A stretch of DNA of 45,329 nucleotides, taken from Bdellovibrionota bacterium (lineage in GTDB: Bacteria; Bdellovibrionota_C; UBA2361; JBIKWN01). Below, one piece after another: positions 1 to 45,329 of this stretch; position 1 is the first letter of the stretch, and every line of letters starts with the position of its first letter. The position numbers were made by a program, and so were the translations under genes. The notes under the pieces are model-generated. The model was not told where the DNA came from. It worked only from the letters and a program-made list of their open reading frames with translations, and searched no databases. The DNA is taken from NCBI GenBank assembly GCA_044356295.1, contig JBIKWN010000016.1:1-45329 (forward strand), read 5' to 3'.

Positions 1-38
1 GACCTTCGCGTTACAAAAAAAACTTAATACCGTTAAAT

Positions 39-1241
39 TTACGCCCCTCTAGTAAGATACCAAGTAGCAAGTTCAAACGAAGAATCTGAATGCTCTACCT
101 TTACTTTACCAAAAAACCAAGTTAACTCTTTGAGAAGTTGCAATACTTGATCAGAATAAAAATCCTTCGTATCTAAGAGAGTAAATTTCATCTTTTGTAA
201 TTCAGCTATGCTCTCTTGATTAAGATTCGTAAAAGCAGACATCACACGTGTCTTGTAAGGTTTTGTTAATTCTAAATCACTATGTAAATCTGCACAGGAA
301 GATTGACGTCGAAATTTAAAAATCCTTGATAAATGATTTAATGACTCATGCTTTACAAGAGAAAGATCAGACATCTGTTTCAATTGTTCCTCTAATGTAT
401 GTAAAAGTTGCAGATTATCAATAACTTCCAAGTCAGGAATACGTCTGTTTTTTCCTCTTTGCATGGACTCTTCGTGACACTTTTTTAGTGAAGCATGAAG
501 TCTTTGAAGATGAAGATCTAAAAGGTGATGACCTATTCGTTGATGAGTTGCAAATGATTCAGGAAGCTTCACCATTGAAGCATAATCAAAATGTTCTTTA
601 GCATTTTCTGGTTGATTAAGATCGCTGTATATATGTCCAAGCCGAATATGAGAAAGGACAATTTTTTCTTTACATGAATGTTCCCCTCGCGTGGTCAGAT
701 CGTAATGAGATAAAAATAACTGATAACACTCTTTTGCTTGTCGCAGATTTAATACTTCTAAGTCATGGGTAGATTCTAAATAGCTACCGTTTTGGCATTC
801 TCGTGCAAGTTTAAAATGCTCTTCTGCTCGAACGACTTGCCAAAAAGGAACGTAATGCTCATTGAGCTCGCATGGTGCTAAGTCATCAAGATATGTTTTC
901 AGGCTAAATAAGATCTCTGTAGCAATTTCAGGGCTTTTTGAAAGCCTATGATACCGTGCATAACTTCGATAGAACTCTATTATGGTTTGTGTAGGGATTC
1001 TATGAACTCGATCAAGATCAAGATCAAGTTCAAGATTGATTGATAGCATGCGCCCTAAGCCTTGGAATAATCCTAGGCTTTGCATTTGTGACTCATGATC
1101 TCCTAATTTAGCAAAAGATTGGGCGAGGGCTAATTGTTCACCAAATAAATCGCCTTGCGAGACTTCTTCGAGTTCATAAAATGCTTGTAGTTTTTGCTGT
1201 TGAACTTCTACCGCACGCTTGCGATCAATTTGTACTGACAT
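39..1241 (-). CDS. Hypothetical alpha-helical protein with TPR-like segments
   Basis: 400-aa ORF. Helical pattern such as SHIRLGHIYSDLNQPENAKEHFDYA resembles a TPR motif. No family recognised. Confidence 0.6.
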   Translation of the reverse strand: MSVQIDRKRAVEVQQQKLQAFYELEEVSQGDLFGEQLALAQSFAKLGDHESQMQSLGLFQGLGRMLSINLELDLDLDRVHRIPTQTIIEFYRSYARYHRLSKSPEIATEILFSLKTYLDDLAPCELNEHYVPFWQVVRAEEHFKLARECQNGSYLESTHDLEVLNLRQAKECYQLFLSHYDLTTRGEHSCKEKIVLSHIRLGHIYSDLNQPENAKEHFDYASMVKLPESFATHQRIGHHLLDLHLQRLHASLKKCHEESMQRGKNRRIPDLEVIDNLQLLHTLEEQLKQMSDLSLVKHESLNHLSRIFKFRRQSSCADLHSDLELTKPYKTRVMSAFTNLNQESIAELQKMKFTLLDTKDFYSDQVLQLLKELTWFFGKVKVEHSDSSFELATWYLTRGA

Positions 1242-1487
1242 TACAGTACTTTTTTAGCTTAAATAAAAAGATTTGCAAGTAAAAAATCACTTAACTAAAT
1301 AACCTATGGTTCTATCAACCGTATACATCACTATATTTAGTAATGATTGATCATCATTCAATAATTATCGATACATCAATAAATTTAATATGTTATTGGT
1401 ATATTACTAACTCTTAATACATTGCTTTTTAAGTTTTATGAGACTAATACTTATAGAAAAAAATCGATTTGAATATTATCTGCTCAC

Positions 1488-2345
1488 ATGAAAAAAACTA
1501 CTCTTCATCAAATTTTAATTTTAGGATTAGTATTTACACTTTCGTCTGGGCGAGTTTTTTCAGAATCTAATGATAAGAATCAATACACCCTTTTTAACCC
1601 AACTCCTAGAGATCAGATGCGCGAAATGTTAACCGATCGCCCTGATACAACTGAATCTCCTGTAACAGTTGATGCTGGTCATTTTCAATTCGAAGGTAAT
1701 TTCTTGAGTGGAAGTTACAATAAGGACAATAGCATTACCGACCAAGGTTTTGGTGTTATGGTTAGTAATGTAAAATTTGGATTACTTAATAATATTGATA
1801 TCCAGTTTGTATTCACACCATACGAATATGCTTCTTCAAAGTTTCAAGGGGAAAAAACAAGCTCAGAAGGCTGGAGCGACGACACACAGATACGTTTAAA
1901 AATTAATCTCTGGGGCAATGAAGGTGAGGATACTGCACTTGCTTTGATGCCTTATATAAAAGCACCAACTGGAAATAATGGATTATCAAATGATCATGTC
2001 GAAGGGGGATTGATTATTCCATACGCAGTTGCTCTTCCAAATGATTTTTCTCTAGGGCTTATGGCTGAGGCAGATGTTGTTTATCTTGATGAAACTGATT
2101 CATATCAGGTTGACTTTCTTCACACTGCAACAGTAGGGCATGATATTGTTGGTAATTTGGCTGGATATATTGAATACATTGGTGTTTCTTCAGATAGCTT
2201 ACAAGGTATCTATCAGTCTCGAGCAAGCGGCGGTCTGACATACGCTGTATCTGATGATTGGATTCTTGATATGGGTGGCACATTAGGGCTTTCTAAAGAG
2301 ACTGATGATGTGACGTACTTTATTGGTACTTCGTTTAGATCTTAA
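1488..2345 (+). CDS. Outer-membrane beta-barrel 'transporter' (MetA-pathway of phenol degradation / SphA-like family)
   Basis: N-terminal signal peptide, family motif TDRPDTTESPVTVDAGHFQFE, alternating beta-strands, C-terminal ...YFIGTSFRS. Confidence 0.8.
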   Translation: MKKTTLHQILILGLVFTLSSGRVFSESNDKNQYTLFNPTPRDQMREMLTDRPDTTESPVTVDAGHFQFEGNFLSGSYNKDNSITDQGFGVMVSNVKFGLLNNIDIQFVFTPYEYASSKFQGEKTSSEGWSDDTQIRLKINLWGNEGEDTALALMPYIKAPTGNNGLSNDHVEGGLIIPYAVALPNDFSLGLMAEADVVYLDETDSYQVDFLHTATVGHDIVGNLAGYIEYIGVSSDSLQGIYQSRASGGLTYAVSDDWILDMGGTLGLSKETDDVTYFIGTSFRS

Positions 2346-2351
2346 TCACCC

Positions 2352-2762
2352 TTACGAATGCCATGCTGACATGGCTAGATTGTATAAGTCTGCGCTGAGC
2401 TTTCTATCTTGTTGAATAGAGAGATGTAACCAAAGTCTCTCTATGGCTTCACTGGAAGAATTCATAATCATCCAATAACTGCCATTTTTATTTAAAGAAT
2501 ACCCAAAGTTCTTTATTAAAAAATTAGATATTTGTGGATTTGTCGAAGGGTCTGCAAGCAGAGAAACAAATTCTGTATAGGTAAGCTGGTGACTACTGAC
2601 GGGAATCGGACCTCCGTTTGGAATTATAGGGATAGTAATTCGTAGACATCCAGGGCACGTATGTGAGCTGCCCAAAAGGATATAATCAATTTCGATCTTT
2701 ATCTTACAGCTCTGGCATTCGCAAATGGCTTTTAGCGGACTCGCAGAAAAGGCGTTATTCAT
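2352..2762 (-). CDS. Hypothetical protein with N-terminal zinc-ribbon (CxxC...CxxC)
   Basis: 136-aa ORF containing CECQSC and CPGC; lies directly downstream of the 371-aa ORF on the same strand. Confidence 0.6.
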   Translation of the reverse strand: MNNAFSASPLKAICECQSCKIKIEIDYILLGSSHTCPGCLRITIPIIPNGGPIPVSSHQLTYTEFVSLLADPSTNPQISNFLIKNFGYSLNKNGSYWMIMNSSSEAIERLWLHLSIQQDRKLSADLYNLAMSAWHS

Positions 2763-2774
2763 AAAAAAAAACGG

Positions 2775-3890
2775 TTAATCCATCTGCTTCTGCAATTCCT
2801 CAAGATCCTTATTCGATATGACATCTTCACGTTTAGAATTTGCTTTCTGTTCAGCATCAATCTGATCAATTAAAGCATCGAAGTCGTCCTCGTTCATTTT
2901 TGTCAGCTCTTCAATACTAAATACATCTTTTAATTCTTCTGGAATTTCTAGATTTGGATCTACTTTTTTCTTTGCAAATAAATGAGGTGTTTGCTCTGCG
3001 TTGAGATCGCTTTTTCCGCGATCAAGCCATGCTTGTCCACCATCTCTTGCTTTTTTGATGTTCTCTTTTGCTTGATTTCTGTCGATTTCTTTTGGAAAGA
3101 ACTCAGTATTAAGTTTCTCAGATGGTTGCTCTTGTCCTAAAAGGAATGTTTCTTGCCAAATATGAGCTAATCTAAAATCACGCAATTTTTCGTTTGTAAT
3201 TTTATTAACTGGAGTATTTGAACGGACTGCGGTCCCTATCATTTCTCCAAACTCACTCATAAAACCTAAACTGGTTAAAATAATAGAAGTTACTTGGGAT
3301 GAAGTAGTTTTCCAGATCTCAGTTTCAACTTTTTCATCAAAAATTTTATGATCAGCATCGATTTTACTTCGATAACTTTTATAGAGATCCGGTTTATCAA
3401 TACTTAAAAGTCCATGTGAAACGTTTCTTAGTGCAGCAATTAAAAGCCCTGGACCGTGTCCAATTTTAGGAATTGCAACTCCAACTAATGCACCAACGGA
3501 AGATTCTCGAGCAAAGTGAGGTGCAATCAGAGGCCATGTTGAACCACCAATTTTTTTCATCTGACGATTAAGAAAAAAACAGGTAATAAATGCTGCTAAG
3601 TCGAGTGGACCATACAGATTAACGATATCACCAATTGAGCACGCTGAATTTGCAGCAAGATAATCTTGACGAAGCTCTTTTGATGCAAAATAAATAGTGG
3701 ACTTAAAGCTTGCACCACGAAATAGGCGAGAGATCTGATACTTGGTTACAGAACGAAGCTCACCATTATTTTTCATGTGGTCGGTAACCAACATGCGTAT
3801 CGCTTGAGCAAATGCTATTGGTACGTATCCCATTTTTTTAGCTGTATCTCGGGCAATAGACCAGCTTTCATCTTGATTAGAATCTGACAT
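2775..3890 (-). CDS. Hypothetical protein, possibly a degenerate HDOD-domain protein with an acidic C-terminal tail
   Basis: 371-aa ORF. GLLIAALRNVSHGLL and ETEIWKTTSSQVTSIIL loosely parallel HDOD motifs (AGLLHDIG; E..I.G.TH.EIG) but lack the HD pair. Confidence 0.5.
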   Translation of the reverse strand: MSDSNQDESWSIARDTAKKMGYVPIAFAQAIRMLVTDHMKNNGELRSVTKYQISRLFRGASFKSTIYFASKELRQDYLAANSACSIGDIVNLYGPLDLAAFITCFFLNRQMKKIGGSTWPLIAPHFARESSVGALVGVAIPKIGHGPGLLIAALRNVSHGLLSIDKPDLYKSYRSKIDADHKIFDEKVETEIWKTTSSQVTSIILTSLGFMSEFGEMIGTAVRSNTPVNKITNEKLRDFRLAHIWQETFLLGQEQPSEKLNTEFFPKEIDRNQAKENIKKARDGGQAWLDRGKSDLNAEQTPHLFAKKKVDPNLEIPEELKDVFSIEELTKMNEDDFDALIDQIDAEQKANSKREDVISNKDLEELQKQMD

Positions 3891-3937
3891 GTTTGGATAT
3901 TCGGTTTATGCGCCAAATAACCTAAGTATAAAAAGAA

Positions 3938-4891
3938 TTATTCTAAATGATTCCAATCCGCAGGGGGATTTTGAAATAAATCAGACAATATAACTGCTTC
4001 AGGGCCGTAATTTTCAGGGACAACGTTATATTCCCAATTTGCAAATTTAGGCAGCGACATCAAAATCGATTCAATTCTGCCCCCAGTTTTTAAACCAAAA
4101 AGTGTGCCACGATCATAGACTAGATTAAATTCAACATACCTCCCTCGGCGGTACAGCTGAAATTTTTTCTGTATTTCTGTGAAAGAAAGATTTTTTGTAT
4201 TTTCAACAATAGGAATATAAATATCGTTAAAATTTTTCGCGAAATCCTCTACTAGATTAAGAAATGGCTCAATCTGGGTTGCATCATCTCGACCCATATA
4301 ATCAAAAAAGACACCGCCTATTCCTCTTGTTTCATTTCGGTGTGGTATAAAAAAATAACTGTCACACTGTTTTTTTGATTCTTCGTAAAAACCAATTTTA
4401 TGACGATCGCAGATTATTTTAAGTTTATTATGGAATGTCTTAAACGCTTCCGGATTGTAGGTGTAGGGTGTTAGGTCAATACCTCCACCAACCCATGAAC
4501 GATCCGCCACGGTCAAAAAACGAAAATTGGCATGAATGGTTGGAACATGAGGTGAAGCAGGATGAATGACAAGTGAAGTCCCTGTTGCATGGAAAGGAAG
4601 TACTTCAGATCGACCAATCAAAGTTTTTCCCATATCTTCAGGAAGGGTTCCATAAACTTCAGAAAAGTTAACACCACCTTTTTCAAATACTGCACCATCA
4701 GTGATAACACGGGTAATACCACCTCCCCCATGACCACCTTGTTGGTCAGTGCGTTTCCATTCATCAGTTATAAATTTTTGGGCACCGTCAGATTCTTCTA
4801 ATCCGTTGCAAATAACAGATTGCATTGTAAGAAAGATCTGTTTTGAACGGTTGGTAAGCGGATGGAGGATGTGACTAGTCATAAAATACAC
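3938..4891 (-). CDS. hemF: Oxygen-dependent coproporphyrinogen III oxidase
   Basis: Motifs FEKGGVNFSEV, SLVIHP..PHVPTIHANFR, GGGIDLTP, RGIGGVFFD, RRGRYVEFNLVYDRGTLFGL, ESILMSLP. Confidence 0.97.
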   Translation of the reverse strand: MYFMTSHILHPLTNRSKQIFLTMQSVICNGLEESDGAQKFITDEWKRTDQQGGHGGGGITRVITDGAVFEKGGVNFSEVYGTLPEDMGKTLIGRSEVLPFHATGTSLVIHPASPHVPTIHANFRFLTVADRSWVGGGIDLTPYTYNPEAFKTFHNKLKIICDRHKIGFYEESKKQCDSYFFIPHRNETRGIGGVFFDYMGRDDATQIEPFLNLVEDFAKNFNDIYIPIVENTKNLSFTEIQKKFQLYRRGRYVEFNLVYDRGTLFGLKTGGRIESILMSLPKFANWEYNVVPENYGPEAVILSDLFQNPPADWNHLE

Positions 4892-4982
4892 CTGATAATC
4901 ATATCTCTTGAGAACCGTTGCAATAAGACAACAAAAATACGTTTACCTTTTTCTTCAATTACTATCATTTATTAATCTCTGT

Positions 4983-4999
4983 GGGTACTATTAGTACCC
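4983..4999. promoter_or_regulatory. Perfect palindrome GGGTACTA-T-TAGTACCC immediately upstream of the hemH start codon
   Basis: 8-bp arms with a 1-nt centre, in the hemF/hemH divergent intergenic region. Function inferred only. Confidence 0.35.
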
Positions 5000-5000
5000 T

Positions 5001-6086
5001 ATGAACCAAGAAACGACAGCTTTTGGCTGTAAAAAAAATCATGACGGTATTGGTATTCTTATCAGTAATCTTGGAACCCCTGACGCCCCTACAAAACAAG
5101 CGCTCCGTCCATATCTGAAGCAATTTCTTTCTGATAAACGAGTCATTGAATTAAATCCGGTACTTTGGTGGATTATTCTCAATGGAATCGTACTTAATAC
5201 TCGTCCAAAAAAATCAGCAAAAGCATATGCTAGTATTTGGACTGATGAAGGTTCACCGTTGATGGCGACTACAAATAAACAGGCTGCTGCGGTAAGAGAA
5301 AGACTTTCGAATGAAAATATTAATTTCGAAGTAGCTGTCGGAATGCGTTACGGCAAGCCTTCTCTAGAATCTGCTGTTGATCAACTTATAGAAAAAGGTT
5401 GTCGAAGAATTCTTTTGTTTCCTATGTATCCACAGTATGCAGGGGCTACAACTGCTTCTACGTATGATGCCGTATTTAAGCATCTGCTTACAAAACGTGA
5501 AGTTCCAACACTAAAAGTAGTAGAGCCTTACTATAACCGTCACTTCTACATTGATGCCTTGGTTGCTCGTTATAAAGAGTATCTTGAAACAGTGGATGCA
5601 CCACCTGAAAAAGTTTTACTTTCATATCATGGTGTTCCAGTTCGGTATGTTGATAATGGTGATCCATACTGTTGTCAGTGTGTCGAAACAACGCAGTACT
5701 TTGCAAAAGCTGCTGGTTTGTCTCCTGATCAAATTGTTCATACTTTTCAATCACGTTTTGGAAATGAAGTTTGGCTAAATCCTTATACTGATAAAACAGT
5801 TGAAAAGCTCGCAAAAGAAGGCACGAAACGGCTTGCAGTAATGTGTCCAGCATTTATTGCGGATTGTTTAGAAACTCTTGAAGAAATCGGTGAAGAAGCA
5901 AAAGAAGATTTCTTGCATCACGGCGGGGAACAGTTCGATCTTATTCCATGTGTAAATGATCATCCAACGTGGATTGATGGAATGGTGCAGGTTATTAAAG
6001 AAGAAACACAAAGCTGGACGAAAAATGATAGATTCCACGCTGCATGCATGGCTTGCCCTGTTGATAGAAAAGATAAAGGAAAATAA
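5001..6086 (+). CDS. hemH: Ferrochelatase (protoporphyrin-type)
   Basis: NLGTPDAPT, FLSDKRVIE, GMRYGKPS, PMYPQY, SYHGVP, FQSRFG, WLNPYT, DCLETLEEI motifs. Confidence 0.97.
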   Translation: MNQETTAFGCKKNHDGIGILISNLGTPDAPTKQALRPYLKQFLSDKRVIELNPVLWWIILNGIVLNTRPKKSAKAYASIWTDEGSPLMATTNKQAAAVRERLSNENINFEVAVGMRYGKPSLESAVDQLIEKGCRRILLFPMYPQYAGATTASTYDAVFKHLLTKREVPTLKVVEPYYNRHFYIDALVARYKEYLETVDAPPEKVLLSYHGVPVRYVDNGDPYCCQCVETTQYFAKAAGLSPDQIVHTFQSRFGNEVWLNPYTDKTVEKLAKEGTKRLAVMCPAFIADCLETLEEIGEEAKEDFLHHGGEQFDLIPCVNDHPTWIDGMVQVIKEETQSWTKNDRFHAACMACPVDRKDKGK

Positions 6087-6173
6087 ATAAAAAAAGAGAG
6101 GGGCGAAGTGTATTAAGTCTTGGGTATTAACCTAAACGAAAAAACCTCATCCCTCTTTGGTCATTAAGACTAA

Positions 6174-6791
6174 CTAGCGCAAGCGCTTTTTAGTCTTGAG
6201 TTCTGCTTCGAAACCGTCTTCTCGAGAAGGGACTTCGAAGTAGAACCAGAATTGGTTGTTCATGCTCACGATCCAAACGTAGAGCATGGGGATTTTTCCG
6301 TCCGACATTGTCTTGCGACTAATGAGCGGATCGAAATCTTGACCCCTTGATTTTCGGATTGCTTCTCTTTCCTCTTGAAAAGATGTGTTCTCATCGAACC
6401 ATCTCTGCATGAGGCTTCTTTGAAGCTTCACTGTCACTTCATGTGTCAGTTCGGCTCCTGGGAAGAGAAGCTTTGTACTCTCATCATCATCGAATTGAGG
6501 GATCTCGTTAAAGATCTCTCCTCGATCAATGCTCACCCAAGATTCAGCATTGCAGCCGATCCTGAGTTGCTCCCCTCGGACTCTTCTTACCTCAAGATGA
6601 ATCGAGGTCGAGTTTTTCCGTGGGTGCCGAGCATCCAGAAACGACGCCATGCATTCCGGAGTTGCCGAAATGATGATGAGCGATTTCTGGTTTCGTTCGA
6701 ACGAAAGGGCTTCCCCTTTCTTTCGAATGACGGCGGTTCGGCCCTTTCGGGTGACGATGAGGTTTGCTTTTTTATCGGGTGTAACATCCAT
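6174..6791 (-). CDS. Atypical CsrA/RsmA-like domain protein with an internal insertion and a C-terminal extension
   Basis: IRKKGEALSF...SIHLEVRRVRGEQLRIGCNAESWVSIDRGEIFNEI aligns by eye to CsrA TRRVGETLMI...[35 protein letters not shown]. Confidence 0.6.
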   Translation of the reverse strand: MDVTPDKKANLIVTRKGRTAVIRKKGEALSFERNQKSLIIISATPECMASFLDARHPRKNSTSIHLEVRRVRGEQLRIGCNAESWVSIDRGEIFNEIPQFDDDESTKLLFPGAELTHEVTVKLQRSLMQRWFDENTSFQEEREAIRKSRGQDFDPLISRKTMSDGKIPMLYVWIVSMNNQFWFYFEVPSREDGFEAELKTKKRLR

Positions 6792-7020
6792 GTTTTTTCA
6801 CCGGAAAGATCATCAACGTGGCTTTTGACCAAAGTGATAACCCTTCTTTCAATATGACAAAGTAAAAATCTGTATCAGATTGAAAGAAGAGTTATCCAGG
6901 GAAGTAACCTAAGTAGGGTATCCTTAGTAGGATTTGGACTTCGCCTCTCTTGATTAATTATAGCAGGTATCAAGGGTTAAAATAGGTTAGGGTCAATGTC
7001 ATTAAGTTAAGGCATTTCTA

Positions 7021-7100
7021 CCCCGTGACCATGACCGTAGGCGTGAGCGTGACCTTAAATTGTTTGGTTCACGCTCAGGCTCACGCTCAAGGTCACGGGG
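7021..7100. repeat. Long imperfect inverted repeat built from GTGAGC/GTGACC hexamers (REP-like hairpin) downstream of hemA
   Basis: CCCCGTGACC (7021-7030) pairs with GGTCACGGGG (7091-7100). Inner arms ATGACCGTAGGCGTGAGCGTGACC and GGTTCACGCTCAGGCTCACGCTCAA also pair imperfectly. Confidence 0.75.
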
Positions 7101-7132
7101 GTGGACGGAGATTTGTTAGTAGGCTTTAGTTT

Positions 7133-8347
7133 TTATGCTGCTTTTAGAACTTGAAGTTCGCTAAAGATCTTACCTAAGGCATACCCTAATTCCTCAATCA
7201 TCTCATCAGAATGAAGCGGAGTAGGAGTAATCCTCAACCGCTCAGTGCCCCGTGGCACTGTTGGATAATTGATAGGCTGAATATAAATATTGAACTCATC
7301 CATCAGTCTATCAGATACAGCTTTACATTGAGCCGAATCACCAACGAGTACCGGAATAATATGACTCTCTTCGCACATCGTTTCGATTCCGATACGTTTA
7401 AATACAGCACGGGTTCGTTGAACTTGCTGCATCATAAGCCGCCGTTCACTCGCAGATTCTTTCAAATATCTCACACTTGCTAGTGCTCCAGATGCGATAA
7501 CTGGTGGTATGGATGTAGTAAAAATAAATCCAGCACCATAGCTTCTGACTACATCAATAAGTTTTGCGCGTCCGGTAATGAATCCACCAACAACACCGTA
7601 TCCTTTTCCAAGACCACCTTGCAGACAGTCAACGTCATCAAGTAATCCTAAAGCCTCAACAACACCTCCACCTTGTGTTCCATACAAAGCAACAGCATGT
7701 GTTTCGTCAATATATGAAAGGGCATTATATTTTTTGCAAAGATCAATAATGTCAGCAATTGGAGCGATGTCTCCACCCATTGAATACACTGATTCAAATG
7801 CGACTAGTTTAGGACGACTGATAGGTGTTTTTTTGAGAAGCGATTCAAGGTGGTCAACATCACTGTGCTTAAAAACGTGACGCTCAGCTTTTGAATGGCG
7901 GATACCTTCGATCATTGATGCGTGGTTGTCCGAATCAGAAAAGATAACACCATCTTTTAAAATATTACCCAGTGCAGAAAGCGCAGTTTCATTAGCAACA
8001 TAACCAGATGAAAAAACGAGTGCTGCATCTTTTTTATGAAGTGATGCAAGCTCTGCTTCAAGTTGTACGAGTGTGTGATGATTTCCTGAAATATTTCTGG
8101 TTCCACCTGCGCCTGCGCCGTTATATTCAAGGCACTCCCGCATTGCATGAAGTACGGCTGGATGATGGCTCATTCCTAGGTAATCATTCGAACACCACAC
8201 AGTAACTTTTTTTATATCGCCTTCGTTTCTATAAAATGCAAAGGGTGCTTCACCAACGCGACGTTCAAGGTTAGCGAAAACTCGGTACCTACCTTCTTTC
8301 TTAAGAGAAGAAAGAGCATCATCAAAAAGTAAATCGTACGTTGTCAT
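7133..8347 (-). CDS. hemA: 5-aminolevulinate synthase (PLP-dependent, Shemin/C4 pathway)
   Basis: ALAS signatures EGRYRVF, VWCSNDYLGM, GAGAGGTRNISG, SSGYVANE, NHASMIEGI, AFESVYSM, DETHAVALYG, GFIFTTSIPP, YIQPINYPTVPRGTERLRITP. Confidence 0.95.
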   Translation of the reverse strand: MTTYDLLFDDALSSLKKEGRYRVFANLERRVGEAPFAFYRNEGDIKKVTVWCSNDYLGMSHHPAVLHAMRECLEYNGAGAGGTRNISGNHHTLVQLEAELASLHKKDAALVFSSGYVANETALSALGNILKDGVIFSDSDNHASMIEGIRHSKAERHVFKHSDVDHLESLLKKTPISRPKLVAFESVYSMGGDIAPIADIIDLCKKYNALSYIDETHAVALYGTQGGGVVEALGLLDDVDCLQGGLGKGYGVVGGFITGRAKLIDVVRSYGAGFIFTTSIPPVIASGALASVRYLKESASERRLMMQQVQRTRAVFKRIGIETMCEESHIIPVLVGDSAQCKAVSDRLMDEFNIYIQPINYPTVPRGTERLRITPTPLHSDEMIEELGYALGKIFSELQVLKAA

Positions 8348-8350
8348 AGA

Positions 8351-9304
8351 TTATAGTCCTAAACCTTTTGCCATCCGCGCACCGTAAGTAATAATAAAAG
8401 ATGCCCCAGCACGTCTAAATACGTGCCACGTTTCCATAAGTGCTGCATCAAAGTTCATAAGATTCTGATCAGCTAAAACAGATAAGCCACCAAATTCACC
8501 ACTGACTTGGTATGCTCCAACTTGCAAATGCGTTGCTTGTTTAATCGGTTCAATAAGATCAATTGAGGTCATACCAGGTTTTACCATTAAAATATCAGCA
8601 CCTTCCTCTGCACAACGAATACTTGCATGTATTGCAGCAGATCTATTTCGCACATCAAGTTGGTATTGTTTCCGATCACCAAACTGCGGAGCGCTATCAG
8701 CAGCATCACGGAATGGTCCATAAAAACTACTAGAAAATTTCGTACTGTAACTCATTATAGGAGTCATCGATTTACCAGCTTTATCAAGTCCTACTCGAAG
8801 TGCTGAAACTCTGCCATCAATCATATCACTCGGAGCGATACCGTGAGCTCCAGCCTGTACACATCCGACAGCAAAATCAGAAAGCGCTTTGTGGGTTGCT
8901 TCGAAATCAATATCGCCTTCACTCGTAAATAAGCAACAATGCCCAGTATCAGTTTTTGAACACAGGCATGTATCGATCCAAAAGAAAGCATCTTTTCCAA
9001 ATTTGGAAGATAACGTGTTAAGAGCTGACGTTGTAAAGTCATTACTAAATCCACAAGCTTTTTTCTCTTTTGGCACAAAGAAGATCATGAAATTTTCTAC
9101 ACCTGCTTCAAGATCAGATTCGACCTGCTTTAAAGATGAATCTGCGCTTAACCTCACGTTGCCACGGAGTGATGCGATCGGTTCGTTTTTTGTTAAGCCT
9201 TCTACTATAAAAAGAGGTTGAATAAGTTGCTTTCGAGTGAAAGTCGTTTCGGAAAGCATATCTCGTAGCTGTCGATTCGCACGAAGTCTTTGTAACTGTT
9301 TCAT
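8351..9304 (-). CDS. hemB: Porphobilinogen synthase (ALA dehydratase), Cys-rich Zn-type site
   Basis: DTCLCSKTDTGHCC, APSDMIDGRV, MSYSTKFSSSFYGPFRDAA, EGADILMVKPG, AYQVSGE. ATGA overlap with the upstream ORF. Confidence 0.96.
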   Translation of the reverse strand: MKQLQRLRANRQLRDMLSETTFTRKQLIQPLFIVEGLTKNEPIASLRGNVRLSADSSLKQVESDLEAGVENFMIFFVPKEKKACGFSNDFTTSALNTLSSKFGKDAFFWIDTCLCSKTDTGHCCLFTSEGDIDFEATHKALSDFAVGCVQAGAHGIAPSDMIDGRVSALRVGLDKAGKSMTPIMSYSTKFSSSFYGPFRDAADSAPQFGDRKQYQLDVRNRSAAIHASIRCAEEGADILMVKPGMTSIDLIEPIKQATHLQVGAYQVSGEFGGLSVLADQNLMNFDAALMETWHVFRRAGASFIITYGARMAKGLGL

Positions 9305-10272
9305 AATACTTCTTTCATAAATTGTTCTTCATTCAGGCATGGAAGAAATTTTATATTTGGGAATTTACTGCGTAAAAATTTTGCAGTAAAACCGATACCT
9401 GATCCATGAAATTTTTCTGTAATTGACGGATCTTGTTGATAAGCAGTTAAAAACCGATCAACGCTTTTCCAGTAAAAGTGAGTTTTGGAAGAAAGATTTT
9501 TATCAGATTCAATTTTTTCAATTTGATAAAAGGGAATCACGTTCGAAAAAAATGAATGTGCCTCAAATTTTGAATCGGTTATAGCTAATGAATCATTATG
9601 AGTTAATTTCACCCAATCACCTGGAAAGAGATCAAGCATGAAGCTTGATTGAAGTTCATCTTCACCTAGGGATTCTACGCATCCATTAACTAATAAGCCT
9701 TGATGAGATAATTTTTTCCACGAAGAAATTCCAGCAGTAAAAATTGCGGAAGAGTCTTTTAAAAAACTCAAATCACAATCATCAGGAACACGAGAAACGA
9801 AAACATTTTTTTCTTTTGTTAGTTGCGAATCAATAACAAGAGGTTTTCGAGAAACTGATTCGTTTGAATCGATATGCAAAAAATTTCTGTCTTTACATTT
9901 TATAACAGTACTCGGTGAGCTTGGCGTAAAATGTACCGAGCCTTTCTGAGGTAACGTACGTTGATAACAAATTGAACCGAATTGCCTTGCGACTATCTGT
10001 GTAAATTCTTTATCAGAAAGTTGTTGAGCGGGAAGTACAATCCTTGGAAGGACAATAATCTTAAAAAGAGATTTTAATCTTAATTTTGATTCTTTAGTTT
10101 CGCTTTGTAGTTCTGAGACACTTTTAAGGAACCCTGCATCTCCTAACGAGTGAACATAGTCGATAGGGGAATCAAACAATTGAGACAGGTCAATCTTGCT
10201 ACCTATTGCTACCCCGGCAATCCACTGGTCGTCATTGAAAAAACCTGTTTGATTCACGGGGTTATTATACAT
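9301..10272 (-). CDS. Probable divergent uroporphyrinogen III synthase (HemD-like C-terminal domain)
   Basis: Translationally coupled to hemB. IFTAGISSWKKLSHQGLLVNG, VIPFYQI, FYWKS and HGSGIGFTAKFL match the two-lobed HemD pattern, recalled from the C-terminal part of Leptospira-type HemC-HemD fusions. Confidence 0.55.
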   Translation of the reverse strand: MYNNPVNQTGFFNDDQWIAGVAIGSKIDLSQLFDSPIDYVHSLGDAGFLKSVSELQSETKESKLRLKSLFKIIVLPRIVLPAQQLSDKEFTQIVARQFGSICYQRTLPQKGSVHFTPSSPSTVIKCKDRNFLHIDSNESVSRKPLVIDSQLTKEKNVFVSRVPDDCDLSFLKDSSAIFTAGISSWKKLSHQGLLVNGCVESLGEDELQSSFMLDLFPGDWVKLTHNDSLAITDSKFEAHSFFSNVIPFYQIEKIESDKNLSSKTHFYWKSVDRFLTAYQQDPSITEKFHGSGIGFTAKFLRSKFPNIKFLPCLNEEQFMKEVL

Positions 10273-10369
10273 TTTAGGAAAAAAATCGATCCATTTTGAA
10301 GGCCGTTTCAGAGGTCACATCTGTAAATTCCTCTTTCTTAGCATTCAGTTTTTATCTATTGTCATTGTA

Positions 10370-10972
10370 ATGTCACAAAAAGGTTTTAAAGAGACGATTA
10401 CGCTTCGGTTTCTGTTTGGTATTTTTTTCTCACCAATCGCTGTTTCATTATTAATGGCACCACGATTGTTTGATTTCTTTTTTCCTGAATTAGCCCCTGG
10501 CTTTAAAGCGTTAGTACTTATTATTTCATTAATGATTTTGCTTTGGGTGATGCTTGATTCAAGTCGTACGGCACTTTATGTAACAACCTGGATTATCACT
10601 ATCTCTGTTTTTGCATTTGCATTTGAAGTCGACAGGTTATTGCCCCCCGAGAAACCTCTTACAGTTCAAGTTCCTCAAGCTCAAGTTCAAGTATCAAGAC
10701 AGCAAATTAAACAAACTAAAAAAATTCTAAAAAAAGAAAATGATACACTGCAATATTCTTCGTTCGATGCAAAAGAAGGAACGCCGATTCCAACTCCTAC
10801 ACCGACACCAAATCTAACTCCATTTTTCGATCTATCGTCATTGACTGCAAAAGATCAGTCTATTGGAACACTCCCAAATAGCGCATTTTTCGGATCAAAC
10901 GGTTCAAAAAACTATACAGGTGGAATTATGGATATGATCAAGAGGGCGTATCGTTCAATCTTTGGAGGGTAG
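10370..10972 (+). CDS. Hypothetical membrane protein (three N-terminal TM helices, PT-rich linker)
   Basis: Hydrophobic N-terminus and PTPTPTP stretch; 3' end overlaps the convergent dcd by 18 bp. Confidence 0.65.
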   Translation: MSQKGFKETITLRFLFGIFFSPIAVSLLMAPRLFDFFFPELAPGFKALVLIISLMILLWVMLDSSRTALYVTTWIITISVFAFAFEVDRLLPPEKPLTVQVPQAQVQVSRQQIKQTKKILKKENDTLQYSSFDAKEGTPIPTPTPTPNLTPFFDLSSLTAKDQSIGTLPNSAFFGSNGSKNYTGGIMDMIKRAYRSIFGG

Positions 10973-11521
10973 TATTTCATCATTAAAAAGTGGTGCACCG
11001 ACCGTAGTTTGATGCCTATATTTGCCTTCATCATCATAAACTTTCGATGCAGGTGTTTTTAACTCGAATAAAGCAACGCGAGCAATTTTCATTCTTGGAT
11101 AAAGCATAATTGCATTCGGACCATGATTAGCGAGTTCAAGTGTGACACGTCGATCTTTGTGCCCCGGATAAACCAGCATAGCAGTTTGAACAATCGTTAA
11201 TCCAAGCCGTGCAAGGGTGCTTCGACCTTCAATAAAAAAACCTAATGAATTACCAACGCTGACTTTTTGAAATGTAGCGCCCAGAATAAATTCACCTGGC
11301 ATTAACATATACGGAGAGTCATCGGTTATCGTTATCGAATCGTAATCTGGATAAATATTTTTTTTAACATCTGCCACTTTCCCAGGTAGTGGTTTTAGGA
11401 GGTCTGCACCTAAGTGCAAGGTAAGCCCAGCGCCTCTCAGGTACCCGTCATCATAGGGGTCTATAATGAGCTCTTTAGAATCGATAGCCCTCTTAATATC
11501 TTCGTTTGATAGCATACTCAT
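10955..11521 (-). CDS. dcd: dCTP deaminase
   Basis: MLSNEDIKRAI, LMPGEFILGAT, EGRSTLARLGL, PG..(R)VTLELAN, YPRMKIA, YDDEGKYRHQ. Confidence 0.93.
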   Translation of the reverse strand: MSMLSNEDIKRAIDSKELIIDPYDDGYLRGAGLTLHLGADLLKPLPGKVADVKKNIYPDYDSITITDDSPYMLMPGEFILGATFQKVSVGNSLGFFIEGRSTLARLGLTIVQTAMLVYPGHKDRRVTLELANHGPNAIMLYPRMKIARVALFELKTPASKVYDDEGKYRHQTTVGAPLFNDEILPSKD

Positions 11522-11605
11522 AAACGGAACTTGCCTCTCAGTGAGGGTTGGTTTTACACTTAATCACACAAAAAGTCTTTATAGATAAATAAAAGAGAGC
11601 AAAAC

Positions 11606-11875
11606 ATGCAACACGACGCAGCGGAACAGAAAAGAGGAATGATTTGGTTAACTATTGTTGGTCCAGTTGCGATCGTTGTAACTATTGCGCTTTATTGCAC
11701 AAATAATTTTTTAGAAAACTCGCCTACTGAAAAAATACTTGGGGATACACTTCGTGAATTACGAGGTGCTCAAACATCAGTGAAAAGTAACTTCACAGAT
11801 GAGCGTCAAACAAACGAATCTGCGCATTCAGAGGGGCTCCGAGTAGTCACGAACGCTTCCAAGGAACATGACTAG
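11606..11875 (+). CDS. Small single-pass membrane protein, hypothetical
   Basis: 89-aa ORF with a purine-rich sequence upstream and one hydrophobic helix. Confidence 0.55.
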   Translation: MQHDAAEQKRGMIWLTIVGPVAIVVTIALYCTNNFLENSPTEKILGDTLRELRGAQTSVKSNFTDERQTNESAHSEGLRVVTNASKEHD

Positions 11876-12060
11876 AAATCTGATTTACTGATAACTCTCA
11901 ATAGCACCTGCTAAAAGATAGAACACCAATTTACATTTTTATAGAAAAAATTGATTGACCAACCCTTGTGCTATGTGGAATATTCCGTTCGTGATAATTA
12001 TTCCAAGCAGATCTCGGATTTCCGAATACTCTGTCTATTTTTTCAAGAATTCAAATTAGA

Positions 12061-13785
12061 ATGCCACTCATGTCTTCTTTTCATCATTGCAAAAATTCAA
12101 TCGTTTCTTTGCCACTTTCCTTGCAAAAAATTAAAATAACTAAAATCTTTTTTTGTGCAACAACAGCTGCAGGACTGCTTCTATCCATCGCTGCGAATGA
12201 TTCGTTAGCACAATCTTCTTCTAGAAAAATTCTTTGCCAAAACACAAGAACATTAGTTGTTACAGAAAGAAGTAAGTGTAGAGTCGGTGAAAGACTCGCT
12301 GCCAATATTCAAAACGGAGCAAATGGATTAAACGCTGCTTCAGGAATATCTGGTATTTCAGGTGTTTCTGGAACTGAAGGAATCAGTGGTGTCTCTGGTC
12401 TTTCTGGTATCAGTGGAGTTACTGGTGAAAGTGGAGTTTCAGGTATTAGTGGTGTTACTGGTGTTACTGGTGTTACCGGAATATCAGGAACTCAAGGTCT
12501 TTCAGGAGTTTCTGGAGTAACTGGTGATAGTGGAGTTACTGGAGTTTTAGGATTTAGCGGTGTTTCAGGAGTAACTGGTGTATCCGGTCAAACTGGAGAA
12601 TCAGGCGTATCAGGTGTAACCGGAGAATCCGGTGTAACAGGTTTATCCGGTTTGTCAGGAGTATCAGGAGCAACCGGCGTTACAGGCGTTAGCGGTGTAA
12701 GTGGTTTAACTGGTGTAACGGGAATTGATGGATTATCAGGAGTTAGTGGAGTTACAGGTATTGTCGGTGCAACTGGAAATTCAGGTGTTTCTGGATTATC
12801 AGGTTTATCAGGCGAAACGGGCGTATCTGGAACAACTGGTTTAAGTGGAGCTAGTGGAATTTCTGGTGTTAGTGGAGTAACTGGAGCATCTGGAAGCATA
12901 GGTGCTAGTGGTGAAGTTGGTGCTAGTGGAGTTACTGGTGCACTTGGACTTCCAGGGTTAGGAGGATTTCCAGGAGCTGCTGGTGTAGCAGGACTTTCTG
13001 GTGTGTCTGGAGAGATTGGAGTATCTGGAGTTGTTGGTGCAACTGGAGCCTCTGGAGTTACTGGTCTTGATAGTGCTGTTCAAGGTGCTTCCGGCGTAAC
13101 AGGAGTTGAAGGAGTATCAGGTTTCTCAGGAATTTCTGGGGTTTCTGGTGAAACTGGGGTTGCAGGTGCAACAGGTGTTGCAGGTGCTTCAGGATTTACT
13201 GGAGTCGAAGGAACAAGTGGTGTTTCTGGATTCACTGGCGTAACTGGTGCAACAGGAGTTACAGGGGTGTCTGGAATAACTGGGATAATTGGATTGTCAG
13301 GTGTTAGTGGTGTATCAGGAATCACTGGAGTCGAAGGCGTAACTGGAGTACTCGGAGCATCAGGAATCCAAGGAAATTCAGGAGTCGCTGGAGCATCCGG
13401 TGTTACAGGCCCAACTAACGGTGGAACATTCCTCTCGTCATCAGGGGCTCAAATAAATACAAACTCTACATTATACTTACCATTATCAGGAACAGGGTCC
13501 TCAGCTACAGAAGCTAGTGTATCTCAAACTGTAGCAAATACATGCCTCCTTACATCCATGGCAGCTTATGTAGATGGAGCAAACCTTGGTTCTGATTCAG
13601 TAACAATTACCCTTAGAGTTGATACGACTGACCAAGCATCAATTCAATGCAGCATAACAGGTGCTAGTATAACATGTAACGAACCAGACGATATTACACT
13701 TAACGTTGGTAGTTTGATCGCTTGGAAAATTGAAAGTTCCAATGGTGGTAACCGTAGAGTAAGAATATCAGCGAGATGCGAGTAA
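12061..13785 (+). CDS. Secreted collagen-like protein 1 (Gly-X-Ser/Thr repeats); true start probably a little downstream
   Basis: Signal-like segment, Cys motif LCQNTRTLVVTERSKCRVGE, GXY tract at 12316-13416 (367 aa), about 120-aa Cys-containing beta-rich C-terminal domain. Confidence 0.88.
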   Translation: MPLMSSFHHCKNSIVSLPLSLQKIKITKIFFCATTAAGLLLSIAANDSLAQSSSRKILCQNTRTLVVTERSKCRVGERLAANIQNGANGLNAASGISGISGVSGTEGISGVSGLSGISGVTGESGVSGISGVTGVTGVTGISGTQGLSGVSGVTGDSGVTGVLGFSGVSGVTGVSGQTGESGVSGVTGESGVTGLSGLSGVSGATGVTGVSGVSGLTGVTGIDGLSGVSGVTGIVGATGNSGVSGLSGLSGETGVSGTTGLSGASGISGVSGVTGASGSIGASGEVGASGVTGALGLPGLGGFPGAAGVAGLSGVSGEIGVSGVVGATGASGVTGLDSAVQGASGVTGVEGVSGFSGISGVSGETGVAGATGVAGASGFTGVEGTSGVSGFTGVTGATGVTGVSGITGIIGLSGVSGVSGITGVEGVTGVLGASGIQGNSGVAGASGVTGPTNGGTFLSSSGAQINTNSTLYLPLSGTGSSATEASVSQTVANTCLLTSMAAYVDGANLGSDSVTITLRVDTTDQASIQCSITGASITCNEPDDITLNVGSLIAWKIESSNGGNRRVRISARCE

Positions 13786-13811
13786 GCTTTTTTATTGAGT
13801 AGGCAATTCCG

Positions 13812-15512
13812 ATGCAATCATTAGTTCATATGAAAACCTCAAAAACAAAAATCATCTCAGTAGCTATTTTAGCAACTGCTTTAATGTCAGTTTCGGTGAG
13901 CCTTAGTGCTTCAGCCCAAACTTCAACCGTTAGAGTCGTATGCCAAAATAAAAAGACAAGAGTCGTAACAGGAAGAGATATAAAATGTAATTCAGGAGAG
14001 GTAAGAATTACCTCAATATCACCAGGCTTAAATGGTGAAGCTGGAATTAGTGGTATATCTGGAGTGTCAGGAGAATCAGGTTTAAGTGGTATATCTGGAG
14101 TATCCGGTGAGAGCGGTGTATCAGGAATAACTGGTGTCACTGGTGCTTCGGGTGAAACAGGAGTTTCAGGCGTTGAAGGTTTAAGTGGCGTATCTGGATT
14201 ATCTGGTTTCTCAGGAATCTCTGGTGTTTCAGGAATAAGTGGTGTTAGTGGTGTAACTGGTGTCTCTGGTGTTTCAGGATTGTCTGGAGTTACAGGATTA
14301 TCAGGAGTCTCTGGTGCTTCTGGATTTAGTGGTGTTTCTGGTGTTCTAGGTGCAACTGGTGTTTCCGGTGTAACAGGTTTCTCAGGAGTTAGCGGTGTAT
14401 CAGGATCACTCGGATTATCAGGAGTGAGCGGTGTACTTGGCGTATCTGGCTCATCAGGTCTTAGTGGAGTACAGGGTGTAAGTGGAGTATCTGGTATATC
14501 TGGTGTTTCAGGTATCTCTGGTGTGTCAGGAATTAGTGGTCCTACTGGATCGATTGGTGCTTCTGGTGCTTCAGGAGTAAGTGGGGCTACAGGCGCTAGC
14601 GGAGCTTCTGGTTTATCCGGATTGTCAGGAATATCAGGTGTTAGTGGAGTAACTGGAATTTCTGGTCTTTCTGGAATTTCTGGATTATCTGGATTTAGTG
14701 GAATATCTGGCGTATCTGGTATTTCAGGCCTCTCAGGTGTAGTTGGAGATACAGGAGTATCAGGACCAAGTGGAGACGACGGTATTGTAGGTGTCAGCGG
14801 TGTTTCTGGGATTTCTGGATTAACAGGTGTTTCAGGTGTATCTGGTGTGACAGGAGTTTCAGGTTTCTCAGGTGTGAGTGGATTTACCGGTGTTATCGGT
14901 GATTCTGGAGTCTCTGGAAATTCAGGTGTACAAGGTGATTCAGGAGTATCAGGACTAAGCGGAGTATCAGGATTGAGTGGTGTTTCAGGTGTTACTGGAT
15001 TAGCAGGCGTATCGGGAGTTTCAGGAATATCTGGTGTCACTGGAGTAAGTGGAATAACAGGTGTGCTTGGAGCGACGGGTGTTTCAGGATTATCCGGAGT
15101 CTCTGGTGCTACAGGAGTTGGGAATCTTTTCTCATCATCATCTAGTACTGCAATTAATTTAAGTAATGCGACTCTTTATGCGCCATTAACTGGAACAATA
15201 ACTTTATCTGCTACTGAAGCTGATATTATGCAAACTCATCACATGGGTTGCGATGTTGAAAGCTTATTAGGTTTCGTGACTGGGTTTATGGGATCTCGGT
15301 CTGTAACTTTTACTTTAATGGTGGAAGGATCTCAGACAAGTCTATCATGCCCAGTAACAGGTAATCTTTCTAACTCATGTTTAGCGACTGCTGGAAGCAC
15401 AATCAGCATTGATTCTGGTGATAGAGTTTCGATAAGAATTGTAGGAAGTGCAAGTGCTGGAACTAGGTACGTTAAAACCTCAATCAAATGTAAAAACACA
15501 ACAGTCGGGTAA
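13812..15512 (+). CDS. Secreted collagen-like protein 2 (Gly-X-Ser/Thr repeats)
   Basis: Signal peptide (ASA-Q), VCQNKKTRVVTGRDIKCNSGE, in-register GXY tract at 14025-15122 (366 aa), paralogous C-terminal domain. Confidence 0.9.
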   Translation: MQSLVHMKTSKTKIISVAILATALMSVSVSLSASAQTSTVRVVCQNKKTRVVTGRDIKCNSGEVRITSISPGLNGEAGISGISGVSGESGLSGISGVSGESGVSGITGVTGASGETGVSGVEGLSGVSGLSGFSGISGVSGISGVSGVTGVSGVSGLSGVTGLSGVSGASGFSGVSGVLGATGVSGVTGFSGVSGVSGSLGLSGVSGVLGVSGSSGLSGVQGVSGVSGISGVSGISGVSGISGPTGSIGASGASGVSGATGASGASGLSGLSGISGVSGVTGISGLSGISGLSGFSGISGVSGISGLSGVVGDTGVSGPSGDDGIVGVSGVSGISGLTGVSGVSGVTGVSGFSGVSGFTGVIGDSGVSGNSGVQGDSGVSGLSGVSGLSGVSGVTGLAGVSGVSGISGVTGVSGITGVLGATGVSGLSGVSGATGVGNLFSSSSSTAINLSNATLYAPLTGTITLSATEADIMQTHHMGCDVESLLGFVTGFMGSRSVTFTLMVEGSQTSLSCPVTGNLSNSCLATAGSTISIDSGDRVSIRIVGSASAGTRYVKTSIKCKNTTVG

Positions 15513-15532
15513 CCATCATCAAGTATAACGAA

Positions 15533-17278
15533 ATGAATAGATTTAATTTTTATCCAAAAATCGAGTTAAAGATGAACCAGTCTCGTTTAACACTAGTTAT
15601 CGTACTCTTGGCATGTTGTTCGCTAGCAAGTATTGCAGTTGCACAGAGCCCCCGAATTGCTGCTGCTTTAGATACTAAGACAAGAGTACTTTGTCAAAAT
15701 AGAACTTCAAAAGTAATGACCGCCCGTGAAGGTTTAACTTGTAACAGAGGTGAGGTAGTCGTTGGTCGTGTGCGTGATGGAGCTAACGGAATTGATGGAA
15801 TATCAGGTGTATCTGGGATCACTGGTATATCAGGTGTTACCGGAGTTTCAGGTGAAAGTGGAGTAACAGGAGTATCCGGAGAATCAGGAGTATCTGGAGT
15901 AACAGGAGTTACTGGTCTAAGTGGATTGTCAGGGCTTAGTGGAGTTTCAGGAACAACTGGGATTACAGGTGTATCAGGAAATACTGGTGTTACAGGATTA
16001 TTAGGTCTCTCTGGAGTTTCAGGTGTAGACGGCGCCACTGGTGTAAGTGGATTTTCAGGAGTTTCAGGCGTAACTGGAATATCTGGTGAATCAGGTGTTT
16101 CAGGCATAGAAGGAGTTTCAGGTGTTTCAGGTGTTGAATCCTCAGTATCCGGAGTTTCGGGTGTTTCAGGATTTAGTGGTTTCTCTGGAGTCTCAGGAAT
16201 AAGCGGTGTTGATGGTGCAACTGGACTGAGCGGACTTAGCGGCGAAACTGGAGTAATTGGTGCAACAGGTCTTAGTGGAATGAGCGGATTTGAAGGTTCT
16301 ATTGGAGCCGATGGTGCGACGGGTGTCTCTGGAGTATCTGGTCTTACAGGTGTAGAAGGTGCAACTGGATTACTAGGAGCCACTGGAGTAAGTGGTTTAT
16401 CTGGTGTTTCAGGAATAACTGGATTATCCGGAGTAAGTGGAACTAGTGGTACAACTGGTGTAACTGGTGTTGCTGGTTTATCAGGTGTTAGTGGAATTAA
16501 GGGTGCAACTGGAGTCACAGGTGGACAAGGTGCTCAAGGGCCATCAGGTATTTCTGGATTAAGTGGTGTATCAGGAGTAACAGGAGTAGATGGCGTATCT
16601 GGAATCTCTGGTTTCTCTGGTGTAACAGGATTATCTGGCGTTACTGGTGTTAGTGGTTTCAGTGGTGTTAGTGGAATAACAGGTGTCTCTGGTTTCAGTG
16701 GAGTGTCAGGTGTTACTGGTGCTGATGGTGATAACGGTGCATCTGGTGAAAGCGGTGTATCCGGTATTAGCGGAATCGCTGGACTTAGCGGAGTTTCTGG
16801 ATTATCAGGATTATCTGGTGTATCAGGTGTCATCGGAGTATCCGGTGTAACAGGAACATCTGGTGTTGAAGGATACGGAAGTCAATTCTTAGCAAGTTCT
16901 AGTACGAATATTAACCCAGAAGTCGCACAGTATTATCTAAACATTGGTGGCCTCGGCTCTTCAACAAATGAAACATCTGCACAAAGAGTTTTCTCTGCTG
17001 ATTGCTCCATTGATAAACTTTACGGAATCATTGATGGTTCTGCACTCGGTGTTGGTGACTCAGTAGTATTCACCGTACGTATAAATTTTGTCGATGATGT
17101 AGCAACTTGTACAGTTGATAACGGAGGAGATGGATTAACTTGTTCGGCAACTCCAGGCAGCCCAACACTAGTCCAAGCTGGAGATCTAGTTACAATTGCT
17201 GTTGATGGTTTAACTTCAACTCCTGGTAACATTGGTCTTAGAAGAATTAGAGCTGGAATTCGCTGTCAATATAAGTAA
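15533..17278 (+). CDS. Secreted collagen-like protein 3 (Gly-X-Ser/Thr repeats)
   Basis: Signal peptide (AVA-Q), LCQNRTSKVMTAREGLTCNRGE, GXY tract at 15779-16879 (367 aa), paralogous C-terminal domain ending IRCQYK. Confidence 0.9.
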   Translation: MNRFNFYPKIELKMNQSRLTLVIVLLACCSLASIAVAQSPRIAAALDTKTRVLCQNRTSKVMTAREGLTCNRGEVVVGRVRDGANGIDGISGVSGITGISGVTGVSGESGVTGVSGESGVSGVTGVTGLSGLSGLSGVSGTTGITGVSGNTGVTGLLGLSGVSGVDGATGVSGFSGVSGVTGISGESGVSGIEGVSGVSGVESSVSGVSGVSGFSGFSGVSGISGVDGATGLSGLSGETGVIGATGLSGMSGFEGSIGADGATGVSGVSGLTGVEGATGLLGATGVSGLSGVSGITGLSGVSGTSGTTGVTGVAGLSGVSGIKGATGVTGGQGAQGPSGISGLSGVSGVTGVDGVSGISGFSGVTGLSGVTGVSGFSGVSGITGVSGFSGVSGVTGADGDNGASGESGVSGISGIAGLSGVSGLSGLSGVSGVIGVSGVTGTSGVEGYGSQFLASSSTNINPEVAQYYLNIGGLGSSTNETSAQRVFSADCSIDKLYGIIDGSALGVGDSVVFTVRINFVDDVATCTVDNGGDGLTCSATPGSPTLVQAGDLVTIAVDGLTSTPGNIGLRRIRAGIRCQYK

Positions 17279-17300
17279 GATTGAAATTTATCTTTCTTAA

Positions 17301-17343
17301 ATAAAAAGGTATCAGGATGTATAATCTTGATACCTTTTTTATT
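17301..17343. terminator. Bidirectional intrinsic terminator
   Basis: AAAAAGGTATCAGGA-TGTATAA-TCTTGATACCTTTTTT hairpin with A/T tails, between convergent genes. Confidence 0.8.
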
Positions 17344-17359
17344 GAAAAAAATATTGAAG

Positions 17360-18472
17360 TTAGAATCCAGCAGTATCTGAAGAAATAACAATAGATGTAT
17401 CTACATTGACCGCAGATGCCTTCATACCATCATCAACTGCAATAGTGATATCAATCCCATTACTGGACTCTTGAGCTCGAACAAGGGTAAATCCTGCAAC
17501 CTCGTTAGGTGGAAATTGTGGAAGCAGTAATCCTTTATGTGCAAGCTGAACGTCATTAATACTTATTTTATATTTTCTTGTTCCTTCTTTAGACATTCGA
17601 AAAGAAAAACGCTCGGTTAATCGAAGGATTACTTGGTTTGCATTTCCTTGGTGAACAAAATCAATTCCAAGTAATGAAGGAGTGTTTATTTCTGGCGTTG
17701 GAGTATCAATCACAATTTTTTGTTCTAGAGCTTCTGGAGCTGGAGTTGATGATTCGGGTGTTGCTTTAGGAGTTGCCGTTTTTGTAGGTATAGCTGTGAA
17801 AGTTGCTGTTGGTGAACTTGTTAATGTTGCTGTAGCTGTAGCTGTGGGAGTTTGACTAGGGGGTATGGTAGGAATTTTGGTTGGCTTAGTAACAATTGTA
17901 ATAGTTGGACTATGAGTTATCGTTGCAGTAGGTATTTTAGTAGGGATTGCAAAAGTTGGGGACAATACTTCAGATTCAACAGGAACAAGAGAAATAGTAT
18001 CCTTATTCGTCATGTCTGAATTTCTAGAATCTGAAATTGTTATTGATAACTTCTTATCCTGAATTTGATGTTTGATAGAACAGAGCGTTTTTTCTTTCTC
18101 ATTTTCTAAATCTATTACTAATCTAATTTTATCAGGATGATTCCCAATTCTTATTTTTTGTACACAGTTATTTTTAGGAAGAGAAATAATTTTTTCTTTC
18201 TGAATTTTTTTATTGTCCGAAGGCAAATCAATCAGTAGTCGTGGTGGATTTGGAACTTGCTCGGGAGGCTGAAATTCGCCGTCTGACTTAATGATAACAA
18301 TATTAGTCGATAATGAATCGACTGTTAGTGTACCTGTATAGGAACCCAATGGAAGGGAAATATTCGAATCTGCTTTAACAGTTGGAGCTGCAAGCAAGGT
18401 ACAAGAACATAAACTGATAAGGAGCAACTGCTTATTATAGATTATTGCCTTTAGAGGTTCCTGCTTCATCAA
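17360..18472 (-). CDS. Exported AMIN-domain protein (two AMIN-like domains joined by a Thr/Pro-rich linker)
   Basis: Signal peptide, NPPRLLIDLP...VQKIRIGNHPDKIRLVIDL (AMIN), long TPTATATAT linker, second beta-domain. Confidence 0.75.
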   Translation of the reverse strand: MMKQEPLKAIIYNKQLLLISLCSCTLLAAPTVKADSNISLPLGSYTGTLTVDSLSTNIVIIKSDGEFQPPEQVPNPPRLLIDLPSDNKKIQKEKIISLPKNNCVQKIRIGNHPDKIRLVIDLENEKEKTLCSIKHQIQDKKLSITISDSRNSDMTNKDTISLVPVESEVLSPTFAIPTKIPTATITHSPTITIVTKPTKIPTIPPSQTPTATATATLTSSPTATFTAIPTKTATPKATPESSTPAPEALEQKIVIDTPTPEINTPSLLGIDFVHQGNANQVILRLTERFSFRMSKEGTRKYKISINDVQLAHKGLLLPQFPPNEVAGFTLVRAQESSNGIDITIAVDDGMKASAVNVDTSIVISSDTAGF

Positions 18473-18511
18473 GGCATAAGTATCTCTTGAGATGGACTAT
18501 TTTGAACAGTG

Positions 18512-19276
18512 CTAGAAAGAGAATAAATTGTTATAATTATCGTCTTCTTCAGTTGTTTCAACTGCAGCTGCCTGGGCTAGTTCTTTTGCAATAGCTTCAA
18601 ATTTTGGAACACCAGCTTGAATCTGTTTTACCCTTTTTTCAAAAACAACAAGTGCAGCAGGATACTTACTTTTTATTTTATAGGTTTTCTCATCACCATC
18701 TTTGGTTTTAGTTTTTATAATGAGGGCTTTTTGGTTACTATATTCAGATTCTGATTTATTTTCTGAATAAATTCTCACTCGATCGTCTATGAGTTGTGCT
18801 AGTTTAAGTTCAGCTCCCCCTGGCTTTTCAGCAATCATAGTAAATGCATCACCAAAAAGACTTATCCATACTTTTGAAACTGCATTATTAGCGATAATAG
18901 CCTCCATCGCTTCTTGTACATGTTCATTGTCATAGACTTGTTCAATGGTGCCTTTAAAGATCATTGAAGCACTTAAGTCCTTTGCTCTCGCTGAAAATGC
19001 ATATCGACGCGATGCAGACCGAGCAGCCAGGTACTCAAGCAGGGTTCGAGGACGGACTGCGCGCCACTCTTTTCCACAGGCAAACTGAAAAACAAACGGT
19101 GAAATAACAAAACTTGTCCACATCAGTGCCCCAATTTTTAACCCAACCGCCATCGTACAAAGGACGATAATGCCTATAAGCGCGGCAAAAACTCCCTTTG
19201 ATTGAGCGCGAGCAAGAAGTTCAAACTTCTCTTCAGGAGGTACCATCCTCCAAATTTCATTCTCTATACTATCCAT
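18512..19276 (-). CDS. Hypothetical membrane protein (two TM helices plus a soluble domain)
   Basis: 254-aa ORF with an N-terminal hydrophobic hairpin. Confidence 0.7.
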   Translation of the reverse strand: MDSIENEIWRMVPPEEKFELLARAQSKGVFAALIGIIVLCTMAVGLKIGALMWTSFVISPFVFQFACGKEWRAVRPRTLLEYLAARSASRRYAFSARAKDLSASMIFKGTIEQVYDNEHVQEAMEAIIANNAVSKVWISLFGDAFTMIAEKPGGAELKLAQLIDDRVRIYSENKSESEYSNQKALIIKTKTKDGDEKTYKIKSKYPAALVVFEKRVKQIQAGVPKFEAIAKELAQAAAVETTEEDDNYNNLFSF

Positions 19277-19384
19277 GTGGTAAAAATTGCCGACCTGAGG
19301 CAGGTATACAAGCTGTTAGTGATAAATATGCAGTTTTTGTTCCAGTCATGGAAACTTTTGAGATGAATTCGTCGAAGTGACGCT

Positions 19385-20911
19385 ATGTCTAATTATATTA
19401 AAAGCGCCTGTCTTTCAGGGATTCACTCGATACCCGTTACTATTGAAGTTCAGACGCAGAATGGATTACCAAGGTTTTCGTTAATCGGACTTGGTGATAA
19501 TGCAATCAAAGAATCACGTGAGCGTGTGTTAGCAGCACTCTCTTCTATTGAGTGCACGTTACCTGATCAGATTTTAATTAATCTTTCTCCTGCGGAAGAA
19601 AAGAAATCAGGAGCGTCGTTAGATCTTGCTATTGCAATAGCAATAGCGAATGCGTCTGGTTTGTTTGATAGGCAACATATTGATGGAATCGCTTTCATTG
19701 GGGAACTTTCTCTTTCTGGAAAAATTAGACCAATTCGAGGTGCAATTTCTCATGCGATCGAATTATACCGACAAGGTATTAGAAAAATTGTTTGTCCTAT
19801 TTCCAATATAAAAGAAGTGAAACTTTTAAAAGGAATAGAAGTTATAGGATTCTCAGAGCTGAGAACGTGTGTTGAATGGCTTCAAAGGGGAATTGAAGAA
19901 GAGCTATCTCAAAATAGAAACGATGATTATGAAATAAAAAAAGTTAATTCCCACCCATACGAGGATGAAAAAGTTATCTCTTTCGACGAGATAGTGGGGC
20001 AAGAGCATGCAAAAAGAGCATTACTCATAGCTGCGTGTGGAGGGCATCATATTATTTTTTCAGGTCCACCAGGTTGTGGAAAAACAATGCTTGCGCAAGC
20101 CTTTCGAAGGATCCTGCCACCTTTGTCTGAACAAGAAATACTTGAAACAGCTTCACTTCACAGCGTTTCAGGGCTTCCAATAGAAAATATAATTGAGGGG
20201 CATCGCCCATTTCGGTCTCCACATTATAATATTAGTGAAGCTGCACTTATTGGTGGAGGCTCAAAAATTAAACCTGGTGAAGTAAGCCTTTCACATAGAG
20301 GTGTTTTGTTTCTTGATGAGCTCCCAGAATTTCCTCGTAATGTTATTGAAGCATTAAGAATTCCTCTTGAGAACGGTTCTATTTCAGTGAGTCGAGCACT
20401 TGGTACAGCTCATTTACCTGCTCGTTTTACACTGATTGCCGCTATGAATCCTTGCCCTTGCGGAAAAGGCGAGGGGTGCCAATGTTCAGCACTAGAAGTA
20501 CAACGATATGTAAAAAAAATCTCTGAACCGATTTTAGATAGAATCGATATGAGGTTAGTGCTTCGTGCAGTTCCAGTTGAATTGATTATTGAGCACAGTA
20601 TGAAGAAAGGGGTGTACCCCAAAAAAAATCAAAACATTTCATTTTTACAAAATCAGATTGTGAGTACTCGATCTAGGTTACAAACAAAAACTGGAAAACT
20701 TTCATGTCAGTTATCGACTGATGAAATAATGAATCATTTTCCTTTAGAGTCAGATGCTATTGATCTTCTAGAGAAAGTTGCTAAGAAATTTGAAATTAGT
20801 AGCCGTGGAATCAATCGAATATTACGAGTTGCATCAACCATTACAGTGCTTTCGGAAGATGAACAAATAAAAGCCCCCGCAGTTGCGGAGGCTTTGTCGT
20901 TTCGAAATTAA
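19385..20911 (+). CDS. comM: YifB/ComM family Mg-chelatase-like AAA+ ATPase
   Basis: GLPRFSLIGL..AIKESRERV, GELSLSG, Walker A GPPGCGKT, RPFRSPH, PGEVSLSHRGVLFLDELPEF, AAMNPCPCG, LDRID. Confidence 0.93.
   Translation: MSNYIKSACLSGIHSIPVTIEVQTQNGLPRFSLIGLGDNAIKESRERVLAALSSIECTLPDQILINLSPAEEKKSGASLDLAIAIAIANASGLFDRQHIDGIAFIGELSLSGKIRPIRGAISHAIELYRQGIRKIVCPISNIKEVKLLKGIEVIGFSELRTCVEWLQRGIEEELSQNRNDDYEIKKVNSHPYEDEKVISFDEIVGQEHAKRALLIAACGGHHIIFSGPPGCGKTMLAQAFRRILPPLSEQEILETASLHSVSGLPIENIIEGHRPFRSPHYNISEAALIGGGSKIKPGEVSLSHRGVLFLDELPEFPRNVIEALRIPLENGSISVSRALGTAHLPARFTLIAAMNPCPCGKGEGCQCSALEVQRYVKKISEPILDRIDMRLVLRAVPVELIIEHSMKKGVYPKKNQNISFLQNQIVSTRSRLQTKTGKLSCQLSTDEIMNHFPLESDAIDLLEKVAKKFEISSRGINRILRVASTITVLSEDEQIKAPAVAEALSFRN
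20866..20895 (-). terminator. Intrinsic terminator for the 20927-21442 gene, embedded in the comM 3' end
   Basis: The minus strand reads AAAGCCTCCGC-AACT-GCGGGGGCTTTTATTT. Confidence 0.55.
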
Positions 20912-20926
20912 ATATAGTATATAAAA

Positions 20927-21442
20927 TTAACGAAGAATTCGTCCGTCACACAGACCTCTTGATTTAACATTATAACACTTACCAGCATCTGGAATTCGGT
21001 AACAAAGTCCTTTACTGGAAACTCTCCAAAAAATTGCTGGGCTTTTTGTTTTACTTACAGCTTTTCTTCTAATGGAACGGGTATCATTCGGTTTTCTTTC
21101 ACTGCCTTTATAACGAGCGTTACATGTACCACGACCTCTCGCGTCGCAAGACAATCTAATACCAGAAGTTAAGTAGTTTCCATTGCTGTCATAGACATTT
21201 GCAGAGCCTAGTTGCGCAGGATTACCAACGATGAAAATGATTGTTGGGTTTTCTGCAAAGCGAGTAATTGGAGAAGCATTATTTCCGTTCTGAGCGCGAA
21301 TAGGGCTGTTATTTTTATATTGGTTTGGACCAAGTTCTTTTATTGTTGTGCAGACTTTGCTTAATTGGGCTTGGGCAACAGGGGCTGCAAATAGAATCAA
21401 GACTGAAAGTAATAAAATATTTTTTAGATATTTAAATTTCAT
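20927..21442 (-). CDS. Secreted basic Cys-containing hypothetical protein
   Basis: Signal peptide ending AQA-Q, six Cys, Lys/Arg-rich. Confidence 0.7.
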   Translation of the reverse strand: MKFKYLKNILLLSVLILFAAPVAQAQLSKVCTTIKELGPNQYKNNSPIRAQNGNNASPITRFAENPTIIFIVGNPAQLGSANVYDSNGNYLTSGIRLSCDARGRGTCNARYKGSERKPNDTRSIRRKAVSKTKSPAIFWRVSSKGLCYRIPDAGKCYNVKSRGLCDGRILR

Positions 21443-21664
21443 TTATATTTCCTTTTTTTTTTAACTGAATTCAGAAGAATTATACAGGTTTTGATGATCT
21501 ACCAACATGACTTGAAAAGAAAATATTATAATGAAAATTTCTATACTTGAAGAAGGTAAAAACAAATCCTGCTTCTGCGCATTATGAGCTTGTTTTGAGA
21601 GATAGGTCAAAAGGGAATTTTATATTTTTAGAAACACATTTATAAAAGTGACAAAATAGTTATT

Positions 21665-22498
21665 CTATTTTCTACTAGTTTTGGCGCCTTTTGCACCAAT
21701 CACAAACTCAAAAGTTTTTGTTTGAGTGGCACCTGTAAAGTCTATTGTGCTTTCAACGACTATAATTCTATCAGGGAAGATGTCGGTAACGACCCCATTG
21801 TTCGTACCCACTTTGGTGCCTTTAGTAATAGTAAATCCTCTTCCTTCAGTATTTTCTATGATTGCCTTAGGTTCTGTATCAGTTTGAAGGAAAGCAGAAT
21901 ATGAAAGTTTATCGAGGCTATACGATTCAAGTTGAGTTTTACCACTTGATTTACCCCCATCAGAAGATATCTTCATTGGCTTAAACGGGTCTCGCTTGTT
22001 ACTAGGGTCATAGTGCGCCAGGCGCTCATCTGTATCCTTAGTTAAAACTTCAATCAACTGATCCTTATCTGAAGCCGAAAGGGCTGTCTGTGCTTTGTCT
22101 TCTCCCTTAGGTGAATTTTGAAATTTATTATCTATCTTTGGAGCACTGTCGCCTAGAAAATATTTTTTGCCTTCAGTTCGGTATTTAATCTGAGTTCCAT
22201 CAGGGTTGGAAGGAATTGTATCGAGATATTCAGGTATCAAACTTGCTAACTGTGTTGGCGGTATACCGTTGTGTTTATTCATATATGACGAAAGGGCGAT
22301 TTGAACCTTTAAAAGGTCACGTCTCTCATCAGAATTGGCAGAAGATTTCTCGACAGCTTTATTGATTGCTTCGTCAGCGGTTTTTGGAGTTGTATCACGC
22401 GATGAGATTAAAAAGTATGTTGCAATCTGAACAACAAACAATACAACAAGTGCGATAATGAGTTTTTTACGGAGTGATTCAGAGGATTTACGTGCCAT
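21665..22498 (-). CDS. PilP-domain protein with an N-terminal TM helix and a GspG/pseudopilin-like segment
   Basis: C-terminus YDPSNKRDPFKP...LESYSLDKL...AIIENTEGRGFTITKGTKVGTNNGVVTDI is PilP-like. The middle region ALSSYMNKHNGIPPTQLASLIPEYLDTIPSNPDG resembles the T2SS-G core. Confidence 0.7.
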   Translation of the reverse strand: MARKSSESLRKKLIIALVVLFVVQIATYFLISSRDTTPKTADEAINKAVEKSSANSDERRDLLKVQIALSSYMNKHNGIPPTQLASLIPEYLDTIPSNPDGTQIKYRTEGKKYFLGDSAPKIDNKFQNSPKGEDKAQTALSASDKDQLIEVLTKDTDERLAHYDPSNKRDPFKPMKISSDGGKSSGKTQLESYSLDKLSYSAFLQTDTEPKAIIENTEGRGFTITKGTKVGTNNGVVTDIFPDRIIVVESTIDFTGATQTKTFEFVIGAKGAKTSRK

Positions 22499-22575
22499 GA
22501 GATTTCTTAGCTCTTAACCTATCGGGAAGAGGGGGCTGGCGCAAGTGAGAAGGATAAGATCAAAACTGTTCAATA

Positions 22576-22650
22576 TCGGGGTGAGAGGATTTGAACCTCC
22601 GGCCCCTAGTTCCCAAAACTAGTGCTCTAGCCAGGCTGAGCTACACCCCG
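22576..22650 (-). tRNA. tRNA-Pro (anticodon UGG), CCA not encoded
   Basis: Reverse complement CGGGGTGTAGCTCAGCCTGGCTAGAGCA CTAGT-TTTGGGA-ACTAG...GGTTCAAATCC...CACCCCGA folds as a cloverleaf. Confidence 0.95.
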
Positions 22651-22802
22651 ATAAATTTGAACAAATTAGGTCGTAAAGAATACACACTTTCGTTGGTAAG
22701 ATCAAAATAGGAGGGATTATCAAAGAAATCTACAGCTCTATTCACTTTCATCAAAAGAAACCGATGTTTTCATCACTTAAAAACTGATAAAAATAATCCC
22801 CT

Positions 22803-24197
22803 ATGAATAAGTTTACTCTTCGAGATCTTCACCGCGATAAAGTCCCCTTTGGCCCAATCGAATTCTCTGGCTGGATTCGAACTCATCGTCGATCAAAGCA
22901 GGTTGCGTTTATCGACGTTACCGACGGAACCACGGTTCAAGGTTTACAGTTGGTCTTAAATCCCGAATCCTCTGACTTTGCTGCAATTGAATCAAAACTC
23001 TCAACCGGTGCTGCTATAAAAATAGCAGGCAATTTAAAAGAGTCACCAGCTAAAGGACAAAAATTTGAAGTTGATGTTTCTTCGATTGAACTCATCGGCG
23101 AAGCTAATCCTGAAACATATCCACTACAGAAAAAAGGACATACCTTAGAATTCCTTCGCGAACATATGCACCTGCGCCCTCGCTCAAATACCTTTGGTGC
23201 AGTATTTCGTTTGCGATCTGCAGCAGCAATGGCAGTACATCGTTTTTATCAAGACCGCGGATTTTATTACGTACATACTCCAATCATTACAACATCAGAT
23301 TGTGAAGGTGCTGGCGAGATGTTTCGTGTAACGACACTTGATATGAAAAATCCTCCAAAGATAAACGGAGAGATTGATTATTCTCAAGATTTTTTTAAAG
23401 AAGCTGCAGGGCTCACTGTTTCAGGACAACTTGAAGGTGAAATCTATGCTACTGCAATCTCTAATATCTATACCTTTGGTCCTACGTTTAGAGCAGAAAA
23501 TTCAAATACAACGAGGCACCTTTCAGAATTTTGGATGATTGAACCAGAGATGGCTTTCTATGATCTGAACGACAATATGTCATTAGCGGAAGACTTCATA
23601 CGCTATATGATTCGTTATGTTCTTGATGAATGCCCAGAAGAAATGAAGTTTTTCCAAGAACGCGATTGGACAACAAATGATCATGTCGATGTGTTAGAAA
23701 AAGTAGCATCAACAAAATTTGAGCGTATGGATTACTCTGATGCGATAAAAGCATTAGAAAAAAGTGGAAAGAGTTTCGAATTCCCAGTGAAGTGGGGGAT
23801 AGATCTTCAGTCAGAACATGAACGATGGCTTACGGATGAATATATTAAAGGCCCTGTCTTTGTCGTGAACTATCCAAAAGATATCAAAGCTTTCTATATG
23901 CGTTTGAATGAAGATGGAAAAACAGTTCGGGCAATGGATTGCCTTGTACCTCGACTAGGTGAAGTTATTGGTGGATCTCAGCGTGAAGAACGTCTTGATC
24001 AATTACAAACAAGAATGAAACAGATGAATATACCCGAAGAAAATCTTTGGTGGTATTTAGAGCTGCGAAAATTTGGAACAGTACCGCATGCTGGATTTGG
24101 ACTTGGATTTGAACGTTTTCTTATGTATGTGACCGGGATGCAAAATATTCGAGACGTTATTTCATTTCCAAGACATCCTGGATTTGCCAAGTTTTAG
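22803..24197 (+). CDS. asnS: Asparagine--tRNA ligase
   Basis: GWIRT.R, HLRPRSN, SDCEGAGEMF, LTVSGQL, YTFGPTFRAENSNTTRHLSEFWMIEPE, WGIDLQSEHER, GGSQREER, HAGFGLGFER. Confidence 0.98.
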   Translation: MNKFTLRDLHRDKVPFGPIEFSGWIRTHRRSKQVAFIDVTDGTTVQGLQLVLNPESSDFAAIESKLSTGAAIKIAGNLKESPAKGQKFEVDVSSIELIGEANPETYPLQKKGHTLEFLREHMHLRPRSNTFGAVFRLRSAAAMAVHRFYQDRGFYYVHTPIITTSDCEGAGEMFRVTTLDMKNPPKINGEIDYSQDFFKEAAGLTVSGQLEGEIYATAISNIYTFGPTFRAENSNTTRHLSEFWMIEPEMAFYDLNDNMSLAEDFIRYMIRYVLDECPEEMKFFQERDWTTNDHVDVLEKVASTKFERMDYSDAIKALEKSGKSFEFPVKWGIDLQSEHERWLTDEYIKGPVFVVNYPKDIKAFYMRLNEDGKTVRAMDCLVPRLGEVIGGSQREERLDQLQTRMKQMNIPEENLWWYLELRKFGTVPHAGFGLGFERFLMYVTGMQNIRDVISFPRHPGFAKF

Positions 24198-24275
24198 CAG
24201 TCAGTAAATCCAGTCAGAAAAAAGACTTATCTCAAATCATCTCGATACGCATTATACCGCCTTGTATTTCCTTTT

Positions 24276-25895
24276 ATGAAAATTGAAAGACAAATTACTT
24301 TTACGATTAAAGAAAATTCATTGATTGTTGCTGCCATTCTTTTTTTTGCAGGAATAAGTCAATTCATTTGGGTGTTACTCGATAAAAGTGTTTGGCCATT
24401 TGATCCTTCATGGTATGCAGAAGAAACACTCCTCATTTCAATTGCTTCGAGAGCAAGTTTAGATTCATGGTTCTATGAAATGATCAATGCATTCGGCACA
24501 AAAGCACCACTGATTGCTTGGATTGGTCAATTATTCGTTCCGTTTTCTTGGTTGGGAATTCCTATTGAGCAAACGCTGTTGATTGTTCCAATAGGATCGT
24601 GGCTCATATCAAGTTATCTTTTGTATAAGATTGCACGTATTGTCTGGCAACAAAGCAGTCTTGCTCCCATAGCAACTTTATTCGTCTGTATTTCTTCGCC
24701 GGTTGCGCTCGGAATGTCACGTCTCTATTTTGTAGAATCCATGCAACTTCTTCCAATCACAGCATGCATTTACCTTTCGATCTCTAAAAAAACTCGGCTT
24801 GAGCTAGTATTGTGGAGTATTGCAGCAGTATCAATTGCGCTCCTAGCAAAAAATACAACTGTTATGCATATAGTCGTGCCTGGCTTAGTGATTCTATTTA
24901 AATTTTACAAACCATCTTTAGAGCCCCTTGAAGTAAGAAAAATTTTTGTACCTGCATTGACCTCTCTCTTTTGTTTTCTTGGGTGTTTTGGTTGGTATTA
25001 TGTCAATTGGCAGAAGCAGTTTGATTTTATGAAAAGTGCAAGTAGCGGTTCGATAGGACTCTTGTATGGTTCCAAAGCCCCCTTTATTGAAAAACTTGCT
25101 TTTTGGATACCTGAATTTCAAGTCGCATTTTTTATAACACCACTTTTTTATATTTTTTTAGCATTATTTCTTTATATTATTTTCAATTGTTTTTTTCTGA
25201 AAAAGAATTGGACGCAAAGCAGTTTCGTCTTTGGGATTCTAGTATTTATACAAGGCGCTCTTCAGCTTACTCTTTTATCAAATCAAATTGTAGAAGAGCC
25301 CAGGTATCTTTTGACGATGACCCCATATGTTGCGTTACTAATTGGCTTCCTTGTTTCTGAGCTTGATCAAAGAATTGGAAAAGTACTTATAGTATTTTTA
25401 GTAATGCAAAGTGTTATCTGTGTAGGCTATTCTTTTGGTTTTTCAGTACCCTTTACACTCAGTCGGTGGCTTCATCCTGTTGAGTACTCACCCAAAGATC
25501 AAAACCTTTTGAGTTCAGTCATTACCCGCTCATGTCCGCAAGATAAAAAAAATTCCTATCACATCATCGGGCAAGAGATGCCAAGTTTTAATGCTAATTC
25601 AGCTTCATTTTATGGGTTAAAAGAAATGGCACTAAGAAAATCTGACCATCGATGTTTTTATACTTCTTTAGGATACGCAGAAACCGATCCACTTATTGCA
25701 TGGAACCGAATACAAGCAATGAATGCTCAATCAGTGATATTTAGAAATGATTTTCTACCACAACAGATGAGCCCCGCCTTCAATGCAGTTTCGAAAGATA
25801 TTCAGGATCGCCTAGAAAACTCTGCAGAATTTAAATTGATCAAAGAAGACATACCCGTTGAATTAACCTATTTTGAGAGAAATACTAAGCCTTAA
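24276..25895 (+). CDS. Polytopic membrane protein, probable GT-C (ArnT/PMT-like) glycosyltransferase
   Basis: About 11-12 TM helices, acidic first loop WPFDPSWY, KAPL, YFVE, LLAK and EPRYLL motifs, periplasmic C-terminal domain; lies in a glycosyltransferase cluster. Confidence 0.7.
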   Translation: MKIERQITFTIKENSLIVAAILFFAGISQFIWVLLDKSVWPFDPSWYAEETLLISIASRASLDSWFYEMINAFGTKAPLIAWIGQLFVPFSWLGIPIEQTLLIVPIGSWLISSYLLYKIARIVWQQSSLAPIATLFVCISSPVALGMSRLYFVESMQLLPITACIYLSISKKTRLELVLWSIAAVSIALLAKNTTVMHIVVPGLVILFKFYKPSLEPLEVRKIFVPALTSLFCFLGCFGWYYVNWQKQFDFMKSASSGSIGLLYGSKAPFIEKLAFWIPEFQVAFFITPLFYIFLALFLYIIFNCFFLKKNWTQSSFVFGILVFIQGALQLTLLSNQIVEEPRYLLTMTPYVALLIGFLVSELDQRIGKVLIVFLVMQSVICVGYSFGFSVPFTLSRWLHPVEYSPKDQNLLSSVITRSCPQDKKNSYHIIGQEMPSFNANSASFYGLKEMALRKSDHRCFYTSLGYAETDPLIAWNRIQAMNAQSVIFRNDFLPQQMSPAFNAVSKDIQDRLENSAEFKLIKEDIPVELTYFERNTKP

Positions 25896-25912
25896 TAACC
25901 ACCAAGAGACCA

Positions 25913-25970
25913 GTCTCGAGCGACTTGTCTCGAGCGACTTGTCTCGAGCGAAGTCGAGAGGAGTCGAGAG
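25913..25970. repeat. Short tandem/REP-like palindromic repeat (GTCTCGAGCGACTT x2, then GTCTCGAGCGAAGTCGAGAG, GAGTCGAGAG)
   Basis: 14-bp units at 25913, 25927 and 25941. CGACTT/AAGTCG and CTCGAG are self-complementary. GC-rich patch in an AT-rich intergenic region. Confidence 0.75.
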
Positions 25971-26076
25971 AGAGGAGTATTCCATTACAAGCCACTTATA
26001 ATATATAGTACGAACAGTATTTATCCGCTCCAGAGACGCTTCATCAAAATTCGACTTTGATCAAAATACCAGCCTA

Positions 26077-28368
26077 ATGAATTATATGAGGAAAGACGTT
26101 TCAGATGTATTAGCCGAAGAACAGGCAGATCCCGCAGTCTCTAAAATTAAAAACAACACTTTCAATCTCAATCATAAAACCCATCAAGAACTCAATCGCA
26201 TCATCGAAGAGAAAGATGCCTATATTAAGCTACTCGAAAAACGTTGCTCAGAGTTCGAATCAGTTGCTCGCGGAGTTTCGTCGCTTCGTTCTTGGCAGTT
26301 TCGTCAATTGATGTTATTCGAACCGTTTTCGTTGAAAAAAATCATTAAGATGGGTTCGCTCATTTTGGCAATGTTGCTAAAACCACCTGCCCAATTTATT
26401 TCAGCAAAATCGAAAAGCTTGATTCGAATTCTAAAGGGAACTGAGCGAGTAAAGAAAATCAAAGCTCAACATTGGCCAAAAGATCGTCCTTTAATCAGTA
26501 TTGTAATGCCGTCATTTAATTACGGACACTTTATAGATAGTGCTATTGAATCGGTCTTAGCGCAGACATTCACAGATTTCGAGCTCATTATCGTAGATTG
26601 TTCAACTGAACCCGATAGTATTAAAAAAGCTCAGGAAATAAATCATCCCAAAATAATAGTATTTTTTCGAGAAGGTCAGCATTTACTTGGAGATAATCGT
26701 AATTTTGGAATAGAAAAGGCAAGAGGTAAGTACATATGTACCCTTGATCCAGATGATAAATTGCTACCAACGTATCTCGAGAAGGCAGTTTTTCTGTTAG
26801 AAACAGAAGCACTGGATATCGTTTCACCTTCGTTACAAGAATTTGGTGAACAATCTCATACATGGAGAGTGCACCCACATCCATCACTTGATGAATTACT
26901 TGATTGTAATCGCATTGCAGTCGTAGCACTTTTTTCAAAGACGCTCTGGCGACAAGCCAAAGGGTATCATGACTATGGAATGGGTGCAGAGCATGTTCAT
27001 GAGGATTGGGATTTTTGGATCCGTATGGCAGCGTGTGGTGCAAGAATTCGAGGTATGCAGGAGCCACTACTTTTATACCGAAAACATTCATCAAGTATGA
27101 GTTCTCAAAAACAAATTCCATCTCTCAAAGAGCAAAGAGTAAAAATTGCTCATTTCAATCAAGATTTTCTATCTGAGAAGCAAAGACTAAAGTCTGAAAA
27201 AAGACGTAATCAAAAAATACAGGTCAGTGATGGAACAAAAAATCTGCTTCCTCTTAATGTAAAAAGTCCAGATAAAAAATCAATTCTTATTGCTCTTCCT
27301 TATCTTGTTGTCGGTGGGGTAGAAAAAAGATTTTTGGATATCTGTACATACTTAGTCCGTTTCGGATACCGGATAACTATTGTTACCACACTTCCTACTA
27401 ATTCGCATCAAGGAAGTACACTTGAATTGTTTCAATCTATTACAAAAGATATTTTTCAATTACCAAATTTCTTAACATCATCCGAAGAATATCAAAGATT
27501 TCTTGAATATCTAGTTCAATCAAGGAATCCCGAGGTGCTGATGCTTGCTGGCAGTAGTTTTACTGTTGAATTATTACCCGTTTTGAAACGACTTTCTCCA
27601 TCGATGAAAGTTATTGATAATCTTTATAACACTGAAGGGCATCTCCTATTAAACAGAAAATTTGATCAGTTTATTGATTGTACGGTTGTTGAAAACTCTG
27701 TCATTTCTGAAACCTTGATTTCTACATTTGGCGCAACGCCATCGACCATTGAACTTGTTGAAAATGGTGTTGATGTAAAAACATATACACCTGTATTAAA
27801 AGATCCTCTCCTAAACAGAAAACTTGTAGTTTCATTTATTGGAAGATTATCTCCTGAAAAAGCCCCAGATGTTTTTGTTCATATTGCAAAGGAGTGCCTC
27901 AAAAAAAATCACAATTTAAAGTTTATTCTTGCAGGTCCAGGACATTTAGAAGCCCAGATGAAACATTTCGTTCGAGCAAATGAATTAGAGAATCATATCG
28001 AGATAGTTGGAGCTATTTGTACAAAAGAATATTTAGCGCAAACAGACATCCTAGTGGTTCCTTCAAGAATCGACGGTAGACCGAATATTATTCTTGAAGC
28101 TTTTAGTATGGGAATTCCTGTCGTTGCGTCTGCGGTTGGAGGAATTTCAGACCTCATTAATCAATCCAACGCAGGGATCCTTTGTGAGCCTGAAAACTAT
28201 AAAGAGTTTGTTGATGCAGTTTGTAACTTGGCATCTCGTTTAGAGTATATCGAGCAATTATCGGTGCGCGCTAGAAAATATGCAGAAGAAAAACTCGATC
28301 TTGATATATCTAATGCGTCGCTTTTAAAAATCATTGAAGAAGTTACGCAGCCTCGTGCTTCCTTGTAG
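26077..28368 (+). CDS. Bifunctional glycosyltransferase (GT2 plus GT4/GT-B domains)
   Basis: ISIVMPSFNYGHFI..AIESVLAQT, LDPDD and EDWDFW (GT2); GGVE, FIGRLSPEK, PSRIDGRPNIILEAFSMGIPVVAS.VGG (GT4). Confidence 0.9.
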   Translation: MNYMRKDVSDVLAEEQADPAVSKIKNNTFNLNHKTHQELNRIIEEKDAYIKLLEKRCSEFESVARGVSSLRSWQFRQLMLFEPFSLKKIIKMGSLILAMLLKPPAQFISAKSKSLIRILKGTERVKKIKAQHWPKDRPLISIVMPSFNYGHFIDSAIESVLAQTFTDFELIIVDCSTEPDSIKKAQEINHPKIIVFFREGQHLLGDNRNFGIEKARGKYICTLDPDDKLLPTYLEKAVFLLETEALDIVSPSLQEFGEQSHTWRVHPHPSLDELLDCNRIAVVALFSKTLWRQAKGYHDYGMGAEHVHEDWDFWIRMAACGARIRGMQEPLLLYRKHSSSMSSQKQIPSLKEQRVKIAHFNQDFLSEKQRLKSEKRRNQKIQVSDGTKNLLPLNVKSPDKKSILIALPYLVVGGVEKRFLDICTYLVRFGYRITIVTTLPTNSHQGSTLELFQSITKDIFQLPNFLTSSEEYQRFLEYLVQSRNPEVLMLAGSSFTVELLPVLKRLSPSMKVIDNLYNTEGHLLLNRKFDQFIDCTVVENSVISETLISTFGATPSTIELVENGVDVKTYTPVLKDPLLNRKLVVSFIGRLSPEKAPDVFVHIAKECLKKNHNLKFILAGPGHLEAQMKHFVRANELENHIEIVGAICTKEYLAQTDILVVPSRIDGRPNIILEAFSMGIPVVASAVGGISDLINQSNAGILCEPENYKEFVDAVCNLASRLEYIEQLSVRARKYAEEKLDLDISNASLLKIIEEVTQPRASL

Positions 28369-28380
28369 AAAGTCTTTACT

Positions 28381-29136
28381 ATGTTGGCAGGTTTAGATAT
28401 TGAACAACATAAAAAAGAGATTCACCAAAATCTTTTATTTTGGCAAAAAAAAGCGTTATTAAGAAAAATTTATAAAGAGATTTATCAACAAATAAAGTCG
28501 TTCGTACTTCCCAAAGAAAATGGATTGATTGTTGAATTAGGTTCGGGAATCGGAAAAATTAAAGAGACCATCCCAGAATGTATCTGTACCGATATTTTTC
28601 CACATTCATGGATCGACCAGGTTGAAAATGCTTATTCATTAAGTTTTAAAGATCAAACAGTAGGGACAATTATATTGTCTGACGTATTCCATCACCTGCA
28701 GTATCCAGGTACAGCTTTGGCTGAGTTTCAGCGTATTTTGAGACCAAAAGGACGAGTCATTTTATTTGAACCATGCATGAGCGTTTTAGGTTTGCTCGTG
28801 TATGGATTGTGCCACCGTGAACCAATTGCAATATTTAAATCTATACAATGGCTGGCACCTAGTAATTGGAATTCTAAAAATGATTCTTACTATGCAGCGC
28901 AGGGGAATGCTTACAGAATATTTTATGGAGATTTACAAAAAGAAATAACTAGAGATTGGAATATTATTGTAAAGCAAAGAAGTTCAGCCTTAACCTATAT
29001 TGCTTCGGGAGGATATAGCGGGAGCGCTCTATATCCTCAACGTTTGTATTTTCTAGTCAAAGTATTAGAAAAAGTTTTTGACTTATTTCCAATATTTTTT
29101 GCTTGCAGACTTATGATCGTTCTTGAGAAACGTTAG
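28381..29136 (+). CDS. Class I SAM-dependent methyltransferase
   Basis: IVELGSGIG, LSFKDQTV, DVFHHL, RILRPKGRVILFEP. Confidence 0.88.
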   Translation: MLAGLDIEQHKKEIHQNLLFWQKKALLRKIYKEIYQQIKSFVLPKENGLIVELGSGIGKIKETIPECICTDIFPHSWIDQVENAYSLSFKDQTVGTIILSDVFHHLQYPGTALAEFQRILRPKGRVILFEPCMSVLGLLVYGLCHREPIAIFKSIQWLAPSNWNSKNDSYYAAQGNAYRIFYGDLQKEITRDWNIIVKQRSSALTYIASGGYSGSALYPQRLYFLVKVLEKVFDLFPIFFACRLMIVLEKR

Positions 29137-30466
29137 AAGTTTTACCTAACTTAGCTCTAAAAAAACCAATTAACGTCATCTTGAGGAGCATAAAACCATG
29201 ACGGAATCTATTGATATTTGTTGATCCATAGGTTCGGTCGCGGTACCGAATCGGGACATCAATAATTCCAAGTGCAAGAATTGAAGCTGGGAATAAAAGT
29301 TCAAAATCTCCAAATGGATCGAAATCACCAAAATCATCTCTCCAATTAATGAAACGTGAGTAGTCGTGTCTTGTAAGAAGTTTCGTGCCACAAAGCGAGT
29401 CTGAAAGATTAACACCGAGTACGAAACTTAATGCTTTAGCAAAAAAGACGTTTCCTAAATGATTCAGAGGCCGCATAGCTTCCCCCTCCATTGGATAAGT
29501 GAGTCGGCTACCATTAATAAAATCCGCTAATCCTTCAACATAAGGATCGTAAAATCGGTGAAGTAGTTCAGGAGGCATGGTGAGATCAGCATCAAGAATT
29601 GTTAATAGGTCCCCTGAAGCCTTACTGAAACCCAACCTAACGGCATCACTTTTACCTTTGCCTGTTTGTTGGAATGCTAAAATTTTGTACCGATCTGAAT
29701 AAAGTGGCATGACTCGTTGTATCTCTTCCCAAGTGCCATCTTTTGAATGCCCCTCTACGAATATAATTTCTAGTTTTGAATCACTCACTGTTGGCATTCG
29801 TTTTAAAGCATCTTCAATATTGCCTCGCTCATTTCGTGCCGGGATTACAATTGAGAGCGACGGTTTTTTAACTTCAGGAATGATTGGACGAAGTGTGATA
29901 ATCGCAGCTAATCCGAACCATTTTGCAATTGGAATAATTGGGAGTACTGCATTAATAAGATCACCGAGTCCAAAAAGAGGGAATGGAAAATATGCCGTCG
30001 GGCGAATACGAACGACTTCATATCCAGCAAGTTTTGCAATATTGGCAAGTGAAGTATGTGTTACAAATGTCGTGGGTACTTCGCCTGTTCGAATGCCAAG
30101 TTTATTTGCTAGTGAATAAATGGAACGAAGATAAGGATTGTACGCAACAAGAGTAATCCTTGAACCTCGATTTAGTTTTGATTTGATTTCCGTGAGCGTT
30201 CCAGAGATGTCGTGATCGTAATTTATATTGCCATTTAAAAGAATCATTGTTCGGTGGTTCGGAACATTAGCAATGCTGTTCACTTCTTCGATAGATTGTG
30301 CGGTGGATTTCTTTTTACAAGTAAGAGAATTCAAGAGCATACCAGAATCATGAGTTCTTGGTTTCCATTGGATTATTTGGTCGGAATAGCGAGATAGAGT
30401 GTTTATCTCTGCGACGAGGAGGCTGTTAACATAGCTACGCCAAGAAGGGTTAGGAGTGTTGCTCAT
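29111..30466 (-). CDS. GT2 glycosyltransferase (polyprenol-phosphate glycosyltransferase-like) with a degenerate methyltransferase-like N-terminal domain
   Basis: SIVIPARNERGNI, EIIFVEGHSKDGT, GKSDAVRLGF, ILDADLT, DSLCGTK, DPFGDFELL, VPIRYRDRTYG. Confidence 0.88.
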   Translation of the reverse strand: MSNTPNPSWRSYVNSLLVAEINTLSRYSDQIIQWKPRTHDSGMLLNSLTCKKKSTAQSIEEVNSIANVPNHRTMILLNGNINYDHDISGTLTEIKSKLNRGSRITLVAYNPYLRSIYSLANKLGIRTGEVPTTFVTHTSLANIAKLAGYEVVRIRPTAYFPFPLFGLGDLINAVLPIIPIAKWFGLAAIITLRPIIPEVKKPSLSIVIPARNERGNIEDALKRMPTVSDSKLEIIFVEGHSKDGTWEEIQRVMPLYSDRYKILAFQQTGKGKSDAVRLGFSKASGDLLTILDADLTMPPELLHRFYDPYVEGLADFINGSRLTYPMEGEAMRPLNHLGNVFFAKALSFVLGVNLSDSLCGTKLLTRHDYSRFINWRDDFGDFDPFGDFELLFPASILALGIIDVPIRYRDRTYGSTNINRFRHGFMLLKMTLIGFFRAKLGKTSNVSQERS

Positions 30467-30687
30467 GAAGAGTATTTAGATTTGATTGAGATATATTCTT
30501 TAATAGATACTGTCTATTTTACATATTTTGTTTTTATTTACTATTTAGTCCGGTTACCGAAAAGTAGGTAGCTACATTAGTCTGTTGAACATCTAAGAAC
30601 TTGAAATTACTGCTTTTAATGCAATTATCTGGCACAGTTCTTTATAAAGTTATGCGTTACACAAATCTTACATAACAATGTCAACTA

Positions 30688-31914
30688 TTGTATTATAGTC
30701 GCTTATCAAACAGTTTTCTTATTCTCATTATAAATTTTATGCTTATTACTACAGTTAAACCTAAATTCGAAGAAATGAAAATTCAGCTTGGTATGGAAAT
30801 ACCAAGTTACTCATGTGTTATGGGGAGAGCAGAAACTAATTCCTTAACTGTCAACGGATATATCGACCCTTTGGAGCTTTTAAAATCAAAACTATCCCCG
30901 ACTGCAGATAGTGGAGTTCTCGAGAGAATCCAGACACTCTTAGTCGAAGCACAAAAACATTATGATCAGAATGGAAATCTTTTAAATCCAAATGATCCAG
31001 AGGTTAAGGCACTAGGTTTGCCAGGAAAAAACGGAAAAATTTTGACATTGCCCCAAGCAGAGCTTTGTTTAGGATCAGTCAATCAAGAAAGCATGCCAAG
31101 TTTTGAAAGGGATCTACGTGGAGAACTTGTATTAACAGATTATCTTATTAATTGGGCATTTCAAAAAGTAGGCAAGGAACTAGCTGCTGAATCTGATGGA
31201 ATTCTTTTTTCATCTGATAGTAAAAAACTTCAGTCATGCTCTGTTGGAAGCGTTAATGTAAGCCTTACTGCTTTTGTTGAATTTCAAGGTAACTTTTATC
31301 TCCTTGGTCATAAAAAATCTGGTGACATCATGGTTCAACCAGGACAGGTACATGGATCCCTTTTACCGGGTGGTATCTTTGGTGGACATATGACTGACAT
31401 TGGAAGCCATCTACAAGAAGACGGGAAACTCCCAATTGCAGCCCTTAGTGAAGCACTCCCACACCACGCAGCAAGTAAATGGGGAATTTCTAAAGAGCAA
31501 TTTGAGTCTGGTATTGTTATGGATAGAGACAATCCAATCATTATCTCTGAGCTTGTTGAGTTGGGATATTTCCAATTTGGCTATATTGCAAAATCAATTG
31601 ATCCAGCACTTCTTGAAGAGATGTTGTTAAAAGAGAGTTCCAAAGACCCATCTTTAAAAATGACTGAACTTGTACTTATTCCTGTTGGGAACAATCATGA
31701 TCAAGAACAAATGTGGACAGTAACAGCAGCTAAGGATGAAGCAGGTGCTCACTTGGTAATGACTCCGCATGATGTTATTAATCCTGACTCGTTCGTGGGA
31801 TATGCTCGCGCTATTCGTGATGCAGCAGCGCGTGATGGTTGGTTTGGACAAGTGATACAGAATAATGCTCTTTCACTAGAAAAAGGGCTGCCTGTTAAAC
31901 TTAAGATCGCTTAA
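30688..31914 (+). CDS. Hypothetical protein (start codon uncertain; possible degenerate Nudix-like fold)
   Basis: Long ORF. The segment NVSLTAFVE...YLLGHKKS...GGHM...HHAASKWGIS has Nudix-like topology but no catalytic Glu residues. Confidence 0.6.
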   Translation: MYYSRLSNSFLILIINFMLITTVKPKFEEMKIQLGMEIPSYSCVMGRAETNSLTVNGYIDPLELLKSKLSPTADSGVLERIQTLLVEAQKHYDQNGNLLNPNDPEVKALGLPGKNGKILTLPQAELCLGSVNQESMPSFERDLRGELVLTDYLINWAFQKVGKELAAESDGILFSSDSKKLQSCSVGSVNVSLTAFVEFQGNFYLLGHKKSGDIMVQPGQVHGSLLPGGIFGGHMTDIGSHLQEDGKLPIAALSEALPHHAASKWGISKEQFESGIVMDRDNPIIISELVELGYFQFGYIAKSIDPALLEEMLLKESSKDPSLKMTELVLIPVGNNHDQEQMWTVTAAKDEAGAHLVMTPHDVINPDSFVGYARAIRDAAARDGWFGQVIQNNALSLEKGLPVKLKIA

Positions 31915-32842
31915 GGGTAAATACCGTCACTTCAGGTGGGCAATTAAACCTCACAGGAAGCTCAACCCATCCAATGCCTCTGGATGTATAAAATTTTGAA
32001 TTACCGTACTCGACTAATCCTTCACCGTACCGTGTATCGGTAATATTGTAAGCAAGTGCACCAACATAGGGCAGTTTAATCTGTCCTGCATGAGTATGTC
32101 CGCATAGTGCGAGTTGAAACTCAATTTTTTCTTTGTGATACACAAAAGAAGCGAAATCAGGATTATGTGTTAAAAGTATTCGAAAGTTATTTTTATTTTT
32201 TTTAAATTGCGGATTTTTAGGAATTCCAGTCCAAAGGTCTTCGCTTCCAAATATTTCAATTGTTGACTTGCCAATTTGTATAGTTGCAGTTTGATTAAGA
32301 AGCAGCTGTGTCTGGCTTTTTTGTGATAGTATTTTGTAAGCATCATAGTTACTCCATCTATCATGATTTCCGAGTACTGAATAAACACCATCACGAAACG
32401 AATGCGAACGAATCATTCGTGATAATTCATGAAAAACCAGTTCACCAAGCTCTTCGTCAGTACCATGTTCGTACTTTCTGTTAATAAAGGAGTCACTCAA
32501 CCCAGCATGATTATCGGGAACCCAAATAAGATCACCACCAAGAAGTAATGCTTGCGAATTATTACTTGCTGCCAGAGCCAAAGCTTCTTCTACAACTTCA
32601 TCTTTGAGCCAACCGCCTAGGTGAATATCGCTCATAAAAGAAAAAGTGTATCCAATTAAATCTTCTGGAAGATCTGAAAAAAATAATTCAACTTTTTCTA
32701 AGTGAATACCATTAGGGGATATTATTTTATTATCAGGTACTGAGAAAAAAGTTTCGATTGAACTTGCCGATGCTGCCGCAGGTGCAAGTATACCAGCAGC
32801 TGTTGGAATAAATTTTAGAAGATCTCTTCTCGAGCATTTCAT
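31901..32842 (-). CDS. Metallophosphoesterase (YkuE/YaeI-like) with a twin-arginine signal
   Basis: SDIHLG, GGDL, VLGNHD, LTHNPD, CGHTHAGQI, TSRGIG. Start moved to the ATG at 32842 (MKCSRRDLLKF, a Tat motif), which removes the overlap with the upstream gene. Confidence 0.9.
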   Translation of the reverse strand: MKCSRRDLLKFIPTAAGILAPAAASASSIETFFSVPDNKIISPNGIHLEKVELFFSDLPEDLIGYTFSFMSDIHLGGWLKDEVVEEALALAASNNSQALLLGGDLIWVPDNHAGLSDSFINRKYEHGTDEELGELVFHELSRMIRSHSFRDGVYSVLGNHDRWSNYDAYKILSQKSQTQLLLNQTATIQIGKSTIEIFGSEDLWTGIPKNPQFKKNKNNFRILLTHNPDFASFVYHKEKIEFQLALCGHTHAGQIKLPYVGALAYNITDTRYGEGLVEYGNSKFYTSRGIGWVELPVRFNCPPEVTVFTLKRS

Positions 32843-32849
32843 ATAAAAA

Positions 32850-33338
32850 TTATTTCGCTCTACGGTGGATCCAAATTGTTCTTGTTCGAGCGCTTCGTAC
32901 AGCTTTTGCCCAACCGCCAGTTTTAATCCAGTGTTCAAACGCTTTCATTTTTGGGTGTTGTTGTTCAAGTTTTTTAAATTCATGTCCGTGCCACTGACGT
33001 TTACGATTACGGACAGGAATGTTTTCACCAAGAATCGAGTGACACATTTCATGGTAGAGGAGGGGTTCTAACCATTGATAATGCTCTGGATGATTTAATT
33101 CTGAAGCGACTCGAACCTTTTTTTGTTTAATTGAAACTGAGGCTAGAACTCTTTTTTGTTTTCGGCGGCTCCATAAAATTTCAACCTCATCAATATCAGG
33201 TCGATCGGGAAAGAATTCTTTACGAACATTGAGCCAAATGGAAAGAAGGAATTCGTCAGAACCTTTTTTTTGCCTGTGGACTTTTGCCGTTGTTCGGCTT
33301 CGAAATAGAGAAAGAAATGGCAATAATGATAACTGCAT
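32850..33338 (-). CDS. SprT-like zinc metalloprotease domain protein
   Basis: WSRRKQKR.LAS, LLYHEMCH (HExxH), WHGHEFK. Confidence 0.8.
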   Translation of the reverse strand: MQLSLLPFLSLFRSRTTAKVHRQKKGSDEFLLSIWLNVRKEFFPDRPDIDEVEILWSRRKQKRVLASVSIKQKKVRVASELNHPEHYQWLEPLLYHEMCHSILGENIPVRNRKRQWHGHEFKKLEQQHPKMKAFEHWIKTGGWAKAVRSARTRTIWIHRRAK

Positions 33339-33464
33339 AAAAGGGGTATTCTATGAATATAGATTGCTTCGAAAAATACTGAAAGTTCAACATCTTGCCT
33401 CTGCTGACTTGACTTCAAAAATGAGGTGGTTAGACTACCGTGGGTGATTTGTTGTGCCCCAATA

Positions 33465-33507
33465 AGTTCACCAAAAGACATGCGAGTTTAGCTCAGTTGG
33501 CTAGAGC
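33465..33507 (+). repeat. 43-bp direct repeat: tRNA-Gly leader plus 5' acceptor strand and D-arm (truncated tRNA copy)
   Basis: AGTTCACCAAAAGACATGCGAGTTTAGCTCAGTTGGCTAGAGC is identical at 33465-33507 and 33590-33632. Confidence 0.9.
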
Positions 33508-33606
33508 TCGCGTACTTCGCGCAAGCGAAGGGAGCTAAGAAAGCTGTCTTGCCAAGGTTCCTTGGCAGGAGAGTTTGATGAGTTCAATGAGTTCACCAAA
33601 AGACAT

Positions 33607-33683
33607 GCGAGTTTAGCTCAGTTGGCTAGAGCGCTTCCTTGCCAAGGAAGAGGCCGAGGGTTCGAATCCCTTAACTCGCTCCA
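33607..33683 (+). tRNA. tRNA-Gly (anticodon GCC), CCA encoded
   Basis: GCGAGTT TA GCTC..GAGC G CTTCC-TTGCCAA-GGAAG AGGCC GAGGG-TTCGAAT-CCCTT AACTCGC T CCA. Confidence 0.96.
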
Positions 33684-33832
33684 TGTTTTCCCTTCGGGGA
33701 GTTTGCCGCTGGCAAACGAAAGGCCCTTCGCGAAGTTTCCTAGCAATGACCAATCACCGTTATAATTTCAATCTTCCCTCTACTTAAACTTCCGCCAATC
33801 TACTTTACAAAGTAGGATCACCCCACGGATAT

Positions 33833-35851
33833 ATGCACTGTATTGGTGATAAGGTAGAGCGACTAGCGATTCTTGCAACCGCCACATCAGTGATTGGCGG
33901 GTTACCAGCTATTGCACCTGCGCAAACTTTGTCAGGATTTCAAGACCAATCTCTTTCGTACTCAAGCTTTTCTAATTCTGAACAGTATCGACGACAAAAA
34001 ATGTTAGCTGATATTGGTTTGGCAGAGCAGCCTACGTTTTTTAATCTTCTGCCAGGAAAAAAATTAGAGTTTTCTTTTGGTAAGCAAGCATTGTTTTCAA
34101 TGTCTGAAAATAAAAATTCATTTGCGTTTACATCAAAAAATTTCAATGCTGGATATGATACCTTAAAATTCAAAGGTAAATCATCGTTAAACCAAATTGC
34201 ACTGCAAACTCAGTTTGGATTCGGAGCGTCAAAGCTCTCCTTCGGGGGATTCCGAGTTGGTGATGAAAAAAGTAGCATCGACCGTCAATCATTTGCATTA
34301 TCAAACGGATCTAGTTTCTCTTTAAAAGCAGAGCGTACCTCTATTGATAAAGAATTTAACCGCATCGCTGACCTTCCAAACGCCACTCCAGAAGAAAAAA
34401 AGAAGTTTGAGCAAGAAAGAGGTTTTGAGCGGAGTGATATCTCTGCCAGTTTTAATCCAACAAAAGGGCTCTCGTTTTCTACCGATAGATATAACTCAGA
34501 TAGTAAGGACAGTGGACTTTCTCGTACTGGATACCGAGACTTTGGGTCGCTTTCATTTGGTGGAAATGGAGCAGTTTCCTTTCTCAATGAAGGTTCAGAA
34601 AGCTCAGATAATGGAACTAGTCTTAATAAAAGAAGTCGTCAACTGTTCTCGTTCGGATTAAATTCAAAAAATCTTTCGTTTTCAGGAAATCATGATGTTC
34701 AATCATCCTCTTCGCCAGGTAATGATAGCAAAGTAACAACAACTGGTTTTGGACTTAGTAGCCAAGGCAAATTGCCATTCAAAGCATTTGTTGAGAACAA
34801 ATCTATCTCAGCGAATTCTTTTCAAGAAAACACAAAATTGATTGATTTTCAGATTCAACCTACAAAGTCAGTAGCATTGCATGCTCGTTTGGTTGATACG
34901 GATCGAAACCAAGGTGAATCTTCAAAGTTATCTGTTATAGATTGGTCTGCCGCAGTGACTTCAAAAATTAATTTTTCAGGAGTAGTTACTAATTTTAGTT
35001 CAGACCAAGGAAATGATCTTTCAGTCAATCATTTTAAACTTCAAGGTGAAATTGCTAAAGGTTATCAATTTTTAGCTATGCAAGAATCACAAAACGGTGA
35101 AAGGTTTGGTTCGAGGCAGATTACCGACCTATCTTTTTCAACCCCCAACATTACTTCCGTAAAACCTTTCTCGTCACTATCTTTTAGTGCAAGAAATTAT
35201 ACATCAGAATTAAATGGTGCAGAGGAAAGTCATATCACTTCTTTCAATCTATCAGCTCAAACAAAATCACTTCGCATTCAAGCAGAGCATCTTGATTTAA
35301 AAACTCCATCTAGCTACACCAAACGTGAACAAGGAATTACAATTTCAAATATTCCAAAACCGACCGATAAAGTTACTGCTTCAGTGCAATATAAAACACG
35401 AGAAGTATCACAAAATGATTCAGCACCAAGAACAATAAATTCTACCATAGAATATAAAGCAAGTTCGAATTCAAAGTTGGGTATCAAATATTCTTTACAT
35501 CCTGAAAATGAAAAACGAGAACCACTTCAACGCAGTGATTTTGATCTGACGTATCGTCAAGATTCAAAAGATGTAAGTCTGAATGCTTCCATCGGACAAA
35601 GTTATGATTATGCACAGGACTTTCGATCGACCCGACTGCAAGTTGGCATGTCGAGTAAGTTTAAAGATGGCTCAAAGCTCGATGCCATGATTGGTGGTTC
35701 TTTAGAAAATAGACATACGTTAGAACGCTTTACTCCATTAATGGGAGTATCCTACGAACGAAAAATTTCCGCAGATGATTTTATAAATCTACAAACTGCT
35801 TTTAACGAAAGAGGATGGCAATTTAAGTTAAGTGCCTCGCGTAGATTTTAG
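33833..35851 (+). CDS. Exported beta-strand-rich protein, probable outer-membrane beta-barrel
   Basis: Signal peptide (APA-Q), many amphipathic strands rich in S/F/T, C-terminal WQFKLSASRRF ending in Phe. Confidence 0.65.
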   Translation: MHCIGDKVERLAILATATSVIGGLPAIAPAQTLSGFQDQSLSYSSFSNSEQYRRQKMLADIGLAEQPTFFNLLPGKKLEFSFGKQALFSMSENKNSFAFTSKNFNAGYDTLKFKGKSSLNQIALQTQFGFGASKLSFGGFRVGDEKSSIDRQSFALSNGSSFSLKAERTSIDKEFNRIADLPNATPEEKKKFEQERGFERSDISASFNPTKGLSFSTDRYNSDSKDSGLSRTGYRDFGSLSFGGNGAVSFLNEGSESSDNGTSLNKRSRQLFSFGLNSKNLSFSGNHDVQSSSSPGNDSKVTTTGFGLSSQGKLPFKAFVENKSISANSFQENTKLIDFQIQPTKSVALHARLVDTDRNQGESSKLSVIDWSAAVTSKINFSGVVTNFSSDQGNDLSVNHFKLQGEIAKGYQFLAMQESQNGERFGSRQITDLSFSTPNITSVKPFSSLSFSARNYTSELNGAEESHITSFNLSAQTKSLRIQAEHLDLKTPSSYTKREQGITISNIPKPTDKVTASVQYKTREVSQNDSAPRTINSTIEYKASSNSKLGIKYSLHPENEKREPLQRSDFDLTYRQDSKDVSLNASIGQSYDYAQDFRSTRLQVGMSSKFKDGSKLDAMIGGSLENRHTLERFTPLMGVSYERKISADDFINLQTAFNERGWQFKLSASRRF

Positions 35852-36007
35852 GATAGGGCTTAAGACATTCACAAAGCTTTAAATGAAAGAATATTTCAGA
35901 TTCTGACTTAACACCCTGAAACTACAGTACAAGTAGTATTTAATCATCTCTAAAATCAATCAAATATAGGCCCAGATCCTAAATATTATCGGAACTAAAC
36001 CCGAAGA

Positions 36008-36032
36008 TTCCCTAGATAAGTGTTCTAGGGAA
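36008..36032 (+). promoter_or_regulatory. Hairpin covering the ribosome-binding region of the 2000-aa gene
   Basis: TTCCCTAGA-TAAGTGT-TCTAGGGAA, a 9-bp perfect stem ending 1 nt before the ATG at 36034. Confidence 0.4.
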
Positions 36033-36033
36033 A

Positions 36034-39000
36034 ATGGGAAACGTTTCAACCTCAACTCATAAAAAACAGCCTGATTCTTCGGATGCAAAATTGCCGAAAA
36101 GGAATGCTGATTCTCGTCCAAAGCCAAAAGAAGACGACGACTTGGCTAAAGCAGAAAAGGCTTATAAAGCTACTCGATCAAGATACGGCGGAAGATTAAG
36201 AAACCTTCAAGATGTTGAGAACCGAATTGCTAATGCAACATGGGGTGATCATGTTACAGGCAATGTAGCTAAATGGGAAAAAGAAGCTCAAGCAGAGCGC
36301 GCACAAGCAAAACGTGAACAAAAAGCTATGCTTGAGCAAAAAGCTCAAATGCAAAAAGCGCGTGAAGCTAAAGTTCGTGCCGAAAAAGCAAAAGCAGAAG
36401 CGAGTAAGGCGACTGATCCAAAAATAAAAAAAGAACTTCAGATTAAAGCACAAAAAGAAGAAGACAAAGTTTCTGACCATGTCAAAAGTGCCAAGGCTGC
36501 GAGAAAAAAAGGCAACGAAGAAAGCAAGAAATATCTCAATGACATGAAAGAGGCTAATGAGCCTAAGCCTGCTAAACATGAAAGAGCAACCAAAGCTCAC
36601 GAAGATGTCAAACAAGACAAACAAAAAGTAAGAAACGAAAAAGTAGATGCTCCAACCAGTGCAAACACAAAGCGCCTTGCTGATGCTCTAGATAAGCAAC
36701 AAAAATCGACTGATAGTGTTGTAGCTCAAGGTGGCGGAATTAAAACTAATGTCGAAGATACTAATAGTAGAGCACAGAATAGCATAAAAACCGATGTTAT
36801 TGCTTCTACAATCTCTCCCGTAGTCGGAATGATTATGAATGGAGGAATGAGTACCGCCCTACTGCAAGAGCGGGACAACGACAGAAAACTTTTAGAAGCT
36901 AATAATAAAATTGCTGCTGAGAACTTAAGAAATGAACAGAAATTAAAAGAGACAATTAAAACAGTTCAAGAATACGAAGCCAGGGCGGCAAAATACAAAA
37001 AATTGGGCGACGATCAGGAAGCTGCTCGATACTCTAAAATGGCAAAGGAGCTTACCGACCAAGCTCTTAGTGAAACAAAAACAATACGTACAGTTCGTCG
37101 TGAAGAAACTAAATCGGCTGGAACTAATTACATTAAAGAGCAAAAAAAAGTAACTGAACAATACGAAGCTGTAGCAGGTCGAAATGATAAAGCTGCAATC
37201 ACAATGCGTGTTACTAGAGACGTAGCCGTTGTAGCTGGTGCAACCATTGCGACAGGTGGTGCTGCAACTGCAATAGCTGCAACAGGAGCTGGGACGTTGG
37301 CTGTAGTTACTGGTGCAACCGCAGTCGGAACTTTAAGTGGATCTACAATAGGTGCAGTTTCTAATACTGCAGGCGCTGTATCTTCTGGTACGACTGGCTA
37401 TAAAACTTGGGGTGATGCTTGGAAAGATGCAGGTAGCCAAACAGTTCAAGATGCAAAATCAAGTTTTTATTCTTCTGCAGGAACTGCTCTTGGGATTGGT
37501 GTTGCAGGAAAATTAGCATCCCCAATTATTGGAAAGGTTGGTGAACAAGGTGGACGCTTAGCACTTGGATCCATTACAGCAGCAACAGGTCAAACCGCGA
37601 CAACAGCAATGAATCTTGGTGAGCATTTCTATAATACGTCCGAAGAATTCAATAAGTTAAAAGCTGCAGGACAAATCAAAGAATCAGATAGAGCGCAATA
37701 TTTTGCGGACCGAGGTTTGTCTCCTCAAGCAATGGGTAAAAGTTTAGCAATTTCTTTTGGTACTGGTGTTGTCGGTGGGAATATCGGCGCACGATCTGAT
37801 TTAATCCGAGAGGGCGCAACAAGTGTTTGGGGCAAAGTTGGAGCAACAACACTAGACACTGGTGGATCAGCTGTCATTGGGCTAACTACAGCCTATATTC
37901 AAAATGACGGCAAAATGACTTATGAAGATTTTGCTAACGAAGCCGCCGGCGCAGTTACTAGTGTCATGCAGGGGAATATAGGATCTAAAATTGGTAAACA
38001 TGCTGCCAATAATTCCAATGCACCTGATCTTAAATTAGAAACTTTCAATAATAACGCACAAGAAGACTTACCAATTGCTGCAATGCGTGTTGGTGCGACT
38101 CTTCCACCTCCGATGGATATCACACCTACACAACCTCAAAAATCCATCGCAAGAATAATGGGCGATTTAGTAAATCAACCTAAGGCAGTAGCGTCGACAC
38201 ACACTGGAGCGTTAGGAGTCGTAGCCTACAATAAATTAAATAATGAACCAGGCGCAAAACCAGCAAGAGTTATTATCATGTCTCCAAGTGGTGGTGATGG
38301 AATTACACCAGCTGGTATTGCATACCAACTATTTAGAAATAGGTTTGCTCCAAACGAACATACTGGCAATAACATTGGACTGCAAAAAGTTACTGTCGTT
38401 TGTACTCCAGAACAAAAACCAATGTTAGAATCTGCACTTCGTCGGGAAATGGAAACTAATCGACCACAAGCTTTTGCTACTGCTGGCGGAACAACAAGAC
38501 TTGAAGACTATGTTGACCTAGTAACAGCCCGTCCAGGTGAAGTAGTAAATGTTGAAGTGCACAGGTCACCTTTAGCAACCGAAGAAGCAAAAGCAAAAAC
38601 TCCTGCTTCGGAAAAATTTGCGATAAAAATACCTTCCGAAGGAAGTGAAAAACCAACTGCATTAGTGAGTAAAATTAATCCTAATGATGGTTCACTTCAA
38701 AAAGTTAAACGTGAACTTCATTATAAACCAGAACAACAGCCAGAGCTGAAACCACAAAGTATAGTACCTGTCGAAGGGAGACCTCAGTTACACGCAATTG
38801 GAACTGGAGGACTAATTACACCAGAGCCTAATTCATGCTTAATACTAACAAACGGCAAAATCGGATCTGAATCAAGAACATTCATTATTGATGATGGGAA
38901 CCCTAACGGTTTTGCACGCTCACGTGGGCTCTATGATCTAAATCCAAACAATGTAGAAGCTTTAACGCACTTTCATGCCGACCATACCCAGGGGATGATG

Positions 39001-42000
39001 GAGCGAATAAAAATACGCTCTGATAGTGGAGTAAAAAATACATTAATCGTTAATAAGTATACAAAAGCACAAGTTGAATCGTATTTTACTACTACCTATG
39101 GACGTAAGGCAGGACAAAAAATAATTAACTCGATTGATTTTAAAGTTCTAGAGCCTGCAGATAATGACACAAGAAGTATTTCTTACAAACCTATCCAAAT
39201 AGGGAATACTAAGATTGAAGCCATAAGAACTCGTCATAACTATGGAAGCGAAGGAAGACTAGAAGCCGTTGCATATAAATATACTTTTGATAATGACGGA
39301 ATAAAAACTTCTTTTGTAACAACTGGTGATACCCAATTTGGCTCTCGATATCTTGCCGCATATAGTGATACTGTCAAAACCGAACTTGATAATATTAAAA
39401 ACAGTAAAGACTTTACTACCGAAGATTTTGATAGAACTAAAAAATTAGTTACAACGTATTTTGACGAAGATGGCCGTGCAAAATTTAATGATGCTTCAAA
39501 TAAAAGCCCATCTGAACAAAAAGCGTTCATTCAGGACTATCTTGAAAATGAATTAAAAACTGTTGCAAAGCATACTGAACGAAACGAAAAATTCGATCGA
39601 GAATTAGCAACATTTTGCAAGCCAGCTGATGATGTGTCATCTCATCTTGTTTACCTAGATGCAGGTGGAGCTGCACGTCCTGGTTTTATTCCAGCAGTTG
39701 ATACTGCTCATGCGTCAGGTATGGTTGCACCGATTCATATGGGCGCTTCAGATGCGCAGCACTTAATGCACTTAGTCGGCGTTAATGACCAACGGATAAA
39801 TTTCATTGCAGGGCATACATCATCGACTGCAAAAATAATTGGTGGAACGACCGCAGGCTCCGAAGGCGGCAACCGAAGCTATGATCTGCGAGCAAATAAA
39901 AGCATCGATTGGACATCAGGTTATGCTGATGGTGTAACACGTGTTTCATCAGATGGGGCACGAGCTGTTTATTATGCTGACGAAAAATCGCTACAATCTG
40001 CTTATGAAGGAATTCTTGCTGATAACGCGGCAAGATCCTCTAGACCCATCAATGAAAGCGTATCCGAGGTCAATAATAGTAAAGGAGTCATTGCATTTTA
40101 CGATCGAAGAACAGGAGCAATTCATTCAATCGATCCAAAATTTAAGGGCGCCACTAAGGAAGCACGTATTTTAACCGGTGCGCTTCTTCGTCATGAATAC
40201 ACACATCACTTGCAAGAAACTAATGGAGTGAAGATTAACGAAGTCGAAGCATTTAAATCTATGTTCGACTATGTTGACAGAGTCAATGCAAAAGATCCAA
40301 GTAGGCAATTTGAGTTAAGAATTACAAATGACAATGTGCAGATTCATGAGCTGAAAGCTGGGCAAACTGCGCGAAGATTATCAGAAGCGGAAATTCAGCG
40401 AATTGTTGATCATAATTACAAGAATGTTGATGGTGCGGTTGCGCCAATGAAACTTGACAATGATGAGCTTCGACATTCTATTGACAATGTAAAAGAAACA
40501 ATAAACGGTCAATTTTTACATATCGATGAACGCTTGGTCACAAATATATTAAATAAATTTGGCCCCGACACAAAAACCGCATCAGAGGTCATGGGCATAC
40601 TTTCCCATGCAGGTAGTTTTCGGGGATTAGAAAATTTTGCCAAAAATTTAAAGATCAGAGGTAATGATAAGATTCTAACTTTAAATAGAGGGTCTTTTGC
40701 GGATTGCATTGGTTATTTTAGCGGCTCCAAAAATCTACTAAATGGTGTTTTAGTAAATGATAAAAGTTTTGTATCGGAATTACATCCAACAGCGAATACA
40801 TTTGTTTTTATTGATGATGTAATGATAGATCATATTCGTCAGAATCCGGAATTCGCAGATAAGCTAACAGCTGAAAATATTAAAATTGCTTCTACACCAT
40901 GGATCGATAATGGATTAAGTGTATTTCGACATTCCGATCTTGATACTATTCCTTCAACAATTAGTTCCGTATTAGATCGCGTTAAAGCTTATAAAATAAA
41001 GCATCCCAATGCTTCTACTGATACTGCCATGAATATGATAGCCAAAGAGGATTTGCGAGCTAAATTGATTGACGCCGGAGTATCACCGCATACTGCTGAT
41101 GCAATAATTGGAAAAGATTTAGCGATTCAGCCAACGCCATCTTCGAAAGCTAGCAAAATTGCTGACGCGTTAAATGGAAATCAGTATATAGATGACGCTG
41201 CTATTGAAAGGTACCTGGAAATGATCCCAGAGCAAGATAGGATGCATGCATTAAATATACTTATGATGGGTGCGGATGTTCATAGCCCAAGCAGTTTAGC
41301 TTCTGTCCATCAACAACAATATAAGAAAATATTAGAACTTGCAGAAAGTAAAGGTATCCATCCTTCAAAAATTTTATTCCTTACACCTGAAGGCTTAAAA
41401 AGCTATTCAGTCGCAGCTCTTGGATTTAGGCACACTAACGATATACATGCCTCACAATTTATAAATGTTGATCAACTTTCTACTTTACTCGATCCATCCA
41501 AAACACCTTTTAAGGGGCGTGATTCTATGATTGTCATCTTAGATGATGTTGCAGGATCTGGGGGAACGCTAGGTCAAATTTATAAGTCACTTGGAACCCA
41601 GGGACATAAATTCTTAGGTGAAATTGTCATAGCGCCAACTGTTACAACTGCTTCGGCAGAAAACAGCTTTATGGAAAGATGTAAACTTGACGCTAAGCTA
41701 AACTACATTCCTGGTTACAAGGCTTCACGTCTTGAAGATAATCCTTATTTAAAAAGCTTGCCTGATGGTGTTCAATTTAGAATTAGAGCAGAATTTGCAA
41801 AACATCTTTTAGGGTATAATCAAGATGGACTGATGATGGCCTTCCCTTATATGTCACCTAACAACAATAATGGAGTATTTGTATCTTCAATTGCACCAAA
41901 CGTCACACACAACGGAAGAGGCATTAAGCCACCTTCAACTGGGATGCCTAAAAGTGATATTGTAGGACAAGAAAGATTTATTTTTCGTGTCCTAAATTCA

Positions 42001-42036
42001 AACCAGCAGCCAAGTTATTCAGCAACGAAAAGATGA
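36034..42036 (+). CDS. Giant multi-domain toxin/effector-like protein: Lys/Glu coiled coils, Gly/Ala-rich hydrophobic helices, MBL-fold hydrolase, HExxH motif, C-terminal PRTase-like domain
   Basis: THFHADH (38965-38985) with later TRHN, TTGDT and PIH motifs; LLRHEYTHHLQE..NEVEAF (HEYTH at 40192-40206); IVILDDVAGSGGT (DD..T at 41542-41568) and YMSPNNN. Confidence 0.8.
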   Translation: MGNVSTSTHKKQPDSSDAKLPKRNADSRPKPKEDDDLAKAEKAYKATRSRYGGRLRNLQDVENRIANATWGDHVTGNVAKWEKEAQAERAQAKREQKAMLEQKAQMQKAREAKVRAEKAKAEASKATDPKIKKELQIKAQKEEDKVSDHVKSAKAARKKGNEESKKYLNDMKEANEPKPAKHERATKAHEDVKQDKQKVRNEKVDAPTSANTKRLADALDKQQKSTDSVVAQGGGIKTNVEDTNSRAQNSIKTDVIASTISPVVGMIMNGGMSTALLQERDNDRKLLEANNKIAAENLRNEQKLKETIKTVQEYEARAAKYKKLGDDQEAARYSKMAKELTDQALSETKTIRTVRREETKSAGTNYIKEQKKVTEQYEAVAGRNDKAAITMRVTRDVAVVAGATIATGGAATAIAATGAGTLAVVTGATAVGTLSGSTIGAVSNTAGAVSSGTTGYKTWGDAWKDAGSQTVQDAKSSFYSSAGTALGIGVAGKLASPIIGKVGEQGGRLALGSITAATGQTATTAMNLGEHFYNTSEEFNKLKAAGQIKESDRAQYFADRGLSPQAMGKSLAISFGTGVVGGNIGARSDLIREGATSVWGKVGATTLDTGGSAVIGLTTAYIQNDGKMTYEDFANEAAGAVTSVMQGNIGSKIGKHAANNSNAPDLKLETFNNNAQEDLPIAAMRVGATLPPPMDITPTQPQKSIARIMGDLVNQPKAVASTHTGALGVVAYNKLNNEPGAKPARVIIMSPSGGDGITPAGIAYQLFRNRFAPNEHTGNNIGLQKVTVVCTPEQKPMLESALRREMETNRPQAFATAGGTTRLEDYVDLVTARPGEVVNVEVHRSPLATEEAKAKTPASEKFAIKIPSEGSEKPTALVSKINPNDGSLQKVKRELHYKPEQQPELKPQSIVPVEGRPQLHAIGTGGLITPEPNSCLILTNGKIGSESRTFIIDDGNPNGFARSRGLYDLNPNNVEALTHFHADHTQGMMERIKIRSDSGVKNTLIVNKYTKAQVESYFTTTYGRKAGQKIINSIDFKVLEPADNDTRSISYKPIQIGNTKIEAIRTRHNYGSEGRLEAVAYKYTFDNDGIKTSFVTTGDTQFGSRYLAAYSDTVKTELDNIKNSKDFTTEDFDRTKKLVTTYFDEDGRAKFNDASNKSPSEQKAFIQDYLENELKTVAKHTERNEKFDRELATFCKPADDVSSHLVYLDAGGAARPGFIPAVDTAHASGMVAPIHMGASDAQHLMHLVGVNDQRINFIAGHTSSTAKIIGGTTAGSEGGNRSYDLRANKSIDWTSGYADGVTRVSSDGARAVYYADEKSLQSAYEGILADNAARSSRPINESVSEVNNSKGVIAFYDRRTGAIHSIDPKFKGATKEARILTGALLRHEYTHHLQETNGVKINEVEAFKSMFDYVDRVNAKDPSRQFELRITNDNVQIHELKAGQTARRLSEAEIQRIVDHNYKNVDGAVAPMKLDNDELRHSIDNVKETINGQFLHIDERLVTNILNKFGPDTKTASEVMGILSHAGSFRGLENFAKNLKIRGNDKILTLNRGSFADCIGYFSGSKNLLNGVLVNDKSFVSELHPTANTFVFIDDVMIDHIRQNPEFADKLTAENIKIASTPWIDNGLSVFRHSDLDTIPSTISSVLDRVKAYKIKHPNASTDTAMNMIAKEDLRAKLIDAGVSPHTADAIIGKDLAIQPTPSSKASKIADALNGNQYIDDAAIERYLEMIPEQDRMHALNILMMGADVHSPSSLASVHQQQYKKILELAESKGIHPSKILFLTPEGLKSYSVAALGFRHTNDIHASQFINVDQLSTLLDPSKTPFKGRDSMIVILDDVAGSGGTLGQIYKSLGTQGHKFLGEIVIAPTVTTASAENSFMERCKLDAKLNYIPGYKASRLEDNPYLKSLPDGVQFRIRAEFAKHLLGYNQDGLMMAFPYMSPNNNNGVFVSSIAPNVTHNGRGIKPPSTGMPKSDIVGQERFIFRVLNSNQQPSYSATKR

Positions 42037-42066
42037 TGAGAATCCAAAATAAAAGTATATATTAAT

Positions 42067-42642
42067 ATGAAATCACAACTAACAGAAATCGAAATTGCTA
42101 ACCGTTCTAAAATGCTTCAGCGTCTTGCCACACCACCAGAAGACATTAGCGCTGCAGCGGAAGTATTTCTTGATACTGGCAGTTTTGAAAAATTAGGATT
42201 TAAGTCAACTATTTTAGGACTTGAAGGCTGTGGGATCGAAGCCGTAGTTTGTTTGCGAGATAACCCAGACGCATTTATCGATCGTTTACACGCTGTGTGC
42301 GGCCGTGATCTATCGTGTTCCCCTCAGATAGCAAATTGCCAGGCTACTAATGACGGATATTTAATCGTGGTGTTCGACTGGAAAGGAATAAATCGTTCTG
42401 ATTTACTGGAATACGATGACTCCATAATTTCACAAGAAGCAAAAGGTAAATTTTACTCTGAAATTTCAAAACTTACAGATGAAGGTTATTGTCATCCATA
42501 CGCAGCAGCTGGCTATGCACATTGGAGAATAGATCCAAGAGATGGGGCAATTATACTTTTAAATTGGGAAGATGTGATTGAAATGCACCCTGGCAACCGT
42601 GATGAGTATCTAAATGATATTAGTCATTTATTACAAAGCTAA
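42067..42642 (+). CDS. Hypothetical acidic protein directly downstream of the giant gene (candidate immunity/partner; kinase-like C-lobe pattern)
   Basis: 191 aa, 30-bp gap, same strand. KLTDEGYCHP...WRID...IILLNW echoes the kinase-fold G..HxD...N...DW arrangement without the catalytic Asp residues. Confidence 0.6.
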   Translation: MKSQLTEIEIANRSKMLQRLATPPEDISAAAEVFLDTGSFEKLGFKSTILGLEGCGIEAVVCLRDNPDAFIDRLHAVCGRDLSCSPQIANCQATNDGYLIVVFDWKGINRSDLLEYDDSIISQEAKGKFYSEISKLTDEGYCHPYAAAGYAHWRIDPRDGAIILLNWEDVIEMHPGNRDEYLNDISHLLQS

Positions 42643-43209
42643 CTTTGCTAGCTCTTCGCTTCGGATAGATTCAAGTATTGCTATGAATTTTTTTGCTGGA
42701 AGAGAAGTATGCTTACCTTCTTTGCGACCTGTATCATGATAAAGTGGACGGTTTGCTGTTGCCAATAATGAAGATAATACATCCAAATTTTGCTCAAACT
42801 TTGCACGAATTGCAGATTCTATTATCTGCAAATGCCCGTCAGACCCATATGCTAGTTCTTTCCCACCGTAATAAATAACGACACTACTATCTTCGAATTT
42901 TTTAGAATTCAACCTTCGATGAATAACTCCTAGTTTTCTTGCATGTGCACCAATAGAATTTGAGGCACGCTCCCTTAAAGCAGAATCCGGAGGAAACTTA
43001 ATAGCCTGAATAAAGCCCTCTGTAGATTGGTATTCAACACCATCAAGAATAAACGGGGCCCGGGCAAAATTTGATAAAAGACATGATTCAGGATTGCTAG
43101 CTATTACATTTAAAGATGCAGGCTGCGGATTACGCAAAGTGTCCGCATCAACTGGGAAGGCAGATTGACTTAGCTCTAAATGTGAATATTCAGTGTTGCG
43201 ACTTGGCAT
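42631..43209 (-). CDS. NADAR (YbiA-like) family protein
   Basis: LSNFARAPFILDGVEYQSTEGFIQAIKFP, ARKLG, AIRAKFEQN...LLAT. Confidence 0.85.
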   Translation of the reverse strand: MPSRNTEYSHLELSQSAFPVDADTLRNPQPASLNVIASNPESCLLSNFARAPFILDGVEYQSTEGFIQAIKFPPDSALRERASNSIGAHARKLGVIHRRLNSKKFEDSSVVIYYGGKELAYGSDGHLQIIESAIRAKFEQNLDVLSSLLATANRPLYHDTGRKEGKHTSLPAKKFIAILESIRSEELAKLAL

Positions 43210-43648
43210 GACAGTAGTTATGCAAATATTAGATCCGTAGGTGGCATTATATTACAACAGTCCTAACTCCCTGTAATTACTATAGATATTTTATCTTTTA
43301 GCAATGATCTCTGCTCAAAACTAATAAGATGAAGCTACTGGTACAAGATAACTATGATTCTATAATATCTACAAAGCATAAAGACGTAATCAAAAGTTAC
43401 CCTATAACAACAAAAAATAAGCCATTATCAAGTGCGCCAAAGGCGAGAGCTTTGAAAAATTACATAGAGCTTCATCAGTAAATGTTCCTCTAGGAAATAT
43501 TCATATTCAATCTAAAAGTAATCCGTAAGCTTTTGAATATCCAGATGTTTTGCAGCAAAAATGCCTTATCTGATTAACCTGAACCAGGAGCATCAAAAAC
43601 TCCGATTATTATAAATAGAAATGTAAATAAGCTTACTCAACGACTATT

Positions 43649-45232
43649 ATGTCCTTAGATGCCTGCCAAAGAGTGTCATCAAAAAACACTCATATTGAGC
43701 GCCAACCAGCCGCCAACCAGACTGAACACGTCTCAGAATCACCAATGCGCGTGATTGCATTATCGGATCAAATTCGTTTTGCAATTGAATACGTTTCCAC
43801 TATGAATACATTTGCAGGTAAAATTACCAACGAATATAAAGAACGCGGTGAAGATAATTTTAGGAAACTCGTGTCTGAACTGAAAGCGGCGACTCAAGCC
43901 GTTGCTGATACATGTAATATACCAGCTGATCAACATGAAAAGTGGAGTTATCAACTAGCTGCCGGAGTTTTTGTTACTCAAAGATCATACTCAGGATTTC
44001 TAACACATATTTCTGAACTCCCTGAATACTCGAGTGAGGATATAGCACTCGCGATTTTCTCGCCCAATGAAGATGTTAAAAATTTTCAGTCTCTTGTCGC
44101 ATCTTTGCTTGAAGATAATCCAATTATTGGCACCACCACTGCTTTGTTACTTCCTTTTTTAATGAGAGTCCGTGATGCAAGTAATTTAGAGGATGACCAA
44201 ACTGCTAAATGGCTGCGAGTTTCAGATTGGTATATCAAAGTCATCGAAGATATTGTTACTGCAAATATTGCAGTTGATAAGCTTTTTAACACTCTCCAAT
44301 TAAAATGCGATAAGTTACCAGAAGTTGAAAAATCTGCTGTCGAGAATTTTTTAGTGCAGTGGAAAAACGATATTTCAATGATACTTACTGAATCAGTAAA
44401 TTTAGCTAATACAGCTGCACTTGGCCAAATTGGTTTGAGAAGCGATTGCAGTAGTATTACTTATTGGCCCATGTATCCAGCTCCCTCAGGCAGTAATCCT
44501 TCAGTTATTCGAAATAGTGTACAAGATCTTTACTCAGCCGATATGCAGCGATTTAGACAAGATTGGCTCATGCAGGATGAAAATCGAACGGGGTGTGTAG
44601 TTATTCCCACGCCAATTGATTTTAGAGAGCTTGGTTGGTTTGTGGATTACTTTAGTAAATACCTTGAAAATTTAAGTCAAGCTGTGGTGAATCAGGGTTC
44701 TCGAAGAAATCCAGTCGAGGTATCACTGAGTCATGGATTTTCAGCAACTATTCGTCCAGAACAAGATTCAAATGGGCAGGCTCGAATTGGATTTAGATGC
44801 GAGGGAGGAGATCCTAAATATAAAAAATTCTCACTTCGAATAGATCTGGATAGAGGAGTTCCTACTTTTGATTTTGGTTCAACGAGTTATAAACAAGCCT
44901 TGCACTATGCTTTGTTTATGAAGGATTTGAGTGTTAATGAGAATGCTCCATCCTATGAAGAATTAACTACACCAACTGGTTCGCTTAATAAAAATGCATT
45001 AAAGTACCGCGTTGCTTTAAATTCCTTACCGCTTGATCCAGATAAAAATTTAATGCCTGGTGAAAGAGCCTCTTTAATTGCTTCTACACTCGCTTCAGCA
45101 GGAAAATTTATAGGGACACGCAGTGCCACAACGATTGTTGGGCACCACTTTCAAGAAAAAGTATCCACTATTAACGGTGATGACTTTGCAAAAATTTGTC
45201 GTGGACTATCAAAGATTCTTCTTGCAGCATAG
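43649..45232 (+). CDS. Hypothetical protein (helical N-terminal half, alpha/beta C-terminal half)
   Basis: 527-aa ORF; no family recognised. Confidence 0.7.
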   Translation: MSLDACQRVSSKNTHIERQPAANQTEHVSESPMRVIALSDQIRFAIEYVSTMNTFAGKITNEYKERGEDNFRKLVSELKAATQAVADTCNIPADQHEKWSYQLAAGVFVTQRSYSGFLTHISELPEYSSEDIALAIFSPNEDVKNFQSLVASLLEDNPIIGTTTALLLPFLMRVRDASNLEDDQTAKWLRVSDWYIKVIEDIVTANIAVDKLFNTLQLKCDKLPEVEKSAVENFLVQWKNDISMILTESVNLANTAALGQIGLRSDCSSITYWPMYPAPSGSNPSVIRNSVQDLYSADMQRFRQDWLMQDENRTGCVVIPTPIDFRELGWFVDYFSKYLENLSQAVVNQGSRRNPVEVSLSHGFSATIRPEQDSNGQARIGFRCEGGDPKYKKFSLRIDLDRGVPTFDFGSTSYKQALHYALFMKDLSVNENAPSYEELTTPTGSLNKNALKYRVALNSLPLDPDKNLMPGERASLIASTLASAGKFIGTRSATTIVGHHFQEKVSTINGDDFAKICRGLSKILLAA

Positions 45233-45329
45233 CATCATTTCTTTTGCTGTTTAATGACGTTACCCGATACCAGTTGGTCTTTCCCTTTTAAACAGCAATC
45301 CTATCCTCTGTTAGAGAGAAAGTGATTCT

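Follow-up and report, generated by a model that had tools for sequence, protein, structure and literature searches.

A 2000-residue mosaic protein of Bdellovibrionota with a putative phosphoribosyltransferase module and a candidate two-part immunity

The protein P0001, encoded in the 45,329-nucleotide stretch of Bdellovibrionota DNA that we analysed (the window), is on balance probably a polymorphic-toxin-type effector that was fused from four parts, is accompanied by a two-part immunity, and possibly acts by phosphoribosylation. The four parts would be a charged head with a Gly-rich, partly membrane-like domain, an MBL hydrolase, an HExxH...E metallopeptidase-like domain, and a two-lobed warhead. 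Judged from sequence, the whole is a lineage-specific fusion whose parts occur separately elsewhere. The initial annotation of this DNA had proposed much of the domain string and the conflict-protein type, both of which stood, and a new family, which did not.

Integrity and architecture of P0001

P0001 is a single open frame without stop (36034..42036, forward strand, 2000 aa). The ORF is intact and is followed on the same strand by a partner ORF of 191 aa (42067..42642). Near-identical pieces of the window are present in lake-water metagenomes from further studies. As far as contigs can tell, the P0001 DNA does not look like an assembly chimera: the whole window is contained in a single contig from a possible source run, pieces of it recur in three further studies, and the comparison of the window with the metagenome contigs lists neither joints nor indels. 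The parts left uncovered in runs X2-X4 are not taken as evidence, and no RNA data set is among the runs listed for the window. The source of the window is an uncultured lake bacterium. A Legionella-type effector, which a G+C of 38%, collagen-like genes, and a CsrA-like gene had suggested, was dropped because related loci carry labels that point to Bdellovibrionota.

No full-length relative of P0001 was found among proteins of 1100-3500 aa (word-indexed homologue search), in 40 related genomes, or in the representative library, which returned domain-wise matches only. Full-length orthologues with a fixed architecture, which the initial annotation had named as evidence against its reading, were thus not encountered. 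The word-indexed search with aa 200-900 also gave no match; these blanks reflect the low sensitivity of the method, because relatives of this region exist in other genomes. Whole P0001 matched nothing in the PDB by sequence at E≤1, and the Pfam scan found no RHS, RTX, FHA, LXG, or PAAR family in it, as had been stated before. The N-terminus is visibly hydrophilic, and a signal peptide was not recognised by eye.

The N-terminal region (aa 1-230; 36034..36723, forward strand) falls within the Lys/Glu/Ala segment described initially (about aa 1-390): K and A are its top residues, and K, E, R, and D make up 42% of it. For this head, only a weak likeness was seen, to the N-terminus of a 994-aa ORF from a same-genus genome. 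It is followed by a conserved Gly-rich hydrophobic domain (aa ~235-670; 36736..38043, forward strand). The Gly/Ala/Thr-rich hydrophobic stretch previously placed at 37220-37990 lies here: G, A, S, and T account for 53% of aa 391-660, and the hydrophobic 19-residue windows (Kyte-Doolittle up to 1.72) fall at aa 396-442 and 481-500 (37219-37533), with aa 396-442 as the hydrophobic core. Among 124 genomes of the phylum, nine besides the source genome have ORFs of about 410-1690 aa that match the domain, which brings the total to ten. Eight of these ORFs were fetched (807-1688 aa) and match the Gly-rich region at E-values from 4e-31 to 7e-9 by phmmer. With the exception of two close pairs, their likeness is limited to the Gly-rich domain, along which the segment VVAGATIATGG is conserved, and their C-termini are mostly unrelated. 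No Pfam family matched the domain, and no second Gly-rich front end was found in the source genome. In the ESM Atlas, unnamed clusters score no more than 0.90 and a PT-TG cluster scores 0.83, which we read as leads only. The alignments indicate that large proteins in this phylum form a family with the Gly-rich domain as their common front end.

The central part of P0001 holds two predicted metal-binding domains. An MBL-fold metallohydrolase domain with a long insert (aa 916-1268; 38779..39837, forward strand) was recognised by its motif, HFHADH at aa 979, and by alignment to the related protein P0081 (E 5e-29). Lactamase_B_2 matches P0001 itself under the Pfam cut-off (E 0.0025), and P0081 clears the cut-offs for both Lactamase_B and Lactamase_B_2. 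The metal ligands HxHxDH, H1067, D1099, H1235, and H1261 are common to the two proteins, which agrees with the complete ligand set noted initially, and we class aa 916-1268 as a predicted MBL-fold hydrolase.

Next comes a zincin-like domain (aa 1290-1465; 39901..40428, forward strand), defined by alignment of seven related domains. Its HExxH motif, at aa 1387, is unlikely to be a chance match because H1387, E1388, H1391, and E1403 are invariant in these seven domains, which come from six proteins; the HExxH...E motif reported initially is therefore sound. The domain is present in eight other proteins, once as two copies. Searches of the zincin-like domains against Pfam and PDB gave no peptidase family or solved structure at significance: MPTase-PolyVal was a weak match (E 0.09) from one domain of the seven, eCIS_core gave no match at E≤5 from any of the seven, and the MBL-zincin part matched PDB entries at E≥0.11 only. 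We regard it as an uncatalogued domain, zincin-like by motif.

The C-terminal phosphoribosyltransferase module

The C-terminal module comprises about 480 aa in two lobes (aa ~1485-1965). Its N-lobe (aa ~1485-1741; 40486..41256, forward strand) is modelled at high confidence. An alignment of 41 sequences shows it conserved together with the PRTase lobe, Y1561 and D1594 being invariant. Fold searches with the module were filled by matches to the PRTase lobe. The N-lobe occurs without the PRTase lobe in two of the 124 genomes of the phylum. The second lobe (aa 1742-1965; 41257..41928, forward strand) was assigned to type I PRTases from the Pfam profile and the predicted structure. PRTase-CE (PF24390) matches aa 1779-1949 with 26.5 bits by hmmscan, for a cut-off of 27, and with 30.1 bits in a six-frame search of the genome. 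In the AlphaFold model of the module (pLDDT 85.4), the best VIA-align match of this lobe is the UPRTase 1vst (Z 12.3, rmsd 2.8, 137 residues), a further 17 PRTase chains among the matches listed have Z above 10, and Foldseek assigns a probability of 1.0 to OPRTases. These results bear out the PRTase-like C-terminal domain of the initial annotation. Within the PRPP loop VILDDVAGSGGT, D1837, D1838, and G1843 are invariant in the 41 sequences, and the patterns hhhhDDxxxSGxS (the loop) and FPYMxP[DN]NN are kept in nearly all of 81 other aligned module copies. Given the invariant residues, the retained motifs, and the fold match, we predict that the lobe is catalytically competent, i.e., an intact and putatively active type I phosphoribosyltransferase.

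The module is not restricted to P0001. It has 192 matches at E≤0.001 in the representative library, nearly all via aa ~1485-1965 only, and together with the existing Pfam model this places it, by homology, in a family that is not new, so the earlier claim of a new effector family does not hold. The proteins matched in the library are 450-4222 aa long and carry the module at their C-terminal end. Among 22 module proteins scanned, six have eCIS_core/DUF4157 at their start and three have annexin repeats; in the public module loci, the same chain carries eCIS_core in two more cases, Ntox3 in one, and RelA_SpoT in one. Module-bearing taxa include Myxococcota, Bdellovibrionota, and Melainabacteria, and 16 of the 124 genomes of the phylum encode it. 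In many Gastranaerophilales, two module genes stand in tandem, both apparently active, and the partner and the NADAR gene described below are absent. The occurrence of the module behind many unrelated N-termini suggests that it behaves as in polymorphic or polyvalent conflict proteins; with the Gly-rich domain standing before mostly unrelated C-termini, this fits the type proposed initially. The paralogues with different C-termini that the initial annotation proposed to look for were not found in the source genome, nor was a second module gene; relatives with variable tails do exist in other genomes.

Neighbouring genes and genomic context

The 191-aa partner is a candidate immunity protein, inferred from adjacency only. 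Of 71 public loci, 24 have a homologue of it next to the module gene, as do loci L002 and L004, and the other 47 show none. Sorted by label, adjacency concerns 15/15 loci of Myxococcota, 1/2 of Bdellovibrionota, 1/2 of Burkholderiales or Pseudomonadota, and 7/52 of the others. Nine genomes of the phylum have a strong partner match, eight of which also have the module. In the partner model (pLDDT 84.2), all 50 VIA matches listed are kinases, with Z values (10.0-8.0, about 130-160 aligned residues) only moderately over the stated background of VIA. By Foldseek, which the initial annotation had suggested as a domain-wise check, the PRTase lobe falls with OPRTases and the partner with kinases (80 matches at E≤0.001). 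In 27 aligned partners, P86 is the sole invariant residue, with L136, G140, and W167 close to invariant. When columns are assigned to the kinase motifs by reading the secondary structure of the model, the catalytic Lys, Asp (HRD), and Asp (DFG) of kinases have no counterpart, as K, D, and N are conserved in none of the columns. The partner thus has a predicted minimal protein-kinase-like fold and is probably non-catalytic. The adjacent immunity gene expected from the initial annotation stands as a conserved neighbour, not as a known immunity fold. Complex predictions of module and partner scored 0.59, 0.02, and 0.00, which says nothing either way.

The most informative neighbour, absent from the initial annotation, is a gene of the NADAR/Phage_30_3 N-glycosidase type (42631..43209, reverse strand), which is convergent with the partner and overlaps its 3' end by 12 nt. 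Pfam gives Phage_30_3 at E 7.4e-17 (61.9 bits, cut-off 36) and NADAR at E 1.3e-5 (25.9 bits, cut-off 35.1). There is one Phage_30_3 gene in the source genome and five in the 124 genomes of the phylum, each of the five with a module gene no more than ~2 kb away. NADAR/Phage_30_3 is fused to the partner domain in locus L004 and collinear in L067, L068, and L074. A search for longer proteins with the partner profile found a single one, a 464-aa partner-Phage_30_3 fusion. In Myxococcota, the partner is fused to a barrel that matches BtpA/SgcQ in 7/7 cases and phosphoribosylanthranilate isomerase in 2/7, all under cut-offs. NADARs are proven antitoxins that remove ADP-ribose from guanine (PMC11125620).

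The locus lies beside a tRNA-Gly(GCC) gene (33607..33683, forward strand, ARAGORN), the left boundary of a lineage-specific region. A YaeI-like gene, a SprT-like gene, and this tRNA gene are common to the same-genus genomes. From 33.8 to 45.3 kb, there is no DNA-level match in either of the two same-genus genomes and no protein-level match in one of them, which marks the P0001 locus as lineage-specific as far as these comparisons indicate. The contig ends at 45329, 97 nt past the last ORF. The upstream 672-aa gene was not counted as a member of the system because its homologues were not found beside other genes of the N-domain family. We scanned 33 of the 46 ORFs listed for the 45-kb contig, all of them 100 aa or longer, and Phage_30_3 was the sole phage or conjugation family found; the window scans did not name a reverse transcriptase, a sensor NTPase, or any further gene of defence. 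PADLOC defence models matched neither P0001 nor the partner. In the source genome (93.6% complete), eCIS_core, the phage sheath (Phage_sheath_1), the T6SS sheath (VipB), and VirB4 were not found, and the delivery route is as unrecognised as it was initially.

Proposed function, rival explanations, and significance

If P0001 is an effector, its warhead would use PRPP to place ribose-5-phosphate onto an amine-type acceptor in the target cell, and our leading guess for this acceptor would be a nucleobase in a nucleic acid or nucleotide. The 191-aa partner may bind or block the warhead in the producer, and the NADAR-type N-glycosidase would take the adduct off, a role that the BtpA/PRAI-like phosphate-binding barrel fused to the partner may fill in Myxococcota. 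The zincin domain may free the warhead, and the Gly-rich domain may aid membrane passage. A bolder form of this proposal is tentative and, in our judgement, rather unlikely: the warhead would be the first PRPP-using toxin to phosphoribosylate a macromolecule or nucleotide, most likely at an exocyclic nucleobase amine, with a NADAR or PRAI/BtpA-like eraser brought by a pseudokinase-fold adaptor, and would be a weapon common to predatory and host-associated lineages.

Several observations count against the toxin reading. Searches for eCIS_core, Phage_sheath_1, VipB, and VirB4 turned up no secretion apparatus in the source genome, and no signal peptide was seen by eye. A single front end and a single module in the genome leave P0001 outside any within-genome variable set, and the 47 public loci without a partner, together with the tandem modules of Gastranaerophilales, are a poor fit to a toxin that endangers its own producer. 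The occurrence of PRTase-CE with type III retrons (PMC13712802) also points away from an exported toxin. The convergent NADAR gene, which implies no co-transcription with the toxin gene, and the lack of conserved catalytic or obviously functional residues in the partner speak against the proposed immunity. The missing export signals would suit an intracellular, membrane-anchored anti-phage (abortive-infection) or toxin-antitoxin system, in which the PRTase, MBL, and zincin domains act in the producer with partner and NADAR as antitoxins. The hydrophobic hairpin-like segment could serve as the anchor, the locus, next to a tRNA gene, is an accessory region, PRTase-CE is listed among accessory domains of type III retrons, an intracellular defence (PMC13712802), and NADARs are the antitoxins of DarT1 and YarT pairs (PMC11125620). 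We nonetheless consider this explanation unlikely, as it has to contend with the absence of PADLOC matches to P0001 and partner, with scans of the window that name no defence gene of the kinds listed above, and with warhead relatives that occupy the toxin slot of eCIS_core/DUF4157 proteins or occur beside Ntox3 and annexin, which are marks of exported toxins.

Two further explanations have less in their favour. P0001 could be a polyvalent protein that a phage or conjugative element injects along with its DNA so as to disarm the recipient, and would then be the remnant of an element integrated at tRNA-Gly. Multiple enzymatic domains in one chain, PRTase included, are a polyvalent hallmark (PMC5512222), one neighbour belongs to the phage gp30.3 family, one of the seven zincin domains weakly recalls MPTase-PolyVal, and the variable region begins at a tRNA gene. 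However, the contig ORF scans and genome search gave no integrase, capsid, tail, MuF, relaxase, or VirB4, relatives of the module occur chromosomally in Myxococcota and Melainabacteria, where they have a dedicated partner gene, and the contig stops shortly past the last ORF; we find this origin quite improbable. Even less probable is a non-conflict metabolic or regulatory multi-enzyme, e.g., for membrane-tied nucleotide salvage or signalling, with partner and NADAR as pathway enzymes. Phosphoribosyl metabolism employs PRTases, NADAR enzymes (riboflavin-intermediate N-glycosidase type), and BtpA/PRAI-like barrels alike, and the partnerless tandem modules of gut Melainabacteria resemble ordinary enzymes, but such a function sits badly with the patchy distribution of the module in the phylum, a locus that is not conserved within the genus, and an extremely variable architecture with fusions to toxin-associated domains.

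The effector that we favour resembles several known systems without coinciding with any. Polymorphic toxins, as Zhang and Aravind are said to have set out in 2012, combine a shared front end, a variable C-terminal toxin, and a downstream immunity gene. The module on many N-termini, the N-domain with many C-termini, and the conserved small gene directly downstream of P0001 correspond to this scheme, whereas P0001 has no known trafficking domain, a secretion system was not found in the genome, and the candidate immunity is two-part, a pseudokinase-like protein plus an N-glycosidase-type enzyme. The eCIS-associated toxins have an N-terminal DUF4157, a C-terminal toxin, and linkers over 1000 aa (Geller et al. 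2021, PMC8213781). Module relatives stand where eCIS_core proteins have their C-terminal toxin, behind very long linkers, and P0001 is likewise large and multi-domain with an HExxH domain, but it and its neighbours lack eCIS_core, and the genome searches returned no gene for a contractile sheath. A term search within the available text of PMC8213781 and of its 2024 successor gave no mention of a PRTase toxin, and in the literature we found no paper that links PRTases to NADAR, DUF4157, or interbacterial toxins.

As in DarT1-NADAR and YarT-YbiA (PMC11125620), a NADAR-superfamily gene is here tightly linked to that of a predicted transferase of a ribose-phosphate-type group, and the logic would be that of a writer toxin with an eraser antidote. 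The putative writer of P0001 differs in having a PRTase fold with PRPP as the expected donor, in place of an NAD+-using ADP-ribosyltransferase, in being part of a giant multi-domain protein, and in having a third, kinase-like component. PRTase-CE of type III retrons (PMC13712802) shares the Pfam family, the type I PRTase fold, and the PRPP loop; the P0001 locus lacks a reverse transcriptase or msr/msd context, and its module has an extra N-lobe of ~260 aa and the family-specific FPYMxP[DN]NN motif. Polyvalent proteins also gather several enzymatic domains, including PRTase and zincin, in a single chain (PMC5512222), but P0001 has no mobile-element genes around it, has another front end, and has a conserved dedicated partner gene.

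PRTase-fold domains in conflict proteins had been noted computationally before, and their role in polyvalent proteins was called enigmatic (Iyer et al. 2017, PMC5512222). A gene set in which a PRTase warhead is joined by a kinase-shaped partner and by an enzyme of NADAR- or PRAI-like type yields a directly testable hypothesis on such PRTases, and P0001 adds two further uncatalogued domains, its Gly-rich front end and a small domain with HExxH...E. If the proposal is true, a phosphoribosylating warhead would parallel ADP-ribosylating toxins with another fold and another donor, and the antitoxin role of NADARs would extend beyond ADP-ribosyltransferases. The weapon would then be common to Bdellovibrionota, Myxococcota, Vampirovibrio, and gut Melainabacteria. 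Predatory bacteria and gut Melainabacteria commonly carry the module, so that knowing its activity would bear on prey attack and host interaction in these poorly known groups.

The C-terminal PRTase module and its carriers

The 2000-aa ORF (36034..42036, + strand) is a single uninterrupted frame that ends in a module of about 480 aa, composed of an N-lobe and a type I PRTase lobe. Its C-terminus matches the Pfam family PRTase-CE (PF24390) with 26.5 bits by hmmscan (cut-off 27) and with 30.1 bits in a six-frame search of the genome. When aa 801-2000 were searched exhaustively with HMMER against 1.84 billion representative sequences, 192 matches were obtained at E<=0.001, 138 of them at E<=1e-10. 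Nearly all of the 192 are limited to positions 685-1165 of the query (aa ~1485-1965 of the protein); the matched proteins are 450 to 4222 aa long and carry the matching segment at their C-terminal end. Given the Pfam family and these 192 library matches, the C-terminal part does not belong to a new family, contrary to the initial annotation. The PRTase-like domain that it placed there was confirmed. The PRPP loop LDDxAGSGxSL (D1837, D1838, G1843) is invariant in an alignment of 41 members, in which we also identified the family motif FPYMAPDNNN, and both motifs are retained in nearly all of the 81 other copies aligned from loci. In the AlphaFold model built with the 41-member alignment (pLDDT 85.4, pTM 0.87), the second lobe (aa 1742-1965) superposes on 1vst with a VIA-align Z of 12.3 and an rmsd of 2.8 over 137 residues. 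Among the matches listed, 17 more PRTase chains have Z above 10, and Foldseek matches the lobe to OPRTases with a probability of 1.0. The first lobe (aa ~1485-1741) is also well modelled; the fold-search listings for the module are filled by the PRTase lobe. We found the N-lobe without the PRTase lobe in two other genomes of the phylum (G031:C8:7649-8356 and G068:C31:1976-2566), one case being a 300-aa ORF and the other a 1491-aa ORF that also has the HExxH...E domain. The two lobes are therefore separable.

The module is present in 16 of the 124 genomes of the phylum sample. A scan of public genomes, which used one genome per species and a single peptide pattern and is thus biased to conserved members, returned 71 loci. 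Their record titles name Vampirovibrio, Gastranaerophilales, other Melainabacteria, Myxococcota (Kofleriaceae, Haliangiales, and Polyangia), Bdellovibrionota, and a few others. Six of the 22 library module proteins that we scanned have eCIS_core (formerly DUF4157) at their N-terminus, and three carry annexin repeats. The 15 long module proteins from the loci include two with eCIS_core, one with annexin, one with Ntox3, and one with RelA_SpoT. The last two are multi-warhead proteins: Ntox3 precedes the module in the same chain at L019:3244-7407, and the RelA_SpoT nucleotide pyrophosphokinase domain follows it at L065:3646-8787. Seven Gastranaerophilales-type loci (L039-L044 and L048) encode two module genes of ~550-580 aa, head to tail, with intact PRPP-loop and FPYMxPDNN motifs in both copies.

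Toxins associated with eCIS are described as having an N-terminal DUF4157 and a C-terminal toxin domain, with linkers of over 1000 aa (PMC8213781). The module relatives with an N-terminal eCIS_core match this design, whereas the 2000-aa protein has no such domain. A search of the window's genome (2.96 Mb in 128 contigs, 93.6% complete), of which the window is one entire contig of 45,329 bases, found no eCIS_core, phage-type sheath, T6SS sheath, or VirB4, in line with the earlier statement that the delivery route is unrecognised.

Other domains and genomic setting

The composition of the N-terminal part agrees with its initial description as a Lys/Glu/Ala-rich start followed by a Gly/Ala/Thr-rich hydrophobic region. 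The head (aa 1-230) is rich in Lys, Ala, and Glu, with 42% K/E/R/D, and aa 391-660 contain 53% Gly/Ala/Ser/Thr; the hydrophobic windows of this region are aa 396-442 and 481-500. Among the 124 genomes searched in the phylum, nine others have ORFs (about 410-1690 aa) that match the Gly-rich front end (aa ~235-670). Of the ORFs retrieved, eight with lengths of 807-1688 aa were matched by phmmer and two more by pairwise BLAST. Except for two close pairs, the members of this family resemble each other in this domain only, and none has a Pfam family apart from one with a GGDEF match. In their alignment, the hydrophobic segment VVAGATIATGG is conserved and precedes Gly-rich amphipathic stretches. 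The search for genomic paralogues sharing the N-terminus, proposed in the initial annotation, found none: the window's own genome has no second copy of the front end. In a same-genus genome, the front end (in a 994-aa ORF) and the module (in a 510-aa ORF) are separate genes on other contigs, and no full-length relative was found in the protein, related-genome, and representative-library searches. The separate genes and the domain-confined similarity identify the 2000-aa protein as a lineage-specific fusion. Its N-terminus, MGNVST (36034-36051), presumably fits a loose eukaryotic N-myristoylation pattern, which together with the annexin fusions of relatives leaves room for a eukaryotic target.

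The motifs of the two enzyme domains proposed between front end and module were both confirmed. The protein's own Pfam match to the MBL fold is weak (Lactamase_B_2, E 0.0025). A 591-aa library protein that passes Pfam's MBL cut-offs matches aa 916-1268 at E 5e-29, and the two share the full ligand set: HxHxDH (HFHADH at aa 979) and the later H, D, H, and H. The zincin-type motif (HEYTH at aa 1387) lies inside a domain of ~170 aa, for which an iterated search detected eight other proteins; across seven aligned copies of the domain, H1387, E1388, H1391, and E1403 do not vary. None of these seven has a significant Pfam or PDB match. The best sub-significant ones (Reprolysin_2 at 0.018, M48 at 0.02, and MPTase-PolyVal at 0.09) come from one member each. 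We treat this as a putative uncatalogued zincin-like domain.

The locus DNA occurs in lake-water metagenomes, according to a comparison with sequencing runs. A single contig from a possible source run covers all 7.5 kb, a run from a different study contains error-free pieces that account for 0.79 of the sampled words, and two further studies have near-identical fragments. The comparison with metagenome contigs listed no joints or indels in the locus, and nothing suggests an assembly chimera. A deeper second contig (depth 32; runs X1 and X2) matches 18-28 bases at 39306-39323 and 40631-40658 and then diverges; these overlaps are probably chance or short shared words rather than a joint.

A YaeI-like gene, a SprT-like gene, and a tRNA-Gly(GCC) gene (33607-33683, +) match the DNA of two same-genus genomes. 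Neither of the two matches the DNA of 33.8-45.3 kb, and in one of them the genes past the tRNA are unrelated at the protein level to those of the window. Since the similarity stops at the tRNA gene, the locus lies in a lineage-specific region bounded by it. We saw no integrase in the window, which ends 97 nt after its last ORF. That 527-aa ORF (43649-45232, +) matches no family of Pfam, NCBIfam, or PADLOC, and none of the fetched loci contains a homologue. The 672-aa ORF directly upstream of the 2000-aa gene (33833-35851, +) has a signal-peptide-like start, ends in Phe, and alternates in sequence in the manner of beta-strands. It matches no Pfam family, is nearest in ESM Atlas features to a 'putative SprA' cluster (0.95) and other outer-membrane barrels, and could encode a dedicated outer-membrane channel; no homologue lies beside the other members of the front-end family. 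Elsewhere in the window, three tandem genes (12061-17278, +; 566-581 aa) encode collagen triple-helix repeats, each with a Pfam E of about 1e-54, in a stretch where G+C is raised (0.43-0.44) and GC skew is strong (+0.22 to +0.29). A 205-aa ORF (6174-6791, -) with a sub-threshold CsrA match limited to aa 63-97 would be a CsrA-like protein of unusual length.

The partner gene and predicted enzymes for ribosyl-amine bonds

The gene of the 191-aa partner (42067..42642, +) begins 30 nt after the 2000-aa ORF. Using an iterated search with this protein over all ORFs of the loci, we found a homologue adjoining the module gene in 24 of the 71 public loci, and also in L002 and L004, two further module loci; its position is almost always directly downstream. 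By record title, the 24 public loci are 15/15 of the Myxococcota, 1/2 of the Bdellovibrionota, 1/2 of the Burkholderiales or Pseudomonadota, and 7/52 of the remainder. In the phylum sample, the partner profile matches 10 of 124 genomes, and eight of the nine with a strong match have the module. The downstream gene of the initial annotation is a conserved neighbour of the module and, by its position, a candidate immunity gene. The partner model (pLDDT 84.2) has a minimal protein-kinase-like fold, with 80 Foldseek matches at E<=0.001. Kinases fill all 50 rows of the VIA-align listing, with Z from 10.0 to 8.0; they include Rad53, the archaeal RNA kinase Ark1, Rio2, and Bud32-type proteins. An alignment of 27 partners has P86 as its single invariant residue; L136, G140, and W167 are nearly invariant, and there is no conserved lysine, aspartate, or asparagine column. 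The partner may be a pseudokinase-like binding protein.

The initial annotation missed a 192-aa gene on the opposite strand (42631..43209) that overlaps the end of the partner gene. Its product belongs to Phage_30_3/NADAR (Pfam E 7.4e-17 and 61.9 bits, for a cut-off of 36), with a sub-threshold NCBIfam match to a riboflavin-intermediate N-glycosidase family. Phage_30_3 is rare, with one gene in the window's genome and genes in five of the 124 genomes of the phylum; in all five, it is on the same contig as a module gene, at a distance of up to about 2 kb. A single 464-aa protein of L004 unites the partner domain with Phage_30_3. L067, L068, and L074 have module, partner, and NADAR genes in this order on the same strand, L002 has a convergent NADAR-like gene, as in the window, and in L038 and L065 a NADAR gene follows the module with no partner detected. 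Seven Myxococcota loci have the partner domain fused instead to a barrel of ~250 aa. It matches BtpA/SgcQ (TIGR00259) in 7/7 and phosphoribosylanthranilate isomerase (PRAI), whose substrate is an N-phosphoribosyl amine, in 2/7, all far below curated cut-offs; in a profile search of the PDB, PRAI was matched only at E 0.067. NADAR enzymes are reported to split ADP-ribose from guanine at the N-glycosidic bond and to be antitoxins of DarT1 and YarT, and the superfamily has also been proposed to include N-glycosidases acting on riboflavin intermediates (PMC11125620). The bond that a PRTase makes from PRPP is of the N-phosphoribosyl-amine type (PMC5512222).

Proposed activity and alternative readings

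From the intact PRTase in a toxin slot, the apparently non-catalytic partner, and the repeated link to an enzyme for ribosyl-amine bonds (NADAR or the PRAI/BtpA-like barrel, fused or adjacent to the partner), we infer that a writer toxin is paired with a two-part immunity. The toxin's target would be an amine acceptor, perhaps a nucleobase, to which it would add a phosphoribosyl group. Within the immunity, the partner would serve as blocker or adaptor, and the second enzyme as eraser. We conjecture that the zincin domain might release the warhead, that the MBL domain might provide a second activity, and that the Gly-rich domain might aid membrane passage.

Several observations count against a toxin, and we therefore kept other explanations. 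The protein and genome searches revealed no recognisable export route, 47 of the 71 loci lack a detectable partner, and the NADAR gene, being on the opposite strand, does not share a transcript with the toxin gene. Gut Melainabacteria often have two tandem, apparently active modules, with neither partner nor NADAR gene detected at these loci, which would fit either a toxin harmless to its producer or a protein that is not a toxin. PRTase-CE families are also reported with type III retrons, a kind of intracellular defence system (PMC13712802). This favours an intracellular defence or toxin-antitoxin system, which we nevertheless regard as unlikely. We give considerably less credence to a polyvalent protein of a mobile element, and a metabolic role seems the least probable.

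In the open-access literature, we found no publication on a PRTase as an interbacterial toxin and no work joining PRTase with DUF4157. Publications on NADAR, phosphoribosyltransferase, and toxin, mostly as titles and abstracts, link no PRTase toxin to NADAR. The main texts of two eCIS toxin papers lack the word 'phosphoribosyl', and that of the 2024 one mentions neither PRTase, NADAR, nor annexin. The searches covered main texts in open-access journals, so an earlier computational description of the module may exist. We rate the 2000-aa protein as probably of the polymorphic-toxin type, in which the warhead is unstudied and the putative immunity set unusual.
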